From NCBI GenBank assembly GCA_900540545.1, contig UQGJ01000014.1, positions 11,801-43,800 on the forward strand: a stretch of DNA of 32,000 nt. Direction: 5' to 3'. Numbering within the stretch: the first letter of the stretch is position 1; each line of letters begins with the position of its first letter. Made by a program: the position numbers and the translations under genes. The stretch is from an uncultured Eubacteriales bacterium (GTDB lineage: Bacteria; Bacillota; Clostridia; Oscillospirales; Oscillospiraceae). Below the pieces are notes generated by a model. The model worked only from the letters and a program-made list of their open reading frames with translations, searched no databases and was not told the origin of the DNA. Below, in pieces: positions 1 to 32,000 of the stretch.

Positions 1-85
1 TGCCACAATACACTGCGACCTCATTTTGCGTAAATCCGCGCTCTTTTCTACACTGTTTCAAACGTTTTGCTAAAATATCCTTCAT
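1..85 (-). CDS. XRE/Cro-CI-type helix-turn-helix regulator, N-terminal fragment (gene runs off the window start)
   Basis: Reverse complement of 1-85 reads MKDILAKRLKQCRKERGFTQNEVAVYCG, a typical XRE HTH N-terminus. It is open-ended and therefore absent from the ORF track. The region is AT-rich compared with the rest of the window. Confidence 0.6.
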   Translation of the reverse strand, partial: MKDILAKRLKQCRKERGFTQNEVAVYCG

Positions 86-107
86 ACCTTAACACCCACA
101 ATCGTTC

Positions 108-136
108 TTGACAGAGACAGTATAATGGATTAGAAT
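108..136 (+). promoter_or_regulatory. Candidate sigma-A promoter for the 194-463 HTH gene
   Basis: TTGACA (108-113), 17-nt spacer, TAGAAT (131-136). The GGATT-AG-AATCC inverted repeat (128-139) overlaps the -10. A 10-bp palindrome AACAATTGTT lies just downstream and GGATTTAGATTC is repeated at 181-192. Confidence 0.4.
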
Positions 137-193
137 CCAATATATACTAACAATTGTTGGTGTTTTGCTTGAGAATAAAGGATTTAGATTCTG

Positions 194-463
194 GTGGAAC
201 GGAGAGAATGGGCGGTGAAACGTATGGAAGAATCTCAGAGGGAACAGTGGGCTAAGATATTTGGGGAAAATGTGCGGAGACTTCGGGAAAAAGAGGGAAT
301 CAGTGTGGCTGAGTTTGCAAAATACTTACATATTTCTCAGGAGCGGCTGACTCGGTTGGAGGAAGGGGTGATTGATAAGAGATTGAGCATGTCCGTGGTG
401 TTTGCGATTGCCGGGCGGTTCCATCTGAAGGAATATCAGCTGTTTGAGCGGGGAGACGTTTGA
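194..463 (+). CDS. XRE-family helix-turn-helix transcriptional regulator (alternative ATG start at 224)
   Basis: The 89-aa ORF contains FGENVRRLREKEGISVAEFAKYLHISQERLTRLEEG, a classic HTH_3 pattern. It is divergent from the partial HTH gene at 1-85. Low GC. Confidence 0.75.
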   Translation: MERREWAVKRMEESQREQWAKIFGENVRRLREKEGISVAEFAKYLHISQERLTRLEEGVIDKRLSMSVVFAIAGRFHLKEYQLFERGDV

Positions 464-1300
464 GGTCCAGGGGCGGGGCCCCTGCCGGGGGCGGAGTCCC
501 TCCGGGGGGGCCCCTTTCTTCTCGAAGAAAGGGGACGGAAAGAAGGACCGGGGGCGGCACGGGCCACGCTGTGTCCCTATCCGCCGCCCCCTGGACCCCA
601 GAGAACGTCCGGGCGGCGGTACGGTTTATGTTTGTTGGCAAAACCAGAAAGCCGTTGCAGCTCGTATTGGTCTGGCGCTGGAACAACTCCGGCTGCCGCC
701 CCTCGGCATATCACCGGGCAAGACTTGGGAGTCGTTGCGTTTTACTCGGTGCAAACAAGCCGCCACAGGGTCTGTGCGGTTTTGAATTGGCTTTGCGCCT
801 GTTGGGAGTCGGCACGGGCGGCTGATAGCCGCCCCTACAAGAAAGAGACCTTCGGTTTCCCCTGTCCTACGTCCCCCGCAGGGTAGGCTTCTCCACTTGT
901 GGGTTGGCTGCCCGTTGGCGGCTTTGCCGCTTACGGGCAGCTCATGCCCTAGGGGTAGAAGCTGTCGCGCCGTTAGGCGTGACTGATGGGGTGTTACGCT
1001 GAGGGCTTGGTGGTAATCGCCCCATCCGTCACGGGCTACGCCCGTGCCACCTTCCCCACAAGTGGAGAAGGCTACGCCTGCGGGCGGGACGGGGGAAATG
1101 CACTAGCCTTGCCGGGTACTGCCATGCTAGGCGCGCTGCGCCAGCGCATGGGGGGTGACCAACTGCGTGATAGGCCGTAACGGCCGGGGCAGAAGCGGAA
1201 AGGCAGACTTGTTAGCACTAGCCGGTTTCGACTGCCTTGCTTCGTTGGCGCCGCCCCTCGCTCCTTTTTCTTTGGGCCCCCAACCCGTTTCTTTTTCCCG
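464..1300 (+). repeat. Copy A of the non-coding hairpin-mosaic repeat family (longest copy, with nested insertions and a degenerate right end)
   Basis: Aligns module by module with the reverse complement of 18881-19556 and with 30876-31190. Shared runs include GGCGGCGGTACGGTT, GAACAACTCCGGCTGCCGCCC and GGTGCAAACAAGCCGCCAC. No ORF is conserved across copies. Confidence 0.8.
816..838 (-). repeat. REP-like unit: GTAG head plus 8-bp GC hairpin (read on the minus strand)
   Basis: GGGCGGCT-GAT-AGCCGCCC is followed by CTAC (835-838). On the minus strand this reads GTAG immediately 5' of the hairpin. It is homologous to 19212-19236. Confidence 0.5.
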
Positions 1301-1576
1301 CCAGGGACCCACCGAAGGTGGGACGCGGCTTCGCCGCGTACAAGTGTTTTGGCCCACAGGCCAAAACCTTGGAATAGGGCGAATTCACTTCGCCCTATTC
1401 TGTTGAAATCACGGGGTCCCCGTGCGGCCTTGGCCGCATGGGGCTAAAAGAAATGGGCTGGGCCCCCGGAGGGGGACGCTCCAAACTCCCGTCCCCGCCC
1501 GTAAGCGGATAAAATCCGCACCGACAGGCGCCGCCTTAAAAAAGAACCGGACAGCCTTTTAGGCTGTCCGGTTCCA
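1300..1576. repeat. Train of eight short near-perfect hairpins
   Basis: Stems lie at 1308-1322, 1324-1338, 1346-1367, 1372-1400, 1418-1443, 1472-1496, 1505-1519 and 1544-1574. Stems are 5-14 bp with 3-5 nt loops in most. Confidence 0.55.
1538..1574 (-). terminator. Rho-independent terminator (minus strand)
   Basis: A 14-bp perfect stem GAACCGGACAGCCT/AGGCTGTCCGGTTC with loop TTT. On the minus strand it is followed by TTTTTT (the A-run at 1538-1543). Confidence 0.75.
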
Positions 1577-1580
1577 ATGC

Positions 1581-1618
1581 TGGAGCAGGTGACGAGGCTC
1601 GAACCCGCTATCCCACCC
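1581..1618 (-). pseudogene. 3' fragment of tRNA-Gly (anticodon-stem 3' half through CCA), direct repeat of 1732-1769
   Basis: The first 24 nt (TGGAGCAGGTGACGAGGCTCGAAC on the + strand) are identical to the 3' end of the intact tRNA, and similarity continues to about 38 nt. No matching 5' acceptor strand is present. Confidence 0.65.
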
Positions 1619-1635
1619 CGGACCTCTGGATTTGA

Positions 1636-1659
1636 AAAATGCGGTTACACCGCATTTTG
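1636..1659 (-). terminator. Terminator-like hairpin downstream of tRNA-Gly
   Basis: The minus strand reads AAAATGCGG-TGTAA-CCGCATTTTT: a 9-bp stem followed by a T-run, with an A-run on the other side, so it may act bidirectionally. Confidence 0.55.
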
Positions 1660-1660
1660 G

Positions 1661-1682
1661 GTGGAGGCAGCGAGTTCGAGTG
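1661..1682 (+). pseudogene. Inverted partial tRNA-Gly copy (anticodon-stem 3' half to T-loop)
   Basis: The + strand GGTGGAGGCAGCGAGTTCGAG matches the sense sequence of the minus-strand tRNA (GGTGGAGGTAGCGAGTTCGAG) at all but one position. Confidence 0.5.
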
Positions 1683-1731
1683 GTTTGGATGCAGAAACAG
1701 CACCCACCGAAGTGAGTGCTGTTTCTAATGC

Positions 1732-1807
1732 TGGAGCAGGTGACGAGGCTCGAACTCGCTACCTCCACCTTGGCAAGGTGGCGCTCTACCAGATGAGCTA
1801 CACCTGC
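1732..1807 (-). tRNA. tRNA-Gly (anticodon GCC), CCA encoded
   Basis: The 76-nt cloverleaf was folded by hand: acceptor GCAGGTG/CACCTGC, D stem GCTC/GAGC, anticodon stem CCACC/GGTGG with loop TTGCCAA, T arm GCGAG-TTCGAGC-CTCGT, then T-CCA. Confidence 0.92.
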
Positions 1808-1821
1808 AAGCGACGAATGAT

Positions 1822-1850
1822 ATTATACCTACGCCGCTCTATTTTGTCAA
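1822..1850 (-). promoter_or_regulatory. Consensus sigma-A promoter for tRNA-Gly
   Basis: The minus strand reads TTGACA (1850-1845), 17-nt spacer, TATAAT (1827-1822). The tRNA 5' end is 14 nt downstream of the -10. The -35 overlaps the stop codon of the upstream lipoprotein gene. Confidence 0.7.
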
Positions 1851-2971
1851 GGGGTATTCTGCAAGTTTTCTTCCGATTCGCCGCAGGCCGGGTAATCGGC
1901 GGAAGTCCACTCATAGCCCAAGTCGGTCATGTCCTGGTCGGTGAGGAGGAAACCGTCCCCGCCCAAGGAGGGGTCCACGTGGCGGTAGCCCGCCTGGGCG
2001 GACAGGATGACCCAGTAGTGGGGTTCCCCGTCCAGGGAACCCTCCACCACCTGGCTCTCCAGGCCGGCCGCGTCGCAGAGCAGACGGTAGGCCAGGGCCA
2101 GGCCCTGGCTGTCCCCGGTACCCTCCATGAGGCACCAGGCGGTGGACAGGGGGGCGGCCTCCTGGGGCTCGTGAGCGGCGATGCGGTCGGTGAGGGCGGT
2201 GAGCAGGGCCCGGGCCAGGTCGTCGCCCCGGAGGTTGTTCTCCTGGAGGGGAAGCAGGAGGCTGTCGGCCTGGTTGGTGAGGGCGCGGCTCTGGGCCTGG
2301 AGGACCGCCGGGTCCTCGGGGTAAGTGAAGGTGACCTCCACGATGCGCTGGAAGCCGCTGTCGGGGTAGAGGGCCACCTCCACCTGGGGCATGCCCAGGG
2401 CGGCGGCGGGGGTGTCGTAATAGGTCTCGCGGATGAGGGCGCGGATATAGTCGGCGTCCTCGCTGAAATAGTTGAGCTTGAGGGCCACCTCGGGGCGGAA
2501 GCCGGACAGGGCGGAGCGGAGCTGGGTACGGATAGCCCCGCTGCCCGTCACGTCGGTGACGGCGTCCACCTGCTCTTTGGTGCGGCGGTAGGCGATGGTG
2601 ACGGTGGCCTCGTAGTACATGACGATGCGCTCCAGGTCGGTGTCGATGGCGTCGATGGCGTAGTTGCCCAGGGGATCGTCGTGGTAGACCTCCTCCCGGG
2701 CCCGGGTGAGGTCGTCCTCCACAGTGCTGCCGGCGGTGGGGGTGTAGTTCCGCAGGCGGATGACGCCGGTCTCCTGGTGGGCCTTGACCATGGCCCACAG
2801 GGCGTTGGAAAGCTGCTGGTAGGTCTCCACCCGGATGGCGTTGGAGTCGTCCACCACGGCGGGAAACTGGGGGTGGGGGGAGAGGGAGACGTACTCCCGC
2901 TCCAGCATGGAGGAGCAGCCCGTGAGCAGCAGCGCGGCGCACAGGGCCAGGGCGGGGATGGGCTTGTTCAC
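1847..2971 (-). CDS. Putative lipoprotein with a C-terminal transglutaminase-like core (Ser in place of the usual Cys)
   Basis: The ORF is 1847-3163, but an internal GTG at 2971 has an RBS (GAAAGGGG). It opens a lipobox signal VNKPIPALALCAALLLTGC and avoids overlap with the upstream gene. The C-terminus GTGDSQGLALAYRLLCDAAGL...EPHYWVIL...YRHVDP resembles the TGase-core Cys-His-Asp layout. Confidence 0.75.
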   Translation of the reverse strand: MNKPIPALALCAALLLTGCSSMLEREYVSLSPHPQFPAVVDDSNAIRVETYQQLSNALWAMVKAHQETGVIRLRNYTPTAGSTVEDDLTRAREEVYHDDPLGNYAIDAIDTDLERIVMYYEATVTIAYRRTKEQVDAVTDVTGSGAIRTQLRSALSGFRPEVALKLNYFSEDADYIRALIRETYYDTPAAALGMPQVEVALYPDSGFQRIVEVTFTYPEDPAVLQAQSRALTNQADSLLLPLQENNLRGDDLARALLTALTDRIAAHEPQEAAPLSTAWCLMEGTGDSQGLALAYRLLCDAAGLESQVVEGSLDGEPHYWVILSAQAGYRHVDPSLGGDGFLLTDQDMTDLGYEWTSADYPACGESEENLQNTP

Positions 2972-3048
2972 GGGAGACACCCCTTTCAAATTAAGAATTA
3001 GAAATGAAGAATGAAGAATTTCGTCTGCGGGCGGGACGAGGGAATTTT

Positions 3049-3636
3049 TTAGTAGCCCAGGTCCTCGTCGATGAGGACGACCTCGAAGTCCATGGAGGTG
3101 GGCTTTTGCCAGTAGACCACCAGGGCGGAGCAGATGCGCTCGGGGCTTTTGCAGTCGTAGCACTTATCGCCCTTGACGGCGCAGGGGGTATTTTTGTGCA
3201 GGCGCTGGGCGTTCTTGGGGCTGGCGATGTTCCGGGCCCGCCAGAGGGCGGCATCGTAGTCCGGGGCAATTTTGTTGCGGCCCACGATGAAGTAGACCTT
3301 CTGGTGGCCAAAGAGGCCGGAGGCCACCCGGTTGCCGGTGCCGTCGATGTTGATGAGCTCCCCGGTCTCGGCCACGCCGTTGAGGGAGGAGAGGTAGACT
3401 TGGGTGGTGGCGGCATCCTGCAGGACGCCGTCGGCCCAGTGCCAAATCACTTGATTATGTAGGGCCAGGCGGTCGGCCAAGCCCATCTCCCGGATGGTCA
3501 TGGAGCCGCCGATGCCGATGGTCCTGCCGTCCAGGGCGGCGTCCAGATAGTCGGAGGCCGCGGCGGCGGTGGGGAAGAAAGAGACCGAGAAGCCCTCGGC
3601 CTCCAGGTTTTTGCGGAGTTTTTCGTAGTCGGGCAT
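3049..3636 (-). CDS. LUD-domain (lactate-utilisation / YkgG-LutC-like, DUF162) protein
   Basis: ATG at 3636 has AAGGAG 10 nt upstream. Family-typical motifs are present: INIDGTGNRVAS, ALWRARNIASPKNAQRL and CAVKGDKCYDCKSPERIC. Confidence 0.88.
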   Translation of the reverse strand: MPDYEKLRKNLEAEGFSVSFFPTAAAASDYLDAALDGRTIGIGGSMTIREMGLADRLALHNQVIWHWADGVLQDAATTQVYLSSLNGVAETGELINIDGTGNRVASGLFGHQKVYFIVGRNKIAPDYDAALWRARNIASPKNAQRLHKNTPCAVKGDKCYDCKSPERICSALVVYWQKPTSMDFEVVLIDEDLGY

Positions 3637-3681
3637 AAAATCAACACTCCTTTTTGGCTTCCCCAAGGGGAAGCCAATCCA

Positions 3682-4539
3682 TTACAGCTCGTTTTGTTTA
3701 TAGGCGCGGAAGCCCTCGCCCAGGACGTCGTGGGCGTCGCAGACAATGAGGAAGGCGGCGGGGTCGATGTCCTTCACCATGCTCTTCAAGGTGACGATCT
3801 GCCGCTGCTTGAAGGCGCACATGAGGACCTGCTTCTCCTCGCCGGACCAGGCGCCCTCCCCCTTGAGGATGGTGACGCCCCGGTCCATCTCCTGGACGAT
3901 CTTGTCGGAGATGGCCTTGTGGTGGTCGGAGATGATATAGGCCACCTTGGCGGTGTCCATGCCGTAGAGCACCATGTCCATGACCATGGAGGAGATATAC
4001 AGGGCCACCACGCCGTAGAGGGCGCTGTTCAGGTTGCCGAAGGCGATGGCCACGGCCACGATGACCACCAGGTCGATGCCCAGCAGCAGCTTGCCCATGG
4101 GCAGCCAGGCCATTTTCAGCTTCATCAGCCGGGCGATGAGGTCGGTGCCGCCGGTGGTGGCCCCCTGCTGGAACACCACGCCCAGGGTGCCGCCCATGAT
4201 GACGCCGCCGTAGATGGTGGCCAGCATGGGGTCCATGGGCTCGAAGGTGTGGACCGCGTCCAGCAGGTCGATAAAGACCGACGAGACGAACATGGAGTAG
4301 AGGGAGGACACCAGCAGGTGGCCGCCGATGAACTTCCAGCCCAGGATGAACAGTGGGATGTTCAGGATGATGACCACTGTGCCGATGGGGGCCCAGGGCA
4401 GGATGGCGTTGATGATCTGCCCCACGCCGGTGATGCCGCCGAAGCCGATGTGGTTGGGGGCGTAGCACCAGTTGAAGCCGATGGCGTAGATGATGGACGA
4501 GATGGTGATCCAGAGATAGGGGAGCAGCTTCTGTTTCAT
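3682..4539 (-). CDS. YitT-family membrane protein (C-terminal DUF2179)
   Basis: 285 aa with multiple TM helices plus a C-terminal soluble domain (VTILKGEGAWSGEEKQVL...IVCDAHDVLGEGF) typical of YitT/DUF2179. GGAGG RBS. Confidence 0.88.
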   Translation of the reverse strand: MKQKLLPYLWITISSIIYAIGFNWCYAPNHIGFGGITGVGQIINAILPWAPIGTVVIILNIPLFILGWKFIGGHLLVSSLYSMFVSSVFIDLLDAVHTFEPMDPMLATIYGGVIMGGTLGVVFQQGATTGGTDLIARLMKLKMAWLPMGKLLLGIDLVVIVAVAIAFGNLNSALYGVVALYISSMVMDMVLYGMDTAKVAYIISDHHKAISDKIVQEMDRGVTILKGEGAWSGEEKQVLMCAFKQRQIVTLKSMVKDIDPAAFLIVCDAHDVLGEGFRAYKQNEL

Positions 4540-4558
4540 TCGGGTACCTCCAGGCAGA

Positions 4559-6802
4559 TTACATCAGGGTCAGCTGCTCCTCGCCCCGGTCCTCTTCTTT
4601 CAGGAGGGCGCCGGCCACGGGCAGGCTGCGGGCCCGGTAGCGGGCGGCGTTGACCACGGTGGAGCCCTCCAGGGGGTAGGCGGCTTCCACCTTGTATTTG
4701 GGCTTGAGGGTCATCACGTTGACGCCCTGGGTGCTGCGGGTGGCCTTGGGGGCCAGGGAGGCGGTGTGGAACACCAGGGCGCGGCCCTCGGTGGAGCGGA
4801 CCACCATCTCCATGTCCTCTTTCAGCAGGTAGGCCGCCACCAGGGGAGACTTGTCGCTGTACGCGCCGGTGAGGCGCTTGCGGCGGGTCTGGGTCTGGTA
4901 GCCGGACAGCTCCACCCGGGCCACCTTGCCGTTGGCGAAGAAGAACAGCAGGTTGCCGGTGTAGTCGCCGGGGATGCAGGCCCAGAGGAAGCCCTCCCCC
5001 TCGTCGAAGCCCAGCTTGCCGGGGAGGTAGTCCCCCAGGACGCTGGCCTTGGCGTCGTCGAAGTCGGACAGCCGGGCCTTGTAACACTGCTGCCGGTCGG
5101 TAAAGACCATGAGCTCGTCCCGGTTGTTGGCCTCCCACTGCTGGAAGGGGCCGTCCCCCTCCTTGTACTTCTGCTCCGAGGCCATGCGCAGGGAGGCGGG
5201 GGTGATCTTCTTGAAGTAGCCCTCTTTCGACAGGAAGACGTTCACCGGGTAGTCGGGGGCGGCTTCCTCCTCCTCCGGCTCCTCCACGAGCTGGTGCTCG
5301 TAGACGATGTCGGTGCGGCGGGGGACGGCGTACTTCTTCTTCACGTCCTTGAGTTCTTCCATGATGATATGTTTGATGCGCTTGGGGTTATTCACGATGT
5401 CCTGGAGGTCGGCGATCTCCTCCTCCAGGGAAGAGGTTTCCTCGATGCGCTTCAAGATATACTCTTTGTTGATGTTGCGCAGCTTGATGTCGGCCACGTA
5501 CTCGGCCTGGATGGTGTCGATGCCGAAGCCGATCATCAGGTTGGGGATGACCTCGGCGTCCTCCTCGGTCTCCCGGATGATTTTGATGGCCCGGTCGATG
5601 TCCAGGAGGATTTTTTTCAGGCCCTTGAGCAGGTGCAGCTTGTCCTGCTTCTTCTTCATCACGAAGTAGGTGCGCCGCCGGACCCCGTCCATGCGCCAGG
5701 CCGTCCACTCCTCCAGAATCTCGCCCACGCCCATGACCCGGGGCATACCGCCGATGAGGATGTTGAAGTTGCAGCCGAAGGAGTCCCGCAGGGGGGTCAT
5801 GCGGAACAGCTTCTGCATGAGCTTGTCCGGGTCGGTGCCCCGCTTCAGGTCCACCGTCAGCTTGAGACCGGACAGGTCGGTCTCGTCCCGCATGTCGGCG
5901 ATTTCCTTGATTTTGCCGCTCTTCACCAGCTCGGCCACCTTGTCCATGATGGCCTCCACGGTAGTGGAGTAGGGTATCTCAAAGATTTCAATGAGGTTTT
6001 CCTCTTTGACATACCGCCACTTGGCCCTGACCTGGAAGGAGCCCCGGCCGCTCTGGTAGATGGCGGCAAGCTGGCTGCCGTCGTAGATGAGCTCGCCGCC
6101 GGTGGGGAAGTCGGGAGCCTTCAGGGTGGACATGAGGTCGTGGTTGGGGTTTTTCAGGTATTCGATGGTGGTGTCGCAGACCTCTCCCAGGTTGAAGCCG
6201 CAGATGTTGGAGGCCATGCCCACGGCGATGCCCATGTTGGAGGACACCAGTACGTTGGGGAATGTGGTGGGCAGGAGGGTGGGCTCCTGGATGGTGCCGT
6301 CGTAGTTGGGGCCGAAGTCCACGGCGTCCTGGTCGATGTCCCGGAAGAACTCGGCGCAGATGGGGTCCAGCCGGGCCTCGGTGTACCGGCTGGCGGCCCA
6401 GGCCATGTCCCGGGAGTAGACCTTGCCGAAGTTGCCCTTGGAGTCCACCAGGGGGTGGAGCAGGGCCCCGTAGCCCCGGCTGAGGCGGACCATGGTGTCG
6501 TAGATGGCCTGGTCGCCGTGGGGGTTGAGCTTCATGGTCTGGCCCACGATGTTGGCGGATTTGGTCCGGGCGCCGCCCAGCAGCCTCATGGTGTACATGG
6601 TGTACAGCAGCTTGCGGTGGGAGGGCTTGAAGCCGTCGATCTCCGGGATGGCCCGGGAGACGATGACGCTCATGGCGTAGGGCATGTAGTTGATCTCCAG
6701 GGTCTGGGTGATGGGCTGTTCCATCACCTCGCCGCGGATGCCCAGCACGTTGGGGTTGTCCACCCGCTTGGCCCCGTCCTGGGGCGTTTTTTTCTTAGCC
6801 AT
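4559..6802 (-). CDS. parC: Type IIA DNA topoisomerase subunit A (ParC/GyrA family; ParC-like because the C-terminal domain is short and no GyrA box was seen)
   Basis: 747 aa with MPYAMSVIVSRAIPEIDGFKPSHRK and the active-site AASRYTEARL (catalytic Tyr). I found no QRRGGKG-type GyrA box in the C-terminal domain. Confidence 0.93.
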   Translation of the reverse strand: MAKKKTPQDGAKRVDNPNVLGIRGEVMEQPITQTLEINYMPYAMSVIVSRAIPEIDGFKPSHRKLLYTMYTMRLLGGARTKSANIVGQTMKLNPHGDQAIYDTMVRLSRGYGALLHPLVDSKGNFGKVYSRDMAWAASRYTEARLDPICAEFFRDIDQDAVDFGPNYDGTIQEPTLLPTTFPNVLVSSNMGIAVGMASNICGFNLGEVCDTTIEYLKNPNHDLMSTLKAPDFPTGGELIYDGSQLAAIYQSGRGSFQVRAKWRYVKEENLIEIFEIPYSTTVEAIMDKVAELVKSGKIKEIADMRDETDLSGLKLTVDLKRGTDPDKLMQKLFRMTPLRDSFGCNFNILIGGMPRVMGVGEILEEWTAWRMDGVRRRTYFVMKKKQDKLHLLKGLKKILLDIDRAIKIIRETEEDAEVIPNLMIGFGIDTIQAEYVADIKLRNINKEYILKRIEETSSLEEEIADLQDIVNNPKRIKHIIMEELKDVKKKYAVPRRTDIVYEHQLVEEPEEEEAAPDYPVNVFLSKEGYFKKITPASLRMASEQKYKEGDGPFQQWEANNRDELMVFTDRQQCYKARLSDFDDAKASVLGDYLPGKLGFDEGEGFLWACIPGDYTGNLLFFFANGKVARVELSGYQTQTRRKRLTGAYSDKSPLVAAYLLKEDMEMVVRSTEGRALVFHTASLAPKATRSTQGVNVMTLKPKYKVEAAYPLEGSTVVNAARYRARSLPVAGALLKEEDRGEEQLTLM

Positions 6803-6836
6803 TGGTATCAGTCCTTGTCATTGAGTGTATCGTCCT

Positions 6837-8570
6837 TTATTCCGGCAGACCAATGACGCCGGTTTGGAAGAGGGCGTCGTCCAGACCGCTTGCCTTGCGG
6901 TTGCGGAGGTAATCTTTATAATAATGAGCTCGGGGGAGGGACATCCAGTATTCGTAGGTATCGGGTAACGCTCCGTCGTGGCTTTTTTTCAATTCCGCTT
7001 CATACCGTTCTCTGGCGGCATAGATATCATTCCGGGCCCACCAGTTATAGCCATCCAGATAGTTCAGATAGAATTCGTCCCAGTCGGAGAAGGTCTCCTG
7101 TGCCATTCGTGCGGCGGGTTCCACAAGTTCCAGGGCATCCTCATAGGTAAGGTAGCCCGCGGTGTAGCCCCACTGCGCCATACTGGACATCCGGGATAAG
7201 TCCCAGGCCAGAATGCCCTTCTCCCCCCACCGCTCACTGATTTCCTTGGTGTAGAGCCACATGTATCGGTCGGTTTCGCCAGACGAGGCGACGAGCGCGG
7301 CAAACTCCTGGTCAGTGAGGCCATTGGTAATTTCGGCGGCCTCCTGAAAACTGTCGTTGTGGCCGTGGGGGGTCATACGCTGGATCAGGGGAATGATGTC
7401 CTCGCGGCCTGTGACGCCCCAGTTGGTTGCCAAGCCATCCCGGGTGCCCTTTACGGATTCCGCGGTGCGCTCATACATACCGAAGAAGATAGGTTTTCCG
7501 ACGGGCGCGGGAAGGCCGTATTCTGCGCCGTAATACTGGTATCCGTAAATCAGGCCCATGGACACAGCCCAGTCCTCCAGATTTGAACCCTCTGCCACCG
7601 ATTTGTCCTCGGTGATGAGTACCCGACTGTCCTTCCCATCCCACGCTACTTTTTGACCAAAGAATTCGGCCACATAGCGGGCGGGGATGAGGGTGTGGCC
7701 CTCGGTGGCGTAGGGGGCCACGTCCATCTCCACCGGCTTGTCGTCCACAGTGGCGGTGGTGCTGCCCAGAGTCATGGTGACGGTGGACCCGGCCCGGGTC
7801 ATCACGATTTCCTGGGTATCCGGTACCCATTCCACATCGGCGCCCAATGCCTCGGCCACAGCTCGGATGGGCACCATGGTGCGGCCGTTGTGGGCTTCAA
7901 GGGCCACATCCATCTTGATTTGCGCCCCATCCAGGAATATCTTCAGAGTCTTTCGGTCCGCCCGGCAGGCTTCCAGTCCAGCGATTACCTTGTCCTTCGT
8001 GGTTTGGGAGGCCAGATACATATACTTTCCAGACAGGAGATCCTCCGTAGTCATACCAAGGTAATCCAGCGCGTCCACCACGCGGCCCCAGCCATCCGCC
8101 GGACCGGGGCTTGAACTCTGGTATACGATGCGGGCACGGCTTTCCTCCACCACCATGTGGTAATAGAGTTCGTCCGGCTCGTGGGTCTGGAGCCATTGTT
8201 CTTCACACCAGAGGAGGTTGTTATACATGGAATAAAAGCAACCACGTGTATCGGGAGTATTGCCGAAACCATAATTGTCTCCGCATTTGATTCTGATGAG
8301 GGCAAGTTCATAGCAGGCCCCAATAGAACTTTTTTTCAGGCCCTCCTCAGGCTCTATTTTCTTCGCTCCGTTTCTTGCCGTCTCCCGAAGAGCCTCAATT
8401 TTAGTCCAGGTTTCGGGGAGGTAGACGGGATCTCCAGGAAATACAATGTAGTCCCCTTGATCGATCCACTCAGGCGTAACGGGGATCACAGGGGTCTCCG
8501 CGGCCAGGGCGGGGGCGGACAGGGAGAGCGCCAGTGAGAGGCACAGCAGGAGCGAACACAGCTTTTTCAA
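6837..8570 (-). CDS. Secreted protein P1: signal peptide + variable Cys-containing N-domain + copper-amine-oxidase-N-like stalk domain + DUF1266-like C-domain
   Basis: TTG start with AAGGAGG RBS. Signal peptide MKKLCSLLLCLSLALSLSAPALA-AE. Stalk motif NGRTMVPIRAVAEALGADVEWV...TLIPARYVAEFFGQKVAWDG. DUF1266-like ILAWDLSRMSSMAQWGYTAGYLTYEDALELV...SDWDEFYLNYLDGYNWW. Confidence 0.88.
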   Translation of the reverse strand: MKKLCSLLLCLSLALSLSAPALAAETPVIPVTPEWIDQGDYIVFPGDPVYLPETWTKIEALRETARNGAKKIEPEEGLKKSSIGACYELALIRIKCGDNYGFGNTPDTRGCFYSMYNNLLWCEEQWLQTHEPDELYYHMVVEESRARIVYQSSSPGPADGWGRVVDALDYLGMTTEDLLSGKYMYLASQTTKDKVIAGLEACRADRKTLKIFLDGAQIKMDVALEAHNGRTMVPIRAVAEALGADVEWVPDTQEIVMTRAGSTVTMTLGSTTATVDDKPVEMDVAPYATEGHTLIPARYVAEFFGQKVAWDGKDSRVLITEDKSVAEGSNLEDWAVSMGLIYGYQYYGAEYGLPAPVGKPIFFGMYERTAESVKGTRDGLATNWGVTGREDIIPLIQRMTPHGHNDSFQEAAEITNGLTDQEFAALVASSGETDRYMWLYTKEISERWGEKGILAWDLSRMSSMAQWGYTAGYLTYEDALELVEPAARMAQETFSDWDEFYLNYLDGYNWWARNDIYAARERYEAELKKSHDGALPDTYEYWMSLPRAHYYKDYLRNRKASGLDDALFQTGVIGLPE

Positions 8571-8696
8571 CGGGGAGACCTCCTTTTTATCCGGGGGACT
8601 GCAAAAATACGGCGCTGTGGAGGGTGTTCCAGGTTCGGGCGCAGCCCAGAACCGGGGGCGAAACGAGAAGCGGAACCCTATTCGCCGTGACCGTAT
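8571..8696 (-). promoter_or_regulatory. Conserved ~125-nt structured leader/intergenic element upstream of P1 (paralogous copy at 10413-10532)
   Basis: A long-range stem AAATACGG / CCGTATTT encloses about 75 nt, including the hairpin GGTTC(T)GGGC-TGC-GCCCGAACC. On the minus strand it is followed by TTTTT and then the RBS. Confidence 0.35.
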
Positions 8697-10412
8697 TTAC
8701 TCAGGTAAACCGATGACGCCGGTTTGGAAGAGGGTGTCGTCGAGCTGAGAGAAGTTCTTGATGGAGATGTAGAAATTTGCGCGGGGCTGCTCCATCCAAG
8801 TCTCCCAGTTGCCGGGGACCTGCATACTGCTGGTGGCCATTCTGGCCTCATATTCCGCCATGATTGTGGCCACGTCGTTGCGGGCCCACCAGTTGTAGCC
8901 GTCCAAATAGTTCATATAGAACTCGTCCCAGCTGGTGAATGTCTCCTGGGTCAGTCGGGCGGCGGGCTCCACCAGTTCCAGAGCCTCGGCGTAGGTGAGA
9001 TACCCGGCCGTATAGCCCCATTGGACCAGCGTTCCCATCCGGGAGAGGTCCCAGGCCAGGATGCCCTTGTCGCCCCACCGCTGGCTGAGCTGCTTGGTAT
9101 AGGGCCACATATACTTGTCGGTCTCGCCGGAGGCGGCGACAAGAGCGGCGAACTCCTGGTCGCTGAGGCTGTTAGCGATGGCGGCGGCCTCCTGGAAGGA
9201 GTCGTTGTGGCCGTGGGCGGTCATGCGGGTGACCAGCTCGATCAGGTCCTGGCGGTTTTGCACGCCCCAGGCGGAGACCAGGGAATTCCGGGTATTCTGG
9301 ACCTGCTGGGCGGTGCGCTCAAACTGGCCGAAGCGGACCTGGCTGTCCCGGTAATAAGAGGCGACGCCCAGGTCGATTTTATTCCGAATCAGCCCCATGG
9401 CTATGGCCCAAGCCTCCAGGTTGGAACTCTCCGCCACAGACTTGTCCTCATTGATCAATACCTGGTGCTTGATTCCGTCCCAGTCCACCGTTTGTCCGAA
9501 GAACTCGGCCACATAGCGGGCGGGGATGAGGGTGCGGCCCTCGGTGGCGTAGGGGGCCACGTCCATCTCCACCGGCTGGCCGTCCACCGTGGCGGTGGTG
9601 GAGTCCAGGGTCATGGTGACGGTGGAGCCGGCCCGTGTGAGGACGATTTTTTGTCCCTCTGGCACCCAGGTCACGTCGGCGCCCAGGGCCTCGGCCACGG
9701 CGCGGATGGGCACCATGGTGCGGCCGTTGCGGGCCTCCGGGGGCACGTCCATGGACAGCTCATTGCCGTCCAGCCAGATTTCGATATGGTTGAAGTAGGC
9801 GCCCCATCCGGCGGCCACCTCGGCCCGGAGGGTCTCCTGTTCCTCGGCGGTGAAAATCTCGGTGTCGGTGAGCTGATTGAGGGTGAACTGGGGAAATTCC
9901 AGCAGATAGGGGATGTATGCGTAGAGTTGTTCGCCCACGCCATAATTGCGCAGAACACCCCGGGCGGCCCACAGCAGCAGGACATATTTCTGCTGGTCGG
10001 TGAGACCCTCCAAAAGTGCGCTCGTCCCGTCTTCCAAGTAGTAGGACAGGTGGACATCGTGAGGGGTTTTTACGCCGTTGTTATTCCGAATCAGGCGGAG
10101 CTCCAGCAGCGCCCGCTCGAACAACACACCCATATCAAAGGAGTTGTCCGACCGCCGCTCGGGCAGGGCGTTAAAGTCCTTGAGCATGGGCAGGGTGGCG
10201 TTGCTGACGGGACCCCACCGCACAATCTCCCGGATGTCGGTGATGACCTTCCAGTGCTCCGGCTCATAGGCGGCGGAACCGGGGAAGACGGCGTACTCCT
10301 CCTCGGGACACCAGGGGGGAGGCGTGGGGGTGACGGCCTCCGCGGCCAGGGCGGGGGCGGACAGGGAGAGCGCCAGGGAGAGACACAACAGGAGCGAACA
10401 CAGCTTTTTCAA
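8697..10412 (-). CDS. Secreted protein P2, paralogue of P1 (signal peptide + variable N-domain + stalk domain + DUF1266-like domain)
   Basis: The signal peptide is identical to that of P1. It has the same stalk and DUF1266-like motifs and the same C-terminal tail LFQTGVIGLPE. Confidence 0.88.
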   Translation of the reverse strand: MKKLCSLLLCLSLALSLSAPALAAEAVTPTPPPWCPEEEYAVFPGSAAYEPEHWKVITDIREIVRWGPVSNATLPMLKDFNALPERRSDNSFDMGVLFERALLELRLIRNNNGVKTPHDVHLSYYLEDGTSALLEGLTDQQKYVLLLWAARGVLRNYGVGEQLYAYIPYLLEFPQFTLNQLTDTEIFTAEEQETLRAEVAAGWGAYFNHIEIWLDGNELSMDVPPEARNGRTMVPIRAVAEALGADVTWVPEGQKIVLTRAGSTVTMTLDSTTATVDGQPVEMDVAPYATEGRTLIPARYVAEFFGQTVDWDGIKHQVLINEDKSVAESSNLEAWAIAMGLIRNKIDLGVASYYRDSQVRFGQFERTAQQVQNTRNSLVSAWGVQNRQDLIELVTRMTAHGHNDSFQEAAAIANSLSDQEFAALVAASGETDKYMWPYTKQLSQRWGDKGILAWDLSRMGTLVQWGYTAGYLTYAEALELVEPAARLTQETFTSWDEFYMNYLDGYNWWARNDVATIMAEYEARMATSSMQVPGNWETWMEQPRANFYISIKNFSQLDDTLFQTGVIGLPE

Positions 10413-10532
10413 AGGAAAGACCTCCTTTTTATCCGTGGGACTGCAAAAATACGGCGCTGTGGGGGGTGTTCCAGGTCCAGCCCAGAACTGGGGACGAAAC
10501 GGGAAGCGGGACTCGCTCGCCGTTGACCGTAT
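10413..10532 (-). promoter_or_regulatory. Second copy of the conserved leader (upstream of P2)
   Basis: Aligns with 8571-8696, sharing AAATACGG...GCGCCGTATTTTTGCAGTCCC.CGGATAAAAAGGAGGTC. The internal hairpin carries a short deletion. Confidence 0.35.
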
Positions 10533-11666
10533 TTACTCCAGCAGGCCGATGACGCCGGTTTCGAAGAGGGTATCGTCGAAGATGGGGGCCAGGTCGGGGT
10601 CGGCCTTCATCTCCAGATAGAGCTTGCCCCGGGCGCTCTCCCACACGTTCTGGTCCAGGCCGTTACTCTTGGACCACCAAGTGTAGCCGTCCAGATAGTT
10701 TTCATAGGCCTCGTCCCAGGAGGAGAAATTCTCGCTCAGGAGGGTGGCGGCGGGCTCCAGCAGCAGGAGGGCCTCCTCATAGGTCACGTACCCGGCGCTG
10801 TAACCCCACTGGACCAGATTGCTCATGCGGAACAGATCCCAGGCGAGGATGCCGCGGTCTCCCCACTTTTCGTCCAGGGCAGACGTGAACTCCCACATAT
10901 AGGGGGGCCAGTCGAAGGACGGATTGCTGGCGGCCTGGGCATCCAGGGCGGCCTTTTCCTCCGCCGTCAGGTTCCTCGCATCCTCTGCGGCGCTGAAAAA
11001 CGTGGCGTTATGGCCATAGAAGGTCATACTCAGGACGGACTCCACCAAATCGTCCCGTTCCGGGATGTTCCAAGAGCTGCCGCTCAGCACCCGGGCGCTC
11101 TGCTTTGCGGTGGACGCGCTCCGGCGGTACAGGCCGAACCAAGCCGGGCTTCCCTGGTTGAGCTTCGCCAGCATGGCCCCCATGGGGAGGGCCCACGCCT
11201 CCAGGTTGGAGTCCCCCACCACCGATTTGTCCTCGGCAATGTCCACCCGGCGGGCCTCGCCGTCCCAGGCCACGGTCTGGCCGAAGAATTCGGCCACATA
11301 GCGGGCGGGGATGAGAGTGCGGCCCTCGGTGGCGTAGGGGGCCACGTCCATCTCCACCGCCACGCCGTCCACGGTGGCGGTGGTGGAGTCCAGGGTCATG
11401 GTGACGGTGGAGCCGGCCCGGGTCATCACGATCTCCTGGGTGTCCGGCACCCATTCCACGCCGGCGCCCAATGCCTCGGCCACGGCGCGGATGGGCACCA
11501 TGGTGCGCTCGCTGCGGACCTCCGGCGGGACATCCAGTTTCAGTTCCCGGTCATCCAGGAAGAGCTTGATGCCGCCGTCCTCTTGCGCCGCCTCCGCGGC
11601 CAGGGCGGGGGTGAGGAGGGGACAGGCCAAGGCCAAGGTCAGGATCACCGCCAGCAGCTTTTTCAT
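10533..11666 (-). CDS. Secreted protein P3: signal peptide + stalk domain + DUF1266-like domain (no variable N-domain)
   Basis: Internal ATG at 11666 with RBS GGAAAGGAG. Signal peptide MKKLLAVILTLALACPLLTPALA-AE. The Pro/Ser/Arg-rich upstream extension to 11810 is rejected. C-terminal tail LFETGVIGLLE. Confidence 0.85.
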   Translation of the reverse strand: MKKLLAVILTLALACPLLTPALAAEAAQEDGGIKLFLDDRELKLDVPPEVRSERTMVPIRAVAEALGAGVEWVPDTQEIVMTRAGSTVTMTLDSTTATVDGVAVEMDVAPYATEGRTLIPARYVAEFFGQTVAWDGEARRVDIAEDKSVVGDSNLEAWALPMGAMLAKLNQGSPAWFGLYRRSASTAKQSARVLSGSSWNIPERDDLVESVLSMTFYGHNATFFSAAEDARNLTAEEKAALDAQAASNPSFDWPPYMWEFTSALDEKWGDRGILAWDLFRMSNLVQWGYSAGYVTYEEALLLLEPAATLLSENFSSWDEAYENYLDGYTWWSKSNGLDQNVWESARGKLYLEMKADPDLAPIFDDTLFETGVIGLLE

Positions 11667-11700
11667 GATTGACTCCTTTCCAGTCGGGGGGGATACGGAT

Positions 11701-14649
11701 TTAGAAATCCAGCTCGTCCCAGGGGATGATTTTGGCGTTCTCAGGGGGGAGGGCGGCGGGGGGCGCGGAGACCTCCTTGGACTCGGAGGAGGCGGTGACG
11801 GTGAAGTCAAACTGGTTCTTATAGTGGACCTCGCCGGTCAGGGTCTGCTTTCCGCCGGCGCTCTTGGCGTCCATGGTGATTTGGAAATCCACGAAGCGAC
11901 CCAGGGTCCGGCCGGGGCGCATATCCATCTCCATGGCGTAGTCGCCGTTGTCGTGGACGGTGACGGTGAAGGCGCAGGCCCGGAAGGCGTCCTCGCCGTC
12001 CAGAGGGTCGTAGGAGTAAGGGACATCAGGGTCCGGGGCGGTGAGGTCCCGGATGAGGTCGTTGACGGTCTTGGTGTCCAGGGAGTAGGTCAGGGCGTTG
12101 CCCGCGCGGGTGAAGCGGCCGTCGCCCAAGAGGAGCGCCACCTGGTCGGCCTGCTCCAGCAGGCCGGCGTAGCTGTCCACGCCTACGGGGTCATAGTAGG
12201 ACCACTTCAGGCGGCGTGCGATGACGCTGTCGTAGAGCATGGCGCCCACGTTGAGGAGGGGGAGGGAGTCCACGGTGCCGTCCTTGTCCACGGTCTCGGT
12301 GGGCAGGGCCGCGCCGGGGGTCACGTAGAAGGGATAGAAGGAATCCAGGTCCATGGAGACCCAGTCGTCCTTGCCCACCGACTCGTCCAGCAGAGAGAAC
12401 AGGGGGGACTGGAGGTACAGGAGCTGGGTGTCCACGTTCCAGTAGAGCTTAAAGGTGGTGGACTTCAGCAGGGTCTTGAGGGTGGAGAGGCTGAACTTGG
12501 CTTCGCTCTGGTCCAGCATCTTCTGAACGTCGGCCCAGTCCTCCTTCGTAAGCTGGGAGAGGACCCCGGCCAGGTCCAGCTTGAGCTCGCACTCCATGGA
12601 GCCCTTGCCGGCCACGGTGGTGGCGTCGATTTTCACGGTGTAGGTCCTGTCGCCGTCCAGGCTGTTGAACAGGGTCAGGTCGATGGTCTCGCTGGAGGTG
12701 GTGCGGATGTTCCGCTGGGCGGTGTCCACCGCCTTGCCCAGCAGGGTGGAGAGCATCCGGTCGATTTGGGTAAAGTTTTGATTCAGCTCCGCGGCGATGG
12801 CCTCAGGGTCGAAGAGGACGGCGGTATCGTAGCCCGCGTCCCAGGCCAGGCCGCAGCCGAAGGCATCGGCCAAATCCCGGAGGGGGACGTAGGTGCGGCC
12901 GTCCTCGGCAAAGGCGGGGGAACTCATGGTGTATTTGCGGTCCTTGCCGTCGGTGGTGAGGGTGTACTTTTTGCCCTCCAGGGGGAAGGTCACGGTGACG
13001 CCGCCCTTGTCGCAGACGGCGGCGTTGGTGGTCTCGTCAAAGGAGACGGTATAGCCCAGGGCTTCGGCCAGGGCGCGGACGGGGATCATGGTGCGGTCGT
13101 TCCGGGCCACGGGCTTGGCGTCGGGGAAGGAGAGGTAGGCCCCGTTGAGCATGACGCTGAGCTCGCCGGGGACGCCGCCCAGCTCCCGCTTGTGGGCGTC
13201 CCGCTGGGCCTTGGCCTCGGCGTTGGCAGCCCGGTCGGCCTTCCAGCTCTCGTAGAGGGCGGCGTAGGCGGACTCCTTCACGGTAAGGTAGTTATCGTCC
13301 ATGTAGTCCTGGAGACTGGTATAGCGGGGATAGTAGTGGGAGGCGTTATACTCGCCGGACTGGAACCAGCGCTCCACGTCGGCCACGAAGGCGGCGGTGT
13401 CCTCGGGCTCGGCGGCCTGGAAGGCGGCCCACTGGTCCTGGGCGGCCTGGGCGGCCTCCTGCTCCTGGATCATGTAGTAGAGCATCTCGGTACGGAACTG
13501 CTCCTCGCTGTCGGTGGTGGGAGCCAGCTCCATATACTCCTGCTTGGAGTCATAGTAGCGGTCGGCGTTATAGACTTCCTTGAAGTACTGGTCGGCGTCG
13601 AAGGCGGCGAATTCCTCCGGGTGTTCCGCGGCCCAGGCGTCCACCTCGGCCTGCATATCCGCGTTTGCGGCCTGCGTATCCAGCATGTCCAGGAGCATGG
13701 CCAGCCGGAATTCTTCCTCGGTATCAAGGCGATAGGCGTCCATATATTCTTCTTTGTCGCCGTAATAGGGATAATGCGTTTCCAGCCAGGCGTCGGCGTC
13801 GAAAGCGGCGTACTCGTCGGGGTGGGCGGCGCTCCATGCGTCGGCCCGGGCCTGGCGCCGCTCGGCGCCCACCTGGCTCTGCACCCACAGCCAGGTCATC
13901 TGGCGCAGGAATTCCTCCTCCGTGGCGTACCCGTAGGAGGACATGTACTCTTCCATGGTCCAGTAGCTGTAAGTATCCTCAAAGAACTCCATGGGGTCGA
14001 ACTCGGCAAATTCCTCCGGGTGTTCGGCGGCGTAGGCGTCGATGTCGGTTTGCTGTTCGGCGGCGGTCTCCTGCTCCTGGATCATGAAGTAGAGCATCTC
14101 GGCGCGGAACTGCTCCTCGCTGTCGGTGATGGGAGACATCTCCATAAACTCCTGCTTGGAGTCATAGTAGCGGTCGGCGTTATAGACTTCCTTGAAGTAC
14201 TGGTCGGCATCGAAGGCGGCATACTCCTCCGGGTGTTCGGCGGCCCAGGCGGCCACCTTCTCCTGGATCATGCCCGTCCAATACTGCTCGGAGAGCCAGT
14301 CCTCCCGCATGTTTTCCTGGAAATCGGCCTCGGTATAGAGGTCGAAGTAATACATATAGTCCTTCTTGGCGTAGTAGCTGCCGTAGCGCGCTGTGAACCA
14401 GCCGTCGGCGTCGAATTCGGCGCTGTGGGCGGCCCAGTAGGCGTCTTTCCAGGCTGCGGCGTCGGCTGCCTCCTGAGCCTGTTCGCCGTACTCGTCCTCG
14501 GTCATGTACTGGCGCTCCAGCATGTCTTCCAGGGAGGTATAGCCGCGCTCCTTCCAGAGGGGTGGATCGGTGTCCTGGTACGCCAGGGCGGGGGCAAAAA
14601 GAGTGCAGGACATTGCCAGGGTCAGGACCAGCGCCAGCAGTTTTTTCAT
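11701..14649 (-). CDS. Large secreted protein P4: signal peptide + six ~62-aa acidic/aromatic repeats + stalk domain + ~380-aa unassigned C-domain
   Basis: 982 aa. Signal peptide MKKLLALVLTLAMSCTLFAPALA-YQ. The repeats resemble AWAAEHPEE(Y/F)AAFDADQYFKEVYNADRYYDSKQE.ME...TDSEEQFR.EMLY.MIQEQE. Stalk motif NDRTMIPVRALAEALGYTV...GRTYVPLRDLADAFG. Confidence 0.85.
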   Translation of the reverse strand: MKKLLALVLTLAMSCTLFAPALAYQDTDPPLWKERGYTSLEDMLERQYMTEDEYGEQAQEAADAAAWKDAYWAAHSAEFDADGWFTARYGSYYAKKDYMYYFDLYTEADFQENMREDWLSEQYWTGMIQEKVAAWAAEHPEEYAAFDADQYFKEVYNADRYYDSKQEFMEMSPITDSEEQFRAEMLYFMIQEQETAAEQQTDIDAYAAEHPEEFAEFDPMEFFEDTYSYWTMEEYMSSYGYATEEEFLRQMTWLWVQSQVGAERRQARADAWSAAHPDEYAAFDADAWLETHYPYYGDKEEYMDAYRLDTEEEFRLAMLLDMLDTQAANADMQAEVDAWAAEHPEEFAAFDADQYFKEVYNADRYYDSKQEYMELAPTTDSEEQFRTEMLYYMIQEQEAAQAAQDQWAAFQAAEPEDTAAFVADVERWFQSGEYNASHYYPRYTSLQDYMDDNYLTVKESAYAALYESWKADRAANAEAKAQRDAHKRELGGVPGELSVMLNGAYLSFPDAKPVARNDRTMIPVRALAEALGYTVSFDETTNAAVCDKGGVTVTFPLEGKKYTLTTDGKDRKYTMSSPAFAEDGRTYVPLRDLADAFGCGLAWDAGYDTAVLFDPEAIAAELNQNFTQIDRMLSTLLGKAVDTAQRNIRTTSSETIDLTLFNSLDGDRTYTVKIDATTVAGKGSMECELKLDLAGVLSQLTKEDWADVQKMLDQSEAKFSLSTLKTLLKSTTFKLYWNVDTQLLYLQSPLFSLLDESVGKDDWVSMDLDSFYPFYVTPGAALPTETVDKDGTVDSLPLLNVGAMLYDSVIARRLKWSYYDPVGVDSYAGLLEQADQVALLLGDGRFTRAGNALTYSLDTKTVNDLIRDLTAPDPDVPYSYDPLDGEDAFRACAFTVTVHDNGDYAMEMDMRPGRTLGRFVDFQITMDAKSAGGKQTLTGEVHYKNQFDFTVTASSESKEVSAPPAALPPENAKIIPWDELDF
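13240..14465 (-). repeat. Intragenic tandem repeats of P4 (six units); units 2 and 5 are near-identical at DNA level
   Basis: 14069-14256 versus 13457-13646 show about 13 mismatches in about 190 nt by eye. The other units are recognisable only at protein level. Confidence 0.7.
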
Positions 14650-15137
14650 GTTTGACTCCTTTCCAGTCGCGCGGAAGGATTTTGCACGATGTACGAGCGG
14701 GTCTCCGAGAGGTCCTGGGGGTTGCGGAGGATGTGGTCGTAGTAGTCATCCTGCCACACGGGCTTTCCCCATGTTCGGGTGGTAAAGCCCTTCAAGGCAT
14801 TGATGACCTGTGGCAGTGATGTAGGGGCCGCCGACCCCGGTGGCCCGTCTCCGGTCAATTGTATCAACAGGTGGACATGGTCCGGCATAATGATATATTG
14901 GTCTACATGGACATCGGGGTAAGCACAGTCAATGCCTTGAATCAACTGGTCTACAATCTGGCCTAAAGGGGTGAGCTGAAGCCGCGGGCCGCCGGGGTCG
15001 GCGGCCCCTACGGGCAGAAGAGAGGAAAAGATGTTTTGGTTTCTGACCTTGGCGCAGATGGTGACGAAATAAAATCCGGGCTGGGAATAATCGTAATGCT
15101 TCAAATGGTGATATTTGCGCACCGGATATGGGTTCAT
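14646..15137 (-). CDS. Y1/HUH transposase-like protein (IS200/IS605 TnpA fold; RayT / REP-associated tyrosine transposase-like), apparently orphan
   Basis: ATG at 15137 with GAGGTG RBS. HUH motif in IIMPDHVHLLIQ, the family pattern GKPVWQDDYYDHILRN, and a candidate catalytic Tyr in TRSYIVQNP. Its stop overlaps the P4 start (ATGA). Confidence 0.82.
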   Translation of the reverse strand: MNPYPVRKYHHLKHYDYSQPGFYFVTICAKVRNQNIFSSLLPVGAADPGGPRLQLTPLGQIVDQLIQGIDCAYPDVHVDQYIIMPDHVHLLIQLTGDGPPGSAAPTSLPQVINALKGFTTRTWGKPVWQDDYYDHILRNPQDLSETRSYIVQNPSARLERSQT

Positions 15138-15150
15138 CCATCCCACCTCT

Positions 15151-17133
15151 TTACGAAATATCCGCCAGCTCCAGGTATTTATAGCCGTTTTCGGCAATGT
15201 GGTCCTTTCTGCCGCTGAGGTTGTCGCCCAGGAGGAGGTCGAAGGTGGCAGCGGTCCGGGCTACGTCCTCGGGCATGACCTTGATGAGACGGCGGGTGTC
15301 CGGGTTCATGGTGGTCAGCCACATCATGTCCGGCTCGTTCTCGCCCAGGCCCTTGGAGCGCTGGATGGTGAACTTTTTGCCCTCCAGCTCCCTGAGGATG
15401 TCGGCCTTCTCCGTCTCGTTATAGGCGAACCAGGTTTTTTCCTTGAAGGTGATTTCGTAGAGGGGGGATTCCGCGATATAGACGTAGCCCCGCTGGATGA
15501 GGGTGGGGGTCAGGCGGTAGAGCATGGTGAGGACCAGGGTTCTGATTTGGTAGCCGTCCACGTCGGCGTCGGTACAGATGACCACCTTGTTCCACCGCAG
15601 GTTCATCAGGTCGAATTCCGGCAGGTCCTTGGCCCGCTTGTCGTGGACCTCCACGCCGCAGCCCAGGACCTTCAGCAGGTCGGTGATGATCTCCGACTTG
15701 AATATCTTGCCGTAGTCGGCCTTGAGGCAGTTCAAGATTTTGCCCCGGATGGGCATGATGCCCTGGAAGTCCGAGTCCCGGGCCAGCTTCACCGAGCCCA
15801 GGGCCGAGTCGCCCTCCACGATATACAGCTCCCGGCGCTCGGTGTCCTTGGTGCGGCAGTCCACGAATTTCTGGACCCGGTTGGAGATGTCCATGCTGCC
15901 GGTGAGCTTTTTCTTGATGTTCAGGCGGGCCTTCTCGGCGGACTCCCGGGAACGCTTGTTAATGAGGACCTGCTCGGCGATTTTGCCCGCGTCGAAGGGG
16001 TTCTCGATGAAGTAGACCTCCATCTGGGCCTTCAAAAACTCGGTCATGGCCTCCTGGACGAACTTGTTGTTGATGGCCTTTTTGGTCTGGTTCTCGTAGG
16101 AGGTCTGGGTGGAGAAGTTGTTGGAGACCATCACCAGACAGTCCTGGATGTCGGCCCAGGTGATTTTGCTCTCCGACTTCTGGTATTTGCCCTGCTGCTT
16201 GAGGTAGCCGTCGATGGCAGAGACCAGGGCGGACTTCATGGCCTTTTCCGGGCTGCCGCCGTGCTCCAGCCAGGAGGAGTTGTGGTAGTGCTCAATGATC
16301 TGCACCGTGTTAGAGAAGCACAGGGAGACGGAGAGCTTCACCTTATACTCCGGCTTGTCCTCCCGGTCCCGGCCCTTGCGCTCGGTCTGCCAGAACACGG
16401 GGGTGGTGAGGGCGTTCTCCCCGGCCAGCTCCCGGACGTAGTCCACGATGCCGTTTTCGTACTTGAACTCGGTGGTCTCGAATTTGCCCCCCACCTGGTT
16501 GCGGAAGCGGAAGGTGATGCCCGCGTTGACCACGGCCTGGCGCTTCATCACATCCAGGTAGAACTCGGGGGGGATATTGGTGTCGGTGAACACGTCCAGG
16601 TCGGGCAGCCAGTGGAATTTGGAGCCGGTCTTTTTGCCGGTATAGGGGGTCTTGGTCAGACCGCCCACGTTCTCGCCCTTTTCAAAGTGGAGGGTGTACT
16701 CGAAGCCGTCCCGGTGGATGACGGCGTCGAAGTACCGGCTGGCATACTGGGTGGCGCAGGAGCCCAGGCCGTTGAGGCCCAGGGAGTACTCGTAGTTGTC
16801 GCCGTCGCCGGTGCCGTACTTGCCGCCGGCGTACAGCTCGCAGAACACCAGCTCCCAGTTGAACTTCTGCTCCTTCTCGTTCCAGTCCACCGGGCAGCCC
16901 CGGCCGAAGTCCTCCACCTCGATGGAGTGGTCCTCGTACCGGGTGACGGTGATGACGTCGCCGTGGCCCTCCCGGGCCTCGTCGATGGCGTTGGACAAAA
17001 TCTCAAAGACGGCGTGCTCGCAGCCCTCCAGCCCGTCGGAGCCGAAGATGACGCCGGGGCGCTTGCGGACCCGGTCGGCCCCCTTCAGGGCGGAGATGGA
17101 TTCGTTGCCGTAGTGTTTACTGCTCTTTGGCAT
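15151..17133 (-). CDS. parE: Type IIA DNA topoisomerase subunit B (ParE/GyrB family)
   Basis: 660 aa with the GHKL ATPase motif EILSNAIDEA, Toprim LYIVEGDSALGS, PIRGKILN and DADVDGYQIRTL. Confidence 0.93.
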   Translation of the reverse strand: MPKSSKHYGNESISALKGADRVRKRPGVIFGSDGLEGCEHAVFEILSNAIDEAREGHGDVITVTRYEDHSIEVEDFGRGCPVDWNEKEQKFNWELVFCELYAGGKYGTGDGDNYEYSLGLNGLGSCATQYASRYFDAVIHRDGFEYTLHFEKGENVGGLTKTPYTGKKTGSKFHWLPDLDVFTDTNIPPEFYLDVMKRQAVVNAGITFRFRNQVGGKFETTEFKYENGIVDYVRELAGENALTTPVFWQTERKGRDREDKPEYKVKLSVSLCFSNTVQIIEHYHNSSWLEHGGSPEKAMKSALVSAIDGYLKQQGKYQKSESKITWADIQDCLVMVSNNFSTQTSYENQTKKAINNKFVQEAMTEFLKAQMEVYFIENPFDAGKIAEQVLINKRSRESAEKARLNIKKKLTGSMDISNRVQKFVDCRTKDTERRELYIVEGDSALGSVKLARDSDFQGIMPIRGKILNCLKADYGKIFKSEIITDLLKVLGCGVEVHDKRAKDLPEFDLMNLRWNKVVICTDADVDGYQIRTLVLTMLYRLTPTLIQRGYVYIAESPLYEITFKEKTWFAYNETEKADILRELEGKKFTIQRSKGLGENEPDMMWLTTMNPDTRRLIKVMPEDVARTAATFDLLLGDNLSGRKDHIAENGYKYLELADIS

Positions 17134-17169
17134 GGGGCTCCCCTCACATTTCCATAATCTATCAGGTTA

Positions 17170-17199
17170 AGTATAGCTCATTTCATAGAGGGGAGTCAA
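17170..17199 (-). promoter_or_regulatory. Candidate sigma-A promoter of the topoisomerase B gene
   Basis: The minus strand reads TTGACT (17199-17194), 18-nt spacer, TATACT (17175-17170). An AT-rich UP-like tract lies upstream (17200-17231), and the RBS GAGGGGAG precedes the ATG at 17133. Confidence 0.55.
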
Positions 17200-17249
17200 T
17201 TAAGAGTTCAGAATTCAGAATGAAGAAGGAAAAATGTGACATGGGAGGA

Positions 17250-17284
17250 CAAAAAACCGCCGCATCCCTGTGGGATGCGGCGGT
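17250..17284 (-). terminator. Rho-independent terminator (minus strand) with no annotated gene upstream of it
   Basis: A 12-13 bp perfect stem CCGCCGCATCCC-TGT-GGGATGCGGCGG. On the minus strand it is followed by TTTTTT (the A-run at 17251-17256). Confidence 0.65.
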
Positions 17285-17595
17285 GGGTCCGCGCTCGGCA
17301 CCTTGAATTTCTTCCTTGTGCGGCCGGGCCTTTGGGCTGGACGGGGAGCCGTCGTCTGCTTTGGGGGTCTGGTTCCTGTTGGAACGGTTCCCAATGCGGA
17401 CCCGTCCCCTTTCGCCTTTCGCCAGAGGGTGAGCTCACCCGGCACCGGCTTAAAAGGAGATGCGGTCCTTTTTTGACAGGTCTGTTTCTCTCTCCCTGTC
17501 CGAGAGCTAGTATGTGCAGCGCGCCAGGTATGAACCGTGGCATATTTGTCCAAACTTTCCATACAATACTTTGTAACAGAAAGGAGGCGGCGCTC

Positions 17596-17844
17596 ATGGC
17601 GGAGGCGGTCAAAGCCTTTTCCTTCCGCAGGCGGGGGGAGAGCGAGCGGGACCAGGAGGTGCGCGCCCTGCGGGAGGGGCTGACCAACACCCGGACCCTC
17701 ATCAACCAGGCCTATACCCTGTTCAATTCCACCGGAGACCCGGACCTCATCGAGTCCTACGTCTTTGAAATCAATTCGCTCCAGGCCCGGTATTCCTACC
17801 TGCTGCGGCGGGTGAAGGAGCTGGAGCAGGAAGAGGGGGCCTGA
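17596..17844 (+). CDS. yaaL: DUF2508 / YaaL-family small protein
   Basis: ATG at 17596 with RBS GAAAGGAGG. The 82-aa coiled-coil-like sequence (...ESYVFEINSLQARYSYLLRRVKELE) is followed directly by bofA, as in B. subtilis yaaL-bofA. Confidence 0.75.
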   Translation: MAEAVKAFSFRRRGESERDQEVRALREGLTNTRTLINQAYTLFNSTGDPDLIESYVFEINSLQARYSYLLRRVKELEQEEGA

Positions 17845-17846
17845 GG

Positions 17847-18119
17847 ATGGACGGCACCCTGCTCCAGGCCATGCCCTGGGTCCTGGTGGGCCTGCTGGCG
17901 GTGGCAGTCCTGGCGGCCCTGCGGACCCCGCTGAAGCACCTGGGCAAGCTCTGCCTGCGGACGGCCTGCTCCCTGGCGGCCCTGGCGTGCCTGAGCCCGG
18001 TGGGGTCCCTGCTGGGCATCACACTGGGGGTCAACCTGTGGAACGCCCTGGTGGTGGGCCTGCTGGGGGTCCCCGGTTTCGGGCTGCTGCTCATGCTCAA
18101 CTGGGCGCTGTGCGTGTGA
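17847..18119 (+). CDS. bofA: Pro-sigma-K processing inhibitor BofA-family membrane protein
   Basis: 90 aa with two TM segments. Motif GSLLGITLGVNLWNALVVGLLGVPGFGLLL resembles BofA (G..LG..INL....G.LG.PG). Synteny with yaaL supports the call. Confidence 0.78.
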   Translation: MDGTLLQAMPWVLVGLLAVAVLAALRTPLKHLGKLCLRTACSLAALACLSPVGSLLGITLGVNLWNALVVGLLGVPGFGLLLMLNWALCV

Positions 18120-18218
18120 CGCCGGGGCGGAAACGACAGGAAATGTTTCCCCGTTCATAAATTCGTCACATCCTTCCGATATAATGAGGCCACTTATGTG
18201 AGAAAGCGAGTGGTCTCT

Positions 18219-18839
18219 ATGAGACGAACCCTGTGCGCCCTGGCGCTGACCCTGTCCCTGTGCGGGGGACTGGCCGTCCCGGCCCTGGCCGCGGGCTATG
18301 CCGACGTGCCCGCCGGAAGCTGGTACGCCGGGGCGGTGGAGAAGGTCACGGCCGAGGGCGTGATGAACGGCACCACCGAGACCACCTTCGACCCCGACAG
18401 CTTTGTGACCCGGGGCATGGTCATGGCCGTGCTGTGGCGGCTGGCCGGGTCCCCCGCCCCCGAGGGGGCCTCGGACTTCTCCGACCTCCAAGCGTGGTAT
18501 TACTACGCCGACGCCGTGGCCTGGGGCCAGGAGCAGGGCATCGCCACCGGCCTGGGGAACGGGACCTTCGGCGGCGGCGACACCGTGACCAGGGAACAGC
18601 TGGCCGTGTTCCTCTACCGCTACGCCCTGGCCACCGGCGGGGAGATCGCCGCCGGTGTGCTGGACCCCTACGAGGATGCCGGGACGGTCCACGCCTGGGC
18701 GCTGGAGGGCGTGGCCCACGCCGTGGGGGCGGGGCTGATCACCGGGGACAGCGACGGGAAGCTGTCCCCCGCCGGGAACGCCACCAGGGCGCAGCTGGCC
18801 GTCATTTTGCAGCGGCTGATGACGCCGGCGGTGGGATAA
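18219..18839 (+). CDS. Secreted S-layer-homology (3x SLH) domain protein (alternative GTG start at 18198)
   Basis: Signal peptide ...LSLCGGLAVPALA-AG. Three SLH-like repeats: YADVPAGSWYAGAVEKV..., FSDLQAWYYYADAVAWGQEQGI... and YEDAGTVHAWALEGVAHAVGAGLITG.... Confidence 0.85.
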   Translation: MRRTLCALALTLSLCGGLAVPALAAGYADVPAGSWYAGAVEKVTAEGVMNGTTETTFDPDSFVTRGMVMAVLWRLAGSPAPEGASDFSDLQAWYYYADAVAWGQEQGIATGLGNGTFGGGDTVTREQLAVFLYRYALATGGEIAAGVLDPYEDAGTVHAWALEGVAHAVGAGLITGDSDGKLSPAGNATRAQLAVILQRLMTPAVG

Positions 18840-18847
18840 AGCGTATG

Positions 18848-18878
18848 GGACCGTGTACAGGGTACACGGTCCTTTTTT
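18848..18878 (+). terminator. Rho-independent terminator of the SLH gene
   Basis: GGACCGTGTAC-AGG-GTACACGGTCC (11-bp stem) followed by TTTTTT. Confidence 0.8.
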
Positions 18879-18880
18879 GT

Positions 18881-19556
18881 CCGCCTGCGGGCGGGGAGGG
18901 GGGGGAGCGACCCCCTCCGGGGGTGTCGCCTCCGGCGGGGGTCCTCTTTCTCATTTGAGAAAGAGGACGGAAAGAAAACCAGGGCCGCGGCCCTGGACCT
19001 AGGGGCGGCGCCAACGGGGCTTGGGGGTTGAGACCGGCTTGTGGGGACAAGTCTGCCTTTTTGCTTCCGCCCCGGCCGTTACGGCCTAATGTGCGGTTGG
19101 TCCACCTGTTGCGCTGGCGCGGCGCGCCTAGCGTGGCGAGTCCCGGCAAGGCGGGTGCAGAGACGGGCCGCCGAGGTCGGCGGCCCCTACGGCATGAGCC
19201 GAAGGTCTCTTGTAGGGGCCGCCCACTGGGCGGCCCGTGCAGACTGGCGATAGGCGCAAGACCCCGTAAAAGGCGCATAAACCTTGTGGCGGCTTGTTTG
19301 CACCGAGTAAAACGCAACTATTATCAAGTTTTGCCGGGTCATATGCCGAGGGGCGGCAGCCGGAGTTGTTCGGGCGCGTGCCAATACCGGGCTGCAACGG
19401 CTTTCAAGTCTTGCCAGCAAACGTGAACCGTACCGCCGCCCGGACGTTCCCTGGGTCCAGGGGGCGGCGGATAGGGCATTGAAAATGCCCGTGCCGCCTC
19501 CGGCCCTTCTTTCCGTCCCCTTTCTTCGAGAAGAAAGGGGACCCGCCGGAGGCCCC
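18881..19556 (-). repeat. Copy B of the hairpin-mosaic repeat family (inverted relative to A and C), bounded by ~55-bp terminal inverted repeats
   Basis: Ends 18929-18983 and 19500-19552 are inverted copies: CCTCCGGCGGG.TCC-[CTTTCT..AGAAAG palindrome]-GACGGAAAGAA. The interior is collinear with the reverse complement of copy A. Confidence 0.8.
19165..19236. repeat. REP/BIME-like doublet: two GTAG-headed GC hairpins in inverted orientation
   Basis: 19165-19190 is GGGCCGCCG-AGGT-CGGCGGCCC-CTAC, which has a GTAG head on the minus strand. After a 21-nt linker, 19212-19236 is GTAG-GGGCCGCCC-ACT-GGGCGGCCC. Confidence 0.55.
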
Positions 19557-19603
19557 CTTTGTGACGATTCTGAAAACATTCCATGAACCTTTCCCGGTAA
19601 GAA

Positions 19604-19632
19604 TTGACGGACGCCGAAGAACGCGATATGCT
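19604..19632 (+). promoter_or_regulatory. Candidate promoter of the MarR gene
   Basis: TTGACG (19604-19609), 17-nt spacer, TATGCT (19627-19632). The inverted repeat GAATC-N6-GATTC (19643-19658) lies between the promoter and the RBS and is a possible operator. Confidence 0.45.
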
Positions 19633-19674
19633 TTTCGCACACGAATCAGTGCGGATTCCGAAAGGAGTATGGCG

Positions 19675-20133
19675 ATGAAGGGTTCCAACGACATTCTGAT
19701 GACCTATCTGCGGGTGTCCCAGCACATGTCCCGGCTGTTCCGGGACCACTATGGGCGGCTGCAGCTCACCTTCCCCCAGGCCCTGGTACTCACGGTGTTG
19801 GGCGAGGAGGGGCCGGTGCCCATCAGCGCCCTGGCCGAGCGCACCGGCAGCGCCAACTCCACTGTGTCCGGCATTGTGGACCGGCTGGAAAAGCTGGGGC
19901 TGGCCCGGCGGGAGCGGTCCGGGGAGGACCGGCGGGTCATCTACGTCACCGCCACCGAAAAATTTGACTGTCTGCGCAAGCGGGCCGAGACCGACGTGGG
20001 CGGTTATTTCAGCTCGGTTTTGGAGAGCATGACAGAGGAGGAGCGCCGGGCCGTCGCCCAGGCGCTGACCCGGCTGGACGAGGCGCTGCTGGACAAGGAG
20101 GCCCAGGATGCCGCGGCGGTGAAAAAAGGGTGA
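19675..20133 (+). CDS. MarR-family transcriptional regulator (alternative ATG at 19669)
   Basis: Winged-helix pattern LTFPQALVLTVLGEEGPVPISALAERTGSANSTVSGIVDRLEKLGLARRERSGEDRRVIYV. RBS AAGGAG lies 7 nt upstream of 19675. Confidence 0.85.
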   Translation: MKGSNDILMTYLRVSQHMSRLFRDHYGRLQLTFPQALVLTVLGEEGPVPISALAERTGSANSTVSGIVDRLEKLGLARRERSGEDRRVIYVTATEKFDCLRKRAETDVGGYFSSVLESMTEEERRAVAQALTRLDEALLDKEAQDAAAVKKG

Positions 20134-20205
20134 TTTTTCGCGCCGGCTGTGGTATACTTCCTTCGAAATAGTATTCCATGACAAGTTTGTAAGGATGGAA
20201 TTCAG

Positions 20206-21282
20206 ATGAAAAGGAACTACGGTTACGATACCTACCGGGGCCGCTCCGGGTTCCGGACCTTCCTGAAGGTCCTGGCCGCCGCCCTGGTCATCGTGCTGGT
20301 GGTGGTCGTGGCGGGCGCCCTGTGGATCACGGAGCGGTACGGCGTCTACTCCGCCGACGGGGTGCGCCTGGTGCTGCCCTGGCTGGACCGGGAGCCGGAG
20401 CCGGTGAGCAGCGTGGAGGTGCTGCCCGTCGTCCCCAGCCAGCCCATCGTGGTGGTGACGCCGGAGGTGACCGGCCCCGCCGACCTCCAGTGCGTGAGCC
20501 TGCCCCGGGAGGCCCTCTATGACGGCTCCGCCGCCGGGGCGGTGGCGGCTGCCGGGGCCAACGGGGCCCTCTTCGACATGAAGGCCGACGACGGGTCCCT
20601 GGGCTACGTGTCCAGCCTGGACCTGGCCATCAAGGCCAAGGTCTCGGCCGACGACCCGGCCCTCAACGCGGCCATCCGCGCTCTCAACGACACGGAGGGG
20701 ATGTACACCGTGGCCCGGGTCTCCTGCTTCAAGGACGACAAGCTCTCAGACGCGGAGAAGGCCCTCAACATCCTCACCAACAGCGGCTACCGCTGGACCG
20801 ACCCGGAGGGGCTCCACTGGTCCAGCCCCACCAGCGAGTCGGTGCGGGATTACCTCACATCGGTCTGCCTGGAGCTGGCCGGGCTGGGGTTCGACGAGAT
20901 CGTGCTGGACCACGCGGGCTACCCCACCCAGGGCAACCTGGGCTATATCAAAAAGGGCGCGGCCTATGACCCGGAGGCCCTGGACGGGGTCGTGACCGGG
21001 TTCTACCAGCAGGTGCGGGAGGCCCTGTCCGGGCAGTATCCCGACGTGAAGCTGTCCATCGTGACCACCCAGGCCGCCCTGGACGGCACCGACGTCCTCA
21101 GCGGGCAGACCGCCGGGGCCGTGGCCGGGAGCGCCGACCGGGTGTGGATGAAAGAGGCCGAGACGGCCGGGGCGGAGCGGCTGCTGGCCGCCGCGGGGAT
21201 GGAGGACGCCGGAGACAAACTGGTGCCCCTGCTGGACGCCCCCGGTCCGGCGGACGGGAGCTGGGCCGTCTGGAACTGGTAA
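20206..21282 (+). CDS. Membrane-anchored DUF4015-like putative glycoside-hydrolase-fold protein
   Basis: N-terminal TM helix (VLAAALVIVLVVVVAGALWI). YTVARVSCFKDD and WTDP...VRDYLTSVCLELAGLGFDEIVLDHAGYP match the pattern I recall for DUF4015 (GHL-type) proteins. Confidence 0.7.
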   Translation: MKRNYGYDTYRGRSGFRTFLKVLAAALVIVLVVVVAGALWITERYGVYSADGVRLVLPWLDREPEPVSSVEVLPVVPSQPIVVVTPEVTGPADLQCVSLPREALYDGSAAGAVAAAGANGALFDMKADDGSLGYVSSLDLAIKAKVSADDPALNAAIRALNDTEGMYTVARVSCFKDDKLSDAEKALNILTNSGYRWTDPEGLHWSSPTSESVRDYLTSVCLELAGLGFDEIVLDHAGYPTQGNLGYIKKGAAYDPEALDGVVTGFYQQVREALSGQYPDVKLSIVTTQAALDGTDVLSGQTAGAVAGSADRVWMKEAETAGAERLLAAAGMEDAGDKLVPLLDAPGPADGSWAVWNW

Positions 21283-21350
21283 AAATTCCGGGACAATTTT
21301 TCGGGTTTGTCCGAAGGAAAACGCGTCTTTTTTACAAATCTCACAAATAG

Positions 21351-21398
21351 GAGAGACCGCACAGCCGACAATGTTGTGCGGTCTCTCTAAATTTTTTT
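21351..21398 (+). terminator. Rho-independent terminator
   Basis: GAGAGACCGCACA (21351-21363) pairs with TGTGCGGTCTCTC (21375-21387), followed by AAATTTTTTT. Confidence 0.7.
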
Positions 21399-21439
21399 CT
21401 GTGGCCCTACCAATATGTAAGGTGGTTGCAGTTTTTGGC

Positions 21440-21468
21440 TTGATTTTGACTTCGGTACAGTGTATTAT
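21440..21468 (+). promoter_or_regulatory. Candidate promoter of the V-ATPase operon
   Basis: TTGATT (21440-21445), 17-nt spacer, TATTAT (21463-21468). Confidence 0.45.
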
Positions 21469-21529
21469 GGGAGGTATTCTAGGGCAGTATCAAATTTATG
21501 GATACCTACCATCGAAAGGCGGTGATGGA

Positions 21530-21843
21530 ATGTCTTTAGAAGCAGTCCAAAAGGTGACCGAGGCCGAGCAGAAGGCCCGGGAGCGGAAGGCCGAGGCGGA
21601 GGCCCAGGCCAAGCGCATGGTGGCCGAGGCCGAGAAGGCCGGCCGGGAGCGGCTGGCCGCGGCCCGCGCCGAGGCCGAGGCTCAGGTCCGGGAGATGATG
21701 ACCCGGGCGGAGGCCAAGGCCGACCTGCACACGGAGACCGTGATGGCGGAGACCCGGCGGTCCTGTGACAGCCTGCGCAGCGGTGCCCAGGATAAACTGG
21801 CGGACGCGGCGGCACTGATTGTCAGAAAGGTCGTGGGAGTCTA

Positions 21844-21844
<1 letters not shown>
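21530..21844 (+). CDS. V/A-type ATPase small peripheral-stalk subunit (G/H-like, Ala/Glu-rich coiled coil)
   Basis: Internal ATG at 21530. The 104-aa sequence (MSLEAVQKVTEAEQKARERKAEAEAQAKRMV...) occupies first position in the operon, like E. hirae NtpF. Its TAA overlaps the ATG of subunit I. Confidence 0.7.
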
Positions 21845-24337
<2,493 letters not shown>

Positions 24338-24347
24338 GGAGACACCT

Positions 24348-25034
24348 ATGAACGGAATCGAAAAGATCACCGGCCGCATCGACGCCGACATCCAGCAGGA
24401 GATCGACGCCATCCAGGCCGACGCCAAGGCCCAGGCCGACGCCATCGCCGCCGACTACGAAGCGCGGGCCAAGGCCGAGGCCGAGGCCATCCTGAAAAAG
24501 GGCGCGGAGGCCGCCGCCCAGCGGGAGGAACGCCTGGGTTCCGTGGCCCAGCTGGAACACCGCAAGCTCACCCTCGCCGCCAAGCAGGAGATGGTGGAGC
24601 AGGCCTTCCAGCAGGCCATGCGGGAGCTGGTGGGACTGCCCGACGAGCAGTACATCGCCCTGCTGGCCAACCTGTGCGCCCAGGCCAGCCGCACCGGCCG
24701 GGAGCAGGTCATCTTCTCCCAGAAGGACCGCTCCCGCTTCGGCAAGGCCGTGGTCACCATGGCCAACGACATCCTGGCCCGGAAGGTGGCCCCCAAGCTG
24801 CCCGACGAGTTTACCGAGTCCAAGGCGGGGGCCTTCCTGGACAAGGTGGTCACCGGGGCCTCCGCCGTGCTGGCGGGGACCGGTATGCTCACCCTGGCCG
24901 AGGACACCCGGCCCATGGCCGGGGGCCTCATCCTGCGGGACGACAAGGTGGAGACCAACTGCTCCTTCGAGGTGCTGATCCACCTCCAGCGGGACGCCCT
25001 GGCCAACGAGGTGGCCAAGACCCTGTTCGGCTAA
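24348..25034 (+). CDS. ntpE: V-type ATPase subunit E
   Basis: 228 aa with an N-terminal long Ala/Glu/Gln coiled coil and a globular C-terminus. Position in the operon supports the call. Confidence 0.88.
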   Translation: MNGIEKITGRIDADIQQEIDAIQADAKAQADAIAADYEARAKAEAEAILKKGAEAAAQREERLGSVAQLEHRKLTLAAKQEMVEQAFQQAMRELVGLPDEQYIALLANLCAQASRTGREQVIFSQKDRSRFGKAVVTMANDILARKVAPKLPDEFTESKAGAFLDKVVTGASAVLAGTGMLTLAEDTRPMAGGLILRDDKVETNCSFEVLIHLQRDALANEVAKTLFG

Positions 25035-25069
25035 GGCCCCGCACCTCCCCAGCAAAAGGAGGAATCGAC

Positions 25070-26068
25070 TTGCCCAAGAAAATCAACGAATACGACTATC
25101 TCAATATCTCCACCCGCATCCACGCCATGGAGACCCGGTTGTTGACGGCCGAGCGGATGGAGCGGATGCTGGACGCCCGCTCCGCCGAGGAGGCCGCCAA
25201 GGTCCTGGCCGAGTGCGGCTATCCCGAATTCGACGACCTGACCCCCGCCGGCATCGAGCGGGTACTGGACCAGGTCCGTCTGGAGACCATGGCCGACCTG
25301 CGCAAGGCGGCCCCCGACCCGGCCATGGTGGACGTGTTCTGCATCCAGTACGACTACCATAACGCCAAGGTCCTGCTGAAGGCCCAGGCCACCGGCCGGG
25401 AGCCGGACGGGCTGTTCATCGACGCGGGGCGCTACCCCGCCCAGCAGCTCCGGGAGGACTTCGCCAAGGACGACCTCCACGGCACCGACACATTCCGCAG
25501 GGCCGTTGCCCAGGCCAGAGAGACCCTGGCCCTCACCGGCGACCCCCAGGCCGCCGACTTCATCCTGGACCGGGCCTACTACGACGAGCTGACCCGGGCC
25601 GCCAGGGACAGCCGCAGCGCCTTCCTGCTGGGCTACGTCCAGCGGTCCATCGACGTGGCAAACCTGCGCTCCGCCGTCCGCTCCGCCCGGATGGGCCGGG
25701 GGGCGGAGTTCCTCCGCCGGGTGCTCATCCCCGGCGGCACGGTGGGGACCGAGTCCCTGGTGGCGGCTGCCACCGGGGCCGGGGACCTGACCGGCGCCGT
25801 GGGCACCGGGCCGCTGACCGCCGCCGCCGAGGCGGGGGGCAAGGCCATGGAGGGGGGCAGTCTCACCCGGTTCGAAAAACTCTGCGACGACGCCCTCACC
25901 GCCTATCTGGCGGGGGCCAAGAGCGTCCCCTTCGGGGAGCATCCCCTCATCGGCTACCTCTACGCCCGGCAGGCGGAGCTGACCGCCATCCGCATCATCC
26001 TCACCGGGCGCATGGCGGGGCTGGACACGGACACCATCCGGGAAAGGCTGCGTGAGAGCTATGTCTGA
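25070..26068 (+). CDS. ntpC: V-type ATPase subunit C (d-subunit homologue), TTG start
   Basis: TTG at 25070 lies 8 nt after AAAGGAGG. The 332-aa product (LPKKINEYDYLNISTRIHAMETRLLT...) has typical size and operon position. Confidence 0.88.
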   Translation: MPKKINEYDYLNISTRIHAMETRLLTAERMERMLDARSAEEAAKVLAECGYPEFDDLTPAGIERVLDQVRLETMADLRKAAPDPAMVDVFCIQYDYHNAKVLLKAQATGREPDGLFIDAGRYPAQQLREDFAKDDLHGTDTFRRAVAQARETLALTGDPQAADFILDRAYYDELTRAARDSRSAFLLGYVQRSIDVANLRSAVRSARMGRGAEFLRRVLIPGGTVGTESLVAAATGAGDLTGAVGTGPLTAAAEAGGKAMEGGSLTRFEKLCDDALTAYLAGAKSVPFGEHPLIGYLYARQAELTAIRIILTGRMAGLDTDTIRERLRESYV

Positions 26069-26381
26069 GCTGAACTACCACATCGCCGTGGTGGGGGACC
26101 AGGCCAGCGTCCTGGGCTTCAAGGCCCTGGGGCTGGACGTGTACCCCGCCGAGACGGTGGACGAGGCCCGGGAGACCCTCCACCGGCTTGCCAAGGAGGA
26201 CGTGGCCATCGTCTACCTCACCGAACAGCTGGCCCAGGGCCTGCAGCCGGAGATCGAGCGGTACAAGGACGCCCTGACCCCGGCCATCATCCTCATCCCC
26301 GGCAAGGGAGGCAGCCTGGGCATCGGCATGGACAACGTGAAAAAGTCCGTGGAGCGCGCCGTGGGCGCGGATATCCTCTAG
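26061..26381 (+). CDS. V-type ATPase subunit F (alternative GTG start at 26052)
   Basis: 106 aa with IAVVGDQASVLGFKALGLDVYP...AIILIPG, the typical F-subunit pattern. Confidence 0.88.
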   Translation: MSELNYHIAVVGDQASVLGFKALGLDVYPAETVDEARETLHRLAKEDVAIVYLTEQLAQGLQPEIERYKDALTPAIILIPGKGGSLGIGMDNVKKSVERAVGADIL

Positions 26382-26500
26382 CCGCGTCGATTTTCTGCGG
26401 AAAATCTCTGCCGCTGTGCGGCAGGGACGCGGCTTCTAGGGGGAACCAGTTCCCCCTAGATACGGGCCTTTGGCCCGATACCCTCTCCGCTCTCCGAGGG
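26381..26500 (+). repeat. Dense hairpin cluster in the F-A intergenic spacer
   Basis: An outer stem 26381-26388/26426-26433 encloses hairpins 26389-26406 and 26408-26424. Further hairpins follow at 26436-26459, 26463-26477 and 26481-26500. Confidence 0.6.
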
Positions 26501-26542
26501 GGTAGGAAATAAGCGAAATCACCCGAAAGAAGGTTGATACGT

Positions 26543-28318
26543 TTGAGCAGCGGAAAGATCGTAAAAGTCTCCGGGCCGCTGGTCGTCGCCACCGGACTGG
26601 CCGACGCCAACATGGCCGACGTGGTCCGCGTGGGCGAGCAGCGCCTCATTGGCGAGATTTTGACCATGAACGGCGACTCCGCCTCCATCCAGGTCTATGA
26701 GGAGACCTCCGGCCTGGGCCCCGGCGCGGCGGTGGAGACCACCGGCTCCCCCCTGTCCGTGGAGCTGGGCCCCGGCCTCATCGAGAACATCTACGACGGC
26801 ATCCAGCGCCCCCTGGAGAAAATCATGGAGGTGGCCGGGTCCACCATCACCCGCGGCATTGAGCTGCCCGCCCTGGACCACACCAAGCAGTGGGACTTCA
26901 CCCCCACCGTCCAGGCCGGCGACAAGGTCTCCGGCGGCGACGTCATCGGCACCGTGCCCGAGACCGTCTCCGTGCTCCACAAAATCATGGTGCCCCCCAA
27001 GATGAGCGGCACCATCGAGTCCATCCAGTCCGGCTCCTTCACCGTGCTGGATACCGTGGCCACCCTGCGGCTGGACAACGGGGACGTGGTCCCCCTGACC
27101 ATGGTGCAGAAGTGGCCCGTCCGCGTGGGCCGGCCCTACAAGCACAAATATCCCCCCAAGACCCCCCTGCTGTCCGGCCAGCGCATCGTGGACGCCCTGT
27201 TCCCCATCGCCAAGGGCGGCACCGCCGCCATCCCCGGCCCCTTCGGCTCCGGCAAGACCGTCATGCAGCACCAGCTGGCAAAGTGGTCCGACGTGGACAT
27301 CGTCATCTACATCGGCTGCGGCGAGCGCGGCAACGAGATGACCGACGTGCTCCGGGAGTTCCCCGAGCTGGTGGACCCCCGAAACGGCGAGCCGCTGATG
27401 AAGCGGACCGTCCTCATCGCCAACACCTCCGACATGCCCGTGGCCGCCCGTGAGGCGTCCATCTACACCGGCATCACCATCGCCGAGTATTTCCGCGACA
27501 TGGGCTACGACGTGGCCGTCATCGCCGACTCCACCTCCCGCTGGGCCGAGGCCCTCCGCGAGATGTCCGGCCGTCTGGAGGAGATGCCCGGCGAGGAGGG
27601 CTACCCCGCCTATCTGGCCTCCCGTCTGGCCCAGTTCTACGAGCGGGCCGGCTCCGTGGAGTGCATCACCAGCCAGGGCGACCGCCGCGGCAGCCTGACC
27701 GCCGTGGGCGCGGTCTCCCCTCCGGGCGGCGACCTGTCCGAGCCGGTGAGCCAGGCCACCATGCGCATCGTCAAGGTGTTCTGGGCCCTGGACGCCTCCC
27801 TGGCCTACCGCCGCCACTTCCCCGCCATCAACTGGCTGAATTCCTATTCCCTCTACCTGGACTCTCTGAAGCCCTGGTACGACGAGAATCTGGGCAAGCA
27901 GTTCATGGTCAACCGCGACAAGGCCATGAGCATCCTCCAGGAGGAGGCCAGCCTGAACGAGATCGTCCAGCTGGTTGGCAAGGACTCCCTGTCCCCCAAC
28001 GACCAACTCACCCTGGAGACGGCCAAGATGCTCCGGGAGGACTTCCTCCAGCAGAACGGCTTCATGGAGGTGGACTGGTACTCCAGCTATGAGCGCCAGG
28101 ACAAGATGCTGGAGATGATTTTGGACTACGACAAGCTCTGCCGCGCCGCCATCGCCAAGGGCGCCAACGCCAACGACCTGTTCGCCATCCCCTTCCGGGA
28201 GAAGATGGGTCGGGCCAAGAGCGTGCCAGACAACGATTTCCCCGCCGTTTACGCCGATATGGCCCGGGAAATGGCCGAGCAGATCGACGAAATCGCGGCA
28301 AAGGGAGGCGAGGACTGA
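26543..28318 (+). CDS. ntpA: V-type ATPase catalytic subunit A (alternative TTG start at 26534)
   Basis: Walker [10 protein letters not shown], plus [27 protein letters not shown]. The RBS GAAGG is 9 nt upstream of the TTG at 26543. Confidence 0.95.
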
Positions 28319-29700
28319 TGATTCGAGAGTATAGAACCATTCAAGAGGTCAACGGCCCCCTGATGATGGTCAAAAAGGTGGAGGGCGTCACCTTCGACGA
28401 GCTGGGCGAGATCGAGCTGCCCGACGGCTCCATCCGCCGCTGCAAGGTGCTGGAGGTCAACGGCGACAACGCCGTGGTCCAGCTCTTCGAGCCATCCGCG
28501 GGCATCAATCTGGCCGAGTCCAAGATCCGGTTCCTGGGCCACCCCCTCCAGCTGGGCGTGTCCGGCGACATGCTGGGCCGGGTCTTCAACGGCATGGGCC
28601 AGCCCATCGACGGCGGCCCCGCCATTCTGGCCGAGGAGTTCCGGGACATCAACGGTCTGGCCATGAACCCCGCCGCCCGGGACTACCCCAACGAGTTCAT
28701 CCAGACCGGCGTGTCCACCATCGACGGCCTGAACACCCTGGTCCGCGGTCAGAAGCTGCCCATCTTCTCCGGCTCCGGCCTGCCCCACGCGGCCCTGGCC
28801 GCCCAGATCGCCCGCCAAGCCAAGGTGCTGGGCGACGACGCGGGCAACTTCGCCGTGGTCTTTGCCGCCATCGGCATCACCTTCGAGGAGTCCGACTTCT
28901 TCATCCAGGACTTCCGCCGTACCGGGGCCATCGACCGCACCGTGCTGTTCACCAACCTGGCAAACGACCCGGCCGTGGAGCGCATCGCCACCCCCCGTAT
29001 GGCCCTGACTGCCGCCGAGTATCTGGCCTTTGAGAAGGGCATGCACGTGCTGGTCATCCTCACCGACATCACCAACTACGCCGAGGCCCTCCGCGAGGTC
29101 TCCGCCGCCAAGAAGGAAGTCCCCGGCCGCCGGGGCTACCCGGGCTACCTGTACACCGACCTTGCCACCATGTACGAGCGGGCTGGCCGCCGCCTGGGCT
29201 CCCCCGGCTCCATCACCATGATCCCCATCCTGACCATGCCGGAGGACGACAAGACCCACCCCATCCCCGACCTCACCGGCTATATCACGGAGGGCCAGAT
29301 TATCCTGTCCCGGGAGCTGTACCGCAAGGGCATCAATCCCCCCGTGGACGTGCTGCCCAGCCTGTCCCGTCTGAAGGACAAGGGCACCGGCGTGGGCAAG
29401 ACCCGGGAGGACCACGCAGGCACCATGAACCAGCTCTTCGCCGCCTACGCCACCGGCAAGGAGAACAAGGAGCTGATGAGCATTTTGGGCGAGGCCGCCC
29501 TGAGCCCCACCGACCTGCTCTACGCCAAGTTCGCCGACGAGTTTGAAAAGCGTTATGTGAACCAGGGGACCGAGGAGAACCGCTCTATCATCGAGACGCT
29601 GGACCTGGGCTGGGAGCTGCTCTCCATCCTACCCACCAGCGAGCTCAAGCGGATCAAGCCGGAAATGATCGAGAAGTACCTCCCGAAAAAGGAGGGGTAA
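28318..29700 (+). CDS. ntpB: V-type ATPase subunit B
   Basis: 460 aa with [40 protein letters not shown]. Its ATG overlaps the TGA of subunit A. Confidence 0.95.
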
Positions 29701-29703
29701 ATC

Positions 29704-30408
29704 ATGCCGGCCATCAACGTAAACCCCACCAGAATGGAGCTGACCCGGCTCAAGGGCCGGCTGAAAACGGCCCGCCGGGGCCACAAGCTCCTGAAGGATA
29801 AGCGCGACGAGCTGATGAAGCAGTTCCTGGAGGTGGTCCGGGAGAACCGGGCCCTCCGGGCAAAGGTGGAGCAGGGCCTCATGCAGGCCCACGGCTCTTT
29901 TACCGTGGCGTCGGCACTTATGTCAACCGAAATGCTGGAACAGGCCCTGATGTACCCCAAGCAGTCTGTGGAGCTGACCATGAGTTTCCAGAACATCATG
30001 TCGGTGAACGTGCCGGAGTACCACTTCAAGACCAAGAACGACGACCCCGGCGACGTGTACCCCTACGGCTTCGCCGCCACCAGCGGCGCCCTGGACGACG
30101 CGGTGGACGCATTGAGCCAGGTGTTCCGGGATATGCTGCGTCTGGCCGAGGTGGAAAAGACCTCCCAGCTCTTAGCCGAGGAGATCGAAAAGACCCGCCG
30201 CCGCGTCAACGCCCTGGAGTACGTGAAAATCCCCCAGATGGAGGAGTCCATCAAGTATATCTCCATGAAGCTGGACGAAAACGAGCGGTCCGCGACCATT
30301 CGTCTGATGAAGGTCAAGGATATGCTCCTCAAGCAGGCCATCGAGGAGGAACACCGCCGGGACCAGGAGGCCCTGGAGGCGTTCAAGGCCAACCAGCAGG
30401 AAGTGTAA
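29704..30408 (+). CDS. ntpD: V-type ATPase subunit D (central stalk)
   Basis: 234 aa with NPTRMELTRLKGRLKTARRGHKLLKDKRDEL, a hallmark N-terminus. Confidence 0.93.
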   Translation: MPAINVNPTRMELTRLKGRLKTARRGHKLLKDKRDELMKQFLEVVRENRALRAKVEQGLMQAHGSFTVASALMSTEMLEQALMYPKQSVELTMSFQNIMSVNVPEYHFKTKNDDPGDVYPYGFAATSGALDDAVDALSQVFRDMLRLAEVEKTSQLLAEEIEKTRRRVNALEYVKIPQMEESIKYISMKLDENERSATIRLMKVKDMLLKQAIEEEHRRDQEALEAFKANQQEV

Positions 30409-30410
30409 CA

Positions 30411-30446
30411 AAAAGGCGGACCCTCAATCGAGGGTCCGCCTTTTTT
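30411..30446. terminator. Bidirectional Rho-independent terminator
   Basis: AAAA-GGCGGACCCTC-AATC-GAGGGTCCGCC-TTTTTT. It ends the V-ATPase operon. The stop codon of the convergent RHH gene lies inside the stem. Confidence 0.85.
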
Positions 30447-30597
30447 CGTATTTCTTCAACAGGTCCTCAATGGCCTCGTCTAGGAGACGGGATTTGGGGA
30501 CGCGGGTCTCAACCGAAAGCTGAGTAAACAGCGGTACTAATTCATTTTTGAGAGAAGAAACAAACTTCGTCCGATTTACCAATTGCGCTTCGCCCAT
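30424..30597 (-). CDS. Small ribbon-helix-helix (CopG/Arc-like) protein, 57 aa
   Basis: Below the ORF-track size cut-off. Reverse-complement translation gives MGEAQLVNRTKFVSSLKNELVPLFTQLSVETRVPKSRLLDEAIEDLLKKYEKRRTLD, with a beta-strand followed by the RHH helix pattern (SRLLDEAI). RBS-like GGTGGTG. Low GC. Confidence 0.55.
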   Translation of the reverse strand: MGEAQLVNRTKFVSSLKNELVPLFTQLSVETRVPKSRLLDEAIEDLLKKYEKRRTLD

Positions 30598-30707
30598 ATT
30601 GTCACCACCTATATACTATATAGTCACTATATCATAACCACTTTTTTGCAACAAGTGGTTTACAAGTGGTACATACATGGTATATACTAAGTACAGAGGT
30701 GATATAC
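30598..30707. promoter_or_regulatory. Divergent AT-rich control region with repeated operator-like motifs
   Basis: TATATACTA occurs twice (about 30611 and 30682). There is an inverted repeat CCACTT-N9-AAGTGG and a direct repeat CAAGTGG...CAAGTGG. Confidence 0.4.
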
Positions 30708-30875
30708 ATGGAAGAGAAAAAGACCTGTGAGACTTGCTCGCACTTTTTCCTGCACTACGTCAAGTGGGGGAAAAAGGATTTCAGGCCGGTTCGGATGGGG
30801 CATTGTGGGACGCCTAGGATTCGCAGTAAAACCATGGACACCCCCGCCTGCCGGTGGTATCAAGAGAGGACGTAG
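30708..30875 (+). CDS. Small Cys/His-rich hypothetical protein (55 aa, possible zinc ribbon)
   Basis: ATG at 30708 with RBS AGAGGTG. Product MEEKKTCETCSHFFLHYVKWGKKDFRPVRMGHCGTPRIRSKTMDTPACRWYQERT has CxxC...HC...C. Low GC. Confidence 0.5.
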   Translation: MEEKKTCETCSHFFLHYVKWGKKDFRPVRMGHCGTPRIRSKTMDTPACRWYQERT

Positions 30876-31190
30876 GGACAAGGGCGCGGCCCCTGCCGGG
30901 GGCGTTCCTTTCTCATTTGAGAAAGGAACCGAAAGAAAACCAGGGGGATGACACGGGGAACTTTGTTCCCCTATCGTCATCCCCCTGGACCCCGGGAACG
31001 TCCTGGCGGCGGTACGGTTTTCGGGGGCTGGCAAGACTTGAGAGCTGTTGCAGCTCGGATTGGTCTGGCGCTGGAACAACTCCGGCTGCCGCCCATCGGC
31101 ATATGACCTGGCAAGATTTGTGAGCAGTTGCGTTTTTCTTGGTGCAAACAAGCCGCCACCAGTCTCAGAGTCCCCCGTCCCCCGCAGGGA
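30876..31190 (+). repeat. Copy C of the hairpin-mosaic repeat family (left end plus core only)
   Basis: It starts about 8 nt after the stop codon, as copy A does (GGCCCCTGCCGGGGGCG). It has a 12-bp palindrome at 30904-30929, a two-tier hairpin at 30943-30985, and a core collinear with A 590-775. Confidence 0.8.
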
Positions 31191-31257
31191 CCCATCCCAC
31201 TGGACGCGATCCCCCTATCTGTGGTATACTGACCCTACCAAAAAGGAGGCGACGACT

Positions 31258-32000
31258 ATGGAGACCATCGCGCAAGTGAAAGAGCGGCTGTCCAGGCTGT
31301 CCAGAGCCCAGCTGGGCTTCTTCCCCACGCCGCTGCACAAGGCGGAAAACCTGTCCAAAGAGTTGGGCATCGACCTGTGGTTCAAGCGGGACGACCTCAC
31401 CGGCATCGGCCTGTTCGGGGGCAACAAGGTGCGCAAGCTGGAGTACGTGCTGGGGCAGGCCAAGGCCCTGGGGTGCGACACCGTGGTGAGCTACGGGGCC
31501 AGCCAGTCCAATTGCGCCATGCAGGTGGCCACCGGCTGCCGCCGGCTTGGGATGAAGCCCGTCCTCTACCTCACCGAGCTGGTGGAAGCCACCCAACTGC
31601 GGGCCAACCTGCTGCTGGACCACATCCTGGACGCGGAGGTCCATCTGGTGCCCCTGAACGGCATGACCGAGGACGAGGGGGACGCCGAGGCCGTGCGGCT
31701 GGGCCGGGAGCATATGGCCCGGCTGGAGGCCGAGGGCCACAAGTGCTACGAGGTCCCCATGGGGGCCGCCGAGCCCCTGGGCTCCGCCGGGTTCATCGGC
31801 GGATGGGCCGAGCTGCTGGAGCAGATGGAGGCCCAGGGCGTCAAAGCGGACATCCTCTTCCACGGCACGGGCACCGGCGGGACCCTGGCCGGACTCACCG
31901 CCGGGCGGGTCCTGATGGGCGGGCCGGAGATCGTGGCCATCAACGTCAGCCCCAAGGGGCCGGAATACCTGGACAAGGTGGCCGCCCTGGGCACCGAGGC
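31258..32000 (+). CDS. PLP-dependent D-cysteine desulfhydrase / ACC deaminase-family protein, 5' part (runs off the window end)
   Basis: ATG at 31258 with AAAGGAGG RBS. Product METIAQVKERL...FFPTPLHKAENLSKELGIDLWFKRDDLTGIGLFGGNKVRKLEYVL carries the GGNK.RKLE PLP-lysine motif. Extended -10 TGGTATACT at 31222-31230. Confidence 0.88.
   Translation, partial: METIAQVKERLSRLSRAQLGFFPTPLHKAENLSKELGIDLWFKRDDLTGIGLFGGNKVRKLEYVLGQAKALGCDTVVSYGASQSNCAMQVATGCRRLGMKPVLYLTELVEATQLRANLLLDHILDAEVHLVPLNGMTEDEGDAEAVRLGREHMARLEAEGHKCYEVPMGAAEPLGSAGFIGGWAELLEQMEAQGVKADILFHGTGTGGTLAGLTAGRVLMGGPEIVAINVSPKGPEYLDKVAALGTE

Follow-up and report, generated by a model that had tools for sequence, protein, structure and literature searches.

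The window, a 32,000-nt stretch from the genome of an uncultured gut bacterium of the Intestinimonas lineage, holds three copies (A, B and C) of a non-coding repeat, and three more (D, E and F) lie just outside it. These six copies account for approximately 7.8% of about 50 kb of DNA and range in size from 0.3 to 1.05 kb, with a full copy of approximately 640 nt. The repeat, which fills many intergenic gaps in this bacterium, is a previously undescribed family, and window positions 505–600 are its two-hairpin left end in copy A. A full element runs from a terminal module through a core of approximately 190 nt, a nested inverted pair of GTAG REPs and a second conserved block of approximately 160 nt to an inverted terminal module. 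The terminal module consists, in order, of short G/C hairpins, a first hairpin (H1), a purine linker, a second, two-tier hairpin (H2) and GGACC. The features of the window are as follows.

464–1510, plus strand: copy A, the longest at approximately 1045 nt, with extra nested inserts (self-comparison and alignment with B and C)
504–599, plus strand: left terminal module of A, the flagged region (sequence, fold, covariance-model match of 101.7 bits); H1 511–521/524–534, linker ACGGAAAGAAGGACC 535–549, H2 outer stem 550–558/583–591, H2 inner stem 561–567/571–577, module end CTGGACCCC
600–766, plus strand: sequence-conserved, non-coding core of A, GAACGTCC.GGCGGCGGTACGG ... GGTGCAAACAAGCCGCCAC (alignments; indel in D)
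816–838, minus strand: hairpin of a GTAG-tagged REP inside A, minus-strand sequence GTAGGGGCGGCTATCAGCCGCCC
856–1098, no strand: long palindromic insert nested in A and present in A only (inverted self-matches; fold of 839–1110 at −167 kcal/mol)
1099–1264, plus strand: right-hand conserved block of A, common to B, D and E (inverted repeats I3 and I5; blastn)
1412–1510, plus strand: degenerate right end of A, consisting of a hairpin, an TAAAAGAAATGG linker and an CCCCCGGAGGGGG hairpin (covariance-model match of 24.3 bits, E = 0.002)
14646–15137, minus strand: gene for a RAYT-like Y1 (HUH) transposase, a candidate to act on the nested GTAG REPs
18880–19556, minus strand: copy B, full length at approximately 680 nt and carrying both terminal modules, in the opposite orientation to A
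18933–19001, plus strand: right-end module of B (covariance-model match of 58.1 bits; fold); H1 18941–18953/18956–18968, linker ACGGAAAGAAAACC, short H2 18979–18996
19160–19236, no strand: inverted GTAG-REP doublet (REPIN-like) nested in B; units 19160–19190 (minus) and 19212–19236 (plus), 21-nt spacer
19452–19548, minus strand: left-end module of B (covariance-model match of 101.9 bits); H1 19515–19542, H2 inner stem 19474–19480/19484–19490
30876–31165, plus strand: copy C, truncated 3′ of the core; it begins immediately 3′ of the stop codon that ends a 55-aa gene
30898–30993, plus strand: terminal module of C (covariance-model match of 100.7 bits; fold); H1 30904–30915/30918–30929, H2 outer stem 30943–30952/30976–30985, H2 inner stem 30955–30961/30965–30971

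All of the stems quoted in a sequence-only reading of the window are present: H1 and the outer H2 stem in A and C, the inner H2 stem in B and C (coordinates as listed), H1 of the right-end module of B (18943–18953/18956–18966) and a REP-like stem in A (816–834) and B (19216–19236). Two details had to be amended. The 2-nt loop assigned to H1 is sterically impossible, leaving a hairpin with an effective stem of 10–13 bp and a 4-nt loop; and the hairpin that had been placed at a left end of B is genuine but belongs to the right-hand end of an inverted copy, there being no second left end. The inner stem of A carries one C·T mismatch.

Composition and mosaicism of the repeat

In self-comparison, the ends of the repeat are inverted repeats of 38–66 nt at 82–94% (I4 and I7). 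Copy A ends on the right in a weak, directly oriented variant of the module; this right-end sequence, ...CCCCGCCCG(T/C)A(A/G)GCGGA, recurs in copy B. When the whole of copy B was folded as RNA, its two ends paired together and the fold gave z = −7.8 (0 of 20 shuffles as good). Both orientations relative to flanking genes occur, and metagenome-assembled genome and metagenome contigs terminate at the repeat. The copies are mosaic: the modules of E and F are 88% identical versus 66% for their cores, and subtypes of H1 and of the inner H2 stem are re-assorted among A, B, D and E. Terminal modules as a whole sort into a few discrete subtypes, and in copy F an identical A-to-G change is found in H1 at both ends. 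The repeat is multi-copy, non-coding, present in both orientations and mosaic between copies.

A protein-coding repeat is ruled out. A 1-nt indel in copy D falls within the block of the core that is otherwise most conserved, repeat ORFs gave no match in a Pfam search, and no called protein anywhere matched a six-frame translation of the repeat; the earlier statement that pairing rather than coding is preserved therefore stands. Among known RNAs, an Rfam 15 search of the window placed only tRNA-Gly above the gathering threshold, and a search of 400–1750 with E values up to 10 returned nothing near threshold. Several more specific candidates were rejected. A group II intron remnant was considered, as GGTACGGTTC resembles domain V, but there was no Intron_gpII or D1–D4 match and the hairpin geometry is wrong. 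Riboswitch-like alternative pairings, of the 3′ arm of H2 with the downstream GTCCGGGCGGCGG or with long-range partners proposed by RNAalifold, are both broken in C, where the local H2 is compensated. Helices that alifold predicted for the core in A–E break in F and G (a copy in a sister species) and also in C, and no covariation was detected in the core. Promoter-like hexamers of B are not kept in A, C, D and E, and mimicry of Shine–Dalgarno or anti-Shine–Dalgarno sequences by the H1 arms was dismissed for want of a start codon downstream at a suitable distance.

Pairing in the H1 and H2 stems

The sequence-only reading had claimed that changes in one arm of a hairpin are mirrored in the other, and had set beforehand, as a check, covariation in added copies. 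We added 11 further modules, taken from the inverted right ends and three additional copies in the genome, from another strain, from three sister lineages and from a prophage, and found strong covariation. Each of the first 12 modules collected (12/12) folded by itself into H1 plus H2 with both RNA and DNA parameters, while window positions 495–605 folded as DNA gave z = −2.4 (1 of 200 shuffles as good). In a covariance-model alignment of 14 distinct modules, 95.4% of 348 stem cells were paired, compared with 74.9 ± 1.5% after shuffling (0/500). Being fitted to the model, this alignment tilts the counts somewhat in favour of structure, a bias that the single-sequence folds do not share. Both sides had changed in 22 of 30 stem pairs versus 12.0 ± 2.0 in shuffled alignments (0/500), with 68 double-change cells against two single-change cells. 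These modules come from approximately 60 kb of the genome plus a small set of sister loci, so the 14 are not independent events; given the few discrete subtypes, many of the ‘compensatory’ counts may go back to a small number of ancestral variants.

Tracts of simple composition could in principle pair trivially, as H1 sets a run of pyrimidines against one of purines and the outer stem of H2 pairs GGGGG with CCCCC; the sequence-only reading had itself named low-complexity G/C runs as a possible source of the apparent pairs. Shifting the 3′ partner by one column in either direction, however, reduced pairing from 95% to 60–63% and the number of double-change pairs from 22 to 6–8. Pairing is thus register-specific and does not simply follow from G/C or purine/pyrimidine runs. 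Nor is the H2 inner stem of low complexity (CATT/AATG, CCAC/GTGG, GAAC/GTTC and GATC/GATC), and none of the 500 shuffles matched the observed pairing. The column-shift and shuffle tests refute chance pairing of this kind, to which we attach negligible probability.

The sequence of the stems is not what has been kept. Among copies A–E, identity is 78% at stem positions and 78% at unpaired module positions, versus 86.5% in the core; the stems diverge like unpaired positions, and faster than the core, yet remain paired. Orthologous D copies from two strains differ by 9.6%, whereas the four-fold degenerate sites of cinA next to them differ by 7.6%, and the sole change in their H1 stem is a double change from T-A to G-C. 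The H1 and H2 stems thus change at a roughly neutral rate, with double substitutions preserving their Watson–Crick pairing. The pattern extends to copy G (approximately 70% identity) and to the solitary modules of a sister locus (L056) and the prophage.

The nature of the substitutions bears on the level at which pairing matters. The non-Watson–Crick cells among the 348 comprise two G·T, four A·C and 12 others, with no excess of G·T over A·C, and approximately half of the switches between pair types are of transversion type (CG to GC, UA to AU). The near absence of wobble pairs, together with the occurrence of the repeat in both orientations, leads us to lean toward a constraint on DNA, or on both strands, in a choice between single-stranded DNA and RNA that the sequence-only reading had left undecided.

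Complementary arms might also arise without any selection on structure, through hairpin-templated (quasi-palindrome) correction or through recombinational replacement among a few ancestral palindromic variants. The equal rates at stem and unpaired positions, the abundance of transversion-type double changes with very rare intermediates, the mosaicism of E and F and of A, B, D and E, and the A-to-G change shared by both H1 hairpins of F are all in keeping with such processes. Taken as the whole account we find this doubtful. The two-hairpin architecture, with a fixed CTTTCT/AGAAAG core, the linker and GGACC, persists at approximately 50–70% identity in other species and in the prophage, which is hard to explain without constraint, and the internal loop of the two-tier H2 (AC...TATC) is conserved although both stems vary. 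A templated process would also require the DNA to fold, and hence complements the explanation that we prefer, in which the ends are constrained as folded strands. Of the earlier claim of selection on secondary structure, the maintenance of pairing holds, while selection is one of several processes that can produce mirrored changes, templated correction and module exchange being others.

Insertion sites and neighbouring genes

Stop codons abut the modules of A (an xre-family gene), of C and its counterparts in L049 and L056 (the 55-aa gene), of G (a pyruvate:ferredoxin oxidoreductase gene) and of the prophage copy (xkdQ); solitary modules (A, the C site, G and the prophage) are always 3′ of a stop codon when read from H1 to H2. 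In D, E and F it is the right end that adjoins a stop codon, namely that of cinA, thiI and a hydrolase gene, respectively. D, E and F sit between co-directional genes and must therefore be transcribed through. Read outward, each end presents a G+C hairpin followed by UUUUCUUUCC: the short H2 at the right end of B with TTTTCTTTCC (minus strand) is terminator-like, while at the left ends of A, B and D the hairpin is followed only by CCTTCTTTCC. The repeats may, judging from these arrangements, terminate or stabilize flanking transcripts as a side effect.

A stronger version of this idea is that H1, linker and H2 form a cis-acting RNA under purifying selection, serving as a 3′-end stabilizer, processing site or terminator that makes the repeats useful in operon spacers. 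The strong covariation, the position and sense of the modules next to stop codons, the read-through of D, E and F and the terminator-like H2 with its UUUUCUUUCC tail would all follow. We nevertheless judge it unlikely. Wobble pairs are nearly absent, half of the switches are of transversion type and have no route through G·U, and the elements lie in both orientations relative to transcription. A strong terminator directly 5′ of aroE, cinA or a MatE-family transporter gene would block those genes, no Rfam family matches, and sites that are empty in close relatives indicate that the element is dispensable there.

Two such sites could be described. The B site is empty in L056, where 123 nt lie between the stop codon of an SLH gene and marR, whose promoter is conserved. 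L058 lacks the element at the E site, and there 30 nt separate the thiI stop codon from the cinA start codon. In L049 and L079 the same sites are occupied by other repeat families. The repeat is therefore absent from orthologous sites in sister lineages. Further afield, a solitary module lies 3′ of xkdQ in a PBSX-like prophage of I. butyriciproducens, and was found only via the type-1 H1-linker motif. DNA-pattern scans gave four matches in genome contigs and 36 in metagenome contigs, all attributable to chance, and nothing in plasmids and GenBank phages; a scan of viral contigs with the type-2/3 linker likewise gave nothing.

No target-site duplication was evident: no direct repeat recurred consistently around A, B, D, E and F, and comparison of empty with filled sites yielded only short, possibly chance words (AACGA, ACAAA). 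Nor could a conserved target be defined from the flanks and empty sites. The left flanks end in TCCA, ACAA, TAGC, GAAA, CAAA and TTGA, with no tetra- or pentanucleotide in common; the stop codon of the neighbouring gene accounts for the TTAC on the right-hand side of D, E and F. The missing duplication and target fit an HUH mechanism, but may also reflect absence of evidence. An integrative element at a tRNA was also considered, since 33 nt from the 3′ half of tRNA-Gly are duplicated beside A, and was rejected as this duplicate lies only approximately 120 nt from the gene and is unlinked to the repeat.

These observations bear on whether the repeat is a classical MITE, i.e. a deletion derivative of an insertion sequence with a DDE transposase, whose ends are bound as double-stranded DNA and whose hairpins are incidental palindromic sites. 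Inverted ends, a small non-coding body, many intergenic copies and polymorphic occupancy all suit this description. A double-stranded binding site, on the other hand, would conserve sequence, whereas these stems vary in sequence but stay paired; ends of such length, made of two separate hairpins, are also unusual, no target-site duplication was found and a transposase remnant is absent in every frame. We therefore regard a classical MITE as quite improbable.

Relationship to known systems and a proposed mechanism

The stems nested at 816–838 and 19160–19236 are short G+C-rich imperfect palindromes with a terminal GTAG tag, which makes them GTAG REPs, and 19160–19236, with two inverted REPs and a short spacer, is a REPIN-like doublet. 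GTAGGGG with an 8–9 bp stem occurs in the window at 838 (minus), 14821 (plus), 15011 (minus), 19190 (minus) and 19212 (plus), and elsewhere at 14723/14745 of L005, 1679/1701 of L047 and 1918/1940 of L060; a REPIN-type doublet (...CCCCTAC, 21-nt spacer, GTAGGGG...) is found in B, D, F and L060. The RAYT-like gene at 14646–15137 encodes a protein matching Pfam Y1_Tnp at 24.4 bits (cut-off 23), NCBIfam REP_Tyr_transpos at 53.3 bits, below the cut-off of 80, and the TnpArep structure PDB 4er8 with E = 0.003. Two REP palindromes lie within its coding sequence (14821–14847 and 14985–15011) rather than beside the gene. It is not flanked by H1/H2 modules, and its cognate-looking hairpins are the GTAG REPs. 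The modules themselves carry no GTAG tag; CGTC on the opposite strand overlaps the module stem solely in subtypes 1 and 3; C, E, F, the right end of D, L056 and G lack it. By the tag that marks REPs and BIMEs (GTAG or CGTC beside the palindrome), the H1/H2 module is neither. In the loci examined, no gene flanked by H1/H2 modules was found that could represent an autonomous partner.

The repeat with its mirrored hairpin changes is typical of a known class, the structured, probably mobile repeats of bacteria. It shares with REP/BIME/REPIN-RAYT systems the extragenic hairpins, often in inverted pairs and mosaic clusters 3′ of stop codons, a structure that is kept while stems differ between families, the presence of a RAYT-like gene, and true GTAG REP doublets inside the element. 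It differs in that H1 and H2 lack GTAG and have a CGTC-like tag in some subtypes only, that its unit of approximately 640 nt with a conserved non-palindromic core is far larger, and that the RAYT-like gene is not flanked by the modules; the systems described are also mostly proteobacterial, whereas the present host belongs to the Clostridia. Di Nocera et al. 2013 (PMC3733652) reported REPs that form long inverted ends together with unrelated stem-loops, as well as Y1 transposases bordered by double palindromic inverted repeats (TIRtron).

Bacterial MITEs such as Correia/NEMIS, ERIC, RUP and MITEAba12 are likewise short, non-coding and RNA-foldable, with inverted ends and many intergenic copies, and some act as terminators or mRNA stabilizers. 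The Intestinimonas repeat has the terminal inverted repeats and small, non-coding, multi-copy body by which MITEs are recognized, but shows neither target-site duplication nor parent insertion sequence at the loci examined, and its ends are two independent hairpins of freely variable stem sequence. IS200/IS605 ends and their non-autonomous derivatives (PATEs) resemble it in their subterminal single-stranded DNA hairpins, lack of target-site duplication and HUH Y1 enzyme; their hairpins, however, are direct and on one strand, with insertion beside a fixed tetra- or pentanucleotide, whereas the ends here are inverted and no fixed target was seen. The pneumococcal BOX elements are modular (boxA-boxB-boxC; PMC3049150) and, like the present repeat, have separable sub-units, predicted stable stem-loops and intergenic positions co-transcribed with neighbours, but there is no sequence relation and BOX has no long conserved core or nested REPs.

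On balance, and with moderate confidence, we favour a new REP/BIME/MITE-like mosaic family whose ends are constrained as folded single strands, more probably of DNA than of strand-specific RNA. Repeats of this family would have colonized the intergenic spacers of the uncultured Intestinimonas lineage, with ends that probably act as folded single-stranded DNA, recognized or processed during spread. RAYT Y1 transposases recognize REP hairpins, and TnpA recognizes IS200/IS605 ends, as folded single strands. Recognition of the ends would need shape plus a few fixed bases (CTTTCT/AGAAAG, GGAAAGAA and GGACC) rather than stem sequence, and the arms probably stay complementary partly through hairpin-templated copying and the exchange of modules among copies. 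A more specific proposal, which we consider rather improbable, is that H1, linker and H2 are the recognition structure of a novel mobilization system of Clostridia, or that the core is a mobile gene for a new non-coding RNA, with a terminator facing outward on either side. Candidates for such mobilization would be an HUH/Y1 enzyme distinct from the GTAG-RAYTs, or host replication and repair acting on folded DNA. If true, a large non-coding cargo (the 190-nt core plus nested REPINs) would be moved or copied, with solitary modules seeded in prophages.

To our knowledge, structured intergenic repeats (REPs, BIMEs and MITEs) are well studied in Proteobacteria and hardly at all in gut Clostridia, and here one family takes up approximately 8% of a 50-kb stretch in the Intestinimonas lineage, where its copies break short-read assemblies. 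It offers unusually clean evidence that shape, not sequence, persists at the ends of an element, and its wobble-free, transversion-rich pattern provides a way to separate constraint at the DNA level from that at the RNA level, given complete genomes. For the host, repeats lying between essential operon genes (aro, thiI-cinA) may alter their transcription.

A dispersed non-coding repeat

The flagged sequence (window 505-600) reads GGGGGGG-CCCCTTTCTTC-tc-GAAGAAAGGGG-ACGGAAAGAAGGACC-GGGGGCGGC-ac-GGGCCAC-gct-GTGTCCC-tatcc-GCCGCCCCC-TGGACCCC and forms the left terminus of a long non-coding repeat. All stems quoted for copies A, B and C in the sequence-only reading were found in place when the sequence was read directly. 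The flanks of the window were taken from MAG GCA_902470985.1 on the basis of exact protein matches; window and flanks together hold six copies in approximately 50 kb. The V-type ATPase A subunit of this lineage is 92% identical to the Intestinimonas butyriciproducens protein.

Copies of the repeat
464-1510, plus strand: copy A (window self-comparison)
18880-19556, inverted: copy B (window self-comparison)
30876-31165, plus strand: copy C, truncated (window self-comparison)
L005:14375-14990: copy D (flanking locus)
L005:16510-17145: copy E (flanking locus)
L047:1318-1985: copy F (flanking locus)

Short-read contigs L006, L007, L008, L046 and L048 terminate at the repeat, as expected of a dispersed repeat. 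Most 'direct repeat' families in the window stem from a tandem array at 6837-14649 (minus strand) of paralogues with Cu_amine_oxidN1 and DUF1266 domains (period approx. 1.84 kb, 75-94% DNA identity). Full-length copies B, D, E and F measure about 640-680 nt.

Parts of a full copy, in order from the left
1: short G/C hairpins
2: H1, the end hairpin; 10-13 bp stem, pyrimidine arm against purine arm, CTTTCT/AGAAAG centre fixed
3: purine-rich linker, (A/C)CG(G)AAAGAA(GGRCC/AACC)
4: H2, the next hairpin; in the two-tier form an outer stem of approx. 11 bp, internal loop AC...TATC and 7-bp inner stem; in the short form a single stem of 6-8 bp
5: GGACC
6: sequence-conserved core, approx. 190 nt
7: GTAG-tagged REP hairpins, inverted doublet
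8: second conserved block, approx. 160 nt
9: H2-linker-H1 module, inverted

Copy B carries hairpin plus linker at both ends, inverted (self-match I7: 38 nt, 82%), and its other end resembles the left end of A (self-match I4: 66 nt, 94%). Copy A has nested extra inserts, including a palindrome of approximately 240 nt at 856-1098, found in A alone, and its right end is degenerate. The palindrome looks like an independent hairpin element that landed inside A; region 839-1110 folds at -167 kcal/mol. Beyond copy A lies a tRNA-Gly(GCC) on the minus strand, the 3' half of which recurs almost exactly over 33 nt approximately 120 nt away (window 1577-1610, 1732-1807); the duplicate looks like an att-site scar or tRNA pseudogene.

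The repeat is non-coding. Copy D carries a 1-nt insertion within the best-conserved block, the ORFs of the repeat had no match in Pfam, and a six-frame translation query had none among 5.8 billion called proteins. No Rfam family matches it, plasmid and GenBank-phage collections held no match, and scans of genome and metagenome collections with conserved 20-mers gave chance matches only. Core helices predicted by RNAalifold from A-E are either invariant or broken in C, F or G (the sister-species copy), with no covariation support, and in F the core centre is swapped for an unrelated G+C hairpin. At window 511-549 and equivalents, the H1 3' arm and linker are Shine-Dalgarno-like (AGAAAGGGG, GGAAAGAAGG), with no start codon at a suitable distance, and the 5' arm CCUCUUUCU resembles the 16S rRNA 3' end.

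Covariation and stem evolution

A covariance model of the H1-linker-H2 module, built on six left ends and run over all the collected loci, finds 14 distinct modules as its best matches. Lower-scoring matches turned out to be ordinary terminators.

Module set
Left ends of A-F: six modules
Right ends: four modules
D right end, second strain (L060)
Copy G, sister species, L058:200-298, minus strand
C site, L049 and L056: solitary modules

The mirrored stem changes that had been proposed to preserve pairing between copies are upheld and extended on these 14 modules. Across 348 cells, 95.4% are paired (shuffles 74.9 ± 1.5%), and both sides have changed in 22/30 pairs (shuffles 12.0 ± 2.0), neither value being reached in 500 shuffles; double changes occupy 68 cells and single (G·U) changes two. 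The covarying pairs comprise 11/12 in H1, 6/11 in the H2 outer stem and 5/7 in its inner stem. Sliding the partner by ±1 column leaves 60-63% of cells paired and 6-8 double-change pairs. This alignment is fitted to the covariance model, single-sequence folds providing an independent check: 12/12 of the first-collected modules fold alone into H1 plus H2, with RNA and DNA energy parameters alike. Shuffles, slide and lone folds therefore refute the objection that the pairs arise from low-complexity GC runs.

Among A-E, stem identity (78%) equals that of unpaired module positions (78%), while the core is more alike (86.5%). Orthologous D copies from two strains differ at 9.6% of positions, compared with 7.6% at four-fold sites of the adjacent cinA, and in the H1 stem they differ by one double change alone, T-A to G-C. 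About half of the pair-type switches are of transversion type (CG/GC, UA/AU, GC/UA), which cannot go via a wobble intermediate. Non-Watson-Crick cells are few (2 G·T, 4 A·C and 12 other, of 348), and there is no RNA-style tolerance of one-strand wobble. These patterns suggest a constraint on Watson-Crick complementarity that acts alike on both strands, and stem evolution unlike classical stepwise RNA compensation.

The copies are also mosaic: E and F are 88% identical in their modules and 66% in their cores, and A, B, D and E combine the H1 and H2-inner subtypes in different ways. Both ends of F carry the same A-to-G change in the loop-proximal H1 pair (CTCGTTTGAG not CTCATTTGAG; L047 1339-1364, 1918-1945), a hint of end-to-end copying within a single element. 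The further proposal, that structure is kept rather than sequence or coding, is supported with two caveats. Mutational mechanics and module exchange may contribute, hairpin-templated copying and exchange of modules probably helping to keep the arms complementary; and the data lean towards DNA over RNA.

Insertion sites and relatives

The elements occupy entire spacers, running from the upstream stop codon until approximately 20 nt short of the following start codon, including intra-operon spacers (hydrolase-[F]-aroE; thiI-[E]-cinA-[D]-matE). L056 (90% V-ATPase A identity) has an empty B site, with 123 nt separating the SLH-domain gene stop from marR; the marR promoter (TTGACG...GATATG) is kept in all three species. 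L058 (83% CinA identity) has no insert at the E site, with 30 nt between the thiI stop and the cinA ATG. A second repeat family, MITE-like and ending in the palindromes CTCCCCTA(C/G)TAGGGGAG, sits at the B and E sites in sister lineages (L049 2674-2925; L079 3504-3700, 495-690), so different repeat families have taken the same spacers in different lineages. Comparison of flanks and empty sites revealed no target motif and no target-site duplication that held consistently, and syntenic I. butyriciproducens regions and other Intestinimonas loci contain no copy of the repeat.

A hairpin-module insert of approximately 200 nt lies in the first cinA codons (L005 16232-16507), with approximately 38 nt of the cinA start duplicated; the complete downstream cinA starts at TTG with a ribosome-binding site from the insert. 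The GGGCGAATTCACTTCGCCC and GGGGTCCCC...GGGGC modules of this insert recur towards the right of copy A (window approx. 1370-1445). A long-hairpin module of approximately 85 nt (AGAACAAAC ... GTTTGTTCT) is found inside F (L047 1795-1885), by H1 at the L049 C site, in the L058 D site, and in prophage contigs (L049 2779-2859, 14680-14782; L058 9883-10008; also L061 and L065).

Scanning viral contigs for the type-1 H1-linker motif yielded five with a solitary module right after a tail gene, in a PBSX-like prophage tail cluster whose host is I. butyriciproducens (exact protein matches; XkdQ/YqbQ, ALP94628). The module comprises H0, H1 CCCCTTTCTTC/GAAGAAAGGGG, linker and H2 AAAGAGGGGG/CCCCCTCTTT, and lies directly 3' of xkdQ (L062 8600-8684; also L061, L063, L065, L067) in a hairpin-rich non-coding spacer of approximately 700 nt. 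A ACCAATCAGGGGG... hairpin follows the solitary module both here and in L056. The prophage and L056 modules therefore show that the module occurs across the genus; the composite of approximately 640 nt turned up in the window lineage and L058 alone.

Nested REPs and family assignment

One window ORF is, from its sequence matches, a RAYT-like (REP-associated) Y1 transposase.

14646-15137, minus strand: RAYT-like Y1 transposase ORF (Pfam, NCBIfam and PDB matches)

It scores 24.4 bits against Pfam Y1_Tnp (cut-off 23), 53 bits against the NCBIfam REP-associated tyrosine transposase (under the cut-off of 80) and E=0.003 against E. coli TnpA-REP (PDB 4er8), with HUH and WQ..YYDH.IRN...YI..NP motifs present. 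The gene lies between gyrB and a Cu_amine_oxidN1 gene, without REPs beside it, and its protein is the single member of its 90%-identity cluster. Two inverted GTAG REP copies sit in frame within its coding sequence (14821-14847 and 14985-15011), encoding VGAADPGGP and GDGPPGSAAPT. B, D and F carry this REP as their nested doublet, and thus the stems first described as REP-like are true GTAG-tagged REPs, differing between A/E (GGGCGGCT/AGCCGCCC) and B/D/F (GGGCCGCCC/GGGCGGCCC) at two compensated positions. No GTAG tag accompanies H1 or H2. The closest published analogues are those described by Di Nocera et al. 2013: GTAG REPs, REPs lying within genes, REPs coupled to an unrelated stem-loop to form long inverted ends, and Y1 transposases bounded by double palindromic inverted repeats.

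Read outward, each end presents a G+C hairpin and then TTTTCTTTCC; a consensus scan flagged the B right end as terminator-like. Copy B as a whole has a folding z of -7.8, its two linkers and outer ends pairing. The end hairpins may act as terminators or stabilisers; any strong terminator placed just 5' of aroE, cinA or matE would hamper these genes. How the repeat spreads, and through which partner enzyme if any, is inferred; the family is probably mobile. The repeat is a new family in the known class of structured intergenic mosaic repeats (REP/BIME/MITE-like), set apart by its two-hairpin inverted end, large conserved core and nested REPINs.

Follow-up and report, generated by a model that had tools for sequence, protein, structure and literature searches.

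A variable gene slot between the subunit genes of a topoisomerase IV-like enzyme in Oscillospiraceae

The genes for the two subunits of a type IIA topoisomerase lie apart on the minus strand of a contig from an uncultured Eubacteriales bacterium of the Oscillospiraceae. The window analyzed is a stretch of 32,000 nt of this contig, and all positions refer to it. The subunit B gene (topoB, 15151–17133) is separated from the subunit A gene (topoA, 4559–6802) by 8.3 kb hosting five genes on the same strand. This split had been described in the initial annotation, and all six junctions were reproduced from the ORF coordinates. Moving from topoB to topoA, genes are spaced by 13 nt (15138–15150), overlap by 4 nt at an ATGA (14646–14649), and are then spaced by 34, 120, 126 and 34 nt. 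The gene of a YitT-family membrane protein (3682–4539, minus strand), a conserved downstream neighbour, starts 19 nt past topoA, and probably resides in the same transcription unit.

The 660 aa product of topoB is ParE/GyrB-like, features GHKL ATPase, transducer, Toprim and C-terminal domains (Pfam), and carries the EGDSA motif of Toprim domains and a DxDxDG motif. The 747 aa product of topoA is ParC-like, with a DNA_topoisoIV breakage-reunion domain (Pfam) and the catalytic tyrosine in the motif RYTE. Its C-terminal domain is short and matches DNA_gyraseA_C (Pfam) below threshold; no GyrA box (QRRGGKG) was found in it, loosened pattern included. Neither subunit reaches an NCBIfam equivalog cut-off for gyrA/gyrB or parC/parE. 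The best NCBIfam score of topoA is to PRK05561 (581.6 vs a cut-off of 654), and gyrA models score 521–531 vs cut-offs of 877–902. Relatives are named "topoisomerase IV" or "DNA gyrase/topoisomerase IV subunit A" in public sources. Judged by domains and motifs, the two proteins are a divergent type IIA topoisomerase pair. The enzyme is best called topoisomerase IV-like (ParE/ParC).

The first gene of the cassette is Y1 (14646–15137), RAYT/TnpA_REP-like. The other four genes all encode a signal peptide and a Cu_amine_oxidN1 domain, joined in three cases by DUF1266 (Pfam, NCBIfam). P982 (11701–14649) is a secreted protein of 982 aa made by N-terminal repeats of about 67–71 aa (roughly 13378–14268), Cu_amine_oxidN1 and, at the C-terminus, a conserved domain of about 370 aa. 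P377 (10533–11666), P571 (8697–10412) and P577 (6837–8570) are tandem duplicates with a period of 1.84 kb. P377, the shortest, consists of signal peptide, Cu_amine_oxidN1 and DUF1266. P571, which starts at a TTG, has in addition a variable N-domain, and its signal peptide is identical to that of its paralogue P577. The 120-nt leader of P571 (10413–10532) is a duplicate of the 126-nt leader of P577 (8571–8696), the two being 94% identical over 142 nt including the signal peptide. Repeats D1, D3, D5, D7 and D9–D11, together with a mosaic identity profile, argue for growth of the window's cassette by tandem duplication in place. In the nearest relative (L084) the gene order is topoB-Y1-CuAO-CuAO-topoA. 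PDB sequence searches with P577 and P982 found nothing. AlphaFold models P377 with confidence (pLDDT 91), but a PDB match was obtained for the amine-oxidase N-domain only; the DUF1266 part, all-helical in the model, has no PDB fold match. None of the five cargo proteins matches a defence system in PADLOC, and no functional work on DUF1266 was found in the literature.

AT-richer patches had been noticed inside the cassette, and GC content is indeed 0.47 at 8200–8400 and 0.48 at 15000–15200. GC3 measures 0.65 in Y1 and 0.68 in P577, the last duplicate, as compared to 0.85–0.96 in core genes. Y1 and topoA identities are discordant, measuring 46% vs 88% between the window and L084, and 46% vs 92% between L046 and L051. 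Taken with the atypical GC3, this discordance was counted as suggesting exchange between lineages.

Consensus scanning confirmed the early view that the sole good promoter for the gene train lies upstream of topoB. The candidate, a sigma-70-like TTGACT-18-TATACT (17199–17170), has 10/12 matches; between 3.5 and 18 kb no other good site was found on the minus strand. Inside the cassette the same scan, which could miss weak promoters, gave no convincing promoter. A strong intrinsic terminator on the minus strand (17249–17284; dG -25 kcal/mol, then a T run), located just upstream of the topoB promoter, insulates the operon from transcription upstream. Only hairpins that were compact, rich in GC and at or below a dG of about -20 kcal/mol were accepted as terminators, and by this measure no canonical terminator occurs on the minus strand between 17133 and about 1574. 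A looser finder returned many weak matches inside coding regions, which were disregarded; strong terminators are used by the organism elsewhere. Stem-plus-T-run structures had been assigned to the 120- and 126-nt leaders. A stem before AUUUUUG is there, closing a multi-branch fold, but the leaders are not convincing terminators, being no stabler than shuffled sequence (z = -1.6 and -0.7, respectively), and the P571 leader has no significant structure. At gathering threshold Rfam found one tRNA and nothing else. The genes share the features by which operons are recognized, lying on the same strand with short gaps, a ribosome-binding site each, and no internal terminator. The RNA runs contained at most 8% of the words, and what aligned on the region was limited to short conserved fragments of related organisms. 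Because neither a canonical terminator nor a convincing promoter was found inside it, the cassette is likely co-transcribed from the topoB promoter; for the same reason, it is plausible that expression of topoA depends on read-through.

The topoB-topoA interval was compared in 68 related Oscillospiraceae genomes, and the next junction (topoA-YitT) in 66. The former varies from 14 to 5,552 nt, exceeding 400 nt in 36 relatives out of 68; the latter exceeds 400 nt in just 4 out of 66. The subunit genes are 14–100 nt apart in about a third of the lineages. The content of the interval, hereafter the slot, differs between very close relatives, as L018 (27 nt) and L021 (1,656 nt), L009 and L008/L010, or L058, L082 and L059/L063. 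Among cultured relatives, the slot is loaded in Lawsonibacter faecis NSJ-52 (L005), Pseudoflavonifractor intestinihominis CLA-AP-H29 (L021) and Pseudoflavonifractor sp. Marseille-P3106 (L045), and empty in P. capillosus ATCC 29799 (L018) and Flavonifractor hominis CLA-AP-H34 (L024). Families recurring in the slot are Cu_amine_oxidN1 and DUF1266 secreted proteins, sdaAB/sdaAA, a small membrane protein, and the Y1 gene; HNH, LRR, SLH and peptidase genes are occasional, one-off occupants. By Fitch parsimony over 64 tips, the CuAO family needs at least 15 changes, sda at least 7 and Y1 at least 6, on a neighbour-joining tree of two proteins that may themselves recombine, without a true outgroup. 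Whatever the slot holds, every relative keeps the topoA ribosome-binding motif. In the window, this clade-wide motif, AAGGACTGATACCA, is kept in the topoA-proximal junction (6803–6836, minus strand), with a degenerate second copy, AAGGACGATACACTCAATG, ahead of it. As in genomic islands and integration hotspots, the content varies in related genomes while the flanks are conserved. Searches for an integrase domain, for a tRNA at the borders and for direct repeats enclosing the cassette were negative; megablast comparison of the cassette to plasmid and phage collections gave no match, and a literature search found nothing on a parE/parC hotspot.

The first proposal, that accessory DNA parts the subunit genes, is borne out by intervals of 14–80 nt in some relatives, by the different cargo of close relatives, and by Y1 and P577 being compositional outliers. 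Gene order is not conserved throughout the clade, in keeping with accessory DNA; the recurrence of the same families speaks against a recent one-off event. Because the same families recur in the slot across the clade, the split is to be read from these gene orders as old and dynamic. Strong terminators directly precede topoA in L012, L077 and L083, and no topoB is found within 8–10 kb upstream of topoA in L077, L083 and L095; for these reasons, coupling of topoB and topoA is not obligatory in the clade.

A split of this kind might be mimicked by an artefact of assembly or binning, or by a chimeric contig, as the window apparently stems from a metagenome-type source, and the repeats found inside Y1 could mislead assemblers. 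The arrangement is no such artefact because an identical 8,351-nt layout is found in two independent ENA metagenome assemblies, sharing at least 17.8–22 kb, and the P577-topoA part is covered by a third, Logan contig. L084 features the same scaffold, and dozens of isolate genomes have loaded slots. We regard this explanation as extremely improbable.

The cassette might also be part of an ancient, functionally integrated operon, in which secreted proteins and the RAYT are tied to the topoisomerase and empty slots are secondary losses. In a census restricted to the slot neighbourhood of each genome (104 loci, about 1.7 Mb), all homologue matches of the resident families fall within the slot and are co-oriented with the operon. 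These counts rest on homology, not on the GC3-based gene calling in the gaps, which gave antisense ORFs in L030, L036 and L062 that were rejected as spurious, Pfam-supported plus-strand genes being found there. When homologue contexts were sampled in a way that favoured long contigs, 6/6 DUF1266 and 2/2 Y1 homologues were in the slot. In L095 a DUF1266 gene sits directly upstream of topoA though topoB is absent, and sda identity tracks topoisomerase identity. These data fit an integrated operon, and the census, the sampled contexts and the sda identities also count for the slot with resident families favoured below; the lineages in which the subunit genes are nearly adjacent, and presumably function normally, speak against integration. 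The cargo proteins, moreover, are 25–60% identical where the topoisomerases are 80–90% identical, and near-identical relatives vary in cargo number and type. To our knowledge, no biochemical link exists between extracellular proteins and a DNA topoisomerase, and no hint of function came from PADLOC or from comparison with PDB sequences and folds. Functional integration is an unlikely reading.

Y1 encodes a protein of 163 aa with HVH at residues 87–89 and Tyr149 in a YxxxNP motif; both histidines are invariant, and the tyrosine nearly so, in alignment A1. The Pfam match (PF01797) is weak, the NCBIfam score to REP_Tyr_transpos (NF047646) is 53.3 bits, below the cut-off of 80, and that to the IS200 model (NF033573) is 20.7, with a cut-off of 55. 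Y1 is at best a distant member of the REP-associated tyrosine transposases (RAYTs). Two REP hairpins lie in frame within the gene and flank its HUH-coding core: one (14985–15011), featuring GTAG followed by a GC stem, encodes VGAADPGGP; the other (14821–14847), inverted relative to the first, encodes GPPGSAAPT. They were considered as a new feature and rejected as such, in-frame REP insertions having been described for RAYT subclass 2.4 (PMC6006769). GTAG-footed palindromes number 7 in the window vs 1.1 expected. They include a doublet (19163–19238) of the GTAGGGGCCGCC type, as in the cassette yet located outside it and belonging to the repeat family that goes with the Y1 gene, and a single REP (820–846) of the related GTAGGGGCGGC type. 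In run X1 read depth was 255 at the REP vs roughly 1–16 in neighbouring cassette bins. Runs X1 and X2 also showed a variant allele with a 124-nt sequence in place of most of Y1. A blastn boundary against L084 had suggested that recombination had its breakpoint at the first REP of Y1; this was rejected, as the alignment shows divergence spread along the gene.

The 8.3-kb region had originally been interpreted as a single insertion, possibly linked to Y1. More broadly, Y1 could have driven the insertion as an IS200/IS605-like or REP-bounded element carrying secreted-protein genes, or as a RAYT creating a recombination hotspot. The gene has an intact HUH motif and tyrosine and sits at the promoter-proximal edge, Y1 genes or remnants recur in the slot of at least nine lineages, and REPs are found in the slot, with no Y1 gene, in L036, L052 and L066. 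The slot is also richer in REP-like hairpins, with 1.9 per 10 kb vs 0.8 in the flanks, but the excess is mostly due to the pairs inside Y1 genes, and the only REPs of the cassette are those within the Y1 coding sequence. The ends of the cassette, at junctions of just 13 and 34 nt, feature neither subterminal hairpins nor REPs. At the ends of Y1 there are no IS200/IS605 subterminal hairpins, and no room for any; its 13-nt upstream and overlapping downstream junctions host no REP, at variance with the flanking layout of REPtrons. The gene scores as RAYT-like rather than as IS200, and RAYTs are single-copy domesticated genes reported not to move as a unit (PMC6006769). Most loaded relatives have cargo and no Y1, and Y1 occurs in the slot with no cargo in L040, L099 and L102–104. 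The Y1-P982 junction is shared with L084, and is therefore old. With no transposon ends, Y1 and cargo occurring one without the other, and the scaffold common to L084, the single-insertion claim was abandoned, and a Y1-driven insertion in any form is quite improbable.

A genuine link of another kind may be envisaged, in which the operon is the obligate home of the RAYT/REP system and of the fast-evolving Cu_amine_oxidN1/DUF1266 secreted proteins; we consider it improbable. In one form, the RAYT would possibly act on the hairpins of its own locus, creating a programmed diversification site for envelope proteins. In another, the RAYT/REP system would possibly work together with the topoisomerase, which is conceivable because REP hairpins are classical binding sites of type II topoisomerases in E. 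coli.

The reading that we favour, at a probability of roughly two in three, is that the 8.3-kb region is the local version of a long-lived variable slot within one long operon, with turnover by flank recombination and duplication. The slot would extend from the topoB stop codon to the conserved topoA ribosome-binding site, in the topoisomerase IV-like operon of the Flavonifractor, Lawsonibacter, Pseudoflavonifractor and Intestinimonas clade of the Oscillospiraceae. Its resident families (RAYT, small membrane protein, sdaAB/sdaAA, Cu_amine_oxidN1 with or without DUF1266) would be gained, lost, duplicated and swapped among lineages, mainly by homologous recombination in the conserved topoisomerase flanks and by local duplication and deletion, rather than by Y1-catalyzed transposition of the cassette. 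A scaffold of the type topoB-RAYT-P982-like-DUF1266-like-topoA, common to the window and L084, would have given rise to P377, P571 and P577 by duplication with the 1.84-kb period. After duplication the N-domains would have diverged, and the leader, signal peptide and Cu_amine_oxidN1 segments would have stayed alike or been homogenized. The seven genes, and probably genes downstream, would form one long operon transcribed from the promoter at 17199–17170, which would explain why the slot occupants are co-oriented and tightly packed. Change may have proceeded either by gains from an ancestral adjacency, or by losses from an ancestral loaded slot.

If the operon reading is true, one subunit of a probably essential segregation enzyme is translated from the far end of a 12–15 kb transcript, the middle of which is freely rewritten; such a case would test the tolerance of an essential two-subunit enzyme to polarity and stoichiometric imbalance. 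The organisms concerned are common gut Oscillospiraceae. With fixed flanks, fixed orientation and dozens of alleles, the slot is a clean natural system for studying the entry of genes into an operon and their exit from it. It also provides a genomic address for two uncharacterized families, DUF1266 fused to an amine-oxidase N-domain and the P982-like proteins. REPs have long been linked to gyrase, so that the occurrence of a RAYT gene beside a type II topoisomerase may merit testing. In this clade, neither annotators nor orthology pipelines based on synteny should count on parE and parC being neighbours.

Chromosomal hotspots, in which accessory genes reside between conserved core genes, have been described in comparative genomics. 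The slot resembles them in being a narrow interval, bounded by two highly conserved genes, that hosts very different gene sets in related genomes, and in having compositionally atypical content that changes between close relatives. Unlike hotspots, it is located within an operon and parts the two subunit genes of a single enzyme; its occupants are all in the orientation of the operon, integrase, tRNA and direct repeats are missing, and a few resident families recur in place of random cargo. The HUH motif and catalytic tyrosine of Y1, and the GTAG-footed GC-rich hairpins in the genome, two of them in frame inside Y1, are reminiscent of REPtrons with TnpA_REP of subclass 2.4 (Quentin et al. 2018, PMC6006769), a likeness rather than a subclass assignment. 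Double-foot REPs, another REPtron trait, were found in the relative L052. In contrast to REPtrons, Y1 is below the NCBIfam RAYT cut-off, is not flanked by REPs in the window, and in several lineages lies between topoisomerase subunit genes, a location unreported in the RAYT literature searched. With IS200/IS605 elements Y1 shares the HUH fold family, as denoted by the weak PF01797 match; it differs in having no left and right subterminal hairpins, no tnpB and no extra copies in the window, and in falling short of the IS200 model. In phage T4, topoisomerase genes 39 and 60 are separated by the mobA homing-endonuclease cassette, which splits a single subunit gene. There, as in the slot, parts of a type IIA topoisomerase are parted by selfish or accessory DNA, and free-standing HNH endonuclease genes do occur in the slot of L032 and L070; the slot insertion, in contrast, is intergenic, far larger, and mostly made of secreted-protein genes. 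In E. coli, parE and parC are not adjacent, unrelated genes lying between them in a fixed arrangement of separate transcription units. The E. coli genes, parted like those of the slot, show that adjacency of the subunit genes is not required; unlike the E. coli interval, the slot is hypervariable and probably co-transcribed.

The DNA between the subunit B and subunit A genes (topoB and topoA) of a type IIA topoisomerase is accessory DNA residing in a hypervariable slot. In the window, topoB (15151–17133; 660 aa; GyrB, Toprim and GyrB_C domains) and topoA (4559–6802; 747 aa; DNA_topoisoIV domain) are split by genes lying on the same minus strand, as the initial annotation had observed. These encode the Y1 protein (14646–15137; 163 aa; weak Y1_Tnp / REP_Tyr_transpos match) and four proteins in which Sec-type signal peptides were read straight from the sequence: P982 (11701–14649), featuring Cu_amine_oxidN1, and P377 (10533–11666), P571 (8697–10412) and P577 (6837–8570), featuring Cu_amine_oxidN1 and DUF1266 (all domains from Pfam/NCBIfam). 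The six junctions from topoB to topoA measure +13, −4, +34, +120, +126 and +34 nt, exactly the values first reported. TopoA is followed by a YitT-family gene (3682–4539, minus strand). A DUF2508 (YaaL-like) gene (17596–17844, plus strand) lies upstream of topoB in opposite orientation; it is retained in closer relatives and located elsewhere in more distant ones. An identical 8,351-nt topoB–topoA interval is found in two independent metagenome assemblies, and the P577–topoA part is covered by a third contig, which rules out an assembly artefact as the source of the split.

In motif searches the topoA protein showed the catalytic RYTE motif and lacked a GyrA box, and the topoB protein showed the EGDSA motif. 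Both score below every curated gyrase or topoisomerase IV equivalog cut-off (NCBIfam), and the proteins of close relatives are named 'topoisomerase IV' or 'DNA gyrase/topoisomerase IV subunit A' in public sources. On these grounds the pair is treated as a putative divergent topoisomerase IV-like enzyme.

Relatives were scanned taking one genome per species, which gave 80 loci (topoA identity 73–84%), all in Oscillospiraceae of the Lawsonibacter, Flavonifractor, Pseudoflavonifractor and Intestinimonas group. The topoB–topoA interval is as short as 14 nt and as long as 5,552 nt, and in two loci topoB is missing within 10 kb upstream of topoA. The interval measures ≤100 nt in 21 of 68 loci and >400 nt in 36; the topoA–YitT junction is mostly short in the same loci (≤100 nt in 54 of 66, >400 nt in 4 only), and size variability is therefore specific to the topoB–topoA interval. 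In every locus topoA keeps its ribosome-binding motif, (A)AGGACTGATACC, and variable DNA is always confined to the stretch from the stop codon of topoB up to this motif. Contents differ even between very close relatives. The interval measures 27 nt in L018 versus 1,656 nt in L021, and 53 nt in L009 versus ~2,335 nt in L008 and L010; L058 hosts a DUF1266 gene, L082 only 166 nt, L059 and L063 a P982-like gene. Minimum changes by Fitch parsimony, on a neighbour-joining tree of topoB plus topoA (64 tips), are 15 for the Cu_amine_oxidN1 (CuAO) family, 7 for the serine dehydratase genes sdaAB/sdaAA and 6 for Y1. In the nearest relative found, L084 (topoA 88%), the order is topoB–Y1–CuAO(612)–CuAO(560)–topoA, and Y1 overlaps the next gene in the ATGA fashion seen in the window. 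Judged by gene order and overlap, the window is an enlarged version of a scaffold common to L084, and the split is old in the clade.

The commonest slot contents are P982-like and DUF1266-type Cu_amine_oxidN1 proteins. Others are L-serine dehydratase (sdaAB+sdaAA), Y1 genes, a conserved 62–67-aa membrane protein, two small families without assigned function, HNH endonucleases, SLH proteins, an S15 peptidase with an SLH domain, a BspA-type LRR protein, an AAA protein, and REP-like and other palindromic repeats. Many occupants other than the window's are also envelope proteins (SLH, LRR, signal-peptide proteins), unlike the metabolic sdaAB/AA. P377 homologues sampled from the protein database, with a long contig as sole criterion, all lie directly upstream of topoA and co-oriented with it (6/6); in L095 a DUF1266 homologue is upstream of topoA without topoB upstream. 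Both sampled Y1 homologues (48–52% identical) reside in topoB–smallORF–Y1–topoA arrays. In tblastn searches over 104 loci (~1.7 Mb in total), all matches of the Cu_amine_oxidN1 domain, DUF1266, the P982 C-domain, SdaAA/AB, Y1 and the small membrane protein fell within the slot, 100% on the operon strand. SdaAA identities track topoisomerase identities, as would be expected under long co-residence. Y1 remnants in L014 (Flavonifractor plautii ATCC 29863; 2126–2352), L016 (9589–9945) and L026 (78–167) indicate former residence and later loss; they are decayed, and lie directly upstream of topoA in slots otherwise almost empty.

The 62–67-aa membrane protein, not found in the window, has two helices and conserved motifs RRT[KR]LPR and W.DP[VI]TW. 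Its gene is immediately 3' of topoB in distant lineages (L011 9778–9966, L016 9228–9431, L022 2316–2516, L093 7744–7947, L103 2733–2933, L104 5740–5940), and may be an ancestral operon member. Otherwise empty slots (L055 and L082; L066) are taken up by another kind of palindromic repeat (…CTCCCTCAGTCAGCC…GGCTGACAGCTCCCT…GGGAGCC); the L066 slot contains two GTAG REPs as well, and a 'double-foot' REP is found just 5' of topoA in L052.

AlphaFold modelled P377 with high confidence (pLDDT 91). In a fold search its beta-rich domain matched the N-terminal domain of E. coli amine oxidase, and the all-helical DUF1266 domain gave no PDB match. DUF1266 has W, R, H and Y residues that never vary (alignment A3; model m9777ac6b2024, P377), candidates for an active or binding site. 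PADLOC gave no match for the five cargo proteins, nor did PDB sequence searches with P577 and P982, and no literature on DUF1266 function was found.

The Y1 protein features an HVH motif and a tyrosine in YxxxNP; all homologues in the alignment share both histidines, and nearly all share the tyrosine. Two in-frame GTAG-footed GC hairpins, inverted copies of each other, flank the HUH core, at 14985–15011 (encoding VGAADPGGP) and 14821–14847 (encoding GPPGSAAPT). REPs of the same type form a doublet at 19163–19238, and a single related GTAGGGGCGGC-type REP is found at 820–846. The type is multicopy in a metagenome that contains the organism (depth 255, versus roughly 1–16 in neighbouring cassette bins). 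Every slot Y1 gene of other lineages has its own hairpin pair at the same two positions, with lineage-specific sequence; such inverted pairs were seen in L016, L040, L046, L051, L084, L099 and L102, and the two copies inside one gene usually match. In-frame REPs are an already published feature, described within tnpA_REP genes of subclass 2.4 (Quentin et al. 2018, PMC6006769).

The initial annotation had interpreted the cassette as an insertion possibly linked to Y1. Accessory DNA is indeed present, but a single insertion carried by Y1 is contradicted on several counts: no hairpin ends bound the cassette in the window, Y1 does not fit the NCBIfam IS200 model, some slots hold Y1 alone, and most loaded slots lack it. 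Y1 is thus best read as a RAYT (REP-associated tyrosine transposase), a domesticated REP-processing enzyme rather than a cargo-carrying transposase. The split itself is old and has recurred within the clade. Y1 is also dispensable, since in a close strain variant (sequencing runs X1 and X2) most of the gene (14742–15152) is replaced by 124 nt. Metagenome contigs match up to 14741 and again from 15153; a single X1 contig spans both boundaries, with 124 nt in place of 411 nt, X2 contigs stop at the same two boundaries, and the variant allele keeps the last 32 codons.

P377, P571 and P577 form a tandem array of duplicates repeating every 1.84 kb (repeat families D1, D3, D5, D7, D9–D11), and their identity profile is mosaic. 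Identity is 83–93% in the leader and signal peptide (P577 versus P571), 28–45% in the N-domains, 80–94% in the Cu_amine_oxidN1 segment of all three, and 50–80% in DUF1266. The Y1 3' end, upstream of P982, resembles the sequence upstream of P377 (repeat D12). The N-terminal half of P982 (13378–14268) contains five tandem repeats of ~67–71 aa (AEHPEE[FY]AAFDAD…); two copies are 91% identical over 207 nt of DNA, a sign of recent internal expansion. GC3 is 0.85–0.96 in core genes of the window, both topoisomerase genes included, 0.65 in Y1, 0.68 in P577 and 0.83–0.88 in the other cassette genes. Y1 identities are out of step with those of topoA (46% versus 88% between window and L084, 46% versus 92% between L046 and L051, 58% versus 79% between L084 and L040), suggesting that alleles were replaced or that the locus has long been polymorphic. 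The incongruence covers the Y1 genes of window/L001, L084, L040, L046, L051, L099 and L103; L084, the nearest species, has a Y1 and REP type common to L040 and L051, unlike the window. Cargo 'orthologues' of the nearest relatives are only ~31–58% identical. The cassette had no match in plasmid and phage collections, and contains no integrase. Tandem repeats, uneven GC3, Y1/topoA incongruence and low cargo identity together point to local duplication combined with replacement of the slot's alleles across lineages, for which homologous recombination in the conserved topoisomerase genes would be the simplest route.

A strong terminator (17284–17249) precedes the promoter at 17199–17170 upstream of topoB, which is the only good minus-strand match, as initially noted. 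No canonical minus-strand terminator was found from topoB down to ~1574; terminators used elsewhere by the organism have dG of −24 to −39. The two leaders (120 and 126 nt) duplicate one another. The stem-plus-T-run structures initially noted in them are not convincing terminators, the leaders being no more structured than shuffled sequence, and an Rfam search matched no family. Each gene has a Shine-Dalgarno sequence. Slot occupants, from at least 11 families, are co-oriented without exception, which fits selection against blocks to transcription reaching topoA. Promoter, missing terminators, leaders without significant structure and uniform orientation make it most likely that the cassette and topoA are co-transcribed from the topoB promoter, on which slot DNA probably rides. 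The proposed dependence of topoA on read-through is plausible for the window, and coupling of the two subunit genes is not obligatory in the clade. Strong intrinsic terminators lie directly 5' of topoA in L012 (3537–3577), L077 (9864–9895) and L083 (9865–9896), and topoB is not upstream of topoA (within 8–10 kb) in L077, L083 and L095; the clade can thus uncouple the two genes, as it has in these lineages. At 6803–6836 a degenerate second copy, AAGGACGATACACTCA-ATG, lies 5' of the topoA ribosome-binding motif AAGGACTGATACCA-ATG and starts a mini-ORF of 8 codons, the stop of which overlaps the start codon of topoA. The copy may be a recombination-joint scar or a translational-coupling device.

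To our knowledge, no earlier account exists of a variable slot that separates topoisomerase subunit genes and has RAYT and Cu_amine_oxidN1/DUF1266 families as residents; a literature search for such a slot found none. Each of its components belongs to a known kind: hotspots flanked by core genes, RAYTs carrying REPs in frame, and surface-protein genes duplicated in tandem.

Follow-up and report, generated by a model that had tools for sequence, protein, structure and literature searches.

The sequence at positions 18,881 to 19,556 of the window, as we call the whole stretch of 32,000 nucleotides analysed here, recurs in two further places and raises the question of what kind of element it represents. 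The host is an uncultured gut Oscillospiraceae species related to Intestinimonas and Flavonifractor. The initial annotation had proposed either a non-autonomous mobile element with hairpin ends or a family of structured RNAs. We found that the repeat behaves as a DNA element of the REP/BIME or MITE type, unlike a structured RNA, and that it belongs to an apparently undescribed family which its architecture sets apart from known REP/BIME families. On balance we favour the view that the copies are high-copy, non-coding, non-autonomous DNA repeats of the BIME/REPIN type, whose hairpins are probably acted on in single-stranded form by a Y1 (HUH) enzyme. Two descriptions fit them, that of a mosaic REP/BIME-like element and that of an unusually large REPIN/MITE-like element.

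Three collinear copies in the window

Repeat search, alignment and module HMMs all recovered the three collinear copies described before, namely A (464-1300, + strand), B (18881-19556, - strand) and C (30876-31190, + strand), whose modules are listed in Table 1. The long identical runs reported for the core are also real: GAACAACTCCGGCTGCCGCCC and GGTGCAAACAAGCCGCCAC occur exactly three times each, with 0.00-0.01 occurrences expected, and GGCGGCGGTACGGTT is invariant in the alignment of the three copies. The internal duplication corresponds to a 22-nt motif, GGCAARAYTTGNNARNNGTTGC, found twice per copy (six matches vs 0 expected). Core 1 of copy A holds GGCGGCGGTACGG, two instances of the GGCAARAYTTG..GTTGC motif and GGTGCAAACAAGCCGCCAC. 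A GGCARACTTG motif that occurs three times in direct orientation is a putative protein-binding site.

Table 1. Positions of the repeat modules and of the candidate partner gene in the window
Feature	Position	Strand	Remarks
Copy A, L-end	464-598	+	Lend HMM 496-598, 78 bits
Copy A, outer hairpins hp1	464-510	+	part of L-end
Copy A, hp2 CCCCTTTCTTC-TCGA-GAAGAAAGGGG	511-534	+	followed by GAAAGAA spacer
Copy A, nested hairpin hp3	550-591	+	followed by TGGACC
Copy A, core 1	601-769	+	HMM 179 bits; conserved, unstructured, non-coding
Copy A, link and central GTAG-tagged REP hairpin	771-838	+	module HMMs
Copy A, nested insertion at central REP site	845-1097	+	not in other copies
Copy A, core 2, then degenerate R-end	1098-1300	+	core 2 1098-1258, HMM 153 bits
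RAYT-like Y1 (HUH) transposase gene, candidate trans-acting partner	14646-15137	-	PF01797, NF047646
Copy B, R-end	18881-18998	-	Rend HMM 18901-18998, 81 bits
Copy B, outer nested hairpins of R-end	18881-18932	-	part of R-end module
Copy B, hp2' TCCTCTTTCTC-ATTT-GAGAAAGAGGA	18942-18967	-	then GAAAGAAAACC, short hairpin AGGGCCGCGGCCCT, GGACC
Copy B, core 2	19000-19160	-	HMM 149 bits
Copy B, head-to-head GTAG REP doublet	19151-19251	-/+	19151-19190 on -, 19212-19251 on +; 21-nt spacer
Copy B, link and core 1	19238-19451	-	link 19238-19280; core 1 19283-19451, HMM 177 bits
Copy B, L-end (hp3, GAAAGAA, hp2, CCTCCGGCGGG terminus)	19453-19556	-	HMM 94 bits
Copy C, L-end	30876-30993	+	HMM 84 bits
Copy C, core 1, then truncation	30995-31190	+	core 1 30995-31161, HMM 176 bits

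The two ends of copy B are inverted copies of each other, as had been noted: 18939-18976 and 19507-19544 are 82% complementary over 38 nt, the similarity reaches about 55-70 nt, and each end holds its own perfect 11-bp hairpin. Folded as single-stranded DNA, the whole copy reached a z-score of -8.4. Its R-end directly follows the intrinsic terminator (18847-18880) of an SLH-domain gene and its L-end faces a MarR gene that starts near 19675. Copy C is indeed reduced to an L-end and core 1 and is devoid of link, REP, core 2 and R-end. The hairpins of its L-end are hp1 GGGCGCGGCCCC, hp2 TTCCTTTCTC-ATTT-GAGAAAGGAA and hp3 GGGGGATGAC..GTCATCCCCC, and the promoter region and start (31259) of a PALP gene lie downstream. 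Copy A retains core 2, and its R-end is unrecognisable, with a TTTCTTT remnant, no hairpin and no match to the R-end HMM. Its central REP hairpin, GTAGGGGCGGCTATCAGCCGCCCG, lies on the - strand at 799-838, and the extra nested insertion carries the inverted arms GTAGGCTTCTCCACTTGTGGG and CCCACAAGTGGAGAAGGCTAC at 883-903 and 1055-1075 in a REPIN-like GTAG...CTAC arrangement.

Both copies on the + strand begin directly after the stop codon of a small gene, their first base being the one after the stop codon of an HTH_3 gene (194-463) in copy A and of a 55-aa gene (30708-30875) in copy C. This part of the initial annotation stood. The special link to small low-GC genes was ruled out, since abutment on stop codons or terminators is a habit of the whole family. 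Six-frame translations showed frame shifts and stops between the copies, which leaves no ORF in common, as stated before. Seven spurious ORF products had no match in Pfam at E<=1, and a concatenated five-frame query against a protein index yielded 8000 low-complexity candidates of which none was significant.

A dispersed extragenic family

Further loci of the family were fetched by means of spurious ORFs that served as handles. Module HMMs identified about 21 elements in 138.5 kb of non-redundant same-species sequence, most of them with the full module order and none of them enclosing an ORF. The canonical unit of 0.55-0.7 kb consists of an L-end, core 1, a link, one or two central GTAG-tagged REP hairpins, core 2 and an inverted R-end. 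In all full copies the HMMs of the two ends cross-match over about 55-70 nt, which identifies the ends as inverted. The sequence TTTTCTTTC, which follows hp3, is terminator-like for transcripts leaving the element. Copies diverge by about 16% around the hairpins, and near-identical ones were not found, core identities ranging from 78% to a maximum of 91%. Restricted to the copies that did not serve as fetch handles, the density is about one element per 9 kb (12 copies in about 106 kb), and the repeat makes up about 5-9% of the sampled sequence. If this density holds genome-wide, a single repeat family would account for several per cent of the genome of a gut bacterium.

Sequence similarity is all that speaks for a plain segmental duplication or an assembly artefact. 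This explanation, whose probability we consider negligible, is already refuted by about 21 copies with the same ends in unrelated gene contexts, by mutually unrelated flanking sequences and by independent recovery of copies of the same family from NCBI, ENA and Logan assemblies. The family breaks short-read assemblies, and three public short-read contigs terminate inside the hp2 hairpins of copies B and C. Knowledge of it would aid the assembly, binning and annotation of MAGs, the latter because spurious 'hypothetical proteins', e.g. P0001-P0014, are predicted from the copies by gene callers. A search of GTDB species representatives and JGI metagenomes with the exact 18-mer GTGCAAACAAGCCGCCAC gave only chance matches in unrelated coding DNA, and the family, and apparently its host species, are missing from these collections.

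All copies are non-coding and lie outside genes, with the 3' end of a gene on at least one side. According to the gene tables, elements are present in 6 of about 12 convergent spacers, in 12 co-directional spacers and in none of about 10 divergent ones, the depletion in divergent spacers being a trend only. Between co-directional genes, eight elements are antisense and four sense. Element ends abut stop codons or terminators, and several copies sit downstream of the upstream gene's own terminator. Within former operons, e.g. ThiI-CinA-MatE, a distance of 0-30 nt separates copies from stop codons and ribosome-binding sites; because of this proximity the copies probably affect the expression of the neighbouring genes.

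The ThiI-CinA spacer measures 886 nt with element 21b in the host vs 30 nt in a related species (L034) whose CinA is 83% identical. The species with this single empty site is about 17% diverged from the host, and module HMMs detected no element in 17 kb of its sequence. Presence/absence polymorphism was not seen between comparable assemblies of the host species: the same copies were present in three assemblies of the L027/L028/L029 region, and copy 21a is also present in a strain diverged by about 5%. Mobility itself was not observed. The proposal of a non-autonomous mobile element with hairpin ends is supported by the dispersed copies with conserved inverted ends, by the empty site, by the short-read contigs that break inside the hairpins and by the lack of coding capacity. 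The hallmarks of a classical MITE were not found. No direct repeat adjoins the ends of 14 full elements, where the variable hp1 hairpins make the outer limit hard to place, and a conserved word upstream of L-ends was not seen either.

A classical MITE would be an internally deleted IS derivative whose 55-100 nt terminal inverted repeats are acted on in trans by a DDE transposase encoded elsewhere. The true inverted ends fit this explanation, as do the unit size of 0.55-0.7 kb, the non-coding content, the high copy number and the extragenic sites; at the 21b site an AACGA/TCGTT word lies near both flanks, although it does not adjoin the element ends. We nevertheless consider it rather unlikely, as no target-site duplication was seen at the 14 full copies and no copy encloses an ORF. 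Moreover, gene tables covering about 140 kb of same-species sequence list no transposase besides a RAYT-like one, and no autonomous IS with the same ends was found there. Nothing similar emerged from phage, plasmid and viral sequences, comprising a blastn search of phage and plasmid collections with copy A and two scans of IMG/VR with exact or degenerate patterns. In addition, the covarying end hairpins described below suggest that shape is what is recognised, something that DDE enzymes can do without.

Covarying end hairpins and unstructured cores

The hp2 and hp3 hairpins of 23 end modules comprise 515 pairs, of which 513 are Watson-Crick and two are G-U. They are built from 13 (hp2) and 19 (hp3) distinct stem sequences, and at least nine perfect pairs were present in all 23 hp2 stems. 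At the divergence of core 1 from its consensus (10.6%), the chance of an unprotected 22-nt stem remaining intact is about 0.085. Pairs in hp3 were counted after realignment to a covariance model, as MAFFT had left the stems out of register. In this alignment, which includes reverse-strand and duplicate-locus rows with identical rows counted once and whose counts still lean towards structure, 95.7% of the hp3 cells were paired vs 79.3% in shuffles and 48-63% in slid controls, 66 double-sided changes were observed vs 21.7 in shuffled alignments, and the observed values were reached in none of 500 shuffles. The hairpins are thus kept as perfect Watson-Crick palindromes despite a divergence of about 16% around them. 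An ortholog of copy 21a in a strain diverged by about 5%, located on a short contig with a chimeric opposite end, carries a G-C to T-A swap in hp2'.

The strong covariation of hp2 and hp3 would also be expected of a structured non-coding RNA family, i.e. an sRNA gene or a 3'-UTR element in which core and hairpins function in the transcript. The stop codon directly before many copies speaks for it as well, as do the terminator-like TTTTCTTTC and promoter-like matches in core 1. The latter, from a search for outward promoters, are weak (8-9 of 12 positions), occur on both strands and share one aligned position in 10-11 of 17 copies. However, cmscan of the whole window against Rfam, at the gathering threshold and at E<=1, returned nothing at the copies; its matches were a tRNA-Gly and two sub-threshold chance ones, all outside them. 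Core 1 folds no better than shuffled sequences on the two strands (z-scores of +0.43 and -0.51), and no compensatory pair change was found in the core across 17 copies. A long-range core helix of GGCGGCGG with CTGCCGCC was rejected, as six copies read CTATCGCC with the partner unchanged. The two G-U pairs among 515 and fold energies that are equal on both strands argue against an RNA too, and so do the 8:4 antisense to sense orientation, the six copies between convergent genes, the mutually inverted ends and the position of several copies past the upstream gene's own terminator. This half of the initial proposal is therefore not supported, and we regard a structured RNA as very improbable.

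The perfect hairpins bear on another explanation, which is compatible with the favoured BIME/REPIN-type reading: the copies may be old, immobile, BIME-like pieces of architectural or regulatory DNA kept by the host. They might be bound by gyrase or nucleoid proteins, or might guard or terminate mRNAs at their 3' ends. Such a role would account for perfect hairpins that have persisted in place in copies of only 78-91% core identity, and it is consistent with the compensatory change between the orthologous copies of two strains, with copies at gene 3' ends and none in divergent promoter regions, and with the direct GGCARACTTG repeats as a candidate protein-binding site. On the other hand, a close relative manages without the family, the divergent-spacer depletion is a mere trend, and perfect palindromes could originate and be maintained without selection or function via template-switch repair within quasi-palindromes. 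We consider a host-kept role possible but doubtful.

Central GTAG hairpins, a candidate enzyme and known systems

Nearly all copies carry at their centre a GTAG-tagged REP, GTAGGGGC(C/G)GCC...GGC(G/C)GCCC, either singly or as a head-to-head doublet as in copies B, 21a and 28b. The RAYT-like protein encoded in the window scored 24.4 bits with PF01797 (cutoff 23) and 53 bits with NF047646 (cutoff 80) and has HUH and Tyr motifs. Its gene holds two in-frame GTAG REP hairpins (14821-14851 and 14985-15011) that flank the HUH motif (PDHVHLLI) and lie within the ORF, not beside it. The first arm of the doublet in copy B is 94% complementary to the REP inside this gene. A GTAG or CTAC tag is absent from the outer ends (hp1, hp2 and hp3), the REPs are internal and the unit is not REP-bounded; hence the link to RAYT is made by the central hairpins alone. 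The score below the NF047646 cutoff and the placement of the REPs within the gene likewise weigh against this link.

In the mechanism that we propose, the repeat would act at the DNA level, with hairpins extruding in single-stranded DNA and being recognised by their shape together with a small number of conserved bases that stay unpaired, namely AC ... CTATC in hp3 and GTAG in the central REP. The moving enzyme would probably be a Y1/HUH transposase, e.g. the predicted RAYT-like protein, and would make no target-site duplications. The host may also retain resident copies because they act like REPs, for instance by shielding or terminating upstream transcripts or as binding sites of nucleoid proteins. 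Y1 transposition (IS200/IS605, RAYT) leaves no target-site duplication, in keeping with the 14 full elements, at which none was visible. The Y1 reading is weakened by the true inverted ends of 55-100 nt, which are found more typically in MITEs derived from DDE transposons. The long invariant runs in cores 1 and 2 also count against a REP/REPIN-type reading, which does not explain them. A more specific version, a RAYT-dependent 'giant REPIN', i.e. a 0.6-kb composite replicator around GTAG REPs in a Firmicute with about 300 copies and hairpins selectively kept in every copy, appears unlikely to us. If true, the repeat would form a sequence population that is inherited vertically and integrated into its host, with a size and architecture that have not been described in REPIN-RAYT systems.

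Similar to the REP, BIME and REPIN sequences of enterobacteria and pseudomonads, the copies are extragenic, numerous and rich in GC-rich palindromic hairpins of alternating orientation. The mosaic of REPs and conserved non-REP linker motifs at gene 3' ends matches BIMEs at the level of architecture. However, the present unit is 5-10 times larger (0.55-0.7 kb vs 35-150 bp), contains two long conserved unstructured cores of about 170 and 160 nt, has untagged hairpins (hp2, hp3) in long inverted repeats as outer ends, and bears its REPs in the middle instead of at the termini. The GTAG tag on the central hairpins, the head-to-head doublets, the RAYT-like Y1 gene and the absence of visible target-site duplications are shared with REPIN-RAYT systems, whereas REPs inside the RAYT-like ORF instead of flanking it are not. 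MITEs are exemplified by Correia/NEMIS of Neisseria, ERIC/IRU, bcr1 of Bacillus cereus and Nezha of cyanobacteria. By description, the repeat resembles them in being non-coding and non-autonomous, in its terminal inverted repeats, its length of hundreds of bases, its dispersed extragenic copies and its ability to fold into a long hairpin; it differs in that neither a target-site duplication nor a parent IS was found, in its ends of nested perfect hairpins with covarying stems and in its central GTAG REPs.

The position after coding regions, between convergent or co-directional genes, is likewise typical of REP/BIME sequences (cf. PMC3733652). A survey of 2013 described GTAG REPs in Proteobacteria, Cyanobacteria, Chloroflexi and PVC with Firmicutes unmentioned (PMC3733652). 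In contrast to these hosts, the present one is a Firmicute, and the family would add a REP/RAYT-type repeat system in this phylum. Di Nocera et al. 2013 reported that in Anabaena variabilis and similar cases GTAG dimers are regularly inserted within long palindromic sequences, and that RAYT-like tyrosine transposase genes of 'TIRtrons' go with long TIR families in place of REPs (PMC3733652). Both features resemble the arrangement found here. Yet those palindromes measure about 40-60 bp and are devoid of conserved internal cores (PMC3733652), and unlike in TIRtrons the RAYT-like gene of the window is not flanked by the TIRs of the element.

Recognition of folded hairpins through conserved unpaired bases in variable stems, which we infer for the present repeat, is known from IS200/IS605 PATEs and attC sites. 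As with PATEs, no duplications were seen, and as with attC sites, copies directly follow stop codons. Inverted copies form the ends of the present repeat but not those of PATEs, which have different subterminal hairpins on the left and right of one strand. PATEs also insert 3' of a fixed tetra- or pentanucleotide, no such word being seen before the present L-ends. The attC sites differ in their length of 57-141 bp, their cassette arrays beside an integrase and their R/L boxes, which are absent here. With their conserved bulges and variable stems, the copies provide a natural set of hairpins for studying the recognition of hairpins in single-stranded DNA.

Copies of the element in the window and beyond

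The initial annotation reported a non-coding element in three copies in the window, and this observation is confirmed. A repeat search and a three-way alignment recovered the copies A, B and C as collinear and in the orientations described. Both the 21-mer and the 19-mer quoted there have exactly three occurrences (0.00-0.01 expected), an internal 22-nt motif is present twice per copy (0 expected), and in copy B one end is the inverted copy of the other, with an 11-bp perfect hairpin in each. The right end of copy A, which had been called degenerate, is lost, and this copy has gained a nested insertion, in keeping with the extra insertions described. Six-frame translation gave no ORF common to the copies owing to frame shifts between them and stops.

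An Rfam search found no match at the copies, and searches of phage, plasmid and viral collections with the element DNA gave none either. An invariant 18-mer produced only chance matches in GTDB species representatives and JGI metagenomes. More copies came to light through the spurious ORFs that the element gives rise to. An ORF spanning copy B matched a single protein, P0001, the translation of a full B-like element, which yielded 13 further element translations when searched against 1.84 billion representative proteins. Gene callers had made P0001-P0014 out of element copies, and public protein collections hold them as 'hypothetical proteins' of 88-262 aa without a Pfam match. In one locus (L033), a called gene at 18708-19439 overlaps element 33c. 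Contigs encoding element translations or window proteins (loci L021-L036) were analyzed with module HMMs. These detected about 21 elements in 138.5 kb of non-redundant sequence. Without the copies that had led to the loci, 12 elements remain in about 106 kb, a density of about one per 9 kb, and in the window itself the copies occupy 1.8 of 32 kb; these densities are extrapolations from biased samples.

Full-length copies can be aligned from end to end, and the five-module profile HMMs gave one module order almost everywhere (see table). The L-end comprises, in order, the optional outer hairpin hp1 (GGAGGGC..GCCCTCC or GGCAGGG..CCCTGCC), CCGG(G/C)GGG, hp2 (stem 10-11 bp, loop 4 nt), GAAAGAA(A/G)(A/G)(A/C)C, the nested hp3 (outer stem 8-10 bp, unpaired AC and CTAT(C), inner stem 7 bp) and CTGGACC. 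The R-end is an inverted version of the L-end, in which hp2 is of a separate subtype and hp3 is short. GTAG-tagged REP hairpins of the form GTAGGGGC(C/G)GCC-loop-GGC(G/C)GCCC lie in the centre, single or as a head-to-head doublet as in copy B, and copy A has an additional nested GTAG...CTAC inverted pair there. Partial copies lack core 1 (28x), core 2 (28b) or, as already noted for copy C, everything past core 1. GC-rich hairpins outside the five modules, e.g. CCGCCTGCGGGCGG, GGCCCACAGGCC and TTCGCCGCG, were seen at window 1274-1530 and 18881-18928. Such hairpins recur in other spacers, so this organism has several further small hairpin families in its extragenic DNA.

Modules of the element and features of the window
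Feature	Window position or length	Strand	Remark
Copy A	464-1300	+	
Copy B	18881-19556	-	
Copy C	30876-31190	+	
L-end	~105 nt		first module
Core 1	~170 nt		second module
Link	~44 nt		third module
Central hairpin region	variable length		between link and core 2
Core 2	~160 nt		after central region
R-end	~100 nt		last module
Y1/HUH (RAYT-like) protein gene	14646-15137 (ORF 14646-15197)	-	PDHVHLLI and DDYYDHIL tyrosine region
RHH_3 gene, 57 aa	30424-30597	-	low-GC islet
Cys-rich gene, 55 aa	30708-30875	+	divergent from RHH_3 gene

Folding of the element as DNA or RNA

Two readings had been offered, mobile or repeat DNA and a family of structured RNAs, and several independent results point to DNA. 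The 23 end modules contain 513 Watson-Crick pairs but only 2 G-U pairs, spread over 13 distinct sequences for hp2 and 19 for hp3. Fold energies are equal on both strands, and since each end is an inverted copy of the other, the same hairpins appear on either strand. The single-stranded DNA fold of the whole of copy B reached z = -8.4. When hp3 was aligned with a covariance model, 95.7% of cells were paired (79.3% in shuffles), with 66 double-sided changes (21.7) and a covariation score of 0.422 (0.145). None of 500 shuffles attained these values and pairing fell to 48-63% in a control with slid partners, but these counts lean towards structure since the alignment was fitted to it and includes reverse-strand and duplicate-locus hits. 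The per-hairpin folds behind the Watson-Crick counts are independent of this alignment.

The conserved core is unstructured. Fold z-scores of core 1 were +0.43 and -0.51, and no double-sided change was found in the predicted core pairs of 17 copies. A candidate core helix involving CTGCCGCC was rejected, as this sequence becomes CTATCGCC in six copies with the partner unchanged. Between co-directional genes 8 copies are antisense and 4 sense, and 6 more lie between convergent genes. Near-zero G-U pairing, an unstructured core, mixed orientation and inverted ends thus leave the structured-RNA reading unsupported, whereas that of mobile or repeat DNA is supported.

Core 1 diverges by 10.6% from its consensus, and at that level the chance of a 22-nt stem escaping any change is about 0.085. 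Every hp2 stem nevertheless keeps at least 9 perfect pairs, and in the orthologous 21a of two strains the R-end hp2 differs by a G-C to T-A swap. Perfect palindromes in old copies suggest either in-place selection, with a possible REP/BIME-like host role, or self-templated quasi-palindrome repair.

Genomic context and age of the family

Judging by its CinA homologues, the organism belongs with uncultured Oscillospiraceae, with Intestinimonas (76%) and Flavonifractor (73-74%) as nearest named relatives; it is the same species as the human-gut MAG GCA_902470985.1. Contig CABRIL010000020.1 of this MAG terminates inside hp2 of copy B (window 18946 = position 1 of L023), Logan contig L024 starts inside the same copy's hp2 (position 1 = window 19529), and Logan contig L022 ends at window 30910 inside hp2 of copy C. 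With three public short-read contigs (one NCBI MAG, two Logan) ending within hp2, the family fragments the assemblies of this species. The contig from the 97% strain opens (L036 1-244) with a duplicated CinA 5' coding piece joined to the outermost L-end hairpin of 21b, which is probably an assembly chimera at the repeat.

In A, C, 21a, 21b, 26, 27d, 28b, 28x and 33b the distance from an element end to a stop codon is 0-15 nt; in B, 25, 30, 31a, 31b and 33a the end directly follows the intrinsic terminator of the upstream gene. According to gene tables, elements are present in about 6 of 12 spacers between convergent genes, in 12 co-directional ones and in 0 of about 10 divergent ones, a trend short of significance. 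The same spacer bias has been described for REPs (PMC3733652). In the co-directional cases 21a-MatE, 21b-CinA, 28a and 28b the L-end is located 15-30 nt upstream of the next ribosome-binding site. Expression of the downstream genes must therefore either read through the element or originate inside it. The matches to promoters in core 1 are weak and fall on both strands.

An empty site, suggested earlier as a check, was found in a relative with 83% identical CinA (L034). Gene order is kept there (Mg-chelatase, ThiI, CinA, MatE, DUF5655, PALP), and the ThiI-CinA spacer measures 30 nt versus 886 nt in the present genome, where element 21b has inserted past the ThiI stop codon and ahead of the CinA ribosome-binding site. 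In 17 kb of this relative, neither HMM nor BLAST searches matched any element module. The orthologous 21a copy is present in a strain of the present species diverged by about 5% and has diverged about as much as the adjoining CinA gene; therefore, the family expanded before the strain split. Given its absence from the 83% relative, the expansion is younger than the split from that lineage, unless the family was lost there. Identity between paralogous copies of core 1 is 78-91% (mean 84%), none closer. Spacers of the relative (L034 6636-6801, 9290-9835 and 12651-12926) are full of other GC-rich hairpins, e.g. CCTCCCTTACGAAGGGAGG, GGACTGTCCCCCGGACAGTCC and CCGCCCGCAGGGCGG. As this hairpin set is different, the clade as a whole seems to have hairpin mosaics, the families being specific to each lineage.

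A candidate enzyme and related repeats

The window encodes a RAYT-like protein that passes the Pfam Y1_Tnp threshold (24.4 versus 23 bits); its best NCBIfam match, 'REP-associated tyrosine transposase', scores 53 bits, under the 80-bit cutoff. Inside the gene two in-frame GTAG REPs (14821-14851 and 14985-15011) flank the HUH motif, 96% complementary to each other and 94-96% when the REP of copy B is included. They encode VGAADPGGP and GPPGSAAPT and bracket the 137-nt segment with this motif. The gene lies between a Cu_amine_oxidN1 gene and a topoisomerase B-subunit gene, with no non-coding DNA on either side.

HUH enzymes such as IS200/IS605 TnpA and RAYTs recognise folded single-stranded DNA. 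An enzyme of this kind would recognise the folded hairpins of the element and move it, which fits the covarying stems, the conserved unpaired bases and the lack of target-site duplications, sought as proposed earlier and not seen at 14 full copies. Counting against the Y1/HUH step are the outer ends without a GTAG tag, the true inverted repeats at the ends, which DDE-type MITEs also have, and the lack of any observed transposition event or polymorphism. Mobilisation as a MITE by a DDE transposase therefore stays a serious rival.

REP/BIME/REPIN repeats and MITEs are the closest known kinds; like them, the present family is extragenic and non-coding and forms a mosaic of hairpins, with GTAG hairpins among them. 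It differs from them in its size of 0.55-0.7 kb, in having two long conserved cores that are unstructured, in its long inverted ends made of untagged nested hairpins, in carrying the REPs in central rather than terminal position, and in its host phylum. In their survey, Di Nocera et al. found GTAG REPs in Proteobacteria, Cyanobacteria, Chloroflexi and the PVC group, with Firmicutes unmentioned (PMC3733652). The REP dimers nested in longer palindromes and the TIR families linked with tyrosine transposases in that study are the nearest published analogues found (PMC3733652), and no literature on such repeats in Oscillospiraceae or Flavonifractor was found. The family is new, and its architecture varies on these known kinds.

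Besides, a stretch of about 40 nt from the 3' portion of tRNA-Gly(GCC) (1732-1807, -) is duplicated 160 nt away at 1573-1615 with about 90% identity, which looks like an attachment-site remnant of an integrated element. Window 1-463, with low GC and an HTH_3 gene, may belong to it. Another low-GC islet (30409-30875) separates copy C from the V-ATPase operon. Its Cys-rich gene has no family match, and AT-rich DNA with repeated ACTATATAG-like words separates it from the RHH_3 gene. In the related species (L034) the PALP gene adjoins a different neighbour. At 6837-11810 (-) three tandem paralogues of about 1.8 kb each (Cu_amine_oxidN1 and DUF1266) share stretches of 75-94% identity; after them comes a 982-aa relative in which the repeat search revealed internal repeats with a period of about 200 nt.

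Follow-up and report, generated by a model that had tools for sequence, protein, structure and literature searches.

Genes and Repeats at the Locus

The window, i.e., the entire 32,000-nucleotide stretch analyzed here, codes on its minus strand for a RayT/TnpAREP-like Y1 HUH protein of 163 residues (14646-15137) that lies among genes for the subunits of a type IIA topoisomerase. The B-subunit gene (gyrB/parE-like, scoring below equivalog cut-offs; 15151-17133, minus strand) is directly upstream of it across a 13-nt gap, while four paralogous genes of the Cu_amine_oxidN1 family separate it from the A-subunit gene (4559-6802, minus strand). A pair of GTAG-headed hairpins (19163-19238) forms the center of a repeat of ~610 bp with terminal inverted repeats, which is present in five copies in about 52 kb.

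The neighborhood of the RayT-like gene is conserved. In relatives, the topoisomerase A-subunit gene directly follows it, and the order topoisomerase B, rayT and then either topoisomerase A or Cu_amine_oxidN1 genes recurs in the window and at loci L011, L119-127 and L134-137, with the conserved locus spanning several Oscillospiraceae lineages. Between loci, the RayT-like proteins are 48-52% identical, as against 69-79% for the topoisomerase subunits. This shared location supports the view that the gene is a single-copy, vertically inherited and domesticated locus within a type IIA topoisomerase operon. The proposal of an earlier sequence-only reading, that the gene lacks the ends of an insertion sequence (IS), is borne out by the 13-nt gap upstream and an ATGA overlap with the gene downstream. 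Likewise, the window gene has no flanking REPs; there is neither room for them nor any hairpin beside it, and the classical REPtron layout is hence absent there. In the homologous loci L124, L137 and L138, cognate units do occur just outside the gene as flanking REPs. Finally, the GC content of the gene is ~52% against 63% for the genome.

The Y1 Protein

The ORF at 14646-15137 is real and intact and, as the sequence-only reading had recognized, codes for a Y1 HUH homolog. Its HUH motif (H87-V-H89) is invariant across 18 homologs, and the motif Y149-IVQ-N153-P, with the putative catalytic Tyr149, is at least 90% conserved in the same comparison. A Y---NP motif is the signature of class 2 and Y---Q that of the IS200 type (PMC6006769), which places the YIVQNP motif of the window protein with class 2. 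Alignment to the E. coli TnpAREP structure 4ER8 suggests that the contacts with GTAG are also retained: W94, Q95, E100, H101 and R104 of 4ER8 correspond to W128, Q129 (the WQ motif), D134, H135 and R138. The change from E to D at the third of these positions is also seen in subclasses 2.5 and 2.7 (PMC6006769).

Profile and structure searches gave a concordant picture. The NCBIfam model NF047646 (REP_Tyr_transpos) scores 53.3 bits, which is below its cut-off of 80 and indicates a divergent branch rather than an NCBI equivalog; the IS200 model scores 20.7 bits, and Pfam Y1_Tnp 24.8 bits, just over its cut-off of 23. In a PDB profile search, 4ER8 was the top match (E = 8.5e-9), with ISDra2 at 7e-3. 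An AF2 model of the protein (pLDDT 84, pTM 0.79) retrieved 4er8_A at rank 1 in Foldseek (TM 0.65/0.64, rmsd 2.9 Å), with IS200-type structures reaching a query TM of ~0.47. Every in silico test applied, whether on sequence or on the predicted fold, thus supports assignment of the protein to the RayT class rather than to the IS200 class.

The Hairpin Pair and Related Units

The hairpin pair comprises two inverted units. The one on the plus strand (19212-19238; GTAGGGGCCGCCCACTGGGCGGCCCGT) consists of GTAG followed by a 9-bp stem (GGGCCGCCC/GGGCGGCCC) with a 3-nt loop. The other (19163-19190) reads GTAGGGGCCGCCGACCTCGGCGGCCCGT on the minus strand and appears on the plus strand as the inverted form (iREP) ending in CCCCTAC. 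Their GTAG heads point inward across a 21-nt linker (19191-19211), which makes the pair a "TT" dimer in the nomenclature of Di Nocera. The sequence-only reading had described the same architecture, with a hairpin at 19212-19236 mirrored on the other strand at 19165-19190 and the two heads facing each other across 21 nt, and our analysis confirms each of these elements.

Folded as single-stranded DNA, the 91-nt stretch with the pair yields -36.2 and -35.3 kcal/mol for its two strands (z = -6.2 and -7.3), with an equally good fold in none of 200 shuffles. The core GTAGGGGCSGC has five exact matches in the window, at 828-838(-), 14821(+), 15001-15011(-), 19180-19190(-) and 19212(+), against 0.09 ± 0.29 in shuffled sequences, none of which reached five. 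Taking as a GTAG-type REP any GC-rich stem-loop of 20-40 nt with GT[AG]G on its 5' side at a distance of 0-2 nt, we recovered 19163-19190(-), 19212-19238(+), 814-838(-), 14821-14847(+) and 14985-15011(-), with stems of 9-11 bp and loops of 3-4 nt. Three of these five are intergenic and the remaining two represent the known case of REPs within a RayT gene. In about 47 kb of the source genome there are seven canonical units.

Neither the hairpins nor the 610-bp repeat can be accounted for by a known RNA family: at the gathering threshold, an Rfam search found only a tRNA-Gly, and with E-value thresholds on 18850-19620 and 400-1750 it returned only sub-threshold chance matches.

In 52 loci of the Oscillospiraceae type, 102 of 124 hairpin units of the form GTAGGGGC fall outside predicted coding sequences, as delimited by a crude GC3-based ORF filter that predicts ~80% of the sequence to be coding. 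Paired units in these loci comprise 18 of the TT type, 10 HH and 18 in tandem, mostly separated by 11-35 nt, and there are four double-foot palindromes; a double-foot unit is also found at L124:11256-11283. A scan of contigs from other genomes with the hairpin pattern recovered at least 116 stretches. The same core was detected in genomes of Acidobacteriota and Planctomycetota, and the pattern by itself is therefore not clade-specific.

REP Units within the RayT-like Gene

The RayT-like gene itself carries two REP units of 26-27 nt, mutually inverted, both in frame and one on each side of the HUH motif; these had been overlooked in the sequence-only reading. The unit at 14985-15011 (minus strand) encodes VGAADPGGP in a loop (residues 42-51) before the HUH motif, and that at 14821-14847 (plus strand) encodes GPPGSAAPT in a loop (residues 95-107) just past the HUH strand. 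Over 14986-15011, the former is identical at 26 of 26 positions to an extragenic unit of repeat copy D (D2, L128:14745-14770) and at 25 of 26 to 19165-19190. It is this double embedding of the unit in the gene that links enzyme and repeat; the 4-kb proximity of the gene to the hairpins offers no basis for such a link, given the unrelated genes in between.

Comparable in-frame units, all with a GGG/CCC stem base, are present in the genes of the window and of loci L011, L120/125, L124, L137 and L138, and homologs from other lineages have GT[AG]G hairpins of their own at both equivalent loop positions. In the P0019/P0012 lineage, in-gene REPs are present and no extragenic copy was found in the 10-20 kb flanks of each locus. 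The gene has an in-frame stop in one lineage and frameshifts at the in-gene REP in others, which indicates that it is dispensable, at least in those lineages. Since the segment 14848-14984 has an ORF on the plus strand, its inversion would yield a protein that stops short of the HUH motif.

The ~610-bp Repeat

Copy B of the repeat (18926-19557, minus strand) is non-coding, is bounded by hairpin-containing terminal inverted repeats of 38-50 nt and carries the REP dimer at its center, a placement that the sequence-only reading had also overlooked. Copy A (465-1290, plus strand) contains a single REP with a degenerate second unit as well as an extra insert of ~210 nt (839-1098), while copy C (30870-31170, plus strand) retains only the 5' module and ends ~50 nt before the REP position. 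The REP of copy A (814-838, minus strand; GTAGGGGCGGCTATCAGCCGCCCGT) is a true homolog of 19212-19238, occupying the equivalent alignment position with compensatory changes in its stem; this bears out a homologous unit that the sequence-only reading had placed at 816-838. Of the further GTAG-headed arms that it had listed in copy A, 955-983 (plus strand) does align with the second unit of copies B and D, although it is degenerate (GTAG, 5 nt and an 8-bp stem with one G-T pair). In contrast, 883-905 and 1053-1075 do start with GTAG but fall outside this hairpin family, proving to be the two arms of one long-range inverted repeat (883-903 and 1055-1075; 95% complementary and 151 nt apart).

Copy D shares with copy B a REP dimer with a 21-nt linker. 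The REPs of the two copies are identical at 53 of 55 positions, compared to 82% for the flanking modules and 16 of 21 for the linker. In copy E, a single collapsed hairpin occupies the REP position. The five extragenic units identified across ~47 kb of this genome are all central in the repeat (one in A, two in B and two in D), and REPs may therefore spread here only as passengers of it. Compensatory changes are also seen in two 5' hairpins of the repeat.

Searches with the 5' and 3' modules by blastn and nhmmer across ~1 Mb of fetched loci gave matches only in contigs of the same genome or its strains. A metagenome scan with an invariant 21-mer of the repeat gave two matches, neither with BLAST similarity to the window, and hence attributable to chance. 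Two other readings were considered and set aside: a sigma-54 promoter at the recurrent GGCAAGACTTG...GTTGC motif, for which the spacing, judged by eye, is wrong, and a single giant palindrome around the REP dimer, which is ruled out as the inverted repeats are confined to the 38-50 nt ends.

A Probable REP–RayT System and Its Alternatives

Taken together, 19163-19238 is probably an inverted dimer of GTAG-type REPs (BIME-like) that constitutes the cognate DNA of the RayT/TnpAREP-class enzyme encoded at 14646-15137. The suggestion of a REP–RayT system in a Clostridia-type genome thus finds in silico support in the class of the protein, the unit embedded twice in its gene and the inverted GTAG dimer. 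We infer binding, cleavage and mobilization of the units by the protein from analogy to E. coli TnpAREP, whose enzymology has been worked out (PMC3333891, PMC8266576). By this analogy, when the DNA becomes single-stranded, e.g., at a replication fork, each strand would offer one REP, i.e., GTAG with its hairpin, which the enzyme would bind through both of these parts. There would also be on each strand one inverted REP ending in ...CCCC|TAC, near which Tyr149 would cleave to form a 5'-phosphotyrosine link, and rejoining could then copy, delete or homogenize REP dimers. On this reading, the two units that lie in frame within the gene, in surface loops on either side of the HUH-coding segment, are copies of its own REP.

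The most serious competitor, which overlaps partly with the REP–RayT interpretation and which we regard as a real though somewhat unlikely possibility, is that the pair has no mobility of its own as a REP/BIME in this genome and is a fixed internal module of a ~610-bp MITE-like element moved by another transposase, or of a structured RNA gene, with no involvement of the RayT-like protein in its spread. The shared central position of the five extragenic units in about 47 kb, and of the collapsed hairpin in copy E, speaks for such an element; so do its five copies in about 52 kb, its 38-50 nt terminal inverted repeats with distinct hairpins of their own and the compensatory changes in two 5' hairpins. 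Yet the REP units and dimers of related genomes come with no trace of the 610-bp modules (by blastn and nhmmer in the ~1 Mb of loci), conservation is markedly higher in the REPs than in the modules around them, the REPs match the in-gene units, and the passage from a dimer in copies B and D to a single hairpin in copy E is turnover at the REP itself. That the REPs are relics, with the RayT-like gene a domesticated leftover that is inactive or in decay and the hairpins neutral or co-opted by the host as mRNA stabilizers or protein-binding sites, strikes us as unlikely. Truncated and frameshifted alleles are indeed common in a sister lineage (P0030, with 198 member sequences; P0032; P0035-39), few copies occur in the DNA sampled and the GC content of the gene is under that of its genome. 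However, the window allele is intact with all its catalytic and GTAG-contact residues, the locus is retained among lineages whose topoisomerase subunits have diverged to 69-79% identity, and the near-identity of in-gene and extragenic units argues for ongoing homogenization.

Two further explanations dispense with a REP system altogether. As GC-rich stem-loops that lie intergenically, with a gene of the same strand on either side, the hairpins could be intrinsic terminators or attenuators of their neighbors, unconnected to a transposase. This is very improbable: neither hairpin is followed by a T-run or called in a terminator scan, the upstream gene has a terminator of its own with a T-run (18847-18873), and the same unit also occurs within a coding sequence and is found in both orientations. 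Less credible still is an IS200/IS605-type insertion sequence formed by the Y1 gene with the hairpins as its subterminal ends. The Pfam Y1_Tnp score just above its cut-off would fit such an element, but the gap and overlap with the adjacent genes leave no room for ends, the tyrosine motif is Y---NP and not Y---Q (PMC6006769), tnpB is absent and the gene occupies a single syntenic locus in several lineages.

Beyond the REP–RayT system as such, a more elaborate joint reading can be framed, which we hold to be quite doubtful: that the inverted in-gene REPs are a maintained self-target instead of passive inserts, that the system is coupled to the topoisomerase and that the 610-bp repeat is a REP-centered composite element. 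As to the first part, the enzyme, or recombination between the repeats, may regulate, inactivate or re-homogenize its own gene. As to the second, placement of the gene between the subunit genes may reflect a functional coupling of REP processing to the action of the topoisomerase at REP dimers. This echoes the cleavage by gyrase at BIME-2 of E. coli.

To our knowledge, REP–RAYT systems have been put to experimental test only in a few Proteobacteria. The present locus offers a compact and intact example from an abundant gut Clostridia lineage, in which the evidence associating enzyme and repeat is unusually direct, as the putative substrate sequence is written twice in the enzyme's own gene. 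A connection of REPs with DNA topology has long been discussed, and the fixed place of this locus in a topoisomerase operon opens a way of testing it. The general picture of REPs and RAYTs is unchanged by the locus.

Comparison with Known Systems

With the IS200/IS605 TnpA proteins, the system shares a predicted HUH/Y1 chemistry on hairpin-containing single-stranded DNA, whereas the Y---Q motif, multiple copies, flanking left- and right-end hairpins and frequent tnpB of those elements are not seen here. The resemblance to the REPtron of E. coli K-12 (TnpAREP/YafM, PDB 4ER8, with its Y and Z REPs and BIMEs) is closer: both feature the Y1 HUH fold with conserved GTAG-contact residues, a GC-rich hairpin with GTAG at its 5' foot, short-linker inverted dimers that present on each strand one REP and one inverted REP ending in CC|TAC, and a single-copy, vertically inherited gene. 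However, the palindrome of an E. coli REP is imperfect and has a bulge that is essential, in contrast to the perfect or near-perfect stems of 9-11 bp here, and in E. coli BIMEs lie on either side of the gene with none inside. The two proteins are only 20% identical in sequence, and activity has been shown for that of E. coli only.

As in the REPINs of Pseudomonas fluorescens, two inverted REPs make up a larger unit capable of forming a hairpin. The REPIN is considered to be what replicates, with a single-copy RAYT serving it (Bertels & Rainey 2011, PMC3116915). Unlike REPINs, the dimer here has a 21-nt linker and inward GTAG heads, lies inside a repeat of 610 bp bounded by terminal inverted repeats, and is only a putative replicating unit.

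The sequence-only reading had supposed such systems to be characterized mainly in Proteobacteria, which would make one in a Gram-positive host novel. This was overstated, as GTAG REPs and RAYTs are known from surveys of many phyla, in which REPs within genes are described as well (PMC3733652, PMC6006769, PMC5581495). In particular, in-frame REPs within tnpAREP genes were published in 2018 for TnpAY1 subclass 2.4 (Quentin et al. 2018, PMC6006769), which equals RAYT Group 4 of Bertels et al. 2017 (PMC5581495); no entry from Clostridia or Oscillospiraceae appears as text in the supplement to PMC6006769. Several features set the present system apart from subclass 2.4. The window gene lacks flanking REPs and lies within a type IIA topoisomerase operon of an Oscillospiraceae (Clostridia) gut bacterium. 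Its in-gene REPs are on both sides of the HUH motif, one before it, whereas the insertions in PMC6006769 are mostly between HuH and Y. It also has DHVH in place of NH[IFV]H and the E100-to-D change, both of which are listed for subclass 2.7. The window protein combines DHVH with YIVQNP, close relatives DHVH with YIRNNP or YIQNNP, and distant homologs have NH[VIF]H; with assignment based on motifs alone, DHVH with YI[LR][NQ]NP fits subclass 2.7 equally well. In common with subclass 2.4 are the GT[AG]G-footed hairpins with three G-C pairs at the stem base, the double-foot palindromes (here in relatives), the in-frame REPs in surface loops beside the HUH strand, the WQ and YIxNNP-type motifs in the clade, and a low gene copy number with a distribution scattered over phyla. 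The hairpin pair and the RayT-like gene are probably an ordinary, newly placed example, from a relative of gut Clostridia, of the known REP–RayT system, and not new in kind.

Facing GTAG-headed hairpins in the window

The centre of interest is a pair of GTAG-headed GC hairpins (REP units) at 19212-19238 on the plus strand (GTAGGGGCCGCCCACTGGGCGGCCCGT) and 19163-19190 on the minus strand (minus-strand sequence GTAGGGGCCGCCGACCTCGGCGGCCCGT), whose heads point towards each other across a 21-nt linker (19191-19211), as the sequence-only reading had described. As single-stranded DNA, 19155-19245 folds with -36.2 and -35.3 kcal/mol for the two strands (z -6.2 and -7.3 versus shuffles). The core GTAGGGGCSGC has exactly five sites in the 32-kb window, where 0.09 would be expected; none of the shuffles had five. 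A general scan for GTAG followed by a hairpin returned 21 units versus 4.9 +/- 2.2 in random sequence, and only five of them form one sequence family: 814-838(-), 14821-14846(+), 14986-15011(-), 19163-19190(-) and 19212-19238(+). The further GTAG-headed arms claimed earlier fared unevenly: 955-983 (+) is degenerate and aligns to the dimer's second unit, whereas 883-905 and 1053-1075 (-) are not REP hairpins, their GTAG starts belonging to a single long inverted repeat whose arms (21 nt, 95% complementary) stand 151 nt from each other.

A RayT-class enzyme with REP units inside its gene

The Y1 HUH protein encoded at 14646-15137(-) scores slightly over the cut-off of Pfam Y1_Tnp (24.8 bits; cut-off 23), under that of NCBIfam REP_Tyr_transpos (53 bits; cut-off 80), and 21 bits with the IS200 model. 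A profile of 18 homologues recovered E. coli TnpAREP (4ER8) with E = 8.5e-9, whereas the E-values of IS200-type transposases were no better than ~1e-2, and a Foldseek search with the AlphaFold model (pLDDT 84, pTM 0.79) ranked 4ER8 at the top (TM 0.65, rmsd 2.9 A). H87-V-H89, W128-Q129, R138 and Y149-x-x-x-N-P are invariant or almost so among the homologues; Y---NP is the signature of TnpAY1 class 2 (RAYTs), as opposed to Y---Q in IS200, and the residues at which the E. coli enzyme contacts GTAG are W, Q, E/D, H and R (PMC6006769). A gap of 13 nt separates the upstream stop from the start of the gene, and its own stop overlaps the next start (ATGA), leaving no room for IS ends. Together with the RayT-class motifs and the first fold match, this bears out the earlier description of a Y1 HUH homologue without IS ends.

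Our repeat search paired 19160-19190 with 14821-14851 (94%) and 14821-14847 with 14985-15011 (96%), thereby revealing two REP units, missed by the sequence-only reading, that lie in frame within the Y1 gene. Their GTAG heads point outward and enclose a 137-nt HUH-coding segment. The encoded peptides, VGAADPGGP and GPPGSAAPT, are each other's reverse-complement translations, and both form loops in the AlphaFold model, one (residues 42-51) between two strands and the other (residues 95-107) connecting the HUH strand to the helix that follows it. The in-gene unit 14986-15011 is identical over 26/26 positions to an extragenic unit 8 kb outside the window (L128:14745-14770) and over 25/26 to 19165-19190.

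The same two loop positions carry GT[AG]G-footed hairpins in every RayT lineage, but the stem sequence is particular to each, indicating that the hairpin and the GTAGGG...CCC foot are conserved rather than the peptide. The related Clostridiales genome L011 has two copies of GTAGGGGCCGCCGCCCTCGGCGGCCC; L137 has GTGGGG(A/G)CCGCC..., a third copy of which sits in the 56-nt upstream spacer; L120/L125 have GTAGGGGCGATTATCAATCGCCC and GTAGGGGCGGCAATCTGCCGCCC; L138 has GTAGGGCAGGGGCTTGCCCCTGCC and relatives, with one more copy per flank; and Deferribacter abyssi (33% GC) has GTAGGGGCAGAATCCATTTCTGCCC, with copies a short way upstream and, downstream, a double-foot palindrome. The paired peptides can also be recognized at the protein level in homologues that are more distant still, e.g., VGADIIRP...GRMISAPT and VGAGLAPA...RAPARGAPT. 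L138:437-1060, encoding the P0034 homologue (39% identity), is a compact textbook REPtron, with flanking REPs at 437-460 (-) and 1037-1060 (+) and in-frame in-gene REPs at 622-645 (+) and 798-821 (-).

In a sister lineage (P0030, P0032, P0035, P0037-P0039; L134:5800-6600), many database RayT-like alleles carry frameshifts or deletions precisely where the second in-gene REP lies, and an allele with an in-frame stop is widespread (198 member sequences). These lesions reflect either a mutational hotspot at the hairpin or assembly error at a GC hairpin.

Distribution of the REP units in other genomes

An exact scan for the core pattern, with one genome per species, yielded at least 116 stretches; among the matches listed, Oscillospiraceae-type genomes account for about half, and only one stretch (L011) is a RayT gene. 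The GTAGGGGCCGCC...GCGGCCC hairpin core is also frequent, among the matches listed (L001-L116), in Vicinamibacterales (Acidobacteriota) and Gemmataceae (Planctomycetota), and is therefore not clade-specific; its presence in unrelated high-GC phyla suggests GTAG REP families that are either shared or convergent.

In 52 Oscillospiraceae-type loci we counted 124 GTAGGGGC hairpin units, 102 of them outside predicted CDS, with ~80% of the DNA predicted as coding. They form 18 head-inward dimers, with gaps mainly of 11-33 nt (21 nt in the window dimer), 10 head-outward dimers, 18 tandem pairs, 4 double-foot palindromes and 38 singletons. This is REP/BIME behaviour, and the anticipated intergenic enrichment and inverted doublets are seen in related loci; from the window's own genome, ~47 kb was examined for REP units.

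Nesting of the dimer in a 610-bp repeat

The dimer is the centre of a ~610-bp non-coding repeat present in five copies within ~52 kb at 76-90% mutual identity: A (465-1290, +), B (18926-19557, -), C (30870-31170, +, truncated), D (L128:14373-14985, +) and E (L128:16514-17128, +), where L128 matches window 19704-32000 at 100% identity. The complete copies are bounded by terminal inverted repeats of 38-50 nt, every one containing a hairpin of its own (CCCCTTTCTTC...GAAGAAAGGGG), and two 5' hairpins show compensatory changes; orientation relative to neighbouring genes is inconsistent. The REP position holds the dimer in B and D. In A it has a single unit together with a degenerate second one and an insertion of ~210 nt, and in E a single hairpin without GTAG, the remnant that a deletion between direct-repeat arms of two units would leave. 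Between B and D the REPs are identical at 53/55 positions, whereas the linker agrees at 16/21 and the flanking modules show 82% identity. Neither ~1 Mb of other-genome loci nor a metagenome scan yielded the repeat, and it matched no Rfam family; it appears to be species-specific. Because the dimer is nested in it, REPs in this genome may have spread at least partly as its passengers.

Assemblies of other samples break within the repeat. A low-GC (42-44%) cassette of small genes immediately precedes copy A (1-463, with an XRE-type HTH gene at 194-463), and another immediately precedes copy C (30440-30876, with a minus-strand RHH_3 gene of 57 aa beside a 55-aa Cys-rich ORF at 30709-30876). The extra sequence in copy A (839-1098) comprises the long inverted repeat 883-903/1055-1075 and a bulged hairpin (~905-940), and may be a second repeat family, since it weakly matches two other Oscillospiraceae loci (L022 and L035) by BLAST. 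Beyond tRNA-Gly(GCC) at 1732-1807(-), window 1-1810 differs among same-species strains (L130, L131, L132) with breakpoints within copy A, which suggests a variable region or integration hotspot.

A conserved topoisomerase locus

The genes for the B and A subunits of a divergent type IIA topoisomerase flank the Y1 gene (4559-17133); both subunits score under the gyrase and topoisomerase IV equivalog cut-offs. The arrangement recurs in other samples of the same species (L119) and across several Oscillospiraceae lineages, namely in L011, the P0019/P0012/P0030 lineage (L120-127, L134-136) and the P0003 lineage (L137), with between-lineage identities of 48-52% for RayT and 69-79% for the topoisomerase subunits. 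A single locus inherited vertically, as seen across these lineages, is what would be expected of a domesticated RAYT; the more distant homologues P0034, P0041 and P0050 have other gene contexts. In the window, four tandem Cu_amine_oxidN1/DUF1266 paralogues (377-982 aa, with internal repeats), missing there in L011 and L120/L125, are inserted between the Y1 and A-subunit genes (6837-14649). No description of a RAYT inside a topoisomerase operon was found in the literature searched.

Comparison with known REP-RAYT systems

The class of the enzyme is established, as are the structure-forming repeats and their identity with the in-gene units. With REP/BIME behaviour in relatives, these findings lend in silico support to the REP-RayT interpretation put forward earlier, and the window REPs are probably the cognate DNA of the Y1 enzyme. 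E. coli TnpAREP is active solely on ssDNA, binds the REP via its hairpin and 5' GTAG, and cuts C|T within the linker or beside an inverted unit to give a 5'-phosphotyrosine, with strand transfer leading to BIME variation and amplification (PMC3333891, PMC8266576). By analogy, the window enzyme would act on ssDNA only, recognize the hairpin and 5' GTAG, cleave C|T at the corresponding places through a 5'-phosphotyrosine, and by strand transfer yield BIME variation or amplification. The substrate geometry is complete, as a REP and an inverted unit with a CCCC|TAC end are both present on each strand of the dimer.

We found no paper on such a system in Clostridia or Oscillospiraceae in the literature searched. 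The supposed departure from Proteobacteria-centred knowledge stands for the host lineage but not for the elements themselves: GTAG REPs, HH/TT/HT dimers and intragenic REPs were catalogued in many prokaryotes by Di Nocera et al. 2013 (PMC3733652), and RAYT group 4 was reported from 17 bacterial classes by Bertels et al. 2017 (PMC5581495). What is new is only the host lineage and the unusual context, namely the lack of flanking REPs, the two in-gene REPs on either side of the HUH motif, the topoisomerase operon and the position of the dimer within a 610-bp repeat. Quentin et al. 2018 attributed to TnpAY1 subclass 2.4 (Bertels group 4) three G-C pairs at the REP stem base, "double-foot" REPs and, as a "unique feature", REPs within tnpAREP genes that keep the frame intact and encode a peripheral loop (PMC6006769). 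The in-gene REPs and double-foot units of the window's clade fit this subclass, whereas its DHVH and the D at the E100 position fit subclass 2.7, so that by its motifs the clade would be placed as intermediate between the two.
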